DNA of 64,000 nt from positions 62,001-126,000 of the forward strand of contig MU008154.1 of NCBI GenBank assembly GCA_010909165.1. The letters are read 5' to 3'. The first letter of the stretch is position 1. Each line of letters opens with the position of its first letter. This DNA is from Anthoceros angustus. Taxonomy: Eukaryota > Plantae > Anthocerotophyta. Under the pieces are notes generated by a model. That model searched no databases, was not told where the DNA came from, and worked only from the letters and a program-made list of their open reading frames with translations. Positions 1 through 64,000 of the stretch are shown piece after piece. The position numbers and the translations under genes were made by a program.

Positions 1-193
1 GTGTCAAGCAACGTCCAATGCAGAGGAGGATGTTGGAGGCCAGACATCAGGATTCGAAGGAGCAGCTTGCAGCTGCCGTGGGCACAGTGCTTGACCTCTT
101 CCAGTAGGACAAAAATTGTAGAAAATACAATGAAGCCGTGATCATTGGCTACATGATCCATCAACACTCGCTACCGGATGTGGCAGTTATGCT

Positions 194-2468
194 TTACGTC
201 TTAACACTTTGCTCCTCGTCTTCCAAGATTCTCTTCAGGTATTCATAAGTCATGAATGAGAGGCCCGCGGCAGGCATCAGCTTCAAACAACTGGGGCCTA
301 GCCCTCGGTACAACCCCTGCAATCCCTGTTCTTCAAAAATGCACGACAAAGCATGCAAAGTGCCCCTGTAAACAACCCGCCCTTTCAGAGCACCAACCTG
401 CATCTGCTTCCGAGCTACCTCTAGTGGGAAAGTGAGTGTGCTGGCAAACGCTCCAGCAGCAGAACCGATCAATAAGGTCTCCAAATTCCCCACATGCTCA
501 GTTTTGAAGACCTGCTTGTAAACGCTACGCAATGTATCATACGCAAAATAATTCGCTCCAGCGTATGGGATTATTCCAATCACACTAGGAACAAGGCCTC
601 GATAGAGCTCAAATGGGCCCTCTTCTGAGACTATTCTCCACAGGGCATGGATAACTCCTCGATATTCGTCAGGCTGCAAGTACCACAGGATTCCTCAGGT
701 GCTAAGAACTAAAAGTACCCTTTACAGCAGGAACAGGGCTTCATTGCAACAACATATCTGAAGCACTGCATGATTCAGAAAGACTGGAATCTGTACCTGC
801 ACCGTCAAGCGTGTCTTCAAAAGCTCTAATGGGTACATGCATACCGTTGCTGCGATTCCAGCTGCTGAGCCTGCGACTGAGGAGATTGGTAGGGGGATCT
901 TGGACTGCTTCCCCTCCTTTGGGGTAAGAGCCTTTTTCACAGACTCATATGCGAAAAGCTGCGCACATAAACCTTTCAGCTTAGCAAACCAACTAATGCT
1001 ACACACACCACAAGACACAATGCCCATACCCAAGAGCTTTCACTCATCGATCATGTACATGTTCAGCACATGCGCACGGTAGAGGGGAACAGAAAATGTG
1101 CAGCACAGGCCACGGCCTCTCTAATCATACAAGAACACACGGCTGCCTCATGACAGACTAGCCATGGACCATGCACCTCACCTCAATGGCCTTGCTAGGA
1201 GCCACTCGGATGACATTGATTGCATTGCCTCGGAACAGTCCTGTCCAGCCTTCATGGGCCATGATCCATTGGAAAACCTCCTTCACAGACCTACCATGGC
1301 TTCCCACCATCAAATGTGTCCTGATTGTCTCCAATGGTGCAACTGCAGTGCGAGACACAGCTCCTGCAATTGCCCCACTCAACAATCTTTTACCAGACCG
1401 TCCTAGTTTCAACTTAGACGTGGCCCTCCCCATAGGTGCGGCAACCTCAGGCTCTGCTTTCTCCTCGTCTGCTTCCTCCTCGTCCGCGACATGGAGTTGG
1501 CCTTGAACTTCTTGAGCTCTAGCAACGCATAGTAATCCAGCCAACTGGGGATTGAGGTCCTTCCCAGCAACATCCACAGTGCGAGCTAAAGCGTGCTGCC
1601 GAAGGTTAGATTTTGGCCTCACTGCTCCAACGCTCGACTTACTAACCAACTCGTCCAGTCGCACCGTCTGGTGCCCAGACTCAATAACCAGTTCCGGACC
1701 TTCGAAGCTCTGAACACGGGAATTGAAGCTGAACAGCTGAGCATCCGGCGAAATCGCTATGCGAGAAGAATCAGCCCTGACAAGGCCTCTATCCGCTACA
1801 GGAGATCTTGCAGCAGGCTGCTGCTTCCATCCCTTCTCACCCACCGCGACAACAGGTTCCGAATCCTTCCGTTGCAGAAACAATCTAAGCCTAGAGAAAA
1901 GGGGGACAGGAGAGAAATCGGATGCATCAGAGTCGTAGTTGGAGTCAGGGGAATGTGGGGAGTACTCCACATGGGTACCGGGAAAGAGCTGATCCACGGC
2001 ATCCAAAACCTCATCTTCGCGTCTACACACTCGCAAAAGGCCCTTCTTCCGCTGCCGCTGCCTTTCCGAGAACGTGATGGTGCTCTTCACCCGGTGCTTG
2101 ATACAAGGAGAAACAGCATTTAGCGAACCCACAGGCGGCGCGTCGGCATCCACGAGAACTCCTGCACGGCGCAACCGCTGCCTCTGGGAAAAGGAATCCT
2201 TCTCCTTCCTCTCCCAGTGGCTGCGGAAGATTGGGATCTGGCCCAAAGTGCCACTTCCACAATCCCTCCCCGCCTCCGGCTCGCCGCCCGGTTTCCCGAA
2301 CCTGGAAGCCCGCAAATCGCCCTTCCTAACTCCACCGGGGTGGCGCCTAGACCTAGCATGCTCCTGATGGTGCCTATACCGACTCTGGTCCTGGTGCCAC
2401 ACGCGGAACGTGGCGTGGCTGGTAGAACTCGTGCTGCTAGCAGAAGTGCTTTCCTCCAAACCAGCCAT
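194..2468 (-). CDS. BT1: Mitochondrial carrier family adenine nucleotide transporter, Brittle-1 type; 3 exons (2468-1182, 958-797, 673-194), ~642 aa with a long N-terminal extension
   Basis: Three carrier repeats with Px[DE]xx[KR] signatures (APLETIRTHLM, YPLELLKTRLT, FPLEVARKQMQ) and the BT1-typical GLFRGNAINVIRVAPSKAIE. GT-AG introns 1181-959 and 796-674 join the exons in frame (KAIE|LFAY, LTVQ|PDEY). Confidence 0.92.
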
Positions 2469-3565
2469 ACCCGAGTTCTCGCTACCTGCGCTGCTCCTAT
2501 CCTACCAACAGCCACGGCAAACAATCATTTCCAGCTCCAGACATGCCCACCCCCAAAGTCATGCCGCGCGGTAAACACCCACAAATGAACCTTCACCGGT
2601 ATCCCAGCAATCCAAAATCCGACACCCAAACCCCAGCCCGCTGGGTAGGTGGCAGCTCACAAAATCTGCCCCACCATGAATCGTCATAGCTGGCCAGCAC
2701 GGTACACCACATTCAAGACAAAAGAACTAGTCCCTGCCCATCTAACGCCATCCACTACTCACCACTCCCCAGCTGACGGAGAGGAGAAACCAGACATCTA
2801 CTGGTACAACACTGGCGTGCTGGGAAACTCTAAGGAGCAGCAGCCACCGTGCAGGAGAGAGATCCAGTGCTGGAGACCGCACGCGTGTCAGGTCTCAGGA
2901 AGCACGAAAAATCACTCAATCGCTACCCAAACAACCGACCCATATTTCTTACAGTACCCAAGCCAAGAACTGGAGAGCCCCACTCGGCGCATGCCACTGC
3001 AAGCCCCTGCCAGGTCCAGGGCAAAGGATGCACCGCAGCCCATGCCGGGCTCCGGCGCAGGACCCCGTGTGTGAATCGCAGTGCGGATCCCTCACCTACC
3101 TGCCAAACCTAAAATTTGTGGCTTTGACCTAAATACATAGGTACCTGTACATATGTACATACAATATTTATAAGTAATAGATGTGGTGGATCCCACAACT
3201 TGTTTACCTTCCTTCCCGTCGCCTCTCACCCTCGGTTTCCGGTCCCCCGTTCCCGGTCACCTCCGGTTTCCGGTCGATGGTTGTTTGGAAGAAAGAAAAT
3301 AAATTGCATTAGCTTGAATGAAAGTACAATCTTGAGTCCATTTGTATGGGGCGAGGTGCTATTCTAGACCTACCCACAGCCGGACATAGAAAATCTAAAA
3401 TGCTGTATAAAGGCCTTGGACTTCCAATCTCCGCATGAGCCAAATATGCACCGAGACTAACATCGGACGTTTCCAAAACATATGGGACCCACCAACTAAC
3501 CATACCGCATGGAGATTTAGCACCTGCCTCCCATCTCGGAATTATTCTAAAGATCTCTACTTATT

Positions 3566-6490
3566 TCTACACTCTCCACGTATGGAATATCGATCTCGTC
3601 ACTAAGCCGGGTGTGTGTGACAAGTTTTTTTCTTCCGGTATTGTACATGAAGATGCTTGCACATCTTCAAGATTCCTTCATCACATACGCGCCATTACGC
3701 CGGACGACGTAGGCGCCACAAAGTTTTTGTCTCTAACTTGCCCTCTCGTATTGATCTCGTCATCCACTTTTCTTTCTCGCCATTTAGGGTTTTGTCAAAC
3801 ACACATACTCATGTTTAGGGTTTTCTGCACCACACATGGATATATATATCGGATCGGACATGTCTCGCCCCTGGAAGCCAAAGATCGAGGCTCGCCCTGT
3901 TGCTTTTGAAGGTGGCCCCTCCCCACCGTGCTGGCCCCATTCACGCCCGCGTCAAGCAATGTGGGTTCGCCTCCCGCACTCTCGCCTTGCATGTTCGCCA
4001 CCGACGGGCGCCCGCCTGACCGCTAGGTCTGCCGCCGCACCTCTTCCTCTTCCGGGTGCCCACGCCGGCTGCCTCGAGCTCAACGATGAGCTCGGCCAGC
4101 TCTTCCCTCAGCCTTGCTGCCTCCTCCGCTCTGCAGCTTCGCGGCCCCAATCTCCGTTCGATCTTCTGATGGCGCTCCACGTCCATATAGCGGATGCGGA
4201 TGAAGTTCCTATTTTCGTCGTAGATGACCCTGTAGGGCCTGGTCTCGTCCACTCCGTCCACACCTGGAAACCCAACTTGCAAACATGAGTAGCAGCCATG
4301 GCAAAGTTCACCACTTGCAAACATCATTAGGAGCCATGACAAAGAGAACTACAGCCACCAGCATTGGCAACCCCATTGCAGTCACGGAGGATTGTGCGCG
4401 TTCACTTACCATCTAAGTCTTCCGATTGTTGTCCGTTTGCCCGCTCTCCCTCGCCCCCTTCGTTCGCAACCCAGTCGACGTCTCCATCGTCGTCCGCTGT
4501 GGGCGCCTCCTCTACCTCCTCTCTTTCGTTGGACTCCACCGTCACCGGAAGCGCCCTCGGCACGGGCTCCTTCCTCGGCCTGGAGCCGCTTGCCCCACCA
4601 TCCTCACCGGTGCCTCCGTCCCCACCTCCTCGGCCCTCGCCCCCCACGGGCACGCCCTGAGAAGGAGGCGCAAGGGCAGCCTGGTCCTCCGTCCCGCCAT
4701 GCGCCTCACGTACCACCCGGCCGCGACTCACTCACAGGCCTGGGCTTCGCCTTGCAGTTGGTGAGGCGCAACCACTGTCGCCCATTGCAGTACCAGGAGT
4801 GACCGCACTTTGTGGTCAGAGCAGGCCACTGCAGCCCTTGGCGGGCGCATGTCAGCCATCCAGACTGCAGCCCTTGGCGGGCTGCATGCACCCATCCAGC
4901 TCCTGCCAGCCGCCACATGCTACCTCCTCCTCCATCGCAGCCCTTGGCGGGCTGCATGCAAGCAACCATCTCGGCCGACGCAGCCTCGGTGGGCTCCATG
5001 CAATGCCGCAATTCACCTTTTGCGGGCCGCATCGCGCCCTCTACACTCTCCACGTATGGAATATCGATCCTCGTCACTAAGCGGTGTGTGTGACAAGTTT
5101 TTTCTTCCGATTGTACATGAAGATGCTTGCACATCTTCAAGATTCCTTCATCACATACGCGCCATGACGACGGGCCGTAGGCGCCACAAAGTTTTTGTCT
5201 CTAACTTGCCCTCTCGTATTCGATCTCGTCATCCACTTTTCTTTCTCGCCATTTAGGGTTTTGTCAAACACACATACTCATGTTTAGGGTTTTCTGCACC
5301 ACACATGGATATATATATCGGATCGGACATGTCTCGCCCCGGTGGAAGCCAAAGGAGGCTCGCCCTGTTTCTTGAAGGTGGCCTCCCCACCGGCTTGTTT
5401 CACGCCGGTCAAGCCGCCGGGTTCGCCCCTCGCACTCGCCTTGCATGTTCGCCTTCACGGCGCCCGCCTCCGCTAGGTCTCGCACTTCGCTCGGCCGCAC
5501 CTCTTCCTCTTCCGGTGCCATGCGCCTCGAGCTCAGCGATGAGCTCGCCAGCTCTTCCTCGCCTTGCGCCTCCTCCGCCTCCACCCAGCGGCCCCAATCT
5601 CCGTTCGATCTTCGATGGCGCCCACGTCCATATAGCGGATGCGGATGAAGTTCCTATTTTCGTAGATGACCCAGAGGGCCTGGTCTCTCCACTCCGGCCC
5701 CACCGAAACCCAACTTGCAAACATGAGTAGCGCCCATGGCAAAGTTCACCACTTGCAAACATCATTAGAGCCATGACAAAGAGAACTACGCCACGGCATT
5801 GGCAACCCCATTGCGACCACGGAGGATTGTGCTGCTCACTTACCATCTAAGTCTTCCGATTGTTGTCCGCTTGCCCGCTCTCCCTCGCTTCGTTCGCAGA
5901 ACCCGCGACGCTCTCCATCGTCGTCTCACTGTGGCGCCTCCTCTACCTCCTCTCTTTCTTGGACTCCACCGTCACCGGAGCGCCTCGGCTCGGGCTTCCT
6001 CGGCCCGAGCTTCTATCATCCTCACCTGCCTCCGTCCCCACCTCCTCGGCCCCGCCCCCACGGGCACGCCCGAGAAGGAGGCGCAGGCGCACTGTCCTCC
6101 GTCCCGCCATGCGCCTCTGCGGGGTGCACCCACTGTCGGTGCCACCACAGGTTGCAACTCACAGCCGCCTGCAGTACTTGGTCAGAACCACTGTCTGCCC
6201 AGGCCAGTGAAGTCAGACCGCACTTTGTGGTCAGACGAGCCACCCCCACGCTGCGGCCCTTGGCGGGCGCATGCGTACCAGCCATCCTCAGGCCTTGGCG
6301 GTGGATGCACGTGATCCGCCCATCTCGAGCCGCGGTGGGCTACATGCTACCAAATTCTCCTCCTCCATCGCAGCCCTTGGCGGGCTGCATGCGCCTCCTC
6401 CGCCTGCAGGCCGCATCGGTGGGCTCCATGCAATCGCCCGCCGCCGGTCCACTTCTTGCGGGCCGCATGCGGCCGCCTCTACCTACACTC
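3566..6490. repeat. Tandem duplication of a ~1.47-kb unit (3566-5039, 5040-~6490) with internal GCAGCCCTTGGCGGGC mini-repeats
   Basis: TCTACACTCTCCACGTATGGAATATCGATC starts both units. The copies are collinear and differ mainly by small indels. Confidence 0.9.
3941..4731 (-). CDS. Hypothetical two-exon protein inside the tandem unit (acidic segment, then ETRPYRVIYDENRNFIRIRYMD and a coiled-coil/basic tail); indel-broken copy at ~5450-6150
   Basis: Protein-like composition; GTAAGT donor near 4408; retained in both repeat units; no family recognised. Confidence 0.3.
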
Positions 6491-8139
6491 TAGGTGTCGG
6501 CGGGCTGCAAACCGCCGCCCATCGGTCGCAGACTCAGCCTCTTGGTGGCTGCAAATAGCGCACTCACCGCACTGCCGCTGGGGCTGCCCCAAGGTGGCAC
6601 GCCCTGCTGCGAAGGGCTCCACCAAGGTACGCGAGGAGGCCCGCCTTGCGCCATCGCCGGCCGCAGCCACCACCCTCCGCTTGCCGCGTGCCGGGGCCGC
6701 CGCTTCAAGCATGCCTTGCGCGAGCGGCGCCTGTCAGGCTCGCCCACGCCGCCATCGCCTCGCTCCTACATGGCCGCGCTGCCGGAGTAAACAGCGATTG
6801 CCCGCCCGCGCCAGAGCATCCGCCATTTCGCCGCGCCACCGCCTGCACTCGGCGCTGGTGAGCTCCTCCCGCCATGCCTTCCAAGGGGCCTTCCTCCTCC
6901 TCGCCGGCTGCCGCCATGTGTCAAGCTCCATGTCTTCCACCTCGCCGCCCATCTCACCAAACACCGCTGTATTGGAGCCGATGCAAGAATGTATGGCGCC
7001 CTTATTCTCGGGCAAAGGTAAAGGTGGGAGTTTTAGTGGGTGAGGGAGTTCTTCCCAAGTCCCACATAACTGCGATGGTATTCAGGCACGATCAGATGAC
7101 CTCGGGAAGAGTAAAGTCTCTTCCCTCACAATGATACGATGTGTAACATAGGGGAATCGAACCCTTGTCAAGATTTCTCCCCCGGGGTTGTTTTGATTTA
7201 TTTTCAAAATACCAAATTAAAAAAAAAAAAACCTCTGCTCGCGAGCTACCACTTTGAAAAGTGGCACTTGGAGTCGCTGAGTGAACATCTGCCCCAACTT
7301 GCGCCCCAAACTTATGGAAGATGCACCTGCTTTTTGTACTTTCATGTGGCAATTGGCACCCCCAATGCATCACTTGGTTGGCACCAGCGCATTAGTGCAT
7401 GCGCCAACCCAGCCTACTCAAGATGCAACTCCACCGATGGCGGCTGCATGGCTGCATGTTGCAACTGTTGGTTTCCACTTTCGCCTGCCCCAGTTTTGTA
7501 ATCGCCCACCTTGCTTGAGTCCGGACATGCTGACCTAAGAGTCAAACTACCACTTACCGTCCTTTTCCGAGGTGTTGCTGCCATCTATCCATGGCCACGC
7601 ATTTCCAAGCGGTGCGGTCTTCGTCTCGTTGCAAACACAATTGTGCTTGGAGTTCAGGATCGGACACAAGCGCCTGCAGACAATGAACGACAACACATGC
7701 TCACCAAATCAAGTGCATGTCATGCTATTGCTGTGAACTGAACAAACCCGCGAGGCCACCATCCGCGCCACCTTTGATCACGCATGGGCGGTTCGGGGTC
7801 AACTACCCCCACGCGACACCATCGTGAGCGCTGTGGACGCCCATAGAATTGTTCAGGCTGTCCCCGATGCAGAGTTTCCAGAGTTCCGCATGCGGTTCAT
7901 GGTAGTGGGCCGTTGCCTTTCGGAGATAGATTCAATGCTCGAATTGATGCCTGCACAGCCTCGCGGCCCCGCTTGGGATACTCACATGGGTGGACGCATG
8001 ACATACATACGCCTTCTATGGGATGCCATAAAGGCGCTTTTGGCCCAAACCCCATTAGTGTGAGCATATATGGTGTGCAATTTAGGGTTTGTGGAAACCC
8101 CTAAAATTAAGCAAATCCATGCGTCAGAATGCTTTTGAT

Positions 8140-8612
8140 AACTTAGTAAAAGACAGCCCGTGGTAAGTAACATATACACCCATAATGATCCCATACGTAG
8201 AAGGAGTAGGTAAGGTACATCCGTTGTAAATCTAGGCATGTAGTAAAAAAACATAGCTGGATAGTAAATAAGAGCCTTAGGAAAAGGTAAACTTTCACTG
8301 TAAAACACTTCTAAACCTGAATAAACTAACCCACCAGTAAAACTCCAGGTAGTAAATTCCATACTATGTAGTAAAGTCTTCTATCTTGTTGTGATCCAAA
8401 ATTGCCTTCGTAATAAGAGACTTTCGCTAACGCTTACGAATCGCATTGAGTCGCATGAAACCCAACCGTAGTAAAACACCGCAACCCATGTTGTAAAGTC
8501 TAGTTGTATACTGAGAATAATTCGGCAAATAAAGCCCTGTAGTAAAACGAGCAGTGCTCCGGGCTCTCATCTCTAAAAATGATTTAGTAAAGGGCCCGGT
8601 TTCCTAGTAGTG
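8140..8612. mobile_element. Right terminus of a CACTA/EnSpm element (TIR plus subterminal repeats)
   Basis: TTTCCTAGTAGTG at 8600-8612 is the reverse complement of CACTACTAGGAAA, preceded by ~10 TAGTAAA-like subterminal motifs over 8140-8592. No matching left TIR found. Confidence 0.8.
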
Positions 8613-9289
8613 GCGGTGATCAACCGCTGGCGCACCCACCGTGGGAGGGGGCGTTTTGGACATCGATCGCTGTGGATGTGCACCTGGAAGTGGAGCCATA
8701 GACACCTGAGACAAGGTGGTCACCTGCGCTGGCGATCGCATCAAGGCCGATCACCCATGAATTCTCAAACCTCGCTGTTGATTGCGGTGGTGGATTGCGG
8801 GGCGTTCTCCATTGCCCACGCCATGCTTGGTTATGGCTTCAAGGAGGCGTGACATTGCCGCCCACAACGAGCGATGTGCAAGCGAGGGCTATGTGGCCTC
8901 CAGTCCAGGAAATGCAAGCATTGCGCGGTGGGCATCTGTGTGGGAGCCTCACAAGGCTTGTGTGTTTGCGCGGTATGATCCATTCGATACCGACATAGGA
9001 GAGCGTGGCGCGGATGCATCGCCACCGCACACGACGATCCTATAGGCGGCGAGGTGCGGGACCGTGCGCCCGGGCCGCAGGACAGTGCGGCGTGGAGGAA
9101 GGCGGCGGCAAAGCATGATGCAGCCGGCGATGTGCAAAGAATGGTCGCGGGCCGACCGGAGGTTGCACCGGGCGATGTGGTGCTTGGCGCGGCCGTGACT
9201 GCCCCGGGAGCCGCCACGCCTCGCCGGAAGGCGTCCATGCGAAGAGGATCACGGCCGACACGGACGGCGGTGGCGCGGAGGAGGCCGTG

Positions 9290-10289
9290 GAAGCGACGCG
9301 GCTCATGAAACTTCTCGCGGAGCCGGTGGGAGTGGGAGAGCCCCGGCAAATCCACTCCATCGACTCACCGGCGAGAGCGCATACTGGCAGGGGAGGGCGA
9401 GAAATGTGTGGCACGATGCTGGTCCGGGGAAATGGGTACTCATGGTATTGGAGGTTGCAAGCTTGTCCGCCATGCACAAAGATTTGCTGTGGAGAAGACA
9501 GGCCCACAGCCACTAAGGTGTGGGTTGGAGGTGGAGCTCAAGGTGCCTCGATGGGCCGGCTGTCATGCACGCATGGGGCACGGAATGCCGGAACGCGCCA
9601 AAGAATTGGCATGGCACGCTGGTGCCGCAGGATGCACCCGCCAAGACCTGTGGATTGCAATGCTGCACCATCGAGATAGGAACGCCACCGTGACCATGCT
9701 GTGTGAAGTCAATGGAGGCTTCGTGGGAGTTTTCGCGAGAAGGACGCCTTTTTCGCAATCACCGCTGCTCGAAAGTGGAGGAAAGCAGTTGGATGGCACC
9801 CTATGGTCGCAGTGGAGGGAATGATAGCGATGCGGATGTTCGCAATCGGAGAAGTGGAGTTGGAAGCTAGTGGTGAGGGCGGTTGGGCCGGAATGGGACC
9901 ATCGTCACATGTGCCTATGGACCGCCACAAAGTGGAACATGCGTGAGGCTCGCTTTGCTCCAGACATTGAGCATCCTCCTGTGGAGTTGGATCAACACAA
10001 TTTTTGTGGGCGCTGCTCATTGCCGTCAGGTACAACAGACGAGCATTTCATATGTTACTTGGACTTTGCAACGAACGAAGAGGGAGTATTCCAAACACTG
10101 GAAGCATGTGACCTAATCATCAGGGCATGCCACACAATGGGGGGTCGCACGGGATACGCGCTGGTTGCTGGAAGATCCCATGCCTTTTTGTTCGCACCGA
10201 GGACCATCATGGAACCGCTGCGAATTGAGGTAAGGCAGCAGGTTCTGTCGTTTCCCGGGTTTGCGAAGCGGAAGCAGCCTGAAGAATGA
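9290..10289 (+). pseudogene. Unknown transposon-associated gene family X, copy 1 (frameshifted)
   Basis: Collinear similarity to the ORF at 57917-59023: GMPERAKELA vs GALERAKEIG; HFICYLDFATNEEGVFQTLEACDLIIRACHTMGGRTGYALVAG vs HFVAFTDFMMNDEHIFQVLEACKLIVKCCHYMGGRQHHALVAG. Confidence 0.7.
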
Positions 10290-11019
10290 AGATAGGGAGA
10301 GGCAGGCCATCGAGATTTGTCGGTGGGGGTTGAACATGGGTAGGAACAAGCAAGTGTGTATCGACGCCGTGAAGCGCCCATTGTAGAATGTTCAAACGGA
10401 TGGCGGTGTGGTGCGCTACTGGTTTGAAGTGTTCTGCGCAGGCACTTGTCGCACTTCAAACAATGAATCAAACATGAAAACCGAAAGTAAACCGTGATAG
10501 CCGGGCGCCACCACGAACTTGCGCAGTGCCTACCGCAGATGCATGCGGAAACCCCGCCCGCAAGCGCTAATCGGATCCCTGCGGAACACAAAATCGGAGT
10601 GGCTATATACCGATCGAGCTGCCCGCCTGTAGGAAACCCTTCGCTGCGGACATGGCATTTCTCGGGCCGCAAAGTGTTAGGGAGGATTGTAATCGGGCGC
10701 CGGCTGTGCAGTACGAGGTGCAATTGGGGTTTGAACTGGGAGGAAGGCACATGGGCCCGGAAAAAGCGCTCCCAGTGGAGGAAGTAGGCGGCGAGAGGTC
10801 TGGAAGGTGTTGAGGCCACCGACTCTGCACCTTGGCCATCACCTGGGGCAAAAAGCGGCTGTGAAGGGTGCCCATGGATGCGGCGGCGCCTTGGCAAAAG
10901 CGGACGAAGAAGGAAGAGGGCGGGCCAACACGGCGCATCAGGACTTGGCGGAGGCCCATCATCATGAAGGAGAACACTTGATGTTATTCCGAGGTGAGGC
11001 GGGATGAGGGCCGGAAGGG

Positions 11020-12400
11020 GGAGATGATGATAGAGACGCGGGGCGCGCGCCGCTTACACCGCAAACTGCACGATTTGGCGTGACTTGGTGGGAGACCATT
11101 GAAAGGCCCACCGACGGAGCTAGTCAGCTTGAGCACGGTGACGAGGCTCGTGATCGGCACACGGCATGGCGTGGTATGGGAGGTTGTCCGGAGGAGGTGT
11201 GCACGCCGATTGCCACGCACACACCCATCACCAAGACGGCTGAATGATGGAATACGATTCGTGCAGAGCAATCGGATGGAATCGAAATCCCTAGGAGGCA
11301 GTCACGGAGGCGCTTGATGCTGGAGCACATGGCACGATTTGCCGACAAGGCGATCCGCCCGGCCCAAGACACCAATGCGACACCCATGTACATGTGGCAT
11401 ATGGATTGTGTGCGGGGCCGGGCGATGTTCGCAAGGATCGCGCGGTGGAAGAAGTGATTGCGAGTTGTGATTGCACCGGTGAGCTGTGTTGCCTCGCAAT
11501 TATGACAAGATGTACCAATTCTACTTGAGTCCAAGGGGCCATAGATGGGGCAACCCATTACGCCCCCGTTGGTCCGGAGGATAACAAGCGGGAACGACGA
11601 TTTTCAACGCCTATGTGGAAGAAAGGAGGAAGTTTGGGCATCCACAATGGATTCCGACTAAGACAGAGCACAACCTAATAGAGGCAGATATGAACCGAGC
11701 GAGGCCAAGGGCACATGAAAGCAACTTCATTCGTGGCCCCTCTGTGCAAAACCAAGTAAAAGTTTGGTGCTTGGTCTGCGTTGTCCTTGTCTGCAATGAC
11801 TGCTGGTGAAGTGAGTGAATGCGGGATTGGTGCAGAGGATTGAGCATTTCTGGCGGTCCTTGGGAGAGAAGTGGGCGTTCCTCTACAAGGGGTACATGAT
11901 GGATATGGTGAGGAGCAGCGAACTGGACATCACTAACCCTTGGCACATCCATTCGCTCCACGTGACCTTCATGCCCACGATGAGGGCGGAGCTCGAGCGT
12001 TGGAGGCAGGTATGGAATAGGCACCGGTGCGGAAGATCGTGCAGCCGGCTGTGACATCCTCGCCATGTGCCCAATCGCATTCCAAGAAGAAGGTCGACTA
12101 CAAGGGTGGGTGCACACCCGCATATGAGGAGGACGATGGCGAGGAGTTCGATGTGGGTGGCCTCGATGCTAAAACGTGGCCCCGAGATGCCACCACTTGG
12201 GCATTGAATTGCCGAGGGGTGAGAAACCGCAGTCGCATGTCCATATATTGTCCGCAGTTGCAGCATTGTTGGAGGTGGAGGGCGATCGCCGCCATATGTG
12301 CAGCCATGTGGAATCGAATCGTGGGCATCGCTGGTTGTGCAGAACCGCAGATGGGGACAATGCATATGCAAAGGGCTTGAGGACATGGACTTCCTCCGGA
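11020..12400 (+). mobile_element. IS3EU/IS481-like DDE integrase-core transposase (frameshifted, one intron 11756-11835)
   Basis: Ordered motifs YDKMYQFY..QGAIDGATHY, DNKR..TIFNAY, FGHPQWI..TEHN, FIRGPSVQNQ|RIEHFW, LDITNPWHIHSLHVTFMPTMRAELERWRQVWNRHR match the eukaryotic integrase-core pattern (HGxIDG...GxSxxNQRIExxW...WNxH). Confidence 0.72.
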
Positions 12401-14350
12401 CATGTATCGGTGCCGCATGGCACTTACAACACTATGTGAGTGGAGTACACGGACGATTGCCCGAATACCTCCACCGGTGGACGGAGGCTGAAGCCACCCC
12501 GTGGGCGTGGACACGATCACCCTGCTGTGGGCTATGGTGCACCAGGCGTGAGGGGCTTGTGGCCCAGATTTGAGGCCCTTCCGGAAGTGAGCTGAGTGTA
12601 GGCTGCAGAAAAGTGTTTTGTGCGCTCCCACCATGACCAGGGAGCGCTGACAATGTGGATTTCTTTTGTTCGCCCTTTTGAGGCGGAGCCTGGTGGCTTT
12701 CTTGTGGTCGAGTAAAGGCCGCTTGTGTGAAGATGTTGTGCGCTATCGCGAGGCCCGTATGGCTGCCAAATGCAATCGCACGACGCTCGGATGGTCGCGA
12801 AGCCAGCGCGCGAGGCGATACATGGCGCCTGTGCTATCACCAAAGGCCGATGGTCGCGAAGGCGTGGCGCCGCGCGATGGCTCCTCCACACTATCTGCCA
12901 TAAAGGCCTGGTGATGGTTTCCTTATGGCAAACTGATGGGCAGATGGGGTCATGCGAATGGATGCGATGGCCCATGTTCCGACCCTAAAAAGAAAACCTT
13001 GTGTGTCACAACCTAAAAAGAATCTTCACACACACACCAGCTTAGTAGAGATCGGGACACGAGGCGCGCCCACAACCGATGTCGTTAAGTGTGATATCGA
13101 GTTTTCTACCGTATGCGGCGGGAAAACTTCTTTTGTCACCATCGAAAAAAAAACCCTAACGGGCTTCCTGACGAGATCGGTATTCCATATCCACGTTGCT
13201 CTTAACAACAATATATTTGATTACCTACATGTATTTTACGAATAATAAAATCGAATTATTTTAAAAACCTCTAGACATATTTACCACGATGGAGCATTCG
13301 GCTGACATGCACTATCAGAAAAGATAGTGAAATACCACCTGAGTGGAGGGCCGCGGGTACGGGTTTGAGGATAGGCTTGCATTTGAGAGTTTGAGACACC
13401 GGGAGGAACGGAGATAGGTGCATCGCAGGCTTGACCACAACCGGGGGCCGCAATGAACGGGGGAGAACGCTGTACAGGAGACAGGAATTGGCAGTCCTTA
13501 CAAAATATATTTACTGCAGGCTACCAGAGCTCTGGTCGTTTCAAGCCCGAGGAACGCCATCTTAGGACGGATTGAGCTTACTTGCGTTCTGTTGCCCATC
13601 CGCTTCTAAACCAATCGTTCAATCCACATATTCAAGTTCACTGCCTCCCAGCAAAAAACATCTCCCTTGACCCATCCATCACGCATACAAGCAGGCCCGA
13701 TAGGGCTGGGGATGATGGTCAGGGTGTGGCGAGCCGACTTTGAGCGCTCTGCAGCTACGAAGCAACTACAAAGCCATCACTGACTGCAACCCATCCAACT
13801 AGACGATGCTGCCATCAGGTGTCATGTTGAGAAGTCAACCCAATAAAAAACGCAATTGCTGAAATATGAGAATCCACCTTCCTGGAGAACAAAACGCCAC
13901 CACCGGGACGTGAGAAGTACCCCAACCAGCAGCTGAGGGACATCTCCAACTCTCATAACTGGATCTCCAGGTCGCCACCAAAGAACTCGGTGTCAACCGA
14001 GCCCGGTAGTAAGCCAAACCTGACCATAGTTCAGCTTGGAGCATGGTTAATAGTCAGGCTCAGCAACCAGACCAGTTCTCGCAATTCTACCTGCCGCCTC
14101 TTGCCCACACTGATCCTAACCACCGAAGACATGTACAGCAGATAGAAACATTGGGACTGTGTGGGTGTAACATGGGCAAACAAGTAAAATACTAGCCAAA
14201 AGAGGAGGAGGAGAGACTGAGGAAGCTGGGAACAGAGGCCGCTCTACTCTGCAGCAGGACTGACATACAACTCCCCTCATTATTTTCCCGTGAAAAGAAT
14301 TCACCAACCCAAACAATTCCATTGGCTCAGCATGACAACTCCCCCAAGAC

Positions 14351-17300
14351 CTATCCTGCAACTAGATTTGGAACAGCCCCGCCAGTTGCATCAATCACCA
14401 TCCGTTTCGGGCCAGCATGTTCTGTCTTGCCTTCAACCTCAACACCTGGCTTCACCCCTCCAGAACCACCCCCACGACTCACTACCCTCCCCCGTCTAGA
14501 TTGACCATGATCCCTGCCTCGGACAAATGGCACACCCCCAGATTCCCCAACCCAATGCAGATTGCTATCAGAATTCTGAGGTGTCTGGGTCCCCGACACA
14601 GAAGATAGCTGGCGTCGATCCTGAGAGACCTTCTGTTGTCCAGCAGCTTGAGAAGGAGAGCTCTGGTAGTCATTGACAGAAGGCCCCTGCTTGTGTGACA
14701 TTTTTGGAACATCTGAATGGTGCTCCACATCACTGGATAACTGTGAGTTCTTCCGACCAGCAGCAGATCTTTGGTGGTAATTCCGGTTCTCAGACTGGGA
14801 CTTTTCATGAAAAGTCTGTTGCCACTGAGCTTGCGAAGGACCTGACCTCTGCTGCTGGGCTGCATCTCTCAGTTGGTCCTTGTCTTGCATTGGTCCATGC
14901 TGCCTGAAATTCTGATGAGGTCGGAACTGCTGATGTACCACATGTGGGGCATGCTCCTTATCATGAGAAGCTGTAGGTCCTTGCTGCTGTCTACCACCTT
15001 GAGAAGACCCATTCAATGCGGTTGCCACTTCATCCCCACCCTGAACTTGTCCACGTGAGCCATGTCCAACTGATCTAAATGATGAGTTATTTGCACCATG
15101 CACCTTCCCATGTTGCTGCTCTCGCTGCCTGTCCCGCTCATTGATAGGTTGGTCTCCATACCCACCAGACTGTTCTCCATGGGAGGGCTTCTCAAATTCA
15201 GAAGAAGATGTGAAATTCCGGGACCTATTTGCATGAGCAGACACAGGCTTGGACTGCTGCTGCATAGCTCTTGAACCATTCAGCTCTCTATCAGACACCC
15301 TGGGGCCTTGATTACCAGATATCCTTGCTGGTGTCGCTCTGAGCTTGATGGAGGACGTCTCTCCATGAGGAGCACTTGCTCGATGAGGTTTGGTATGATC
15401 ACTTTGAGACTCAACCTCCTGAGTTACCTTCTGTTGTCCAGCAGCTTGAGAAGGAGAGCTCTGGTAGTCATTGACAGAAGGCCCCTGCTTGTGTGACATT
15501 TTTGGAACATCTGAATGGTGCTCCACATCACTGGATAACTGTGAGTTCTTCCGACCAGCAGCAGATCTTTGGTGGTAATTCCGGTTCTCAGACTGGGACT
15601 TTTCATGAAAAGTCTGTTGCCACTGAGCTTGCGAAGGACCTGACCTCTGCTGCTGGGCTGCATCTCTCAGTTGGTCCTTGTCTTGCATTGGTCCATGCTG
15701 CCTGAAATTCTGATGAGGTCGGAACTGCTGATGTACCACATGTGGGGCATGCTCCTTATCATGAGAAGCTGTAGGTCCTTGCTGTCTACCACCTTGAGAA
15801 GACCCATTCAATGCGGTTGCCACTTCATCCCATCCCCTGAACTTGTCCACGTGAGCCATGTCCAACTGATCTAAATGATGAGTTATTTGCACCATGCACC
15901 TTCCCATGTTGCTGCTCTCGCTGCCTGTCCCGCTCATTGATAGGTTGGTCTCCATACCCACCAGACTGTTCTCCATGGGAGGGCTTCTCAAATTCAGAAG
16001 AAGATGTGAAATTCCGGGACCTATTTGCATGAGCAGACACAGGCTTGGACTGCTGCTGCATAGCTCTTGAACCATTCAGCTCTCTATCAGACACCCTGGG
16101 GCCTTGATTACCAGATATCCTTTGCTGGTGTCGTTCTGAGCTTGATGGAGGACGTCTCTCTCCATGAGGAGCACTTGCTCGATGAGGTTTGGTATGATCA
16201 CTTTGAGACTCAACCTCCTGAGTTACACTCAATACCTGCGCCTTGTTTATATTCCCTGGCTGATGATGAGGAGTCACCAGTGCATAAGTTTGATACTCCC
16301 TGGCAGCTGGGATAGGTGACTGTTGAGAAGAGTGAAAGCCGCTACTCCCACTATCTACAACTGATGACACCTGCTCAGTTTTAGCCACAACTGTAGCCAA
16401 CTTTTGCTGTGAGGTGCTAAGCTTTGCCTGCTGATCGGGGGGTGTAGGCCTTTGAATAACCGATTGCTCTGCACTTTGACCATTCAACTGAGCAGGGAAA
16501 CGCGTCACAGCTTGACTGTTGTGGTTGTCTGCCCGCTGAGCCTTGAAACCAGCATCTCCCTGGGCACGGGTGGATGAAGATTCGTCATGAAATTGAGCAT
16601 GACTACCACCACCTTTTCCCATTGAACTTCGGAAGTCTTGAGAAGGCTGAGTAACAGAACCGTCCTTGCCGCCAACCCGAGAATCCTGCTGATAATGATA
16701 CTTTGCGGAAGGTCCTCGCTCATTACCTGATCCCCGTTGTCGCCACGATGCATGAGAGCGTGCACTCCTACTAAAATTATCACTTGGCTTACTGTCAATT
16801 GGCTCCGCCGCCACAGGAAGCACCTGAGCCTGACCCACCCCTGTGACAGTCCTGGTCTCCACAGCAACATCACATGCCTGATGCTGGGGTTGTCTGGTAG
16901 AAGCATTTGATTGCCCGGTTTCCACATGGTCCTGCCGAAGCTTAGCAACAGACTTAAGAGACTCTACTTCCGAGGGCTTGCTACTAACCACGTGCACTGT
17001 CCCAGGATACTCCCCCTTCTCGGAGTTCATAGGGCGGGAGCTCAACTCCTCAACAGGCTTTAATCCATTCACTGCACTACTTGGCGCAGCTCGCACTGGT
17101 GCCCAGATCAGCCCATCACTTGAATGTGACTTGTCACCAACACGGACATCCTGTACGCCTCGTTCTCTTGCTAGCCGCTTGACTGGTTGTTGTTTGCGCT
17201 GAGGTCGCCTGCCAGCACTGTCACCATTTGACAGGGGAGACGCACTTTGAACTCCAAACTCTTTCAACAGGTCACTATCTCCAAACTCAATCACTAAAGG

Positions 17301-20300
17301 CTGAAAGGACAAATCCTTCACTGACTCCTGTGAGATTCCTCTTGCCTCTTCACCACTACTCACTTCTTGCTGAGATACTTGGGATTTGGCAGTGTCAATC
17401 AAGTCAGCACCATCACTATGCTCGGAACTGTGAACTACATGAGCAGAACCATCTACACCATCTGCCCTCTGCTTACTTTTAGAACTCCTGCTGTTCCGCT
17501 TCTTCCGGTTAGCCGAATTGGACACAGCGCTGGAATCTACAGCACCCGATTCACCAGCATGCGGTCCGCTAGACCATCCTCCACCCTCATTTCTCTCTAC
17601 TGCAACGGCTACAACATCAGGTGCGACAGCCTGCTCTTCTGTCACTTCAGAAACTTCGATTTCCTTCCCATGTTTAAGCTGCATTGTTGAATGTTTCCCC
17701 CTGTGCCTGGACGTCTGTTGCTTGGAAGGAATCTGCACTGGTTGCAAACCCAACCTACTTCCAGATGGTTGTTCCACACCATTGCTGCGTTGAGAACCTG
17801 TAGGTATGGGTACCTGTGACTGCAGGGAAGGGTTATTCTCAGATGGAGAGGGCAAAAGTGGCGGCTCAGTTCGGACCTGGCCAGGATTACTGTTCAGCTT
17901 CACCTTCGTGAGATCTCTTGAATCAGAATGGATCCTGTGATCCTCCCTAAGTCGCCCACTGCCTTTCCTATCTCCTCTCTCTCTCTTGCCATGCTCATTT
18001 CGACCACTGCGGCCACCCCCCAAACTACCAGCGGCCCTGATTGTTTGGTTAGATGATAAAGCGTCCTGGCCCAACAGGCCAGAAGCATCCCCTTCTCTCT
18101 TAATTTCCCCTGCGAAATCCTTGGGCAAGTCATCAGGCATATTTGCGTCTGGTGCTGATAGCCCTGCTGCACGTCGATTCAACTCCTCCAATTTTGCATG
18201 GGCCTTAGCCTTTTGCTCTTTAATCCTCTCTTCCTCCTCCTTCTGCAGTTGGAGTGATCGCTGATGTGCAATCTCTTTCATCTTCGCTCGCTGCATACAG
18301 CACACCGATGCAAATTATATATGAGCTGTACCAGTATACATCTCTCGATAACATAGATAATCAGAAGCCACAGACAGCCAGAAATTTCCAAGCAGAAACA
18401 CAAATGCCAGACTGAGCATTACAGCCTACCTGAGCTTCATAATCATACGTCTCTGTGATGCTCAAATCACTCTCTGGTTCAATTCTCTCTTGAGCTGCAG
18501 CAGAGCTCACAGACTCGGAAGTAGTGCCACCAATATTTGGGACTTTAATCACTTGAGCTGAACTTACAGAAACACCTTCAGGCTTTGCCTCTGATGTTGC
18601 AGCCTTTGGTCTCCACTCTTTCTCGGCATCGTGGACAACCTTCGCTTTGTGTATCCCGTCTTCCTTTACCAGAGGTTCTTTGGAAGAAGGAATGGCTACC
18701 TCTGGCCCCAAAGCATCTACACTAGAACCTGCATCATTGGCACCACTGCTTGTACGCTTGAGCAGTTTGGGCCTTTCTTCTAGGACCACACTCCCAGCAT
18801 CAACAGGACCAGAACCTGCGGAGTCTATGGTAGGCAACAGAGTTGACTCTGCAACTAAAACACTGGCATTTCCAGAGGTGCTTGACCGCCCGGTACCACC
18901 ATGCTGCCCAGGTCTTGATGGGCCCCCTCCAGCAACCGTTGATGCAGAACTGTTGTCCTCACACTTCAAAACATTTGCCTTCTGCGATGCAGACAATGAG
19001 TCCCGACTAGCAGGCCTATCTTTCACAGCAGGCAGCTCTTTCCTGGGAGCAAAGACCTCTACGGTAACCCTGTCACTGGGAGCTGCATTTTTCCTAGAAG
19101 AGTGATTCTTACTGACGAACCCGTCCACTTCTCCATCTCTGGAGAAGCCAACCTCTTTAACAGTGGGCTCCTTACTTCTATGGACCCTTCCACTCTCCCC
19201 ATTGCTCTCATGACTGCCAGCTCGACGCCCAGACCTGCCAGACAATCTTCCTCCAACATTGTCCTTGGAGCTAGCATTGTCATCATCTCGTTCTTGAGAC
19301 TTCAAATCATCAGCATGGACAGTGTCCCCAACGGCAGCATTCACTCTATTGACTGGTTCATTTTCAGCATCACCACCTGCACCTACTGCAACTCCTCCTG
19401 GCTGCTTGGCTCCTGCTGCTTCCAGTGAGGCGTCTTCCTCAAAGACAGGTTTTGAAAAATCCATGGGTTCCTCACTGGCAGATGTTCCCCAATCTCGAAG
19501 TCCATGTTGCGGCCCCACGCCAGCTCCTTGTGTACCTGGCCTCGACACATCATATTGGGCACCAACCAGCCTTCGGTTGCCCATGGCATCTTGTACAGGA
19601 CCAGAACCTGCGGAGTCTATGGTGAGGCAACAGAGTTGACTCTGCAACTAAAACACTGGCATTTCCAGAGGTGCTTGACCGCCCGGTACCACCATGCTGC
19701 CCAGGTCTTGATGGGCCCCCTCCAGCAACCGTTGATGCAGAACTGTTGTCCTCACACTTCAAAACATTTGCCTTCTGCGATGCAGACAATGAGTCCCGAC
19801 TAGCAGGCCTATCTTTCACAGCGGGCAGCTCTTTCCTGGGAGCAACCAAGACCTCTGGTAACCCTGTCACTGGGAGCTGCATTTTCCTAGAAGAGTGATT
19901 CTGCAAGACCCGTCCACTTCTCCATCTCTGGAGAAGCCAACACTGTAAAGTGGGCTCCTTACTTCTATGGACCCTTCCACTCTCCCCATTGCTCTCATGA
20001 CTGCCAGCTCGACGCCCAGACCTGCCAGACAATCTTCCTCCAACATTGTCCTTGGAGCTAGCATTGTCATCATCTCGTTCTTGAGACTTCAAATCATCAG
20101 CATGGACAGTGTCCCCAACGGCAGCATTCACTCTATTGACTGGTTCATTTTCAGCATCACCACCTGCACCTACTGCAACTCCTCCTGGCTGCTTGGCTCC
20201 TGCTGCTTCCAGTGAGGCGTCTTCCTCAAAGACAGGTTTTGAAAAATCCATGGGTTCCTCACTGGCAGATGTTCCCCAATCTCGAAGTCCATGTTGCGGC

Positions 20301-22931
20301 CCCACGCCAGCTCCTTGTGTACCTGGCCTCGACACATCATATTGGGCACCAACCAGCCTTCGGTTGCCCATGGCATCTTGTACAGGACCAGATCTACTGT
20401 CTTTATAGCTACCCATATCATGCATATCATCAACCACTAGCTCAGGATGCTCCCTCATACCCCTGGAGTTACTTGGAGGCAGCCGAGGACCAGACCCCAT
20501 GGACCCATGGTAATGATTAAAGACATCTGGAGGTGGCCCTTGGCGGTTAGGAAAACCAACATACATCCCAGGACCTCCCATTACCATGGCCCCCATCATC
20601 ATCCCCCTCTCGTCCATATGCCCAGGAGGGCCATACGCACCATCATAAGGAGGGCCTGGATACATCCCAGGTCCCAAAGGTGGTCCGGGTCTCCCCGCTC
20701 CTCCTTGCCGAGAAAGCAGCCCAGCATTTCCATACACATTTCCCACATGAGGGCCAAAGCCACCCGGTCCTCGGCCATAACCACCAGGACCAGGGCCATA
20801 CCTCTGTTGAGGGGGGAACCCAGGAGAGTCGAGCTGAAACCTTGGGGGACCATGAGGTCCATGAGGTCCTACCGGAGGTCCACCCCGACGCCAATTCTCA
20901 TCAGGACTCGCACCTGGTGAAAAGAAAACTACTGATTCATCAGGGCTGTGCATGAGCAGTTCTATGCCAACGTGCGATCCACACAACCAAATCGCACGCA
21001 CCTGGGGAGACTTCATGGCCACCATCTCTCCTCCACGAATCCACAACAGGAGGATGCCCATCATGGGAAGCAACATGCCTATGCTCTTCCCTGTGCCAGT
21101 TCCCTTCAGCTCCAGGTGGCATTCCTCCAAATGGCTCCCTTCGCCAGGTATCGAGTACTGGCCTTTCCTGGTTGCTAAAAGCAGGGCCAGAACCACGAGG
21201 ACCGTCATCTACACATGGAAGATAAGAAACAATAGAAGTCAAAAGGCAGAAATCTTGATTCAGCAGTCCATAACATCAGCTTATCCAGAAACACACCATA
21301 AGGCCCTGACAAACTTGGCGGTCTTTGTTGTTGTGAAGAAAACAGCTTCTCATCTACTGCTCTTTCAACAGTAGCAGTACCTGAAAGAAAACTTCATCAA
21401 TACCAATGGACTAAACCAGAAATCCCATCCCCACAAGCTTCCTATACCATCCCCCCTGACAAATTGACAAGTTAAAAGAAAGTGCACCTCCAGCGAACAC
21501 ATCATTCTAAACTCTTTCAACCAGTGAGCTTTCTACATCACACATGGTGCTTAAAGTTGCTAAGCGGGCCAGAAAGTGAGAGCCACTGGTGAAATTCCAG
21601 GCTTACCCTGCTGAGGACGAAGATCAGGGCTCTTCTCTGAACCTAAAGTTGGAAAGTCAAGACGAGTCAGCTGAAATGCAGTGGGCTGGTGAGAATCCCT
21701 TGCCTGAGAGAAACCGAAAATACAAGTTGTTAACTTTCCCAAGATCTCAGACGACAGACTAACTTCATAACCACCAAACAAGCAGAGCAGATGAAAAAAG
21801 ATTCATGCAGAAGATTGATCCGTACCATCTTTGTTTCTGTACCTGCCCCTCCCCATGCAGGGCCAGGTGCATTGACAGGGAAATTAGTAGACTCCCCAGG
21901 CCGAGAAACCTGTGCATGTCTTTCCTCCGCACTCCGCGGTCTTTGAAAGGATGGCTGTGTCTGTGGCTGACCGTGCAGCATGCCCTGACCATGCCCTTGT
22001 ACTCCAGAGACGGCTGCTGAACGAGAGGTTCCAGAAGCTGATGCTGGTCTTGAAGGAAGCGGACCCCATGCATTTTGAGTCAATTGGGATTCATGCATCT
22101 GTCCAATGCTCCCAGCAGAAGAGGGACGAGTTCCACTTCCAGCAGAAGACGGGCGTGATACAGCTCCACCCCATGCTGCTCCACTGCCGCCAACATTAGA
22201 TCCTTGTTTTGCTGTGGCCCCCCAGGTCCCATTGGTAAGAGGTGGAGATGAGGCTTGCGTTGCTGTTCCCCATGCATTGTTGATTGTGGGAGGAGATCGT
22301 CCAGTTGCTCCCCAGCTGACACCACCCCTACAGGAAGGAAAGGTGAAGGCTTCAGGACACACATAACGACAGATCTGCAGAAGAGGGAACTCCAGCTGCA
22401 TGGCGGGAAAAGCAGCTCACCTGGGAACTATCTCCACATTGGGATCCAACCCGCGGTTCTCAAGCCTGGGCACAAAGCCATCAAATCTTCATTGTCAGCA
22501 ACGTTGATTCAACTGAGCAGCCCATCAACAGTGGCCTTGGTGACTATCATTGTCAGATCGACCCAATACAACACTCCTTATATATGATCGTGAAACACTG
22601 ACTACGTACACACTGCCTACAAGACGCCATAGACCTGCCCTGACGAGAACCCTAAATAAATAAACAACATGATCGCCAGGCTCTCAGATTAGGGGCATGA
22701 CCTCTGACTTGGAAGATTGATGGGCTTTGGCACAGCAGGTATTCTGCCGAGTACAGTCATACCCCTCCGGACAGAGGGCCCTCTGCGGAAAAACGCCAAC
22801 AGGAAGAGCATCAGATACAAGTGGCAGTTTCGACGAAGGCATCGGATTGCTGAGGTAAGTAAAGGCTTCCATGCTCCCGTCGCCCATCGAGGGAACCGCA
22901 CTTTCACTCACCTTCTGTCCCCGCTCAACAT
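14351..22931 (-). CDS. MOS1: MODIFIER OF SNC1 1 (BAT2/PRRC2-like), multi-exon; two internal ~0.8-kb tandem duplications in this assembly
   Basis: Spliced N-terminus MLSGDR|RGPSVRRGMTVLGRIPAVPKPINLPSQR|LENRGLDPNVEIVP (exons 22931-22912, 22782-22702, 22465-22421, 22327-21826, 21703-21607), then SRPSSAGSGTRPSS, DFPTLGSEK, YDYEAQ|RAKMKEIAHQR..QKEEEERIKEQKAKAHAKLEELNRR and IWAPVR. Confidence 0.92.
14623..16220. repeat. Tandem duplication (798-bp unit) in the last MOS1 exon
   Basis: 14623-15420 and 15421-~16220 are near-identical; CCTGAG microhomology at the junctions. Confidence 0.92.
18803..20392. repeat. Tandem duplication (~790-bp unit) in a central MOS1 exon
   Basis: ACAGGACCAGA at 18803, 19595 and 20382 bounds two near-identical copies. 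Confidence 0.92.
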
Positions 22932-24209
22932 TATGGAGGCCCGTGCCTTGACAGTCGAATCTCAACTGCCCGAGTAGCAGCCTTATCCCTTGCCCGCCAA
23001 CTGCAACGAGTGGAGACGCCCTACCTCCGACAGGACCTGGATGCCAAAGCAAGCAGAGAAGCGTGTCATGAAATACACTTGCAAAGAAAACCTACAACCC
23101 TTGGCACTCCGTCGAGCACACCGGACAAGGTACAAGTCTGCAGGCGATGGGGACAGTATGGTCACCGTAGATAATTGCGCAAGGGGAGGGAGACATAAAG
23201 TTGCAAGGGGAGGCAGGCAGGCAAAGGGGTGTGAAGTGGAGGAGAAAGAAACGCGAGACGATCCGTACAGCAGGAAGGGAAGACAAGGAGGGGAATTCCA
23301 GAGACGAAAGAGCTGGGAGAGTGGGAGTGGAGATGGTCGTGCCAGGCTAGGGGGCCTGCCAATTGCTTACTTCTCATGCGGAGATCGCTTGATTCCACAA
23401 ACCCTGTTGTTGGCTTAGATTGCGTTCGCGGTCCCGACTGACCCTAGCGCACCGTGATGGAAGGAAGGTGCTTAAACCTAACAGACCCTGCAGCCGGAAG
23501 GCGGCAACACCATGTAACCGGGGCACAGGCACAAGCCGAATGGTGAGATCTTAGTGAGCAAGGCAGCAAAGGCTTAACCGGGAGCAGCAGCCCTACACAC
23601 GCAACATCGCCGCCAGGTTAGCTATCTACCTCACCTCCGTGCACGCCCCCCGCAGTTTCCGGCGCACTTGGTTTCATGCATAGCATAAAGGTGGACGAAA
23701 AACAATATACCCTAGACATAAGATGGACCTTCATGCTCTTCCTGCAAAGTGTGTTATCTATTGCCTAACTTAGACCAAATGGACACACATTTATAAGAAT
23801 AAATGAAGAAGGAGAATTTTATTATAGTTTACTTAAATAAAATTGAATGCTTAGTTGGGGTGGTTAGTGGAGAGGAGGGGAAGGAGGAAGGGGGAAGGGG
23901 GAGGTGGATATCCTTGGTGCAAGTAGCTTAGGCTACCTCCGGTACAAGTTGTTAGGCAGCAAGTCATTAGATGAAAAATATGAGACTTCTTCTTTTCTTC
24001 GTCTTACTACAAATTCAAATTTTATTGTATTTATATATTATTAATTTTTATTATTATCTAATTAGCTCTCTATTGCGTTTGCAAACTTTTTTTTATGTCT
24101 AGTATGTCAATGAGGTTTTATGGAAGGAAAAGCACAACGAAGACTTTATGTAGTTAAAAGAAATGGGAAATCCCATCTACCCTGAAAGAAGGGGAACAAA
24201 TTAGGGAGA

Positions 24210-25110
24210 CTAGCCTCCGCGATCACCCATTATAAAACTACCTACTACTTCAAGAATGTCTAAGATATGAAAAGGCCTACCTACCACTATTGGCGAAGAT
24301 GTCGCGTCCCCTGCGCTTGCCAACGCCCTCTGCAAGGCGATCGACACCCGTTGCCTCAAGAAGGCAACCACACAAGAAAGGGCGTGACCAGCCTTGGCAC
24401 ATGCCTTGATGAACATGGACAAATCCTTGCTCATGGCCCCGTGGGTCTCAATGGCAAGGGGGATGAATGCACGACCTTCGAGCATGGGTGAGTACTTGTG
24501 AACCTTCGTTGTCGCGCATCCCTCTGCCGCCCAACCTAGAGGGTTGATGATAACATGCTCGTTGATAGTGTCCCAAATAAGGTCTATTATAACCACATCC
24601 GCAATAGAAACCTAGTTCCACCGGACCAAAAACATATCAGCCCTGAGAGAAACATTAATGCCGGTTAGCGGAGTGTATGGGCGCTCCCTATATGACAAGA
24701 ACCCACTCTCCTTCACCATCGAGAACATGACATCATGTACGGCGTCATGCGATGCACGAAGCATGTAGAAAGGATGTCGAACGCCATCTATGGGTTCCCC
24801 AATTGAGAAAGATCCCCAACATGCGCTAAGTCTTCCTTCAATGATGCATCCACAAATTCCTATATGAAGGCCGAAGGCCCCTCCGGGATCCTAAACCCCG
24901 AAGACCGTGCGAAGAAGCAATATCCCCCTCTGGATAATGGAGAGAGAGCATAACACATATAGGGGACTATAACCAGTACTTCAAGACCTTCACTTTCAAA
25001 CTGAGGCGAGAGAGCACCGAGGAGAAGAGCTCAAAAGTCTCCTTGACCTTTGCCCCCGACCCAAGGATATTGGTAATGTCTACCACAAACGGATACAAAC
25101 ATTCCCATAC
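24210..25110 (-). mobile_element. CRE-type non-LTR retrotransposon fragment (degenerate RT end plus restriction-like endonuclease)
   Basis: RLE pattern HDAVHDV...RADMFL...DVVIID...AAEGCATTKVHKY...FIPLAIETHG...LRQRVSIALQR; upstream degenerate YADD-region (FVVDITNILG) and post-RT helix (FVDASLKEDL). Confidence 0.7.
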
Positions 25111-25119
25111 GGAACAGAT

Positions 25120-26490
25120 AGTTAAGTAATGGAAAGCAGGTTTTATCTGTAGATACCTTTTTAGCTGTTTCCAAAATCTAACCGTATTTACCTCTGTACA
25201 TATAGTCCAATTTTTTAATGACAATTATTAAGTTATCATTGCTCTCGCTCGCGTGCGCTCGCCTCTCTTCGCTCCCCTGTCTTGTGATGCTCGCTTTGCC
25301 ACCGTGCTAATCCAACATTGCATTATGGTATCAGAGTTTGATCCTCATAGTTACACGGCAATGATCCCAAGGCGACATTGATCAACTCATCACGTCGTGA
25401 GCTATGTCGAGAAGGAGGATTCCAGTCAACCCTACACGCCCACTCCTGAAGCGTGCACCGCGTGGTGATTACTTTGCAAGTTTGTCGTAGAGAAGACAAT
25501 TGTCGAAGAGAAGGCAGACAACATCAATCTTGCGCTTCCTCCGATTCACCACCTCGACTAAATCTCTTCCAACATAGCGATGAGCGTGCAGTCAATACTA
25601 CCGGCAGACACAAAATGTCCATTGGGGACTTCCTTCACAACTCTTCCCGATAAGCGGTCAGATCTTATCAAACTCCATACATCTATTCGAGAATAGAGTG
25701 ATTTGATTGAGCAACTGAAATGCAACATCAAGCAAATGTACCTCTTATGCTCCAAGTTTGCTCGTAATGCCAAGATTTCTAATTTGAGACTAACTGCTCA
25801 CCTTACTAGTGCCCGCCGTTAGGGCGTTGCTTTCCAACCTCCTCATATGCACCCTGATCCAAATCAGGATGAGGAGGATGCTCTCTACAATCCCCATCTC
25901 TATCCAGATGATGTGGATGATTCAGAGGCTTTAAATGGTACAAGTGCACAGCCTACATCTCCTCCTCATTCGGATCCGCAACTCTCACCCATATCACTTG
26001 TGAATAGATTTTTTGCTCAATAGGCTGGACAACCTGCACAACCCCCGCCAGCGAGCACAAGTTTTGGTTTTGCCAGTCCTTTTAATTTGGTTCCCTTCGT
26101 AATCCTTTGACAAATGGTTTCAATACCTATCCAGGTTTCGGGTTCCAACCACAATAACAAACTGCCTAAGCGATTCCTCCAGTTACTGGCTGCGGTATGT
26201 CTCATCTTCCCACTATGGCAACCCCAATACCTCTGAAGATCGAGTTCAAGGACAAGGACCGCTTCAATGGCCGGCTACAATATTTGGGCGATCAGGCTTA
26301 CCCAGATCGTGGAGGAGAACGAACTTATGGGAGTTGTGGATGGCACTGAGCCCGTTCCATCAGGTTCTACTATTAATCCTGATGACATATTGACGTGGAA
26401 ACGCAAGGAATTCTAGGAGGAGCAAGTCCATCCTTATCGCTTCCTTGGACACGAACATGATGACCCACTATGGACAACTTTTGCTTGCGA
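25120..26490 (+). mobile_element. Copia LTR retrotransposon 5' remnant (LTR end, PBS, start of gag)
   Basis: tRNA-iMet PBS TGGTATCAGAG at 25326-25336 after ...TTGCA; gag start KDRFNG..YNIWAIRLTQIVEENELMGVVDGTEPVP...WKRK at ~26230-26410. Left LTR boundary approximate. Confidence 0.75.
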
Positions 26491-26562
26491 ACTGGTCAAT
26501 AGGGTGCACACTTATAACCCAATGTCGATGTAGTACTGGGGTTTGTTCCACAGGGAATGGAC

Positions 26563-26784
26563 AGTTAGAAGAAAAAGCAGACCACGTTGGTTCTGTACCA
26601 CGTTGGTTAGTCTAACTAGGCCTTAGCTTTAAATGTAGTTAGTTAACTAGCAGGCTAGCGAAAGGACACAACCTTTTGTAACCCTTTAAAAGCCCACCTA
26701 TGAACCTAAACCTCAGTTGATTGTTTATCATTCTTAGTAAAGCATATGCTTGATGCAAGACGCTTCCACATGGCATTTCTAACT
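26563..26784 (+). repeat. 5' LTR (222 bp) with AGTTAGAA...TTCTAACT ends
   Basis: Near-identical to 31612-31833; followed directly by the PBS. Confidence 0.9.
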
Positions 26785-29700
26785 TGGTATCAGAGCAATG
26801 ATCCGCCATGGACTTGCTTGCTATTTCTTCTTTGCTTCTGTTGATAAAGAGCAAAGTAGATAGCATATCATATTAGATTTGTAGTGTTTCTGAAGAGTAT
26901 GATGGGCTCCAATGGTCCTAGACTACGTTCTTAGAAATCATTAGAAAATATGGAAGAAAATTCACTTCACTAGATCATTGAGGGTTTTTAAGAATTCAAG
27001 ATATAAGTCTTAGGTGGTTGTGAATATTCTACATTTAGAAAGAAGAGTTTCTGGAGAGCACGACGGGCTGCAAGAGCTCTAGATGTGTATCTCGTTTTAA
27101 AAGAACAAAAAATAAAACAACATGAACCATGAGAACCCTATGTCAGGCCCCATGTGTTGGGCGCTTAATCGTGGAGTTCTGATGGAGTGGAGTGTATGTG
27201 CACCGACCCGCTGAGGACAATTACAGGGAAGGCGAGTTTGTATATAAAACCTTCTTTATCACTCAACCCTGGTTCATTCGGGACAAGGATCACGGTGATT
27301 ACCCCAATTCAACCAGCCTACGGGTTCTTGAGGCAGTTGCGCCCGTCTCTCACACACAATTCAAGTGATGGGAGCCTAGACTCTGGTGTGCAGGGCTCGA
27401 TTCACGAGCGCTTTAATAAGTGTGTTGTCGCGAGGAGGCGGCTGCGGCCGAACGGTGCCCGTGTCAATCGTTGCACTTCATTTGGCACCACCATGTGAAC
27501 ACAGTTTCACAGACTGCAACCGGGTTTCCCTTCGCACCTTTCACACCTCACCTTCACCGCCTCTTTAGGGCCTCTGTTTTTTTTTCCAAATAACTTATGC
27601 TGTTGGTGGTTGCAAAATCAACCTCGTGGGCAATATTTACTAAAGCTCTAGATCACATGAGAAGAGTAGCTTGCTATTTTCGACAAACTTATTTTGGTGA
27701 CCGGAGATGGTTGCGACAAGCTATGTCCGCTGAAGACTAAACCTCTAGGAAATCTATTTGAATAAGAATTTGATTAGTGTGCGTCAACGCCGTTTCTTGT
27801 GAGTAGGTCCAAGTCTACAAGACCAAGATTGGGTTGAGGAGCAACGCCGGTTTTGAGGTGTCCAAGCCCCGCAAGATCAAAGTCAAAATTGCAAATTGTT
27901 TTTGCTACCCTTTGAAGATACATTTTCTCTAACGAGTGATCTAGTCGAAATATCATAATATTTCAGCCGCATCTACGTGAAAGCTCTTAAGGATGGATGC
28001 TCAACCACCACCAACACCAACAATCTTCAACATGATGAGCGTCATTTCGACTTCAAGGAGAAGGATCGCCGACGGCACAAAATTCAGTATGGTCTGCCGA
28101 ATGAAGATCGCTGAATACTCAGATCCTTCCCGATTGTCGGTCTTCTGTTCGTCCTTTATTGACTGGGTATGGTGCGACGAGCTATGCATATGCTAAAATC
28201 TCAATTAGGCGAGGGTTACCTTACACCATCTTGATGGTGCCATAACTCTGCCAAGCTTGGAAGCAACTATAATATCTATCAATCTACTCTTGTTACGGTA
28301 CGTTTGGAGTTCTACTCATTACGTATGCAACCTAACGACAGTGTTGCTCAGTACATAAGCAAGTTTAGGTATCTACAGCTCAACTTGCGGCACTGAACGG
28401 TAATCTCAATTTGATCTGCGCTCGGCTCTTAGCTAGCCTCCCGGCTAGTTATCAAACCTTTGTCTCGTCCAGAACGGACGGGTGAGAAATGCTCACGCAG
28501 GCGTACGGGCATGGTCACGAATATTCTTGTGTCGAAGATTGGGGCTCTCACGCAAGAGGAGGTTCAATCTGTTGGCACATCTCAACAGGGGAAAGGTCAT
28601 GTTCGTGACCAATGGTAGGTCACAACAGAATAAGAACAGAGCTCGGGAATCTTGAGTTCTTCCAAGTCTCAAGCGAGAGGACATGTCATTGGTGCCGAGC
28701 ACTGCCATTGGGAGAGAGTGTCGGAAGAAAGCAGGCTAGTGAGGCCCGCCAGAGCGAGGATGGAGAATGCTGTCTGCCTCCATAGCCAAGACCCGATTAC
28801 CTAGATCAGCCCGACCTCGTGCTCTAACCATGTGTTTGGTGGTTTCTATCTCGGATGCATGACTAATTGCTTTGGTTAGTGCACAAATCGTACGCATACA
28901 TGTTCACACATGGCGAAGATATTGTCTTCGTCGACAAGTCTTGCAAGGCGACCGTTAAACGCTTTGATTTCGGCCAGGAGATTGTCTTCTCTACACGATC
29001 TTGCATGCGGTCATCACGTCATGCCTTGTACATTTCTTTATGCATCTGTTTCACATTGTTGCCTCACTAATCTAGTGGCATCGATCTTGATAGATGGTCC
29101 ATTTAGAGGAGATCTGGCGATGCTCTTCTCCCACTTCCATGTTCGGATGCTAGGTTACACTCTTTATAATTGGCTTCTTCACCTCAAGCGATTCCTATGT
29201 TCATAGTTTACGCTCGAGAGGGGAGTTAGACAAGCCATGGCAGAGTACCAGAACTTGCTATCGGAATCATGGTGCCCTCACACGTTAGTGTACATGGCAT
29301 TCCCAAGGTACCTATGGAATAGAAAAAAGGAGTTCAACAAGCCGACTTCACTACCTCTAAAGACATGCAGATTATCTCTTTTAATTACGGTGTTGCTGCA
29401 GCAGAGGGAGTTCTACTTACGCTTCCAGAGGGTTACAATCCTGAAGCAGATGAGTGGAGTTGTTGGCAATCGGTGATGAATATGATTATTTGGCTTTCTC
29501 AGAAAAGTGGTCATTGGAATGGTAGATGAGATACTGCATTTACGTCATGATTTAGGTCGCTCATTGGTGGGGGCTATCCGCTTTTGTTCCATCACTAGGA
29601 GTTGTAAGTGCTGGTAAAGCTTACTCTTTCTCCGTCACAAGAGTGGTGTTCTTCTCCACGAGTTGCTGTACACTAGAGGCTCATTGCGAGGCAGTTCGAC

Positions 29701-29819
29701 CGACTCTAGGTGATAGCCGAATTGAGCAAGGCTAGAAGCTTGACTACAACAAGAGTGATCTCCTTTTGTTTACATGGAGCTCTTAGATAACAGCAACCCA
29801 CAACGTGTATGAGAGAGAG

Positions 29820-30028
29820 AGTTAGAAGAAAAGGCACTAATGCTTTCTGCACTCACGCTTTGTTAGTCTAACTAGGCCTTGGCTTTAAATGTAGTTAATT
29901 AACTAGAAGAAGCGAAAGGACACAACCCTTCGTAACCCTTTAAAAGCCCACCTGAACCTAAACCCCTGATTGTTGATTGTTAGTAAAGCATCCGCTTGAT
30001 GCAAGACGCCCGCATGGCATTTCTAACT
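29820..30028 (+). repeat. 3' LTR, first (indel-rich) copy
   Basis: Same LTR preceded by the PPT and followed by TGGAC flank. Confidence 0.85.
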
Positions 30029-31611
30029 TGGACTCGTACTTATTCTACTCGAATTCCACAACTCATCGCCTAAAGCGGACTTCATCATGCCTGTCCAAGT
30101 GAACCTGGGGCAGAGCTATATGCAGCCACGAACTCACGGACTGCACCACGCAACCCACGGACCTTCCATGAGGCTCCCCGAATTTGATGTCAAGGCTCTT
30201 TTAGCTAGCCTCCCGCTAGTTATCAAACCTTTGTCTCCCCAGAACTGGACGGTGAGAAATGCTCACCGGCCGCGTGGCATGGTCCCGAATATTATCAGAC
30301 AAGATCCGGAGCTCTCAAGAAGAGGAGCCTGTGTTCAATGTTGGCACATCTCAACACGGGGGGGAAAGGGTCATGTTCGTGACCAATGGTAGGTCACAAC
30401 AGAATAAGAACAGGAGCTCTCAGGAATCTTCGAGTTCTTCCAAGTCTCCTAAGCGAGAGGGGACATGTCATTGGTGCCAGATACCTGGCCATTGGGAGAG
30501 AGAGTGTCGGAAGAAACAGGCTAGTGAGGCCCGCCAGGAGCCAAGGATGGAGAATGCTGCCGTCGTCTCCATAGCCAAGACCAAGATTTAGATCAGCGCT
30601 CTAACTCGTGTGTGTTTGGTGGTTTCTATCTGCTGTGATCTGACTAATTGCTTTTGCGCGTTAGTGCCAAATCGAGCTACGCATACATGTTCACATCATG
30701 GCGAAAGATATTGTCTTCGTACGACAAGTCTTGCAAGACGACACGTTCCGCTTGATTTCGGCCAGGGAGATTGTCTTCTCTACACGATCTTGCATGCGGT
30801 CATCCCCACATGCCTTGTACATTTTCTGGTGTTGTATCCGTTTCCAGCTTGTTGCCTCACTAATCTAGTGGCATCGATCTTGATAGATGGTCCATTTAGA
30901 GGAGATCGCATCATGGCGATGCTCTTCTCCCACTTCCATGTTCGGATGCTAGTTGCACCGCCTTTATAATTGGCTTCTTCACCTCAAGCGATTCCTATGT
31001 TCATAGTTTACGCCGAGAGGGGAAGTTGAACAAGCCATGGCGAGGAGTACCAGTTGAACTTGCTATCGTAATCATGGTGCCCTCACACGGCGGTACATGG
31101 CATTCCCAAGGTACCTATGGAATAGAAAAAAGGAGTTCAACAAGCCGACTTCACTACCTCTAAAGACATGCGATTATCTCTTTTAATTACTTGTTGCTGC
31201 AGCAGGAGTTCTACTTACGCCCAGAGGGTTACAACTCAAGGTATGAGTGGAGTTGTTGGCAATCGGTGATGAATATGATTATTTGGCTTTCTCAGAAAAG
31301 TGGTCATTGGAATGGTAGACTGTAGATACTGTACGATGCTGTATGATTTAGGTCGCTCATTTGGTGGGGCTATCCGTTTTTGTTCCATCACTAGGAGTTG
31401 TAAGTCGTTGCAGAAAGCTTACTCTTTTCTGGTCACAAGAGTGGTGTTCTTCTCCACGAGTTGTCAGACACTGGTGCTCATTATGCAGGCACCACCTCTA
31501 GGTGATAGCCGAATTGAGCAAGGCTAGAAGCTTGACTACAACAAGAGTGATCTCCTTTTGTTTACATGGAGCTCTTAGATAACAGCAACCCACAACGTGT
31601 ATGAGAGAGAG

Positions 31612-31833
31612 AGTTAGAAGAAAAAGCAGACCACGTTGGTTCTGTACCACGTTTGTTAGTCTAACTAGGCCTTAGCTTTAAATGTAGTTAATTAACTAGA
31701 AGGCTAGCGAAAGGACACAACCCTTCGTAACCCTTTAAAAGCCCACCTATGAACCTAAACCTCAGTTGATTGTTTATCATTCTTAGTAAAGCATCTGCTT
31801 GATGCAAGACGCTTCCGCATGGCATTTCTAACT
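31612..31833 (+). repeat. 3' LTR, second copy (222 bp)
   Basis: Same LTR preceded by the PPT and followed by the TGGAC TSD at 31834-31838. Confidence 0.9.
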
Positions 31834-32366
31834 TGGACTCGTACTTATTCTACTCGAATTCCACAACTCATCGCCTAAACGGACTTCATCATGTCGGGTC
31901 CGGCGGAAACTGCAGAGCCTAGGCGTGTGCCACACAGCAACTCAACGGACCAGACACGCAACCCACCAGACCTTCCCATGAGGCTCCCTCAGGGTGTCTC
32001 AAAACGCTGCTTAAGGTTTGGGAGACCAGAACAGGTTTAATGACGCGGTCCTCCGTCGGTCTCCATGCGCAGCCATCACCACGCACAAACCCACCTATCT
32101 TCTAACTCACAACTCTAGACTCAGCTCAACAACAGCTCCAACACAATGCTCAGGCCCGCAGCTCCTTTCCTCCTTCTTCCACACTTCCACACAATTAGTA
32201 TCTTAAACACCAACACTTCGACGTATTCACACCTAACCGCCTTTGCTCCTTCCAACTGCTTCCCATTTCGTGAGGTAATGGCTTCCCAGCCCACCAACGG
32301 CGTCCGCCCCAGCGGCCTCCAAGGATGGTTTCCACATGGAGAGATCATCCCGAAGCGCTCTCCAAT

Positions 32367-32640
32367 CCCTACTAGAAATGGGCACCCTATGTTACACTTT
32401 ATGTTAAGATTTGGACCCCCGGATGTAACACTCATGTTGCAATTTTGGGGTCATGTAACACTTTGGGCCCCTTGTTACACTTTGGCTTGGAAACCATACC
32501 ACGGTTGTTGCAATCATGTTGCAATGGTGTTGCAATTATGTTAAGATGAAGTGAGAGGTGGTTTTGCCCTCTCTCAAAATTGCAACATGATTGCAACATC
32601 TAAAATGTTACAAGAGAGGTCTTGTAACACTTTTGGAGGC
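32367..32640. mobile_element. Left terminus of a CACTA/EnSpm-like element (CCCTACTAGAAA variant TIR plus subterminal repeats)
   Basis: CCCTACTAGAAATGGGCACCCT has the same layout as the 8612 end (CACTACTAGGAAACCGGGCCCT), followed by many direct and inverted TGTAACAC/TGTTACAC/TGTTGCAA motifs. Confidence 0.65.
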
Positions 32641-33054
32641 TTGATGCAGAACCTCCTCCCCATCCACCATTCCTTTTACTTTTGCCCTTGAAATACCACG
32701 TTTTACTTGGTAGTTACCGATCGCCCTTCAATCGACCATATAAATACGTATCAATACATCCTTATACTATACGCATGTAGTCTGTGATAAATGTATATAT
32801 TATTCTAAGTGCTATAAGGCGTATTCAATTTCATATAAAATAAGTTTGTATATCGTATTACATCATTATGAGTGCATACATATTCATGATACGATACTTT
32901 GTATTTACTATACGTGTAAATAGCGGCGCCCTTTATACCCCTACTTTATAGCATGCCGTGCGGTTTGTCCTTCCACGTCAATAGCCATGGCTTCACGCCA
33001 TGGCGCCCAAGAAGATAGTCCCCACCTATCACCTTATTGTGACGCATCATGAGG

Positions 33055-35790
33055 TTATGCCCCCTCTAAGATTGTCTTTGTGCGGAGGAGATTTGGTATG
33101 CGGCTTATGCTTTTACGCCTCCATGTAAGGCACTTCCTACTCGTCATCGTATGCACCTGAAACTTCCGCCCTCCGTTCGATTCCCAATTTTCTTCTTCCC
33201 TCCGCTTGCGTTGGTGAGCAAGCTTTGCCACTTCACTTCCCTCCACGCCTGCACACGTTACACATACAAACCAGCATGGCCATCATGAGTTATTGCGTTA
33301 ATGGGTTTCCACAACAAAGCGGACCATTTGCCTTACCTTCCCTCCGGTCCCTCCTCGTATCTTACGCCCTTCTTTGGACATTTTCCTCTTCCGTCCTCCT
33401 TCTTCCCGTGCCCTTGTCACTCGCCACCGCCTCGCCTACTCCTCCTCCTTTCCTCTTTCGCCTCCACCCTTTATCGCGGTGGCGTTGCCTCAGCGGGCTC
33501 CACTATGTAGTCCATGCTCTCGGCATCAGGCTGCAAGATATGTGTCACACGAAATTAGGCACATCGTCCTCTTACTGCCTCTCTGCGTCCATGTTCTCAG
33601 CGTCCCCCACGTCTGTCCCCCGGCCTCCATCGTACCTGGCCTTTGCCATATCAAAGGCGCATGATGCCCTCTTGAACCTCCTTCATTCTCTCTCCCCTCG
33701 ACATCGCCTCATCATAGTTGCGCCTTTTGCCCCGAGCATGGATGCTGCTGTGATCCTCGTCAGTCCTCCGCCAGCTCCTCCTAGTCCCCTGCGTTTTTGT
33801 GTCCATAGTGCACACAAGTGTGTTTCCTCACAGTGACAGTTGATCGCCCCCTGGCTCCACCACCCGACTCCACCCCTCCACACTCATTGTTCACGCCCTC
33901 CAGCGTCGTCATCCATCTCCCCCAGCCTCCACCCTCCCATACATGGCGTCACCTTGCGGTCTCGGGCACTCCTCCACCTCTTTCCAATTTGCTTGCTGCC
34001 CACTGACGACCCTCGTCGCCACCTCCATTGACACCATTCCGGGCATGCCTTCCACCAAACCTGGCGATCGTGGTGTCGCGCACCACAATTCGTCACCTCG
34101 TTTCCCCCTCCTGCCTCCTCATGCCTCCTCATGGCCCGCGCCCGTCTCACTTCACGCTCTTGTTCGCCGTCGCCTTTCCCCCTTCCAAGTCCGTTGTGCC
34201 GCCTCCCTGCCTCCTCCTCCCAAGCCCCTTCCGCCATGCATTCCTTCCTAGCCTCTCGTCCACGGCCACCACGTGCACCACTTGCCTCCCACCCCTTCCT
34301 TCCGTCGCCTCGGAAGGCCACCATCGAGGATCCATCTCCAATTCAATGTCATTAAGCAAAATGGTCATTTCCTTGTTCTCCTTGCAATGGCTTGAATCTA
34401 CGGTGTCTTGTCATACACTCCTGCCTTACCATAGGAACTGCACAGAACCCCACTATCGCGGACCGCCCACAGGCTGCATGGAAATCGTCCTCTTCAACCT
34501 CCCATACTCGCCTCTTCTTCCGTTGGAAACCGCCCATCTTGATTCTCAAACCTCACCACCAGCCACGCCCTCCCTTTCCCCATGGGTTTGGACCCATCCC
34601 CGTTTTTAGCTAGCCTCTCTTTTTGCGATTTCGTACTTGATGGCTCAAACTTCCGTTCCTCTTCAACTCCATCCGAGCCCATGCAAGTGCATCTTCCCAC
34701 TCTTCGTCATCCACCATGCTCGGTTTCTTCCCATGTCCTCCCCCTCCATTTCCTCTCTAGCTGCCGCGCTTCCATGGTGCGTGTCATCTGCGGATCTTGG
34801 ACTTGACCACGGTGCAGGAATGCTTGACACAGTTTCACTAAGTGCTTTCTCTTCTTTGGGCGTCCGCCATCTTGCGGTACGAGTTCATTCACAACCCGTC
34901 CTCACGGTACCATGATTCTTGTGCTTGCCGCTCGGCCCGAACAACATGAGTCCCTCCCCGCTTCATGTGGTTTTGCATGGCCTCCTTGACCATTTCACCC
35001 CATGCTTGTTTATCAAGGCTTTAACGATTGCATCGTTGTCCACCGCACTCACCGCGCCCGGCCGAACCTGCACACATCACCGTGTTAGAACACCACCCCT
35101 TGCGAAATTGATTGCGCCATTCGAGATCAAGTGCAGTGCGTCGGTCGGTATCCATTACCTCTGCTTACCCCTTCGCGATTCCACCTTCTTCTTGCCGCGG
35201 CCCTCGAAGGTTGCCTCCCTTGTCCCCATGCTTAAACGCGCATGCGGTGCTCTGTTACCCGTTTGTCCACCATGCGCACTCATCCGGCGCAAACTTGAGC
35301 GTGTGCACACTTTGCCCGGCATCACTTGCCGTTGCAGTCGCGACCAACCTCATCCAAGCGTAATAGCTCCTCATCTATTTGTTCAATTCTTGCACACAAT
35401 GCTCCAACTCCGCATCCGTGGGAGGTTCCGGATCTCGGCGTCGTCAAAATCAACTCGGGTTTGACCATGCCCTCGCCTCTTACCTTCGGTCTTGATGAGG
35501 CGCTTCTTGGTCGCGATGTCGAATGGAAGACGAGTGCGGTGGATGGCGAGATACCGAGGCGGTTGCCCATCCTCCCCACCCGGATCGGTCCATCGTCGTC
35601 GGTGTTGTCCGCGCCTTGTCGCGACTCGCCCAAGCCTCGCTGTATACTCCCCATCAGAACCGGTTGTCCACGCCTTTCCATCTTGAGGCAATGGCTTCCC
35701 TCTCGGTGAAAGGGCGGGCCATGAGTCCATGTGCATTGAGACTCCATTTTGAAAAAGCTTGTTTGCAAAGGCCCCGGTGGTCATTCTTGC
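33055..35790 (-). pseudogene. Fragmented element-internal coding region downstream of TnpD, possibly TnpA-like
   Basis: Purine-rich minus strand with protein-like fragments; position and strand match the second CACTA gene. No diagnostic motif recognised. Confidence 0.3.
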
Positions 35791-35949
35791 TCTTGTAGGG
35801 ACCAGCGGTGTGCACTTGCTACTTGCCCATAATCACACGTTTCGACCACCTCGGCGGCTTGGGAGCAATTTTCATGTCCCATTGGTTCGTTGTCGTTACT
35901 CGTGATGTATGATATTGCCCAAATGGCTCTCAATGCCCCATTACTCCAT

Positions 35950-38620
35950 TTTACCGTAATCATCGACTTCCTCGACCATTCCCACACTTGGGTATTGGCA
36001 CATTTATTGGATCATGCTTGTTTGTTTGGAAATACTTTAATGCCCACTTGGGTTTGCCCATCCATGTCTCAAGCGACATGCCACAATCTATGTGCAGCAT
36101 GGGTTCCTCCTCTCTCCATCCCTCGCCGGAGTAGGCACGGCCAAGGCCCACCCTGTTTCCATCCACTTGTCTGGATGCATCATGCCGAGTTACTGCGATG
36201 GCCACACAAATGGACCATCGATGGAGTGCACCTACAGAAACCTTCTCGGTATTCACAAGGTCAAACCGTGTCGACTTCCGGCGATGGCCTTGTCCCTCCA
36301 CACGACACTCGTACCATCCAACCTTCAATTGGATTATACTCCTCAAGGCGCATCCGATGTTGCTCTATGTGGCCGTAGACGCTCCTCTTGAGCTCCCCGG
36401 CGCCACCCACCATGATAAACTTTGCGCAGCTATCTTTTGTGCTCCGCCGCGTTTATGCCTCCCAAGAGGTGGCTGCCTTTGTTCCACATGTGACTATGTG
36501 CCTGCTTGCAGCGGGGCCATCCATTATAGCCCTCACTTGGGTCATAGCGGGATGCCTCCCAAGCGCTCACCGCCCTTCTTACATGCACCCACCTCTTGAA
36601 ACTTCGTCGTTCCTCATGGTACATCCTCACCTCTTCGTCGTACATGTCCAAAAGCGGTGCATCACCTTCGTGTGATACAGCACATAAGTATGGGCTGGCG
36701 CACCTCAGCGGCATCCATTGTGTGCCGGCCACACCCAGACTTTTCTCACGGTCCTCGGGACTCCATGATCCATGATGACCATAGTAGCCGGAGGAATGAC
36801 ATGCGAAATGCATACTCTCCTCTCTCATATACCCCACGGCTATCTTGGACTCTGGTTTGGTATGTCGCTTTGGATCCTAAGTATCTCTCCACGGGTACAT
36901 CCACAGTGTGCTGCAGGCCAATCCCCTCGTCCACTAAATGTATTATGAGGTGGGTTGATATATCAAAGACCTTTGGAGGAATTGCTTTTCAGAGCACATC
37001 ACCCTGACCTCTTCTCGTTGTGCTTGAATTTCATGGCCGTGTTGATTGTGGCAAATCCATCATCGACCCAATTTCACAACCGCCTTGTACACCTGGGTCT
37101 ATGCACCCCGAAGGGCGATGGGAAGATGATTTCCAGCATGATGTGCGATCATGGCAGCAAGCTCACTTTGCCCCCTCTAATTTTGCTCCTATGTTAGACC
37201 CATAGCACATGGGCAGCTTTATGCGTTTAATTCTCTCTATGACTTGACGGAGTCGTCTTTCGCCAAAGCGTAAGGCGCCTCGGGGCAATGGCGATCCTCT
37301 CCCTCCGCCACAACCACCTTTTCCCTCCATTGGCTTCCATGTCCATCCTTGATGCTAGTCGTCTCGCTCTCCCGTCAAAGTGTGCCATATGGCCTCTGCA
37401 TTGTTCTTTTCCACGTGCATGACATCCTTTGGCGCCATCACAAGGGTGCGCCAATATGGGAGCACCCTAAGCAGAAGACATCGGCGTTCCAAAATTTCCT
37501 CGCGGATCTCGGCGGTGGCGCACCTTCTCTGCGTACCATATCATCACCACATCATCAAGCGTTGGTGGCAGGTGGGGGCGGAGTTCGCCGTCCATCGTAC
37601 CGTCCATGTCTTCCCACCGTCGCTATCGCCGGGCAACCACCTCTGTTGCCAACATAAACTGCTTTTTAATTGATGAGAATAGCGGGAATCCGAGTCCAAT
37701 CCAACAATCCACACGGGTCCCTTTCACTTGCAATCGATCGGTGCCCAACCACAGGTAGTCGGCAATGACGTTCCGCACCGCACCTAAAATGCCTCCTAGG
37801 ATCGTTCACGGTATTGAAAAGTCTTCCATGTCCACCCCTCTCCCACTCTTCCGGTTCTTCTACCGGGCGCCATATAAACATCAAAATTTTTACCATGCGG
37901 TCACAGGTGAGAGGCATGATGACATGGGCGTCCTTTGCTAGCCCAGGAGGCATGTTGTGAGCGAATAGCATAATGGCCATATGGGCGTGTTGGCGGACGA
38001 CCAAAGGGGTTGAAGCGCTGCATAATGCCAACCTCAAGTTGCGAGGTTCATCCCGAACCCTTCAAGCGCATCAAATACTCTCCATGTTGGGGTGTACGCC
38101 ATCATGGACATGTCCCCATTCTCGCTTTGCCTCCCGGCGTACCAAGTCATCATCATGCTATTTAGGCATTACGACATGCGTTTCAATCGCGTCTTTAGAA
38201 AATGCGGAGGACCTTAGGGCTCTCGCTCATCAAACCCTTCCTTGTACCGCGTGCCACGGGGCAATGGGCTGCCAGCGTACTCACCCACGAATAGAATACA
38301 ATCTTTTCACAAGCATGGATTTTCCGTATCTTGGCCCAAACATGTGCAACCGGCTTTGCCTCGTACATGTCCTTGACTTGTTGGGCAAAATATCCACACT
38401 TAAGAGCTTTAAAAGTGCGTCACGGCGATGTCATACATGGTTTGCCGGCGGCAACAACGATTGTTGCGCTTTCTTTCTTTCGATTGGACTTCCTCTTCAA
38501 TGTGGTATAGCGTTTAGACTCGACAAGCGGTCACGGACTCCATCCTGCCGTGCCTTTGCATCCGTGGCTTCCAGCAACTCGTCCACGGTGTGCGCTTCGG
38601 GCATATCGTCAGCTCTCGGA
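35950..38620 (-). mobile_element. CACTA TnpD/Tnp2 transposase (Transposase_21 + DUF4218), frameshifted
   Basis: KIHACEK, PKVLRIF, HVHDG, DEPRNLRLALCS, HNMPP, KNFDVYMAP, LPYWRTLVMAPKDVMHVEKN and IPPKVFDISTHLIIHLVDE...WMYPVERYLG in canonical order. Confidence 0.88.
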
Positions 38621-39769
38621 CCCTCGTCCATACTTTCATCGTCGGAACTACTAGTGTCGTCGGTAAGATGGCCATTTGGTTCCTGTCGAACCCCCGAGCC
38701 GTATCCAGATCCGTTTGGTGTGGGGAGACGCCTGCAAGACTGCCGCCCTCTTCTATGTCCGCTCGTCTCGCCGAAAAAAAAACCATATTAAAGCAAGTTG
38801 GAGTGCATTTGCTGGCATTGATGGAGAGAACTCACGGCCACCAGCGGGTGCACGTGGGGCGTGGCGCGGAGCGGTGCACTCTTGAAATGTGTCTTGGGAA
38901 TCCCGAGCTGCGACTCACCTGATGGCGGCGAGGCGATACATGTACACCGCATGCATTTCGCGGCATCCTCCCGAGTCGTGATCGTGGATGACAACCACGC
39001 AGAAGCATGGTGGTATCAGTTTCCAAACGCCATAGTTCATTCATGGCATAATGAATGGGGGCATTTAGTTTATTTGAATGGCTTCTGTGCACCATGCACA
39101 ATGGTGTAGAAGATGAAGTAGATGCAAAGCAGAGGAAACGGGCGTCAGGTCAATTCACACGACCTTCAGACATGGCATGTTTTATTCCATGCCCTGGATT
39201 TTCAAATATTGTAATGGCTTGCACACACCTTTCTTGGACCATGGTGGAGGGGACAAGCTTGTTTATGCGAGAGAAAGGGAGCCATTGTCTTTGGTTCATG
39301 GCAGGTTGTTATATGGCCATGACCTTGTCATGGCTTACAAAATCGGGGACTATACATGGCATGCATGGAGTAATGGCATACGTGGGCACGGAAGGGTTTC
39401 TGGACATACAAGAAGTAGCGCGCGGTGAAGGCGCCATGGCAAGGCAACATCCCAAGTAGCATGGCACGCCACGAAGGCTCCCTCCTCTCTCCTCTTCCCC
39501 TCCCACACCTCCCGCCGCCCACCACCGGCTCCACCACTCCCCACCACATGGCCACCGCCATAACGCCACCACGGGTTACTCGGAATGTGGTCGCGGACAT
39601 CACGTCGCGCGGCTGGATCGGTAGGCAGTGGTATGCGAAGGGGCAAAGCATAAATATAGCAAATTAACACATGCATGGTCCTTGGAGCATGGCGTTCTAA
39701 GTCGGTTGCCCTTGAAATGGCATGCCACATCCGTGGGCATTACAGACCGAGAAATGGCATTATGCGAAC

Positions 39770-40520
39770 ACTTGTCCTTGGGTCGAAATGGGGATGATTA
39801 ATGGCAAAATTTTGTTCTTGCATCAAGGAATGCTCGCTCTACGAATCATTTGTCCTTGTGTCGAAATGGTAATCCACAAGGGAAAAATTTGTCCTTGGCT
39901 TACAAATGGTCATCCGAATGGCCAACGGTCAAACGACATGTTGATCCACAAACATTTGTCCTTGGGTCACGATTTCGCCATCCAAAATGGCAAAAGTATG
40001 TCAATGGACCACGAAATGGGCATCAACCATGTCAAACAATTGTCCTTCTTACCCGAAATGGTCATCCACAATGGGAAACATTGTCAGTGTCTAATGAAAT
40101 TGTTATTCAGAATGGCAAAAAATAGACCTTCGGCCAGGACATGGCAACGACGAGTGGGAAACATGTGTCCTTGGGTCACGAATTGGACTTCCAATATGGC
40201 AAAATTATGTCCTTGGACCACGAAATGGTAATGAACAATGGCAAATAATTGTCCTTCGAACACAAGATGATCCTCCATAATGGGAAACATTTGTCCTTGG
40301 CTTACGAAATGGTCATACAGAATGGCCAAAATTTGACCTGCGGCCCAGACATGGTCATGGAGAATGAGAAACATTTGTCCTTGGGTCACGAAATGACCAT
40401 ACATAATGGGAATTTAATGTCCTTGGACCACGAAATGCGCATGAACAATGGTAAATAATTTTCCTTCGATGAGGATATGGTAATCCATAAAGGGCTAAAT
40501 TTGTCCTTGGCTTACGAAAA
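39770..40520 (+). repeat. 42-bp tandem repeat (~18 units) with a 210-bp (5-unit) higher-order period
   Basis: Consensus ~TTGTCCTTGGGTCACGAAATGGTCATCCACAATGGCAAAAAT; variants recur at ~210 bp (TTGGGTCACGA 39962/40171/40381; TTGTCCTTGGCTTA 40291/40501). Confidence 0.9.
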
Positions 40521-43093
40521 TGTCATCGGGAGGCCTATATACCAATCATGCATGGATGCCATATGTGCACGAGAAGGTGTGGTGGACAATCGCGGGTTCT
40601 GTGTTTTAGGCATGTGCATGCCACATGTGCACAAATAGGTGGTGTGTGCACAAACTCGAGTTTGCTTCGTGAAAACGGCATGGCATGGCAGCCGGTGCAT
40701 GCCCTAGGACTTACGCCTCGCCTCCCCCTCCTCTCCTCTTGCCTCTTCCCCATCACCAGGGGTTACCTCACCTCCTTGTCGGCCATCGTCGCCCGAGTTC
40801 CTCACTTTGTCGCTTGTCGATTGTGCATGCAGTGACTCGGTTGGCCTTCCTCGACCATGGTTTGGGACGTTGACTTTGAAGATTTGGCTGAAGCTGTTCG
40901 CTTAAGCCTGGAACAAACCCCGCCAATCCGTGCCGTGGATGTCGGTGCCCATAACGTCGCTGCCTTGGAAGGAGGAGAGGTGGGGCCCATCGATAGCAGG
41001 TTGCGCCACTGTCGAGAGGGAGAGTGCTGGAAGCCGGAAAATGGTCCAGCAAGGGGACTTGGCGCTGGTGCCTGACGAAGCGGCCCAACGGCTGGATGGA
41101 AGCACGGCATAGGATGGTGGGCGCGGCAAGTGAGGTGGGCGGTCGTGGAGAATGCCGATTACAAGTGGAGGGTGGATGCTCATGGGCGTGGAGGCGGGAA
41201 GCGGAGAGAGGGAGGTGCTGGGAGGAGAACTCACGAGTGGAGGAGTCCAGAGGCGGGGCGATGCTCAGTGGCGGAAGTGGAGCGGTGTCTCCAGCAGTGG
41301 GAGCTAACGCTACATTTCCTGGGGAGAGAATCCAAAGTCGGAGGAGGGATCTGCCGGGCGACATCCGGAGGAGCGAGGAAATTGGCGTGAGTCGGGAGAG
41401 GACTTTGTCCAACTTGAGGAGCATGGTGGTGCAAGAGGGTGACCACGTGTGGCTGGGGAGAGAGATGGCATAGGTTTTGTGGACCTTCGATCGGTGGCGG
41501 ACGGACAACCCCAACAAGCGTGGCGGGAGGGTGCCTTTGGAGGAGAAACTCCTCCACTGGGAGTGGGCAGTCTGGTGGGCGCGGTTGCGGAGGAGGCCAA
41601 GGCGCGCCTATGATGGTGAGGAGGCGGTGAGGAGGAGGACACAGCGGAGCGAGGATGGGGAGAGGCGAGGCGATGTGGAGATGGCGGATCTTGAGGTCGA
41701 GGAAGACATCATTGCTACATTGGAGAATTGAGAAGCACAGCCATTAGAGCGATGTCATGGCCGTGTTGTCAGGCTACATGGGCGTGGTGGCGTGTACATG
41801 GTGGGAGTTATGCGATGGAGGGTGGTTGAGAATGAGGAGGCGGACGAAGAGTCGTCGATGAGGAAGGACGGGTGAGAAGGCCTTCCACCACGTGTGTTGG
41901 AGCTAGTGTGCAAAATGGAGTTGATGATGCCATGGTGAGCCACGCGACGGTTTGAAGGCGGTGAGGAAGGTAGAGTATGAGTTCCCAAGTATAGATCGCG
42001 AGGATATTGTGGCCGAGGTTTGCGGGTGCATCGCGGACAGGAACCACAATGTGGGCAAGAAGGTGCGCAAGCGCAGGGAGGAAGGGAAGGATGCAAAATG
42101 GTTGCATCGCCTAATGTCAACGAAGGCATGGAGGCGTGGAGCAAGGCTGGTGACTTTGCGAGCATGGTGGTGTGTGGCCAACACCACGGCTAATCCCAGC
42201 GTCGGCAAGACTTGCCAAGCATGAGCATGGGACCAATCCCTTTGGTCCAGTGGGGAAAGGAGTTGACGGTATGTCCAACGGGAGGGGCGCAACCTGGATG
42301 AGTTGAAGTGGGCAGCAAGGCATGGATTAGACTGACATCTTAGAATCTTGGAGTAATAAAATAGTCGTTGACGTTAATGGAATGCTTGGTTGTGATATGT
42401 AGGTTTCGATATGTAGGGGCGTCACATAAGTGATGTGTGTGCATGCTGAGGGAAGAAGGGAAGGAAAGCGGGTGGAAGGTGAAGGCCAGTCGGAAGGCCT
42501 GAGAAACCGGTGGAGAGAAGGAAGATGGAGGAAGGTGCCAAGCGGGGCGTCCGTCAGTGATGCGGAGGCAACGTGGATGGTGGGGATCCTGGAGGTGTGA
42601 TGGCGGTGCCGGCAACATAAGGCGTATCACGCGATACCGTGGTCGGCGTGAGTAAGGTGGGGTGGCAACCTGATAATGAAAGATTGAATGCTATTCGCTT
42701 TAAATACGTAATTGTGGAAGTTACGAGGACGTTTTTAAGCACTGCGGGTTTTGACTTTCACCCAGGTTTGAATCATTGCCTTCATCAAACAAGCAACCCA
42801 TTCCCTCAACACCGTTTGAATACATGTTGAATTGAATGAGCAAAATATGAGATCTTTCACATGTTTAAATCACAATGTGTATACATTTTGGTTGATCGCA
42901 AAGATGGTGTCAAAGGCCGTAAACACATGTCTAGAACTATGACTTCCATAATATATTGAGTGTGACTCCAATGAGCTTGATAAAACGAAAGAAACTTGAG
43001 TGAGCCATAGCTCTCTTCACCATTTTGATTCCTTTATAATTTACGACCATTAATATATCATTATATATAATTTCAAACTCACGATCAACAATT

Positions 43094-43188
43094 GAAAGAT
43101 ATTTCCCATGATTTTTTGTTTAAAACTACAAATTCTTGTTGATCGAAAGATATTTCCCATGATTTTGGGTTTTAAACTACAAATTCTT
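43094..43188. repeat. Short direct repeat (2 x ~44 bp, period 51)
   Basis: GAAAGATATTTCCCATGATTTT...AAACTACAAATTCTT twice. Confidence 0.85.
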
Positions 43189-43342
43189 AACTATGCTGGC
43201 CAAAATAAAGACATGTGAGTCCCTTTCTATCAAACCATATCATTCGGGCATGCCACACCCTTAAAATCAACAAAGTTAGTTTACTAAAAACATTAAGAGG
43301 TTTGAACCCTCGACCTACTTATCCCTGAACTTTTTCCCAACC

Positions 43343-43618
43343 AACAACAACAACAACAACTTTATTTATGTCCACTAAGCATGGAAGAACCATCATGGGA
43401 CCAGGAGATAGTCTGACGTAAAAGGGTTTTAAAAGCAAAGGTATACCTCTTACGTCTCAATCCCGAACTAGAGAAGGTGACCAGACATGGGAGGAGGCGA
43501 GAAAAGAAGGCGAAGACTACAAGGAGGTCAACAAGGACTGCCCGAAGACTCAAGAACATGAGAGAGACATAGTCGGAGAGCCTAGGAATGTGGAAGAGAA
43601 AAATCTTAGAGAATAACA
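43343..43618 (-). mobile_element. 3' end of a non-LTR retrotransposon, split by the Copia insertion; continues at 50103-50335
   Basis: Minus strand ends AATAAA followed by (GTT)6; the other half has a degenerate CCHC-like segment (YCLMP...SH..FECAG...RRDL). Confidence 0.5.
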
Positions 43619-43622
43619 TATG

Positions 43623-46600
43623 TGTGTTGGGTCATGATTAGGGTTGTATTAATTGGGTTTAGTTAAAGCTATAGTACATGACCGTTCATTAGGGTTCGTT
43701 AAACGAGAAGCGTTATGTCTTTTCACATTTAGTTTAAGTTGTCTTTTCATGCATAAGCACTTTAACCCCTTTCTTGACTGATATACAATGTAATTACTTA
43801 ATGTGATTTATTTCTACATAATCTATATAATATTGTTATGGTATCGAGCTTACTTTGTAGAATGCATCTAGGAAGATGCGCATTGAATTGCACTAGAAAA
43901 TGTGCACGAATTTATCTTCTTTAGTCTTCCTATTTTGAAAATGAGTTCAAAGAAAGAAACAAGAAGATTTTCAAGAAAATAGTTTTATATTTTCTTTTAG
44001 AAAAATCTAACATGAATCTTTCAATCGTAGATTTTCTAATGCATTTCCATTAAATTGTCGGTTTAGACAATTCCATGCAGATGCACTAGAACAACGCCTA
44101 ATAAATGATTAGTGTATATGATTTATATAAAAGGATCTCTATAATGCAGAATTTGCATTTTAGATATAACAATCGGCTCAAGGCCATGGCAAATTATATC
44201 TACCTTGCTCCCAGAAAAATCCTAGGGGAACAACAATCCTAGGCGTCTGGATCGTGATTTGCCAATCAATTACATGTGTGTGTCCAACAATGGAGCCACA
44301 CGAGACTCAACGCGCCAGCGAGACAAGGAGCATTCAACACACTACTTGAATTGCTGTTGTGAACTCGACACATTCACGGTGGAGGAGCGTTGTACAAAAT
44401 CAACCACTTGCTTGTACACCAACGCTTTCCTCACGCGGTATGCACAATCAACCGATGTAAACACAATTGTTCAGCGTCTTGAAACTAACAATAGGAATGT
44501 TGAAAATAGATTCAACCAAATTTGTCATGTTTACTAGTATCGATTTGCGAGTTTAAAAGAACGACATATAGATTACAAACTTGTAATGCTATTAAAACCC
44601 GATTCTTTATCTAACCCAAAGATTCGGAGGTATTGCAAGCACGTAAGTAAAACAAATCGTGAAAGGAAGTTTGACTCACCAAATTCTTGTCCTTCATGTT
44701 CAACTTACGCCATAACAAATATGAGATGAGAAGTGCTAGGATAGCAAAGATGCATGGGATCAAACCCCGCGTCAAAACCAACATGCACTGTAAGTAATAA
44801 TGAATGGACGATCGAAAGTGATCTAGGCGATTTTGGAAACGTCTTCAATAAAGCAGTCGAACACATAGAAGAAAGTCTATACCCGAAACATGGGTGATAC
44901 ACTTGTCTTCTAACTTTGGTAGTAGTGAATCCTTCAAAGAAAAGGCAGTTCAGCAATGACTTTGATATCGCTCATCCGGATGGAGGTGTTCTCGAGATGA
45001 GAGGCCTCCTTAAATATGCAACCTAAATGTAGAGTATCCCGCGAAGGGATATCAAGGCAGTTGGTTAGCTAAAGGCAGTAGCCAAGTACCTCATCTGCGT
45101 GGCCTAACATAAAATGTTGAGGCAGCTGGGTGAAGACTTCAGAAATCCTAACTCGCCTCAAGGAACTCTACGCGAGGCGAGAACATGGTCGTCTATGTGA
45201 CTTCAAAACTTTGAGAATGAAGGATGGGGACTCGTGGAAAAGCACGTGAGTACCTTCAGACCCTAGCTTCAAGGCTTGAGGTGCCTCCAAAGTCACCATA
45301 GGAGGCGATGAAATGGTGATGAGACTCCTTCTTTCTCTTCCAATCGTGGTCACACTTTGTGACTTCACATATCTCACAGAACCACGAGGCTACATTGTTA
45401 GCCAAGAAACAAGGTGTGGAAATGCCGGAGATGAGCTTTTCACAGCTGGTGAGCTCAATGCTTCAAGAGGAAGCAAGCAAGACCAACTATAGGCGTGCAG
45501 GGAAGCAGCAGGCCCTGTACACATCCAACCAAGGACGAGGAGGTAGAAGGACCTTCTCAAAGGGTGGAAGCAGCAGTAATTTCAAGGGTGCTGGTCAACA
45601 GGGAACCAACACTCTATACAAGAAAACCAAAAGGCGGTAATCGGTGCAAGTTACAGCCATTGGGAACGTGAGTGTCGGGAAGAAGCGAATTCCTCGCAAG
45701 GAGGGATCTTCATGAGACACACGTTGTGGTCAAGAAGCAAAATACTCCCGCCCTAATTGGAACAAGGGAGTTTGCAAGTCCATGCTACCCACATGCTTGT
45801 CGCCAAAGCATATTTTAAACCCACTTGAGTGGTATCTCGACAGAGCCACTCATATTTGCTTTGACAGCATTCTTAACATAGCCACTTGCTGACCAAGATG
45901 TGTATCTTGGACGATAGGTCTCTTGTCTCTCCGGTATCAGAGACTTGCGGCCTCGGACTAACCCTCAAATTGCGGATGTCTACTATGTACCGACATGACA
46001 AGAAACCTCATCTCGCTTAGAAGGCGAATCGAGACAATAAGCCATGTGCTATTTACTAGAAAATGTCGATTATAGATGCATTTGACCATAGGAAGGTACT
46101 TGCATATGGGTCTTGGACCATGACTGTTGTCTCCATTTGAATAGTGGAATAGTTGAGTCCACGACCGGATGTCTCCAAGGCATCAGCACAGATAACTAAA
46201 TCTCTCGGTTGTGGCATGCCCGCTTAGGTCATCCACATGGCAAAGTACAAAGTTAGCGATTAGTGACCTTTAGATGGACCCATTGGTCCCTTGACCTCAA
46301 TTCCATTATGTGAGGCTTGTGTTCTTTCTAAGAGACATCAAGCGACCTTCAAAAATCGTGCCCTCACCGCAAGTGATCTTCTTGAACTTGTCCATACGGA
46401 TCTGTGGACCTCTGTCTGATTCAATTGGTGGAGGAAAATATTTCCTCACATTCACCGATGACAAGAGCAGTTGTCACATACATCACGAAATGAGTGTTTC
46501 TCCTACTTCAAGGAGTATATCAAGTTTTGAGCGATGGCGAGGGAAGCGGTGAAAACCTTAAGATCGAGATAATGGTGGGGAATTCACATCACATGAATTC

Positions 46601-49600
46601 CGTGCCTATTGCAAGGATGAAGGAATAGGTAGACACTCACGATTGTCTACACTCCACGAGCAGGGTGGCGGGCGTCTCAACCTCACATTGCGGAAAATGA
46701 CCTCCTCTTTGCTCCATGACGCTGCCGTTGCCATATTGGTGAGGCCCTTATGACTTCAACTTACCTACGCAGCAGTTACCTACTAACGTTAATGGATGAC
46801 CCCATATGAGGTGTTCACGGAAGGAAGCCATCTCTTAAACATTTAAGGACCTTTGGTTGCCTTGCCTACGCCTTTATCCCTAAAGAGAAGCGGAAGAAGC
46901 TTTCAGACAAAGCTAGAAAGCTACTCATGCTTTGGGATATCTGAGGGCATAAAAGCATACAAACCGTATGATGTTCCCACCAACAAAGTTATTTATGCTC
47001 AGTGTTACCTTTAATGAGGCACGCACTTGGGCTTGGTGGGAGCACAAGATCCTCCCTACAGATGGCAGTCGGATGACATCTCGATCACTCATTTTGATCT
47101 TTCGACCATGGCACTCGGTCTCTAGCTCCATTGAGAATATTGCTCCTGGTGGGGAATATGCGCTGAGCTGGCACTCTAGATGGCAGCCACTATGCCACCC
47201 ATCATACGGGATCAATTTCCTCGATCACGCGATGATACACAACGATCTGCTCAACGACCCAGGTTGATCTGATGATGACACGCTTGAGGACATACCGATG
47301 AACCCGATGAAGCACCTCCGAGCGAACACATCCGCGATATCCTACTCGTGATGAAGACCCCGATTATTATTGTGCCTGACTTGAACTTCTTCCCATAATG
47401 TGAGGGTCAATGCAGCCTCTCTTGATCCTATAGAACCTCAAACCTATCTTTGAGGCGTTGACTAGACCGATCACAAGGAGTGGGAGAAAGCTATCTGATT
47501 AGAATATGACTCGCTCATAGAAAATGGCACATGGGAGATAGCAAAATTACCCCTGGCGGAAAATGGTGTCTTGTAAATGGGTCTTCAAATTAAAGGTGAA
47601 AGCTGATGGTACCTTGGAGTACAAAGCTAGGCTAGTAGCAAGAGGATTCTCATTCTGGACTTGATTACTTAGAGACTTTCGCTCCGTTGTAAAACTACAC
47701 TGCGTCCTCCTTGCAGTATCAACATACAATGATTATGAACTGCAAATGTATGACGTTAAAACCCTTCTTGCATGGAAAATGGACACGAGATATACATGCG
47801 GAACCTCCGGTTTTGAGGTGGAAGGAAGAGGACCATGTATGCGGACTTATCAAGTCATGGTCTTATGGTCGATCTGCTATGAAGTGGAATGAAGAGTTGG
47901 ACTCGAACTCCAAGCCCTAGACTTCACTAAAAGCCTTGCAGACGGTAGCCTCTACATTTACTGAGAAAAGAAGATGTAATGTCATTACAGCGGTATCGTT
48001 GACGACTTGATTACATGTACCGAGGACTTTATAAAGAAAATAACGAGACATGCTTGCTAAGAGATTCAAAATGTCTTGGACCTTTACATAGCTTGGTATA
48101 CACATACAAAGAAATAGGCGGCTAGGATTATGACACTTACACTAGATATCTGGAAAGTGCAGAGCAACTTGGCCTCAAGGATGCCCTGCAACACCCATGC
48201 CACAGGATCGAGGCTTAGCAAGCTCATGTCCCCTTCACAAGAAGAAAAGGAACATATGAGGGAATTCCTTACAGGCGGGGTGTTGGGAAGTTGATATATG
48301 CTTCAAACACAACAAGGTTAGAAGTTGCCTACACCACAAGCGATCTCTCGCATTCTTGGAGAATCCAGTCAAGAACGGACTAGTTTGAAACGTGTCTTGA
48401 TACCTAAAACACGTCATCATGGGCATCGAGATACAAACATGAGAAGGAAAACCCCTAGACCGAAGTTTCTGACTACGACTATGCGGTGATATTGAGAAAA
48501 TCATCTCAGCTATGTCATATCGATTCTTTGGAGGACCGTCATTGGTCGAGCAACAACATCGTGGCTTTATCCTCGGAAGCAGTATAGAGTCTGACAGAAA
48601 TTGTGTGGTGCAAGTTACTCTTCCGGGACTTGGGTATACCAATTCCCACATGACAATTAACACACAATCGTGGTTCCATGTCACTTGCTAAGAACCCGGT
48701 GTTTCATGCGCAAACATGTGGAGGTCGAATACCACTACATCGGAGGTCCGTGACAACAGGAAAAATTGAGCGCAATATGTACACTCAAGACAATCCTGCG
48801 GACATACTTACCAAGGCTCTCAGAGAGCTTCCACAACAAACATGTTCGAGTTTGGGGCTTGGGGACTCAAGCGAGTTCTTGACCTCAACTACCAACAAGG
48901 TCTAATCCAAGCAAACCTAAAACCAGTGAAACTAGGATCCGAGGAGTAGAATCAATTTCCTCTCCGGTTGTAAAGACTCGATTCATCCTCATATGAATCT
49001 TTTCCGTGTCTAACGGATGAGAAGCTCTCATCGGACCTTGGAGAATTACGTTTCCTCGCTCTTCATAGGAAATCCTCTCCTCTTTCAAGGTCTTCCTCTT
49101 CTTCAATCCTCAAGTTGGAACCTTGGAGCAGTGGGAGTAGTTAGCAAGCGATGGCTAAGGGCAGTGCATAAATGGAAACACAGCGGGATGTAAGCGGCAA
49201 GGGACTTACGATATATGCTTACAACGTGCCACAGGTAGGTAGCGGCGAGCACATCAACACGTTTCATGATGATCTCGACTCCATAGTCACGGTCTTGTGC
49301 AGTTAGCGTTTGAGGACGAGCAAGAGTTGCATAACTCACCAGTTTAGTCTCCTGTAGATAATCGTTGGGCCTAGGAAATTTCAGAGGCAGTGAGGGCTGA
49401 GCTTCATCTTCAGAATACTGATACTCAGCCTGAACGGGATGCTTCTTCACGGACTTGTCAGCTGCGGCTCTTCTTTGCTCTAAGACAGCCTTCGTGGTTC
49501 CCTTGGGGCGTCCTCTTCCTCTCTTTGCTGGCTTAGTAGCAGCAGAGCTCACTTGGGCAGTTGTTCTCGGTGCGAATCGCGGGCGTCGAGGTTGAGCTCG

Positions 49601-50102
49601 GCGCTTGAGCAGCATCGGACTCAGCGAGGCGGAGACATGGTGGCGGATCTTGCGCTCTAGCACCTCGAGAGTAAGAGACTCGGGAAGTATGCCGTTAAGA
49701 GGAAGGCGCACCTCATTTGTGCCGTCTTCACCTGAACAAGGCATCTTGCTCGAGATATGGCTAGGCGGGCGTCGATTAAGAGAAGCGGGCTATGGCGCTA
49801 GAAGAATCAATACCACTGAACTCCAGTTCCACAGCAGCGGCTAGCTCGGAGGGATACAATTGAAATCATGATCAACAAGTGGGAGTGATAGATGTGTTGG
49901 GTCATGATTAGGGTTGTATTAATTGGGTTTAGTTAAAGCTATAGTACATGACCGTTCATTATTACGTCGGCGAAGCGTTATGTCTTTTCACATTTAGTTT
50001 AAGTTGTCTTTTCATGCATAAGCACTTTAACCCCTTTCTTGATATACAATGTAATTACTTAATGATGTGATTTATTTCTACATAATCTATATAATATTGT
50101 TA
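43623..50102 (+). mobile_element. Full-length Ty1/Copia LTR retrotransposon (frameshifted gag-pol ~45000-48860)
   Basis: LTRs 43623-43838 and 49893-50102; PBS 43839-43849; gag HWERECRKK; protease EWYLD; LWHARLGHPH; integrase GGKYFLTFTDD and DNGGEF; RT CKWVFKLK..KARLVARGF; RNase H AKNPVFHA and DNPADILTKAL; order PR-INT-RT-RH. Confidence 0.93.
48885..49744 (-). CDS. Antisense accessory ORF in the Copia 3' region, AT-hook containing
   Basis: 213-aa ORF 49103-49744 with KRGRGRPKG, continued in another frame to 48885; lies between RNase H and the PPT. Confidence 0.55.
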
Positions 50103-51599
50103 AATCTCTACGTAGTGAGAAGCCGGCACACTCAAAAGAAGAGTAATGTGAAGGACGAAATATCGGCATGAGACAATAAAAGAAGTGTGGCAGTTGGATT
50201 GAAGTCGAGGATCAAAGGCAGCTTGAGATCCTATAAGTGCTTTGGGGAGGTAGGCTTTGGGGCTAGCTGGTCGGTCTCAGTCGAGGAGGTGGTACAGAGC
50301 CAGCCCCACTTTCCGAGACAACTATGCCAAGCCTAATCATCACTTTGAAGTGTTATGACTTATTTTATATCTATGAGCGGAGGCTGCAAGGGAAGAGCGT
50401 CCGGCGGTGAGCCGCGCCCTCCCGGAAAGGCGATGCATGGGAGGTGTCTCACGTGGGGAGGTGGCCCAGCGGCCGGCGCGCCCATAGGTAGGGCGTGCAT
50501 GGGAAGGGCGTGGTAAGTAAGGCACATGAGAGGGTGCATGGAGGCTGGGTGGCCGGCGGCCATGGAGCATGGCGTGTTGGGGAAGGGGGCGCGGTGGGAG
50601 GCGGTGCCCATGGGCGAGGCATGCCATGGGAAGGAAGCTAGCCGGGCCGGGCGTCCTCTTTATGGATGCGATGTTTTGAAACTCCTTCTCTCATGCTGCA
50701 CGGATTTACACCCATTTTTCTAAAAATCTAGCGAACCTATTTTCATTCATTCGTTAAGCGTATACTATGTAAGTAGCTTCGTTTTCGAGAATATATGGAC
50801 ATGTTCAAATTACCGGCATAAAGCGTGGAGCATAGCATTACTTTGAGATTGCCTGCATTGTAAATGGAAGCCAGCGATGTTGCCTTAGTGAATATTAAGT
50901 CGGTCTACAAGTCGGTCCCAAGACGCCAGTCCGGCCCGGCGTCACCTGTGACTCAAGGAGTTATCAAGAATGAGGGTCTCCCTCGCGAGTTGAGGACCCT
51001 CAAGATCAATGATACATGATTGTTCTGAAGTCTTGAACATGACGTCTACAGCAAGAGGTTAATATACAGCCCCCTTTGGGGTGTTGCTGAAACCCCCTTG
51101 TGATACCTACTTGGTACCTAAAACACGTTTAGCAATCACGATCTCCATACATTTTGGACGTTGTATTTCGCGGCCTTTGAAGTCGCCATAAGCGATTACC
51201 CAGCTGAAGCATACACTGCGGGAATATGGGGCAGGTGCAGGCGGCTGGCTGGCATGCTGGCTAGCTCATGTCCGGGCGTAAAGGCGGACATTTTTACAAA
51301 TAATGCACATTGCAAAATATGGCGGAATCGTGGACACATGTCATAAATCTTTGAAGTGATGTGTGCTTTTGAATCCTATTACATTGAACCTGCAGGTCAC
51401 TCATGCGGGCTATTGCAGGACTCAAAAGCCCCAATGTGAAGCGAATCTAAAACTACGGCTAGGTTTCGCATCGCTCCGGTTCTTCTTCGTCCAAAAGCAT
51501 CATTCTCACCCAAAGCGTTGTCGCCGTTGTTAACCTCCGCTTGGACCTTTGACGGCGTGGGAGGTTGCCATATGGTATCCAGGCGTTTCTTTGTCCTTC

Positions 51600-54059
51600 C
51601 TCAACAATTCGCCGTTACGGTCTTCATCCTCACGGCACTCAAAGAAACAACTTGGGCCTTTGAACAATCCTTTTCACTTATACAAACCTCCTTTGCCCAG
51701 CGCGAAGGGCCTTTGCGGGGCTCAAGGTAAGCTCTTCTTACCGGAGAACCTCGTGTCGTGGATGCGTGAGATGTATCCAGCCTGCAAAGTCCTTGATGGC
51801 GATACAGTTTCTTCCACATAGCAAGGCTAATACCGTTGTGCCACTTAGGAGCATCGTCCACCACCTCTCCTTCTTTTGAGAAGGTCTTGATCAATTTCAT
51901 CATCAAAGAGGCCTTTGGTATGGGCATACCACCAACTTGTCATGGGACAAGTATTCCACCTTCTTTACCACAGTGTCATGTCCTATGACGGACCTCCCAT
52001 TGTTGAAAGTGCCATGCATGGCATTCGGCATCATCGCTCGATCCTTTGAACACCCATCCTTCAAGCCCCATCCAAGATACTCCCTTGTTTCAAATCCGCC
52101 CCTATCATTGCTCATGTTGGTTTTATCCCACGAAGACACGAGCCACCCTTCTTACACCACTGGCATCGATTCCGTCTTGTGTGGGCTTCCTCCACTCCAT
52201 GCATGACAATCATGCGGAAGTCTTCGCTGGTGGTTTTCATCATGGCCGTACTCATCATAGTCGCATCCATCCGTTTGTCCATAGGCCCAATATCAAAGCC
52301 TCTGGGCACATCCATGACAAATAGTGTGTACCTCCTCACCCGAAGGTAGCCCCGCATGTCCAGAATATCTCGCTTTTCCACTTGGTAATGAACCTCCTTC
52401 TCAGTCACAGGAACAGTAAAAATGTGCAGCCCTTCATGAAGATCTGTATCTGCCACAGCCCGCTGCTCATCTTCCAAACTCTTCCAATTATTGATCTCGA
52501 AAATGAAAATTTTGAAGTCCTCCAGTATTTTCTGCAAGTTGTCTATATCCTTCAATTGCTGCAAAGGGCAAAAGAGTATAAGTGCATACACAGCCATTGC
52601 AATGAAACATTATGCACTCCGTGGATCTCAAAGGCATGGTGGGAGGCCGGGCCGGCCGAGCCCTTGAGCAAGTCAGGTCCCCATCACATGTGGAAGTGGC
52701 CTCGGCCGGCGGCGCCCTGAAGGTTAGGGTTTCAAAAGCGAAATATCAGAGAAAAATTAAACGATGGGTAGTATGGCGCACCTTCCTAGCGAATGCGTCG
52801 GAAGCTATCATTTCGTCGGTCAAATGCAAAGGATATTCCAGCCTAACCTCTTGAATGATGAGCAGCCCAAGTGTTTAACCAGCCACTTGTATAACATGGA
52901 AACTTCTTAGTAAGGTAATCTCATCATCCATACCTTTTAGGTCGATAATACACCTTCTGTACATGTGAGTATTTGACCCACTCTCAGTGGAATCCCTTGG
53001 AACGATTTCCACGGCTTCGCTAACATATCCTTCGGCTTCACAGTATCAACAACCTTAGCCTCCTCTGGTACCTTCCGTTTGCCTTTGCCCTTCTTACTTG
53101 TTTTGGCAGGAACATGCTTCTTCTGCTCAGGCAATTCTCCAGCCTCCCATTTTGAAAATATTCGATCCACGTTGTCCCAAACCTTCCCCTCTTATTTGGC
53201 AATGCATAAGATGTGGGTCCAATTTTCCACCTTATTCTGCTTGTACACATCGTCTTCCCGACCTTCCTCGTCCTCAATCAAGCCCAATACACGGTATAGA
53301 TTGAATTTCCAATTCATGGTCATCTGGACATCATCTACTTTGGCAATAAGCAATTTCGTCCTCAAGTACGACACGCTCAATGAAGGACATCTTCTTCCTT
53401 TTGTCGACATCGTGTTGTGCAAGTACTCCATTTCGCATTTATCGCCACAATACACATGAGCTTCCACATATTGGGCGTGTTTTCCCCGAGATATATCGCC
53501 AAATGTTTCATGGCTGCAAAGTATGGTTCCACCAAGAACCCCATAACATATTTCTTCGCCCTAAACCTTTTCGGTCCAACTTGAGGTTGTCACACTTATG
53601 GTCGATCATGCAAAGGAAACCGCCCTCCTCAATCCTTCCCTTGATATTACGAGCCAAATAATTTGCCCTTATCCACCTTATCTGCGCATCACGGTGTAAT
53701 ATGGGATCTTTGGTTTCAATTCTCCAACTTCACTAATACTGTTTCCTGAACCACCTTCTTGGAGTAAGCTGAGTCTCAAATTCGTGTCAACGGGTCTGCA
53801 TCTCGGATAGCATCCTCCAGCCTTTCCTCATCTGTAAGAACATGAACAGTGGCAATGTTTTCCGGATGGTCCCCTTTCCCTTTATCCCTTTATCCCTCTT
53901 CGACTTCTTCTTCCCACTACCTGCTGCTATATCTCCACTGTTCGTCCGTTCGCTACCAGCAGAGGCATCCGTAGATATTGCCTTTCGTTTTCCACCTCGC
54001 TCCAGCACATCAATGCCCTGGCTCCTCTTCGCACCTGGTGGCCCTACTACATTATGCAA
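51600..54059 (-). CDS. ParB/Srx-like domain fused to a beta-class N4-cytosine/N6-adenine DNA methyltransferase (N6_N4_Mtase-like); frameshifted as assembled; intron 52781-52559
   Basis: YGVLGGNHTFAAMKHL (~53550-53500, read across one frameshift); motif IV-like LFVMDVPRG (~52320-52298); WDKTN...REYLGWGLK (motif VIII-like); CPYQRP.SLMMKLIKTFSKEGEVV.DA..SGTTVLALLCGRNCIAI (motifs X-I-II, ~51925-51795, across two frameshifts). Both gene ends approximate. Confidence 0.8.
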
Positions 54060-54576
54060 TGAAATATGACGAGGCAGTTATGACACGGGCATTGCTGCCC
54101 CGGGAGTGGTTGCTGCAAAAGACATCTGCAGCCATCTATGACAATCTGCACTGGCCGTGATAATCCATTAAAGACGCCCAAGGCCATGTCTTAAGTCATG
54201 ACATTTCCGCGGTTGTTGTCCCGTGGTTGCCCCCGGACCAGTTGCCAAACTCTGGTAGAGGCGTGCACCTGTTCGGTATCTCAACGGGTGCCATACCCAG
54301 GGGGATGGAGAGTGCCAACACCCATGGGATATTCTAGTGTCCTGTGGCAGTTTCTGCGGACAGCCGGGTCCGGGTGACGGGATATGGAAAGTTTACGTTG
54401 CGCTTATTTGCTGGCCGGCGTGAAGTCCGTTGTGTCCGTCTGGGCCGTGACGGACGTCCGTTGAGGCACACCCTTCGCGTGGCCGTTCTAACGGCTACCA
54501 AAGTAGGTTTACAACGGGGTGACCCCTGCGATGGAGCCATTCCTGCAAAGGCAAGCCACTCCACAGATCGGTCGGG

Positions 54577-57500
54577 ATGGAGCCTCCCCGCTCTAACCGA
54601 CAGATCCCACGAGTGCTTTGCGAATGCCCGGGTTGCGCGGGGAGCACACAGCGAATCCAAGGTGACATCGCTGCAAGGCATAGCAGGTCATGGGCGCGCC
54701 TTCTGGCGGAGGTAGGGCCTCTGCAATGGCAACTTCGTGCTCAAATTTGGGATGAATTCATTGGTAATGAGCCCATGTTGAATGTGATTGTCGCAGGCAC
54801 GGGCTGACGACCCCATTGACCAAACAGGTCTTCCTATCGCGTTAGGTGATGTTGCGCGGGCACCCGAGATGCCCACCGTCCGGACCACCGTTCCTCTACC
54901 ATTTCGGCCGAGGAGGTTCCAATCCCCCAAATTTCAATGCGACTACGGTGGATCATGACCCCATGGTTGGGAATGTGTAATAATGAGCGAGTTCTTCCCA
55001 CTTGTTCGCCGGGGAAATGGGGGATCATGGCACCCCCATTGGGCAGGAGGCGCGTATGGCCCAGGCGTTCCGCGAGCTCGTCGCGGGAGTTCCATCTGCT
55101 GCTGAGGCCAGCCTTGAAGAGGCTGCGAGGACCCCGCTTTGGAAGATCGAAGGGTGTGAGCAATCCGACCACACCCGACTGTCCGCCGTGTTGGCCCTCC
55201 TCGCCATCCAAGACCGCTACAAGGTGTCTGATGCCGGAATGACTGCAATTTTTGGGATCCTTGCGGGGGCAATCCTTCCTCGGGGGAACACTATGCCCCC
55301 TTCACGTCCGGCAGTCAAGAATATGCTCCTGCAGATGGGCAAACTTGCATCCGCATTGACGCTTGTGGGGACGCCTTCTTTTGGGGGCTATGAGGACATT
55401 GTTTGTGCGTTCTGTGGAGAACCCCGCTATCATACAGGTGCAACGGGGCAGCCAGTGCCGAGGAAGACGATGTTCTACTTCCCAGTTACGGGCGTCTTCG
55501 ACGAATGTTTGCTTGCCCAAGCATAGCGCGACAACTTACATGGTGGAAGACCCACAGGAGCACCGACGGCCAGCTCCGAATCATGGCAGACACTCCTGCT
55601 TGGAAGGCACTCGATGGGGTCGAGGGTTTCGGTGGAGAGGACCGGAATATTCGGTTTGGCATCTCAACGGACGGCTTCAATCCGTCGGGGCATCGTTCTT
55701 CATCGTATTCTATCTGGCCGGTTCTTCTTTTGATCCATAATCTCCCGCCGTGGCTTACCACAAAGATGCACAGAATTCTCATGCCAATCATTATACCCGG
55801 TCCAAAACAAGTCAAGAATATGGATGTGTACTTGGGTCCATTGATAGAGGAACTTGCCACCTTGTGGGCAGGTGTCCCTGCAGTGGACCACTCCAAGCTG
55901 GTTGGTGACCCGGGACACTTTTTTGTCCTCAGGGCTGCCTTGCTCCATGCCACATGTGATTATCCAGGTCTTGGAGCCCTATTCGGGCTCCAAGTTCGAG
56001 GATACCGATGTTGTATTGATTGTGGGCAGGAGTTACAGCCGCGGTGGTCCACCGCCTTGGAAAAGATTATTGTTGAAGGACACCGCAGGTGGTGCGCTGA
56101 CGACCAAGACCCACGTCGTCGCGAACATGTTGAGTGCTTCAACAACAGTAGTGAGATGAGACCCCCACCGCTCGAAGTCTCCGTCCCAGTTGTCATGGCC
56201 GAAATGAATGATTGGGCGAACGCCCATCCGGGAGAGCGACAAAATGCCAGGGCATGGGGCGTGAAACGAATGTCCGCTATTTTGCAGAATTTGCCATACC
56301 TGGCAAATATACCCAAATTGTGGTTGAAGGATGTGATGCATACAGAGGTGAATAACTGCCAAGCGTTTTGGAAGATATGGACTGGGCAATGGGACACCCA
56401 CAATGCAAGGGTTGATCGGATGAATTTAGACTCCAAACCATGGCTGTGGCCGGTATGGGACGATAGGGGGGAAGCTCATCTACCGGACGCGTCCTATACA
56501 CTATCCAAGGACGCCATCCAATGTGTCAAAGATGAGCTCGGCCGGATCAGGCCTCCAACAGGGTTTGGGTGTCACATCGGCGCATGTTTCTGGGGCCCAA
56601 AAGTTTGTGGCCTCAAAAGCCACGGCACCTACTCATGCGTTCCCCATCGTGTTACTACTTATTGCCCAGCCAGTATGTGATTTCGTTCGGGTAAGCTCCA
56701 TTTATCGCTGGATTTGCCAAAAGGCAATCAAACGAGGAGATTCCGATCATGGAAGTGAAGCACGATCGACCTCGAGCGATACTACCCTTCAAATCTGTGG
56801 AATCCTATGCAGCATTTGTTTGTTCACCTTATTGACGAGGTCGACGCGGCACGTGCCCGATGGATGTACCCTATCAGCGCCACATCCATGTACTTAGCGA
56901 TCAATCCGCGCGCGGGCCGGGCGATATGCCACATCTTGCTTGGCAATGGAGAGCTCGTTTTACGCCAGCTACCTTGGCGGAACGGACCAAGCTCACCACC
57001 AAATGGCGAGGCTCGGCGGTGAGCGACCAATTGGCAAAGCCAAGCCAAAGCGGGTCACGGATATGAGTTAAAGCAGTTGCATTGGCACTTCTTGTTGCAT
57101 GAGAGCCAATCGGAGTTCCTTGCGGCGGGACACCCTCGTGCTACATTTCTAACATGGCTAGAATCCGGTATTCGTCGCAAGGAATGGTCGAATCTATCCC
57201 AATACGCGGACATCCGGGCTATTGTCAATGGCCCAAAGCAGGTAGTGAGGTCATACGGGGCTGAAACAATGGGATGGCATTTCCGCGCGATGAAGCGATG
57301 CATCCCGAAAAGTATCACAGATAGTTGGGTATTTGGGACGTTCGACATGGCTGACCCGTCGGCTGAAGTCAAAGATTACGGGCGTGCCCTTTGAAGGCGG
57401 TGGCTTCGCATTCGTGTTGCACATTAATTGGTTGAATGCGAGGGCCCATATCGATGGCGGCAGACATAAGCGGCTTCAACTGCCGATTCTCGTGGCTTAT

Positions 57501-57629
57501 CGCTATCGCGAGATCATCAGCAGGCCCATATACTTTTCCCGTGCACGTGAAGCCAGCGTTAACCGAGACTCGGGCCCAGTGGGGCTGGTTCATTTGCACG
57601 CCGTTCCGTCACGGATTCGCTCTGGATAG
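54577..57629 (+). mobile_element. CACTA TnpD/Tnp2 transposase (transposase-associated Zn motif, Transposase_21, DUF4218, DUF4216), frameshifted
   Basis: CECPGC...RH; ILPRGNTMP; CAFCGEPRY; ADTPAWKALD; RNIRFGISTDGFNP; SYSIWPVLLLIHNLPPW; IIPGPKQVKNMDVYLGPLIEELATLW; CDYPG; LPY..DVMHTEVN; GLKSH; HLIDEV..ARWMYP. Confidence 0.92.
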
Positions 57630-57833
57630 AGATGACGACCACGGTTGTTTGTCAACAGATAGGGCATCTCATGATCGGGGCGGCCGTCCCCGAATTTCAC
57701 GATGGCGCCAACCGGGCTCTTTTGGGATGGCAAACATCCCAATATAACACGATAATCCATCACACGGTCTTCAAACACTAGGCCTCAACACACAATCATG
57801 TTCCAATTGTTCAAGCTACATTGTGCTCGCCGA

Positions 57834-59023
57834 CTATTCTAAGTGGACAGAGCGGCACGTCCGATCCAAGTACATTGGGCCCATAAGCGATGGGTTCAAG
57901 CAGGGCTTGCTAGCCTCTACCCACATCGCAACCAAGAAGTCGGAGCTCCCAAACGCCCTGCGCACTGCCACCTCCAAAGGATGGTCCAACGAGGATGGAC
58001 GAAGAATAGCGCAAACACCGGGCCAGCAACAAGGGCATGGTGCTGCCGCCCACCCATGTAGTGGCAGCACTTCACAATTAACTTGCATGCCTCAAGCACT
58101 TGGAAGATGTGCTCGTCATTCATCATGAAGTCCGTAAATGCTACAAAGTGGTGCCTTCCCTCGTACACGAACGGGAGCTTATGAATGTAGCCCACAGACC
58201 ACTGCCGCTCCACCACCTTCCTGAAGATCGCCATTTTCCCATCGCCAGCCGCACGCGGTACAACCCTCTCAGCGCCCGCTGCACACCCACAAGGTCGGTA
58301 GCTGGAGTCCGGTCCGCTCACGTTCCGCTGGAGCAGTTTGCCACCATTTTCTGTGGGAATCAACCAGCGGAGGTCTTTCTCCATTGCATCCCAGCGGTGG
58401 CCGTGTAGCATCTGCGGGATCGGGCCATCGGCGAACACCAGATCCCTCTCCAAGACACGGACGTCAAAGTGAGACACGAGAAGGAAGCAAGTGAAAAGCA
58501 AAGACAAATCGACTGTCCCGACCTCGACAACGAGGGAGCAGGCTTTCAAGTGAGACAGCTTCAGCATCTCATTCAAGATGTCCACCAGCAAGGCCCCGAT
58601 TTCTTTTGCCCTTTCAAGTGCCCCGCTCCCCCGGTTGGGATGTGCGCCAACGAGCCATGGTTTGGGGCCATCCCACTTGTCTTTTCCACCCACCACCCAA
58701 GGCATCTGCAAAGTCTCCCAATGAAACTCTGGATCACCTGTGGTAATGCCGGCGGGCTCCACGAGCTGCATCTTCCAGCACCGACGAGGCTCGAAGGGGA
58801 AGGGTCCACATCCTATGACGGAAAACCACGCCAGAAGTCTCCGTAGGAATGGAGGAATATGGTCCCATGACCATATTGGCGCCGGCAACCGCGCATCCAA
58901 CATCCGGGCTCGACGCTGCGTCAAACCCACGAGCACAGGATCTTCAGGCGGCGATGGCGTCCCAGGGCACGATAAAGAATCTGACCACGAGTTGCCACAG
59001 TCTTCTAGAGTGCCATGGACCAA
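57834..59023 (-). CDS. Unknown transposon-associated gene family X, copy 2 (368-aa ORF, probable frameshift near the C-terminus)
   Basis: Long ORF convergent with TnpD; 25/43 identical residues to copy 1 in the C-terminal block; alternative-frame tail PLEVAVRR matches copy 1 PLRIEVRQ. Confidence 0.72.
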
Positions 59024-59199
59024 GATGTTTTAATCGTCGTCGTCCGACATCGCCGTGGCGAGTCGAGCTCGAAAAGCGAGGCGGAGATGGGGAACTTAGG
59101 AACCAGCAGCAACACTAAAGTGCATACATGTTTGCAGCTCGCAATTTTGAGCGTGGTGAACGCCGCTCGGATGGCACCGCGCGATGCGAGGCGTAAAAT

Positions 59200-59350
59200 C
59201 GCCGCACCGTGGAGGCCGTGCGGGGCGTGGGCGTGTGGGTGAGAGTGGTATTCATGCTCTGTCCACCGTGGAGGACTCGTCTGCGGGCCGCGTGTCAGGT
59301 GAGGCGTGGTATTCATGCCCTGTCCACCGTGGAGGACTCGTCTGCCGGGC
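59200..59350. repeat. ~60-bp tandem repeat upstream of gene X copy 2
   Basis: GTGGTATTCATGC(T/C)CTGTCCACCGTGGAGGACTCGTCTGC at ~59245 and ~59305, with a partial CACCGTGGAGG at 59206. Confidence 0.85.
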
Positions 59351-62300
59351 CCAGTGCGATCAAGGCAGCGTCGGCGGGGTCAACATTGGCTGGGCTCATA
59401 AAACGTCTTGTCACATCATGCGGCCGAGCGTGAGTACGTTATACAGTGCTCAATGACTCCGGACACCGAGCGCGATCCAGAGCACCGTGCCGACACACTG
59501 CTAGCGATTTGGACAATGTCGGGGCGCTGTCCGGCAAAGGGGCACAAGTGAGACATCGCGCAGTAATGGACCCCCACCGGTTTCGCCATGCATTGGCCCG
59601 ACAATGAAGTGGGCGGGGTCGGTCGTGATCAGCGGGCGAGTCCTACACCACTACGGGCGGTGTCGTGTCCCGATGGTGGAAGTAGCCACACCACAAGCTA
59701 GTTGCCACTATCGAGGCGATGAAACAAATGTGCCGGAGGGAGGCTCTTGATAGTAGGCATGATGTGATGGTGTGGTTTAGGAGGTTTGGCTGCATGGATT
59801 GCGTATATTTGAATTTGTATACGCACGAGGTGATGCCGATCATAAGGTGTCCACGTTGCGACCACCTTGGGCCGACGGTCCCATGGTCCCCCAAGGACCC
59901 TTAGACTGTGTAAATCCCATATTGTTGCTCGTCGCATCAAGCTTGAAGTCCATGGACCTTGAGCGCAATGAATTATCCGTAACTAGCCAGTGGTTTTGGA
60001 ATCCGTCAAGGCGCATGTCGGGGTGGGGCGGGGCGTTTTTTATCGCCCAAAGCAGTAGCGATCTTGTTGCATGCCATGTAAATAGCGATTTAATGAGTGG
60101 TCATCCATATCTTACTGCGGCACCACAGCGTATGCACCTTGCGATGGCCGGCCCTTGCTCTCCGGGGGTGGCATGGGAGATGGGGGATAGCGAACTGTTG
60201 GCGGCGTTTGCTCTAAGCATAGCGGACCCGTGCCCAAGCGTTCGCTGAGCTTCCGACTCCAACGAGGCGGAGGGCGAGCATGGGTTTGAAGAAGGATTGA
60301 GCCTACTGGCGGAGGCGGGACGGGGAGGCGGCGGTGAGGCGTCGCTTCATTGTCGCAGGCGGACTCTACATCCATTACGTCGTGGGCATGACACCTTCCG
60401 CGGGGTGGTGGCGTCAGCAGTACCCGCTCTGCACTGCGGATTAGGGCAGTACAACCAGCTGGGGAGAGGGAAGCTACACATCGGTGGGGAAGACAGCCCC
60501 GGTGGTTTGGAGCCCATACAGGAGGGTTCGAATCGGGCTGCCACCGGACCGGTTTCAGGACTGGGAAAGGATGAGGTGTGCATGCTGGACCGGGAATCCC
60601 AACCTGACGTCATGTCCACATGGCTGCCCAATGACACCACCGATTGCCCCGGCTCGGGCGCGGGCAAAGATGTTGGAGCACCAATCGTCACGCCGCCGCG
60701 GTCAAGTGTGGTGGTGGAATTGGGTTCGGGAAGTCATGCCGCAACTGAACCATGCCATGGTCGGCCCGGGTACTCTGGCGGTGGAAGTACTGCCCGCCGA
60801 TCCTGTAGGCGGAAACAGGTAGGGTGGTTTGAAAAGGTTGATGGCGGGTGTGCATGCTCTTGTGGAATAGTGCTATTGTTGCAATTCCTCCCCAATCGCA
60901 TTCATTTGTGTTGGGTTGTTGTCGCAGGCAAATCCACATCACATCCCTGGCGAGATTAGGGCCAAGCGGCCCCACTTGGGTCACCCGGCCGTTCGATAAG
61001 CCGGTACGTGGCTGGATACCCGCGATGGATTGGCGGTGGGCGGAGGGCGGGGTCGATGATGACGTGGCGGGCGATGGCGGTATGGCCGATATGATGGAGG
61101 AGGAGGACACGGACACAAAATCGTGCCCCAAATCCGAGCCAAGCCACACTCAGCGGAGAAATGGAGCGGCAGCGCCACAAAAGTGTCGGTTTGCCGAGTT
61201 GATCGAGCCACGGGCACTAGGGAGTTGTTGGCGAACTCATCGGGCATGGACACTCCAAGGTAATGGCCAGGCATCGAGGCTATGTGCGGATGTTGCGAGG
61301 CGGGCGTGCCCTGGCGGAGGTCCTTTAGGAAGGGACAAATTGTCACGGAGAAGCGGATCTGAGGAGTTGGTGGCTCTGGCGGTGTTTGAAGTGCTGGACA
61401 AAGCACCCTCCCGAGTTCTGTTGCGGCTCATAGACACGGTTGCTTTGAGAGTACCCTTCCGTGAAGGCAGGAGGTCATCGGGACCAAGTTCTCCAAGCGC
61501 ACGAGCACGATGTTACAATCACCTTAACCGAGTGAAGAAAGGGCAAGAATTACTGCTGCACGGGAAAGAGGCGGTCGGAAATTGAGGCGGAGTCCATTAC
61601 ACGACATCCGGTGGGCTGTCGAGTGGGGAGTGGGCGATAGCGTGGAAATGGAGCATGGCCGTTGCCCTCGGATGGCGCGGGCAAGGATGGAAAAACCACG
61701 CTGCCGCTGGCCATTTGGACCTTGTGTGGGCGTTTCTTGATTCGAGGGATGTATGGAGAACCACCAAGTGTGGCGAGAAATGATATGGGGAGCAAAGCAT
61801 GGGGTTGAAAAGATGGAGGTTTCTTTGGTAACTTGGTGGTGACGAGGTTTGCACTCCATAATACACTGCATGTCTGCCAGCGAGATTGAGCGCGTTTTCA
61901 CAGTATCACGGTATGGCTAACTTGCGACCTTGTGGGTTCGTGCTTAGGCGGTGGAGGAGCTCCGAGGGAGCGTGCAAGAGAGGGTGGTTTGGTCCGTAAG
62001 TGTGGGTCGAACATGGGTAGGGTACATATTTGAGACATGTCGTGCGCTCCTTGCACCTTCACGTCTGAAACTACATCCCAGGCATGCGAGCCTTGGTGAA
62101 GGAGAAGCGGTGCACTGTTCTTCTCGGGCGGTGGGGTTAAGCGGCATGGATGTATCTGCAAGAACAGTTTTTGTGGCAACACACCGCCAAGTGTCCGTTA
62201 TGGGCAGTCGCATTTTTGGAATCCACTTGATGTGCATCTTGTATTGAATATCTGGTTTTCTTATTGCGCTGGGACTATTGTGTAGGAGGAAGGAGCCGAC

Positions 62301-64000
62301 TACATGCGGAGATGCCTGCGAGGCGGATGGCGGCCAAGATCCGCCCATCCATGTCGATTATGCGCATCGGGATCTCGAGCTTGAGTGCGGTAGTAATCTC
62401 GAACACTTGCGTCACTGGCAATGGACTAGACAAATTAACTTTTCGTCACATTGAATGGTCATGTTGGTGATCTGAGGCCAAGCGGTGGTGGCGGCAGCAA
62501 TGGTCTCGATGGGCACGAGGTACCACCAAGCGGGATGTCGCAGGAGGTTTGTAGGGAAGAAGATGCAGACTTAACTCTCGTGGACAGTGTGCGAACACAC
62601 ACCACCGTTAGACACCCCAACTTGGGAGGCTTGGGAGGCTGCGGGAGGGTGAGGAGAGGAATGCGATGGCGGGTGGGGCGAGCCCGAGCTTGGGGCGCGG
62701 ATCTTGGGCGCACCACGGAAGAAAGGAAAGATGGAGGAGTCAGGGTGTGGCCGAGGTTGAAAAGGAGCAAAGCCAAGACCGGAGGGAGGCGGTGATTGAG
62801 GCGGATGGCAGTACGCCATGGTCCATGCATGTGTGTGTGAAGTGTTCCACTATCGCGGTGTGCTCACTATCGGTGTGCCACTTGGTCCATTGGGCAAGTG
62901 GTGGCAATGTCGGATGGTGAGGGCAAGTTAGAGTATCTTGTCGGGGAACTCGAATGGTATAGGACCTTCCATGATGAGACTTTCCGGATAATGGACGGTT
63001 AATTGTACAATCCTAACGCACTCTTGCTTTGCATAATCGATCTGTATTGACTGAATATTATATATAAATTTTTGGTCGAAATTTAGGTTTCTGCTGAAGC
63101 AAGCTCAAGAGGGCAAAACCCTTAATTCAAACCCGGACAACTTTATTTTGACAAGATGGAATCGCATGTTGAATCTGAGGAGGCATGCTCCGGTGCATGT
63201 ACTATATAGAGAGGTGGCAACCACTGCGATGCGATGACATTAGGAAAGGGCGCATCATTCCCATCTTTGGATCATCATGTGGCGCTACGGCGGACAATAG
63301 TCCATGCTCCGAGGCCGTTGCCGGGGTCAGGCGTGGGCCTTGGAGTATGCAGGTGTACGAGGCTGCGGATGAGCATACTTGCCGTCAGGTGGGGCGGAAA
63401 AGAAGTGAAGGAAGCGATCCCTGGGATTGGCGAGTCTGAACCGATTCTGAAGGTCCTCACCATCCCAGTTGGAGGGCTGTCATTTACTTTGCGAGCACGG
63501 TTTTAAAATGACTAGGAATAACCTGCGAAATCCAGCAGGCGCAAGTTTGTCATTCATGTAGCAATTTTATGGGTTTTCCTGTTACGAGCGTCATAAACAA
63601 TCGCATTATGTTGTAGTGTGGGGCGCCGGCGGCCCATTGCCCGGTCCCCTCCTTCTTGTTGAAGGTGCCGCGATGGGCACCGCCGGCGGCCAGGCGCCCG
63701 GTCCATCTCCACCAAAGGCGGACAAACCGGTTTGGGTTTGGGTCACCTAGGTCTTCCCCATCCGCCCGAGGCGGGCATCCGTCAAGCACCCCGATTGTCA
63801 TCCGCATCGTTGAGGACGGTGGAAACGACCAGGGAAGCCCCAATGTCTGCAAAGTTGAGAATGTCATTTGCATCCCTATCCTCATCCTGGTTGCCTGACC
63901 CCTCTCCATCTGAATGACCTAGCATGATCGGATCGGTCTATTAGCTGGTCTCTCGCTCTCCTCATGGACAATACGCTGTGTGCCTGTGATCTCAGACACC

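Follow-up and report, generated by a model that had tools for sequence, protein, structure and literature searches.

A CACTA transposon splits a ParB-like methyltransferase gene in Anthoceros angustus, very probably one transposon nested within another

The window, a stretch of 64,000 nucleotides from Anthoceros angustus, carries on its minus strand at 51.7–54.0 kb a frame-broken gene for a beta-class DNA amino-methyltransferase with a ParB-like N-terminal part. The gene is cut at 54041 by the left end of a CACTA/EnSpm element and resumes past 63618, and it therefore lies on both sides of the CACTA, outside its ends. The features of the locus are listed below.

50552–50939, no strand assigned: three palindromes of the GCCG-S-CGGC or CCGG-S-CCGG type lying downstream of the gene, probably within the host element's 3' flank
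51700–52558 (lower end approximate), minus strand: exon B, beta-class amino-methyltransferase domain with approximately 6 frameshifts, by alignment to P0007; contains the motif IV variant DVPRG (52312–52298), WDKTN, PYQRP, the SAM-loop region and GRNCIAI
52559–52781, minus strand: phase-0 GT-AG intron at a position common to the relatives, with palindromes at 52647 and 52705
52782–54041, minus strand: 3' part of exon A (low-complexity stretch, ParB-like region, helical middle region), by alignment to P0114
54039–54041, plus strand: left TGG of the 3-bp target-site duplication
54042–63618, plus strand: CACTA/EnSpm element of 9,577 bp within the methyltransferase coding frame, defined by its ends and the target duplication
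54042–54071, plus strand: left terminal inverted repeat, starting CCCTACTACATTA and matching the right end at 22/30 bases; TATGAC repeats at 54065, 54079 and 54137
54421–54520, no strand assigned: eight CCGT/ACGG words, the densest 100 nt of the window, just upstream of TnpD and inside the CACTA
54577–57650 (ends approximate), plus strand: TnpD (Transposase_21, DUF4218, DUF4216-like tail) with 6–8 frameshifts
57830–59030 (ends approximate), minus strand: second gene inside the CACTA, convergent to TnpD and homologous to a gene at 9.4–10.3 kb
63589–63618, minus strand: right terminal inverted repeat, the minus strand reading CACTACAACATAA
63619–63621, plus strand: right TGG of the target-site duplication
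63622–64000 (runs past the window edge), minus strand: what remains of the methyltransferase gene's 5' part, an acidic stretch of low complexity, with palindromes at 63625 and 63682

All of the beta-class motifs that a preliminary description of the window had read in this gene are present and in order, from DVPRG (52298–52312) through WDKTN (52117–52131), PYQRP (51909–51923), FSKEGEVVD and SGTT to GRNCIAI, albeit distributed over three frames. The accompanying VLGGNH motif is split between frames (VLGG-NH near 53539–53522), requires one extra base in an A-run near 53524, and is intact in the relatives described below. Exon A further harbors approximately 7–9 frameshifts and 1–2 in-frame stops (53192, 53776), and the loop of SAM-binding motif I (D-x-F-x-G-x-G) is broken in the window copy by two 1-nt deletions. 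The approximately 14 frameshifts of the gene prove little about decay because the assembly is indel-noisy, with 74 mismatches versus 115 gap openings between duplicated stretches of the window (1 versus 6 for Copia LTRs) and no plus-strand frame longer than 105 codons in a Copia whose LTRs are one substitution apart. In both the methyltransferase gene and TnpD, deletions account for most of the breaks and stops are few, and CpG depletion is no different from that of the young Copia; given these features and the indel noise, frameshifts were rejected as an argument that the gene is dead.

A profile match, the check proposed in the preliminary description, did not emerge from the window itself, where the pieces of the gene, which are too short, gave no methyltransferase (N6_N4_Mtase) or ParB match in Pfam, PHROGs or NCBIfam. 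Both assignments are made through relatives, two of which (P0007, E 6e-7; P0108, E 7e-10) match N6_N4_Mtase (PF01555) above the Pfam cut-off. A search of representatives with exon B returned four matches, from which P0002 and P0003 led to P0006, P0007, P0008 and P0108 (Logan only); the matches P0001 and P0004 are repeat artefacts, and L006 and L007 are unrelated bacterial contigs. The contigs of the relatives derive from the runs SRR33208241 and SRR33208242, probably one organism. Metagenome and viral scans gave no match.

The relatives align in order along the window gene at approximately 25–39% identity. In frameshift-aware alignments, run per exon with the exons kept apart and no joined spliced model searched, exon A is 39% identical to P0114 over 186 columns (score 186 versus 38 ± 5 for shuffles) and exon B is 31% identical to P0007 over 247 columns (score 169 versus 35 ± 3). 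The N-terminal ParB half of exon A aligns weakly (score 51 versus a shuffle maximum of 54), and the remainder at 63622–64000 resembles the relatives' N-termini in make-up but, being of low complexity, shows no significant alignment to them. Matches of the family profile in the PDB are exclusively beta-class amino-methyltransferases (including DpnA, CcrM, RsrI, MboIIA and rotifer N4CMT), the match to the rotifer N4CMT structures 8s9m/8s9n being weak (E 0.004). Phage DNA methylases match the family at E values down to 2e-6 among the matches listed, and hhalign gives 97.5% to phage-type beta-class members over 55 columns. Significant alignment to known methyltransferases is confined to the C-terminal SAM-binding part. 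As judged from these alignments, the window gene is a genuine beta-class amino-methyltransferase homologue, with collinear relatives in two sequencing runs.

The GT-AG intron proposed earlier at 52781–52559 is borne out by the relatives. L002 and L008 are spliced forms of L001 and L004, respectively, and differ from them by exactly one intron, the protein position and phase of which match those of the phase-0 window intron; these differences indicate that the intron is real and that family members are transcribed. The GT-AG intron, along with the CACTA and Copia elements of the window, also marks the host as a plant-type eukaryote. Comparison of the relatives gave pN values of 0.27–0.34 and pS values of 0.75–0.78, with two out-of-frame rows (8 and 10 codons) left out of the dN/dS analysis. 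Synonymous sites are saturated and replacement sites are not, consistent with purifying selection. The relatives are also multicopy and diverged within one sample.

Assignment of the N-terminal part as ParB-like is weaker than that of the methyltransferase and is based on the GGNH motif, which is present in the relatives, and on look-alikes in the Atlas, where the region from one relative resembles unnamed eukaryotic and DUF3723 clusters (0.95–0.97) as well as a ParB_N cluster (0.92). The same region of the relatives found no match in Pfam, and AlphaFold models of relatives were too poor (pLDDT 37 and 49), with the fold search returning nothing. The ParB-amino-methyltransferase fusion claimed for this gene is thus upheld for its methyltransferase half through the PF01555 matches of the relatives, and its other half is more cautiously described as ParB-like.

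The distribution of palindromes suggests a role for this part. Eight copies of CCGG-S-CCGG or GCCG-S-CGGC occur in the window. The 9.6-kb CACTA contains none of them; seven fall in the 4-kb outer part, distributed among the intron, the gene's 3' flank and its 5' remainder past the CACTA. Because the motif was picked post hoc, the count is taken as supporting only. Element-specific palindromes of 16 bp are likewise found in the relatives, where they lie in the spacer, in the 3' flank and in the conserved intron. From this placement, we consider it somewhat probable that such element-specific palindromes, inside the intron and flanking the gene, are bound by the ParB-like part that the gene itself encodes.

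The inverted ends of the inner element agree at 22 of 30 bases, the best plus-strand match in the 64 kb (next best, 18/30), with 0.002 such matches expected by chance per strand and 3e-5 when the duplication is included. Of the top matches, only that at 54042 comes directly after a TGG, the three bases that also follow 63618; a degenerate end pattern is found at 54042 and 63600–63618 only, and TATGAC repeats are present immediately within each end. The ends are imperfect (10/13) and the left end starts with CCCTA, which is overlooked by end searches for exact CACTA or with up to two mismatches. Within the element, TnpD matches Transposase_21 at E 1e-50 (frame 55394–56677), followed by a DUF4218 piece (E 1e-5), and contains no in-frame stop in approximately 580 aligned codons. 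Its DDE residues are intact at STDG and CDYPG, while a 1-nt deletion coincides with the Glu position that follows WMYPI. TnpD is 27–47% identical to its database matches and occupies a branch of length 2.9 with no close kin in a quick-method tree. The CCGT/ACGG cluster upstream probably represents promoter or subterminal motifs. The convergent gene behind TnpD is 38% identical over 233 columns to the gene at 9.4–10.3 kb (score 183 versus 49 ± 6), and pieces of 57.7–64 kb, where frames are broken, gave no Pfam match to TnpA on either strand.

When the CACTA was removed in a script, 183 stop-free minus-strand codons spanned the emptied site. The paired ends, the TGG duplication and the frame across this site indicate that the CACTA inserted into the coding region of the gene, and the locus very probably comprises two nested transposons, a 9.6-kb CACTA within the methyltransferase gene of an outer element. 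The preliminary description had TnpD diverging from the methyltransferase gene approximately 500 bp away. TnpD is real and likely starts near 54577, approximately 535 nt from the frame break, but the two do not form a true head-to-head pair, the gene being cut at 54041; their arrangement is an accident of the opposite orientation in which the CACTA inserted.

The identity of the outer element is indicated by the relatives. The gene of L005 lies head-to-head with a DUF7869 (Sola1-type) transposase (E 1.7e-49), and that of L001 faces a divergent, non-TnpD gene without a Pfam match, which we take to resemble the N-terminal half of a DUF7869-type transposase. A Sola1-type transposase, different from TnpD, is found opposite the gene at L005 and likely also at L001. 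The window shares with these relatives the combination of ParB-like and methyltransferase parts in one spliced gene with palindromes in its intron and flanks. No trace of DUF7869 is present in the 64-kb window, and the outer element is most likely Sola1-type, as extrapolated from relatives of this degree of divergence, with its transposase expected beyond 64000 and one of its ends lying outside the window. No Sola1 methyltransferase of a land plant emerged from a literature search.

The history of the locus may be reconstructed as follows. An outer transposon, with a Sola1-type transposase that would lie beyond 64000, appears by homology to have carried a spliced accessory gene in which a ParB-like region is fused to a beta-class DNA amino-methyltransferase fold. 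A CACTA later inserted into the N-terminal coding stretch of this gene, leaving the observed TGG duplication and, in its opposite orientation, placing the TnpD start approximately 0.5 kb from the cut so as to mimic a head-to-head pair. The in-frame site implies that the window copy was broken by the insertion, and a full protein could be produced from it only if the CACTA were spliced out. For intact members of the family, self-recognition is the likeliest function, in which the ParB-like part would bind the element's own palindromes and the SAM-binding domain would mark or shield the element's DNA from host silencing.

These findings bear directly on whether the ParB-methyltransferase gene could instead be the cargo of a CACTA family, which would have taken it up head-to-head with TnpD and would use it for self-marking or as a substitute for TnpA. 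The spacing of approximately 0.5 kb does resemble that of the head-to-head relatives, no TnpA is found on the TnpD strand, and DNA-modifying accessory genes switch transposon superfamilies, including EnSpm/Plavaka (10.1101/2025.02.11.637652; PMC12730594). However, a CACTA end separates the two genes, its partner end and the 3-bp duplication lie 9.6 kb away, the gene's frame continues past that far end, and the palindromes avoid the CACTA, leaving capture as cargo scarcely credible. A methylase-carrying CACTA is refuted at this locus, and a cassette swap of the methyltransferase gene into a CACTA is ruled out by the paired ends at 54042/63618. What endures of the original proposal, that a transposon here carries its own amino-methyltransferase, is that such genes do ride DNA transposons (L005; PMC12477816), the CACTA not being the carrier.

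Nor does the gene have the appearance of one that the host acquired from bacteria or phage, in the manner of Marchantia DN4MT1 or rotifer N4CMT, and that a CACTA hit only afterwards. The spliceosomal intron, the transcription of the relatives L002 and L008 and the weak profile match to N4CMT would suit such an origin, which is nevertheless very unlikely given a motif IV without SPPY/TSPPY, relatives that are multicopy, diverged in one sample and facing transposases, and element-specific palindromes around the gene. A variant of nesting, in which the outer element and a fixed CACTA kept transposing as one composite unit like the giant Ectocarpus elements, is improbable, if less so; nested insertions fixed among copies are reported for Ectocarpus (PMC12477816), but the insertion breaks the accessory gene, and the pairing would therefore be passive. 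Simple nesting of the CACTA within the outer element thus remains the preferred reading.

Whether intact members of the family are catalytically active hinges on motif IV, which reads DLPRG in five relatives and DVPRG in the window copy. Agreement of the five relatives dismisses the sequencing error once considered for DVPR and leaves standing both an active variant and an inactive derivative. D[LV]PR occurs in 6/6 sequences and, going by the aligned copies, D[LV]PRG is a family-wide variant of motif IV. The canonical (D/N/S)PP(Y/F/W) is absent, with the aromatic residue replaced by Arg and the second Pro kept; a model of N4CMT has the SPPY Tyr stacking on the target base (PMC10406627). Because the base-stacking aromatic is replaced by Arg, it is doubtful that the family's methyltransferase writes real 4mC/6mA on element DNA. 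The fuller proposal, that plant family members encode an active amino-methyltransferase with D[LV]PRG, steered by the ParB-like part to the intron and flank palindromes and self-writing 4mC/6mA against silencing, is more tentative still and on balance unlikely. Self-writing of this kind pertains to the family, and neither to the broken window copy nor to the CACTA.

A catalytically dead domain that serves only as a SAM-binding or DNA-binding module, which is compatible with nesting, is a serious possibility just short of probable. It is favored by the same loss of the aromatic residue in all six sequences, by the replacement of the Phe of motif I FxGxG with Cys in most relatives, and by the precedent of DIRS1, whose methyltransferase domains have been argued to be catalytically dead and only SAM- or DNA-binding (PMC4738411). 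In contrast, conservation under purifying selection is seen for the motif IV Asp and Pro and for PYQ[KR]P, as well as for the GSG loop of motif I.

At this locus, a nested insertion has imitated a head-to-head pair of transposase and cargo, which calls for caution elsewhere. If intact members methylate the DNA of their own elements, the 4mC/6mA of plant genomes would have a source in transposons, and self-marking would counter host silencing, a hypothesis that is already in print. Self-marking is made testable by two features, the D[LV]PRG motif found throughout the family and the palindromes, specific to each element, that occupy conserved places.

Comparison with known systems places both elements in context. 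The inner element resembles plant CACTA/EnSpm elements in its TnpD domains, inverted ends, 3-bp duplication and subterminal repeats, and differs from them in the long branch of its TnpD, the lack of a detected TnpA and the convergent gene after TnpD. The accessory gene shares with beta-class amino-methyltransferases (PF01555; CcrM, DpnA, RsrI, MboIIA, phage) the position of motif IV before X-I, and its relatives match both PF01555 and the structures, but here motif IV lacks the aromatic and a long eukaryotic N-terminal fusion and introns are present. Marchantia DN4MT1 and rotifer N4CMT are likewise eukaryotic beta-class amino-methyltransferases of bacterial origin; unlike the window family, they are host genes that have TSPPY/SPPY and a demonstrated 4mC activity. 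Their descriptions report no ParB fusion, and nothing points to a close relationship with the window family. In the Plavaka (EnSpm) elements of Bostrychia, PAG2 and PAG3 encode an N6 methylase-SET and a ParB-2OG oxygenase in separate genes (10.1101/2025.02.11.637652). An N6 methylase and a ParB-like domain are thus found on a DNA transposon there too, with inverted-repeat arrays beside the ParB gene and cassettes mobile between superfamilies, but they are unfused to each other and lie inside EnSpm-type elements, whereas here they are fused and outside the CACTA.

The closest parallel is Sola1-1_Ec32 of Ectocarpus, in which a 1104-aa ParB-like and N4C/N6A methyltransferase gene opposite the transposase is proposed to mark its own element; the same paper cites similar proteins on transposons of green and red algae (PMC12477816). 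[quoted passage not shown] The design of a ParB-methyltransferase on a transposon has thus already been published, and the window gene is most likely a further, broken example of such an accessory gene, in this case from a plant.

The CACTA element and a second, IS3EU-like element in the window share a possible accessory gene, which was located along with the following features:

57830-59030, minus strand: shared gene, copy 1, in the CACTA element
9430-10290, plus strand: shared gene, copy 2, in the IS3EU-like element
3581-13189: IS3EU-like element with 28-nt inverted ends beginning TATGG
8612, minus strand: further CACTA-type end within the IS3EU-like element, sequence CACTACTAGGAAA
36.0-38.9 kb, minus strand: second TnpD, 41% to the first TnpD
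32367-32630: CACTA-type end beginning CCCTACTAGAAAT, with TGTAACA/TGTTGCAA repeats
43.6-50.1 kb: Copia LTR element, LTR pair one substitution and six gaps apart
28408-31988, 3566-6491, 14619-16226 and 18793-20392: tandem near-duplicates

Sequence comparison of the two gene copies gave 38% identity, and in both elements the transposase is convergent with the gene. Each copy carries an E[IV]GT motif followed downstream by a strand-Asp-helix pattern, an arrangement reminiscent of a class I SAM-binding fold. Searches of Pfam, NCBIfam, PHROGs, PDB, and phage and plasmid sequences returned no matches to the pair, which is possibly an accessory gene travelling between transposon superfamilies. A 61-bp unit occurs twice within the CACTA element at 59245-59351, upstream of that element's copy of the gene.

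The second TnpD is far more broken than the first, with approximately 23 frameshifts and six stops relative to P0012. A partner for the CACTA-type end at 32367-32630 was looked for and not found.

Relatives of the window's methyltransferase gene, identified on contigs from two sequencing runs, have in common an additional conserved N-terminal exon domain (L001 2737-3329; L005 2462-3172; the 5' end of L008, the spliced version of L004) for which a Pfam search gave no match; its counterpart in the Anthoceros angustus genome would be expected past window position 64000. The introns and flanks of L001, L003, L004 and L005 also contain a 16-bp palindrome, CAC-N10-GTG, in a variant specific to each, with two to three copies of the contig's own variant in the conserved intron of L003, L004 and L005, and these palindromes are candidate binding sites.

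The shattered frames of the Copia element, for which an AATCT duplication is probable, show the indel noise of the assembly. Copies within the tandem near-duplicates differ mostly by gaps and are probably long-read assembly artefacts. Elsewhere, a 42-bp unit is arrayed in about 12 copies at 39.7-40.5 kb, readable on the plus strand as a 14-residue repeat. Judged by eye, two minus-strand regions appear host-like: a mitochondrial-carrier-like frame (197-694) and a large plant gene whose long frames are of low complexity (14.3-22.4 kb).

An additional copy of the left end of the IS3EU-like element lies at 5055, in a duplicated stretch. IS3EU elements have ends of the form TAYGG..CCRTA (PMC12730594), with which the ends of the 3581-13189 element agree.
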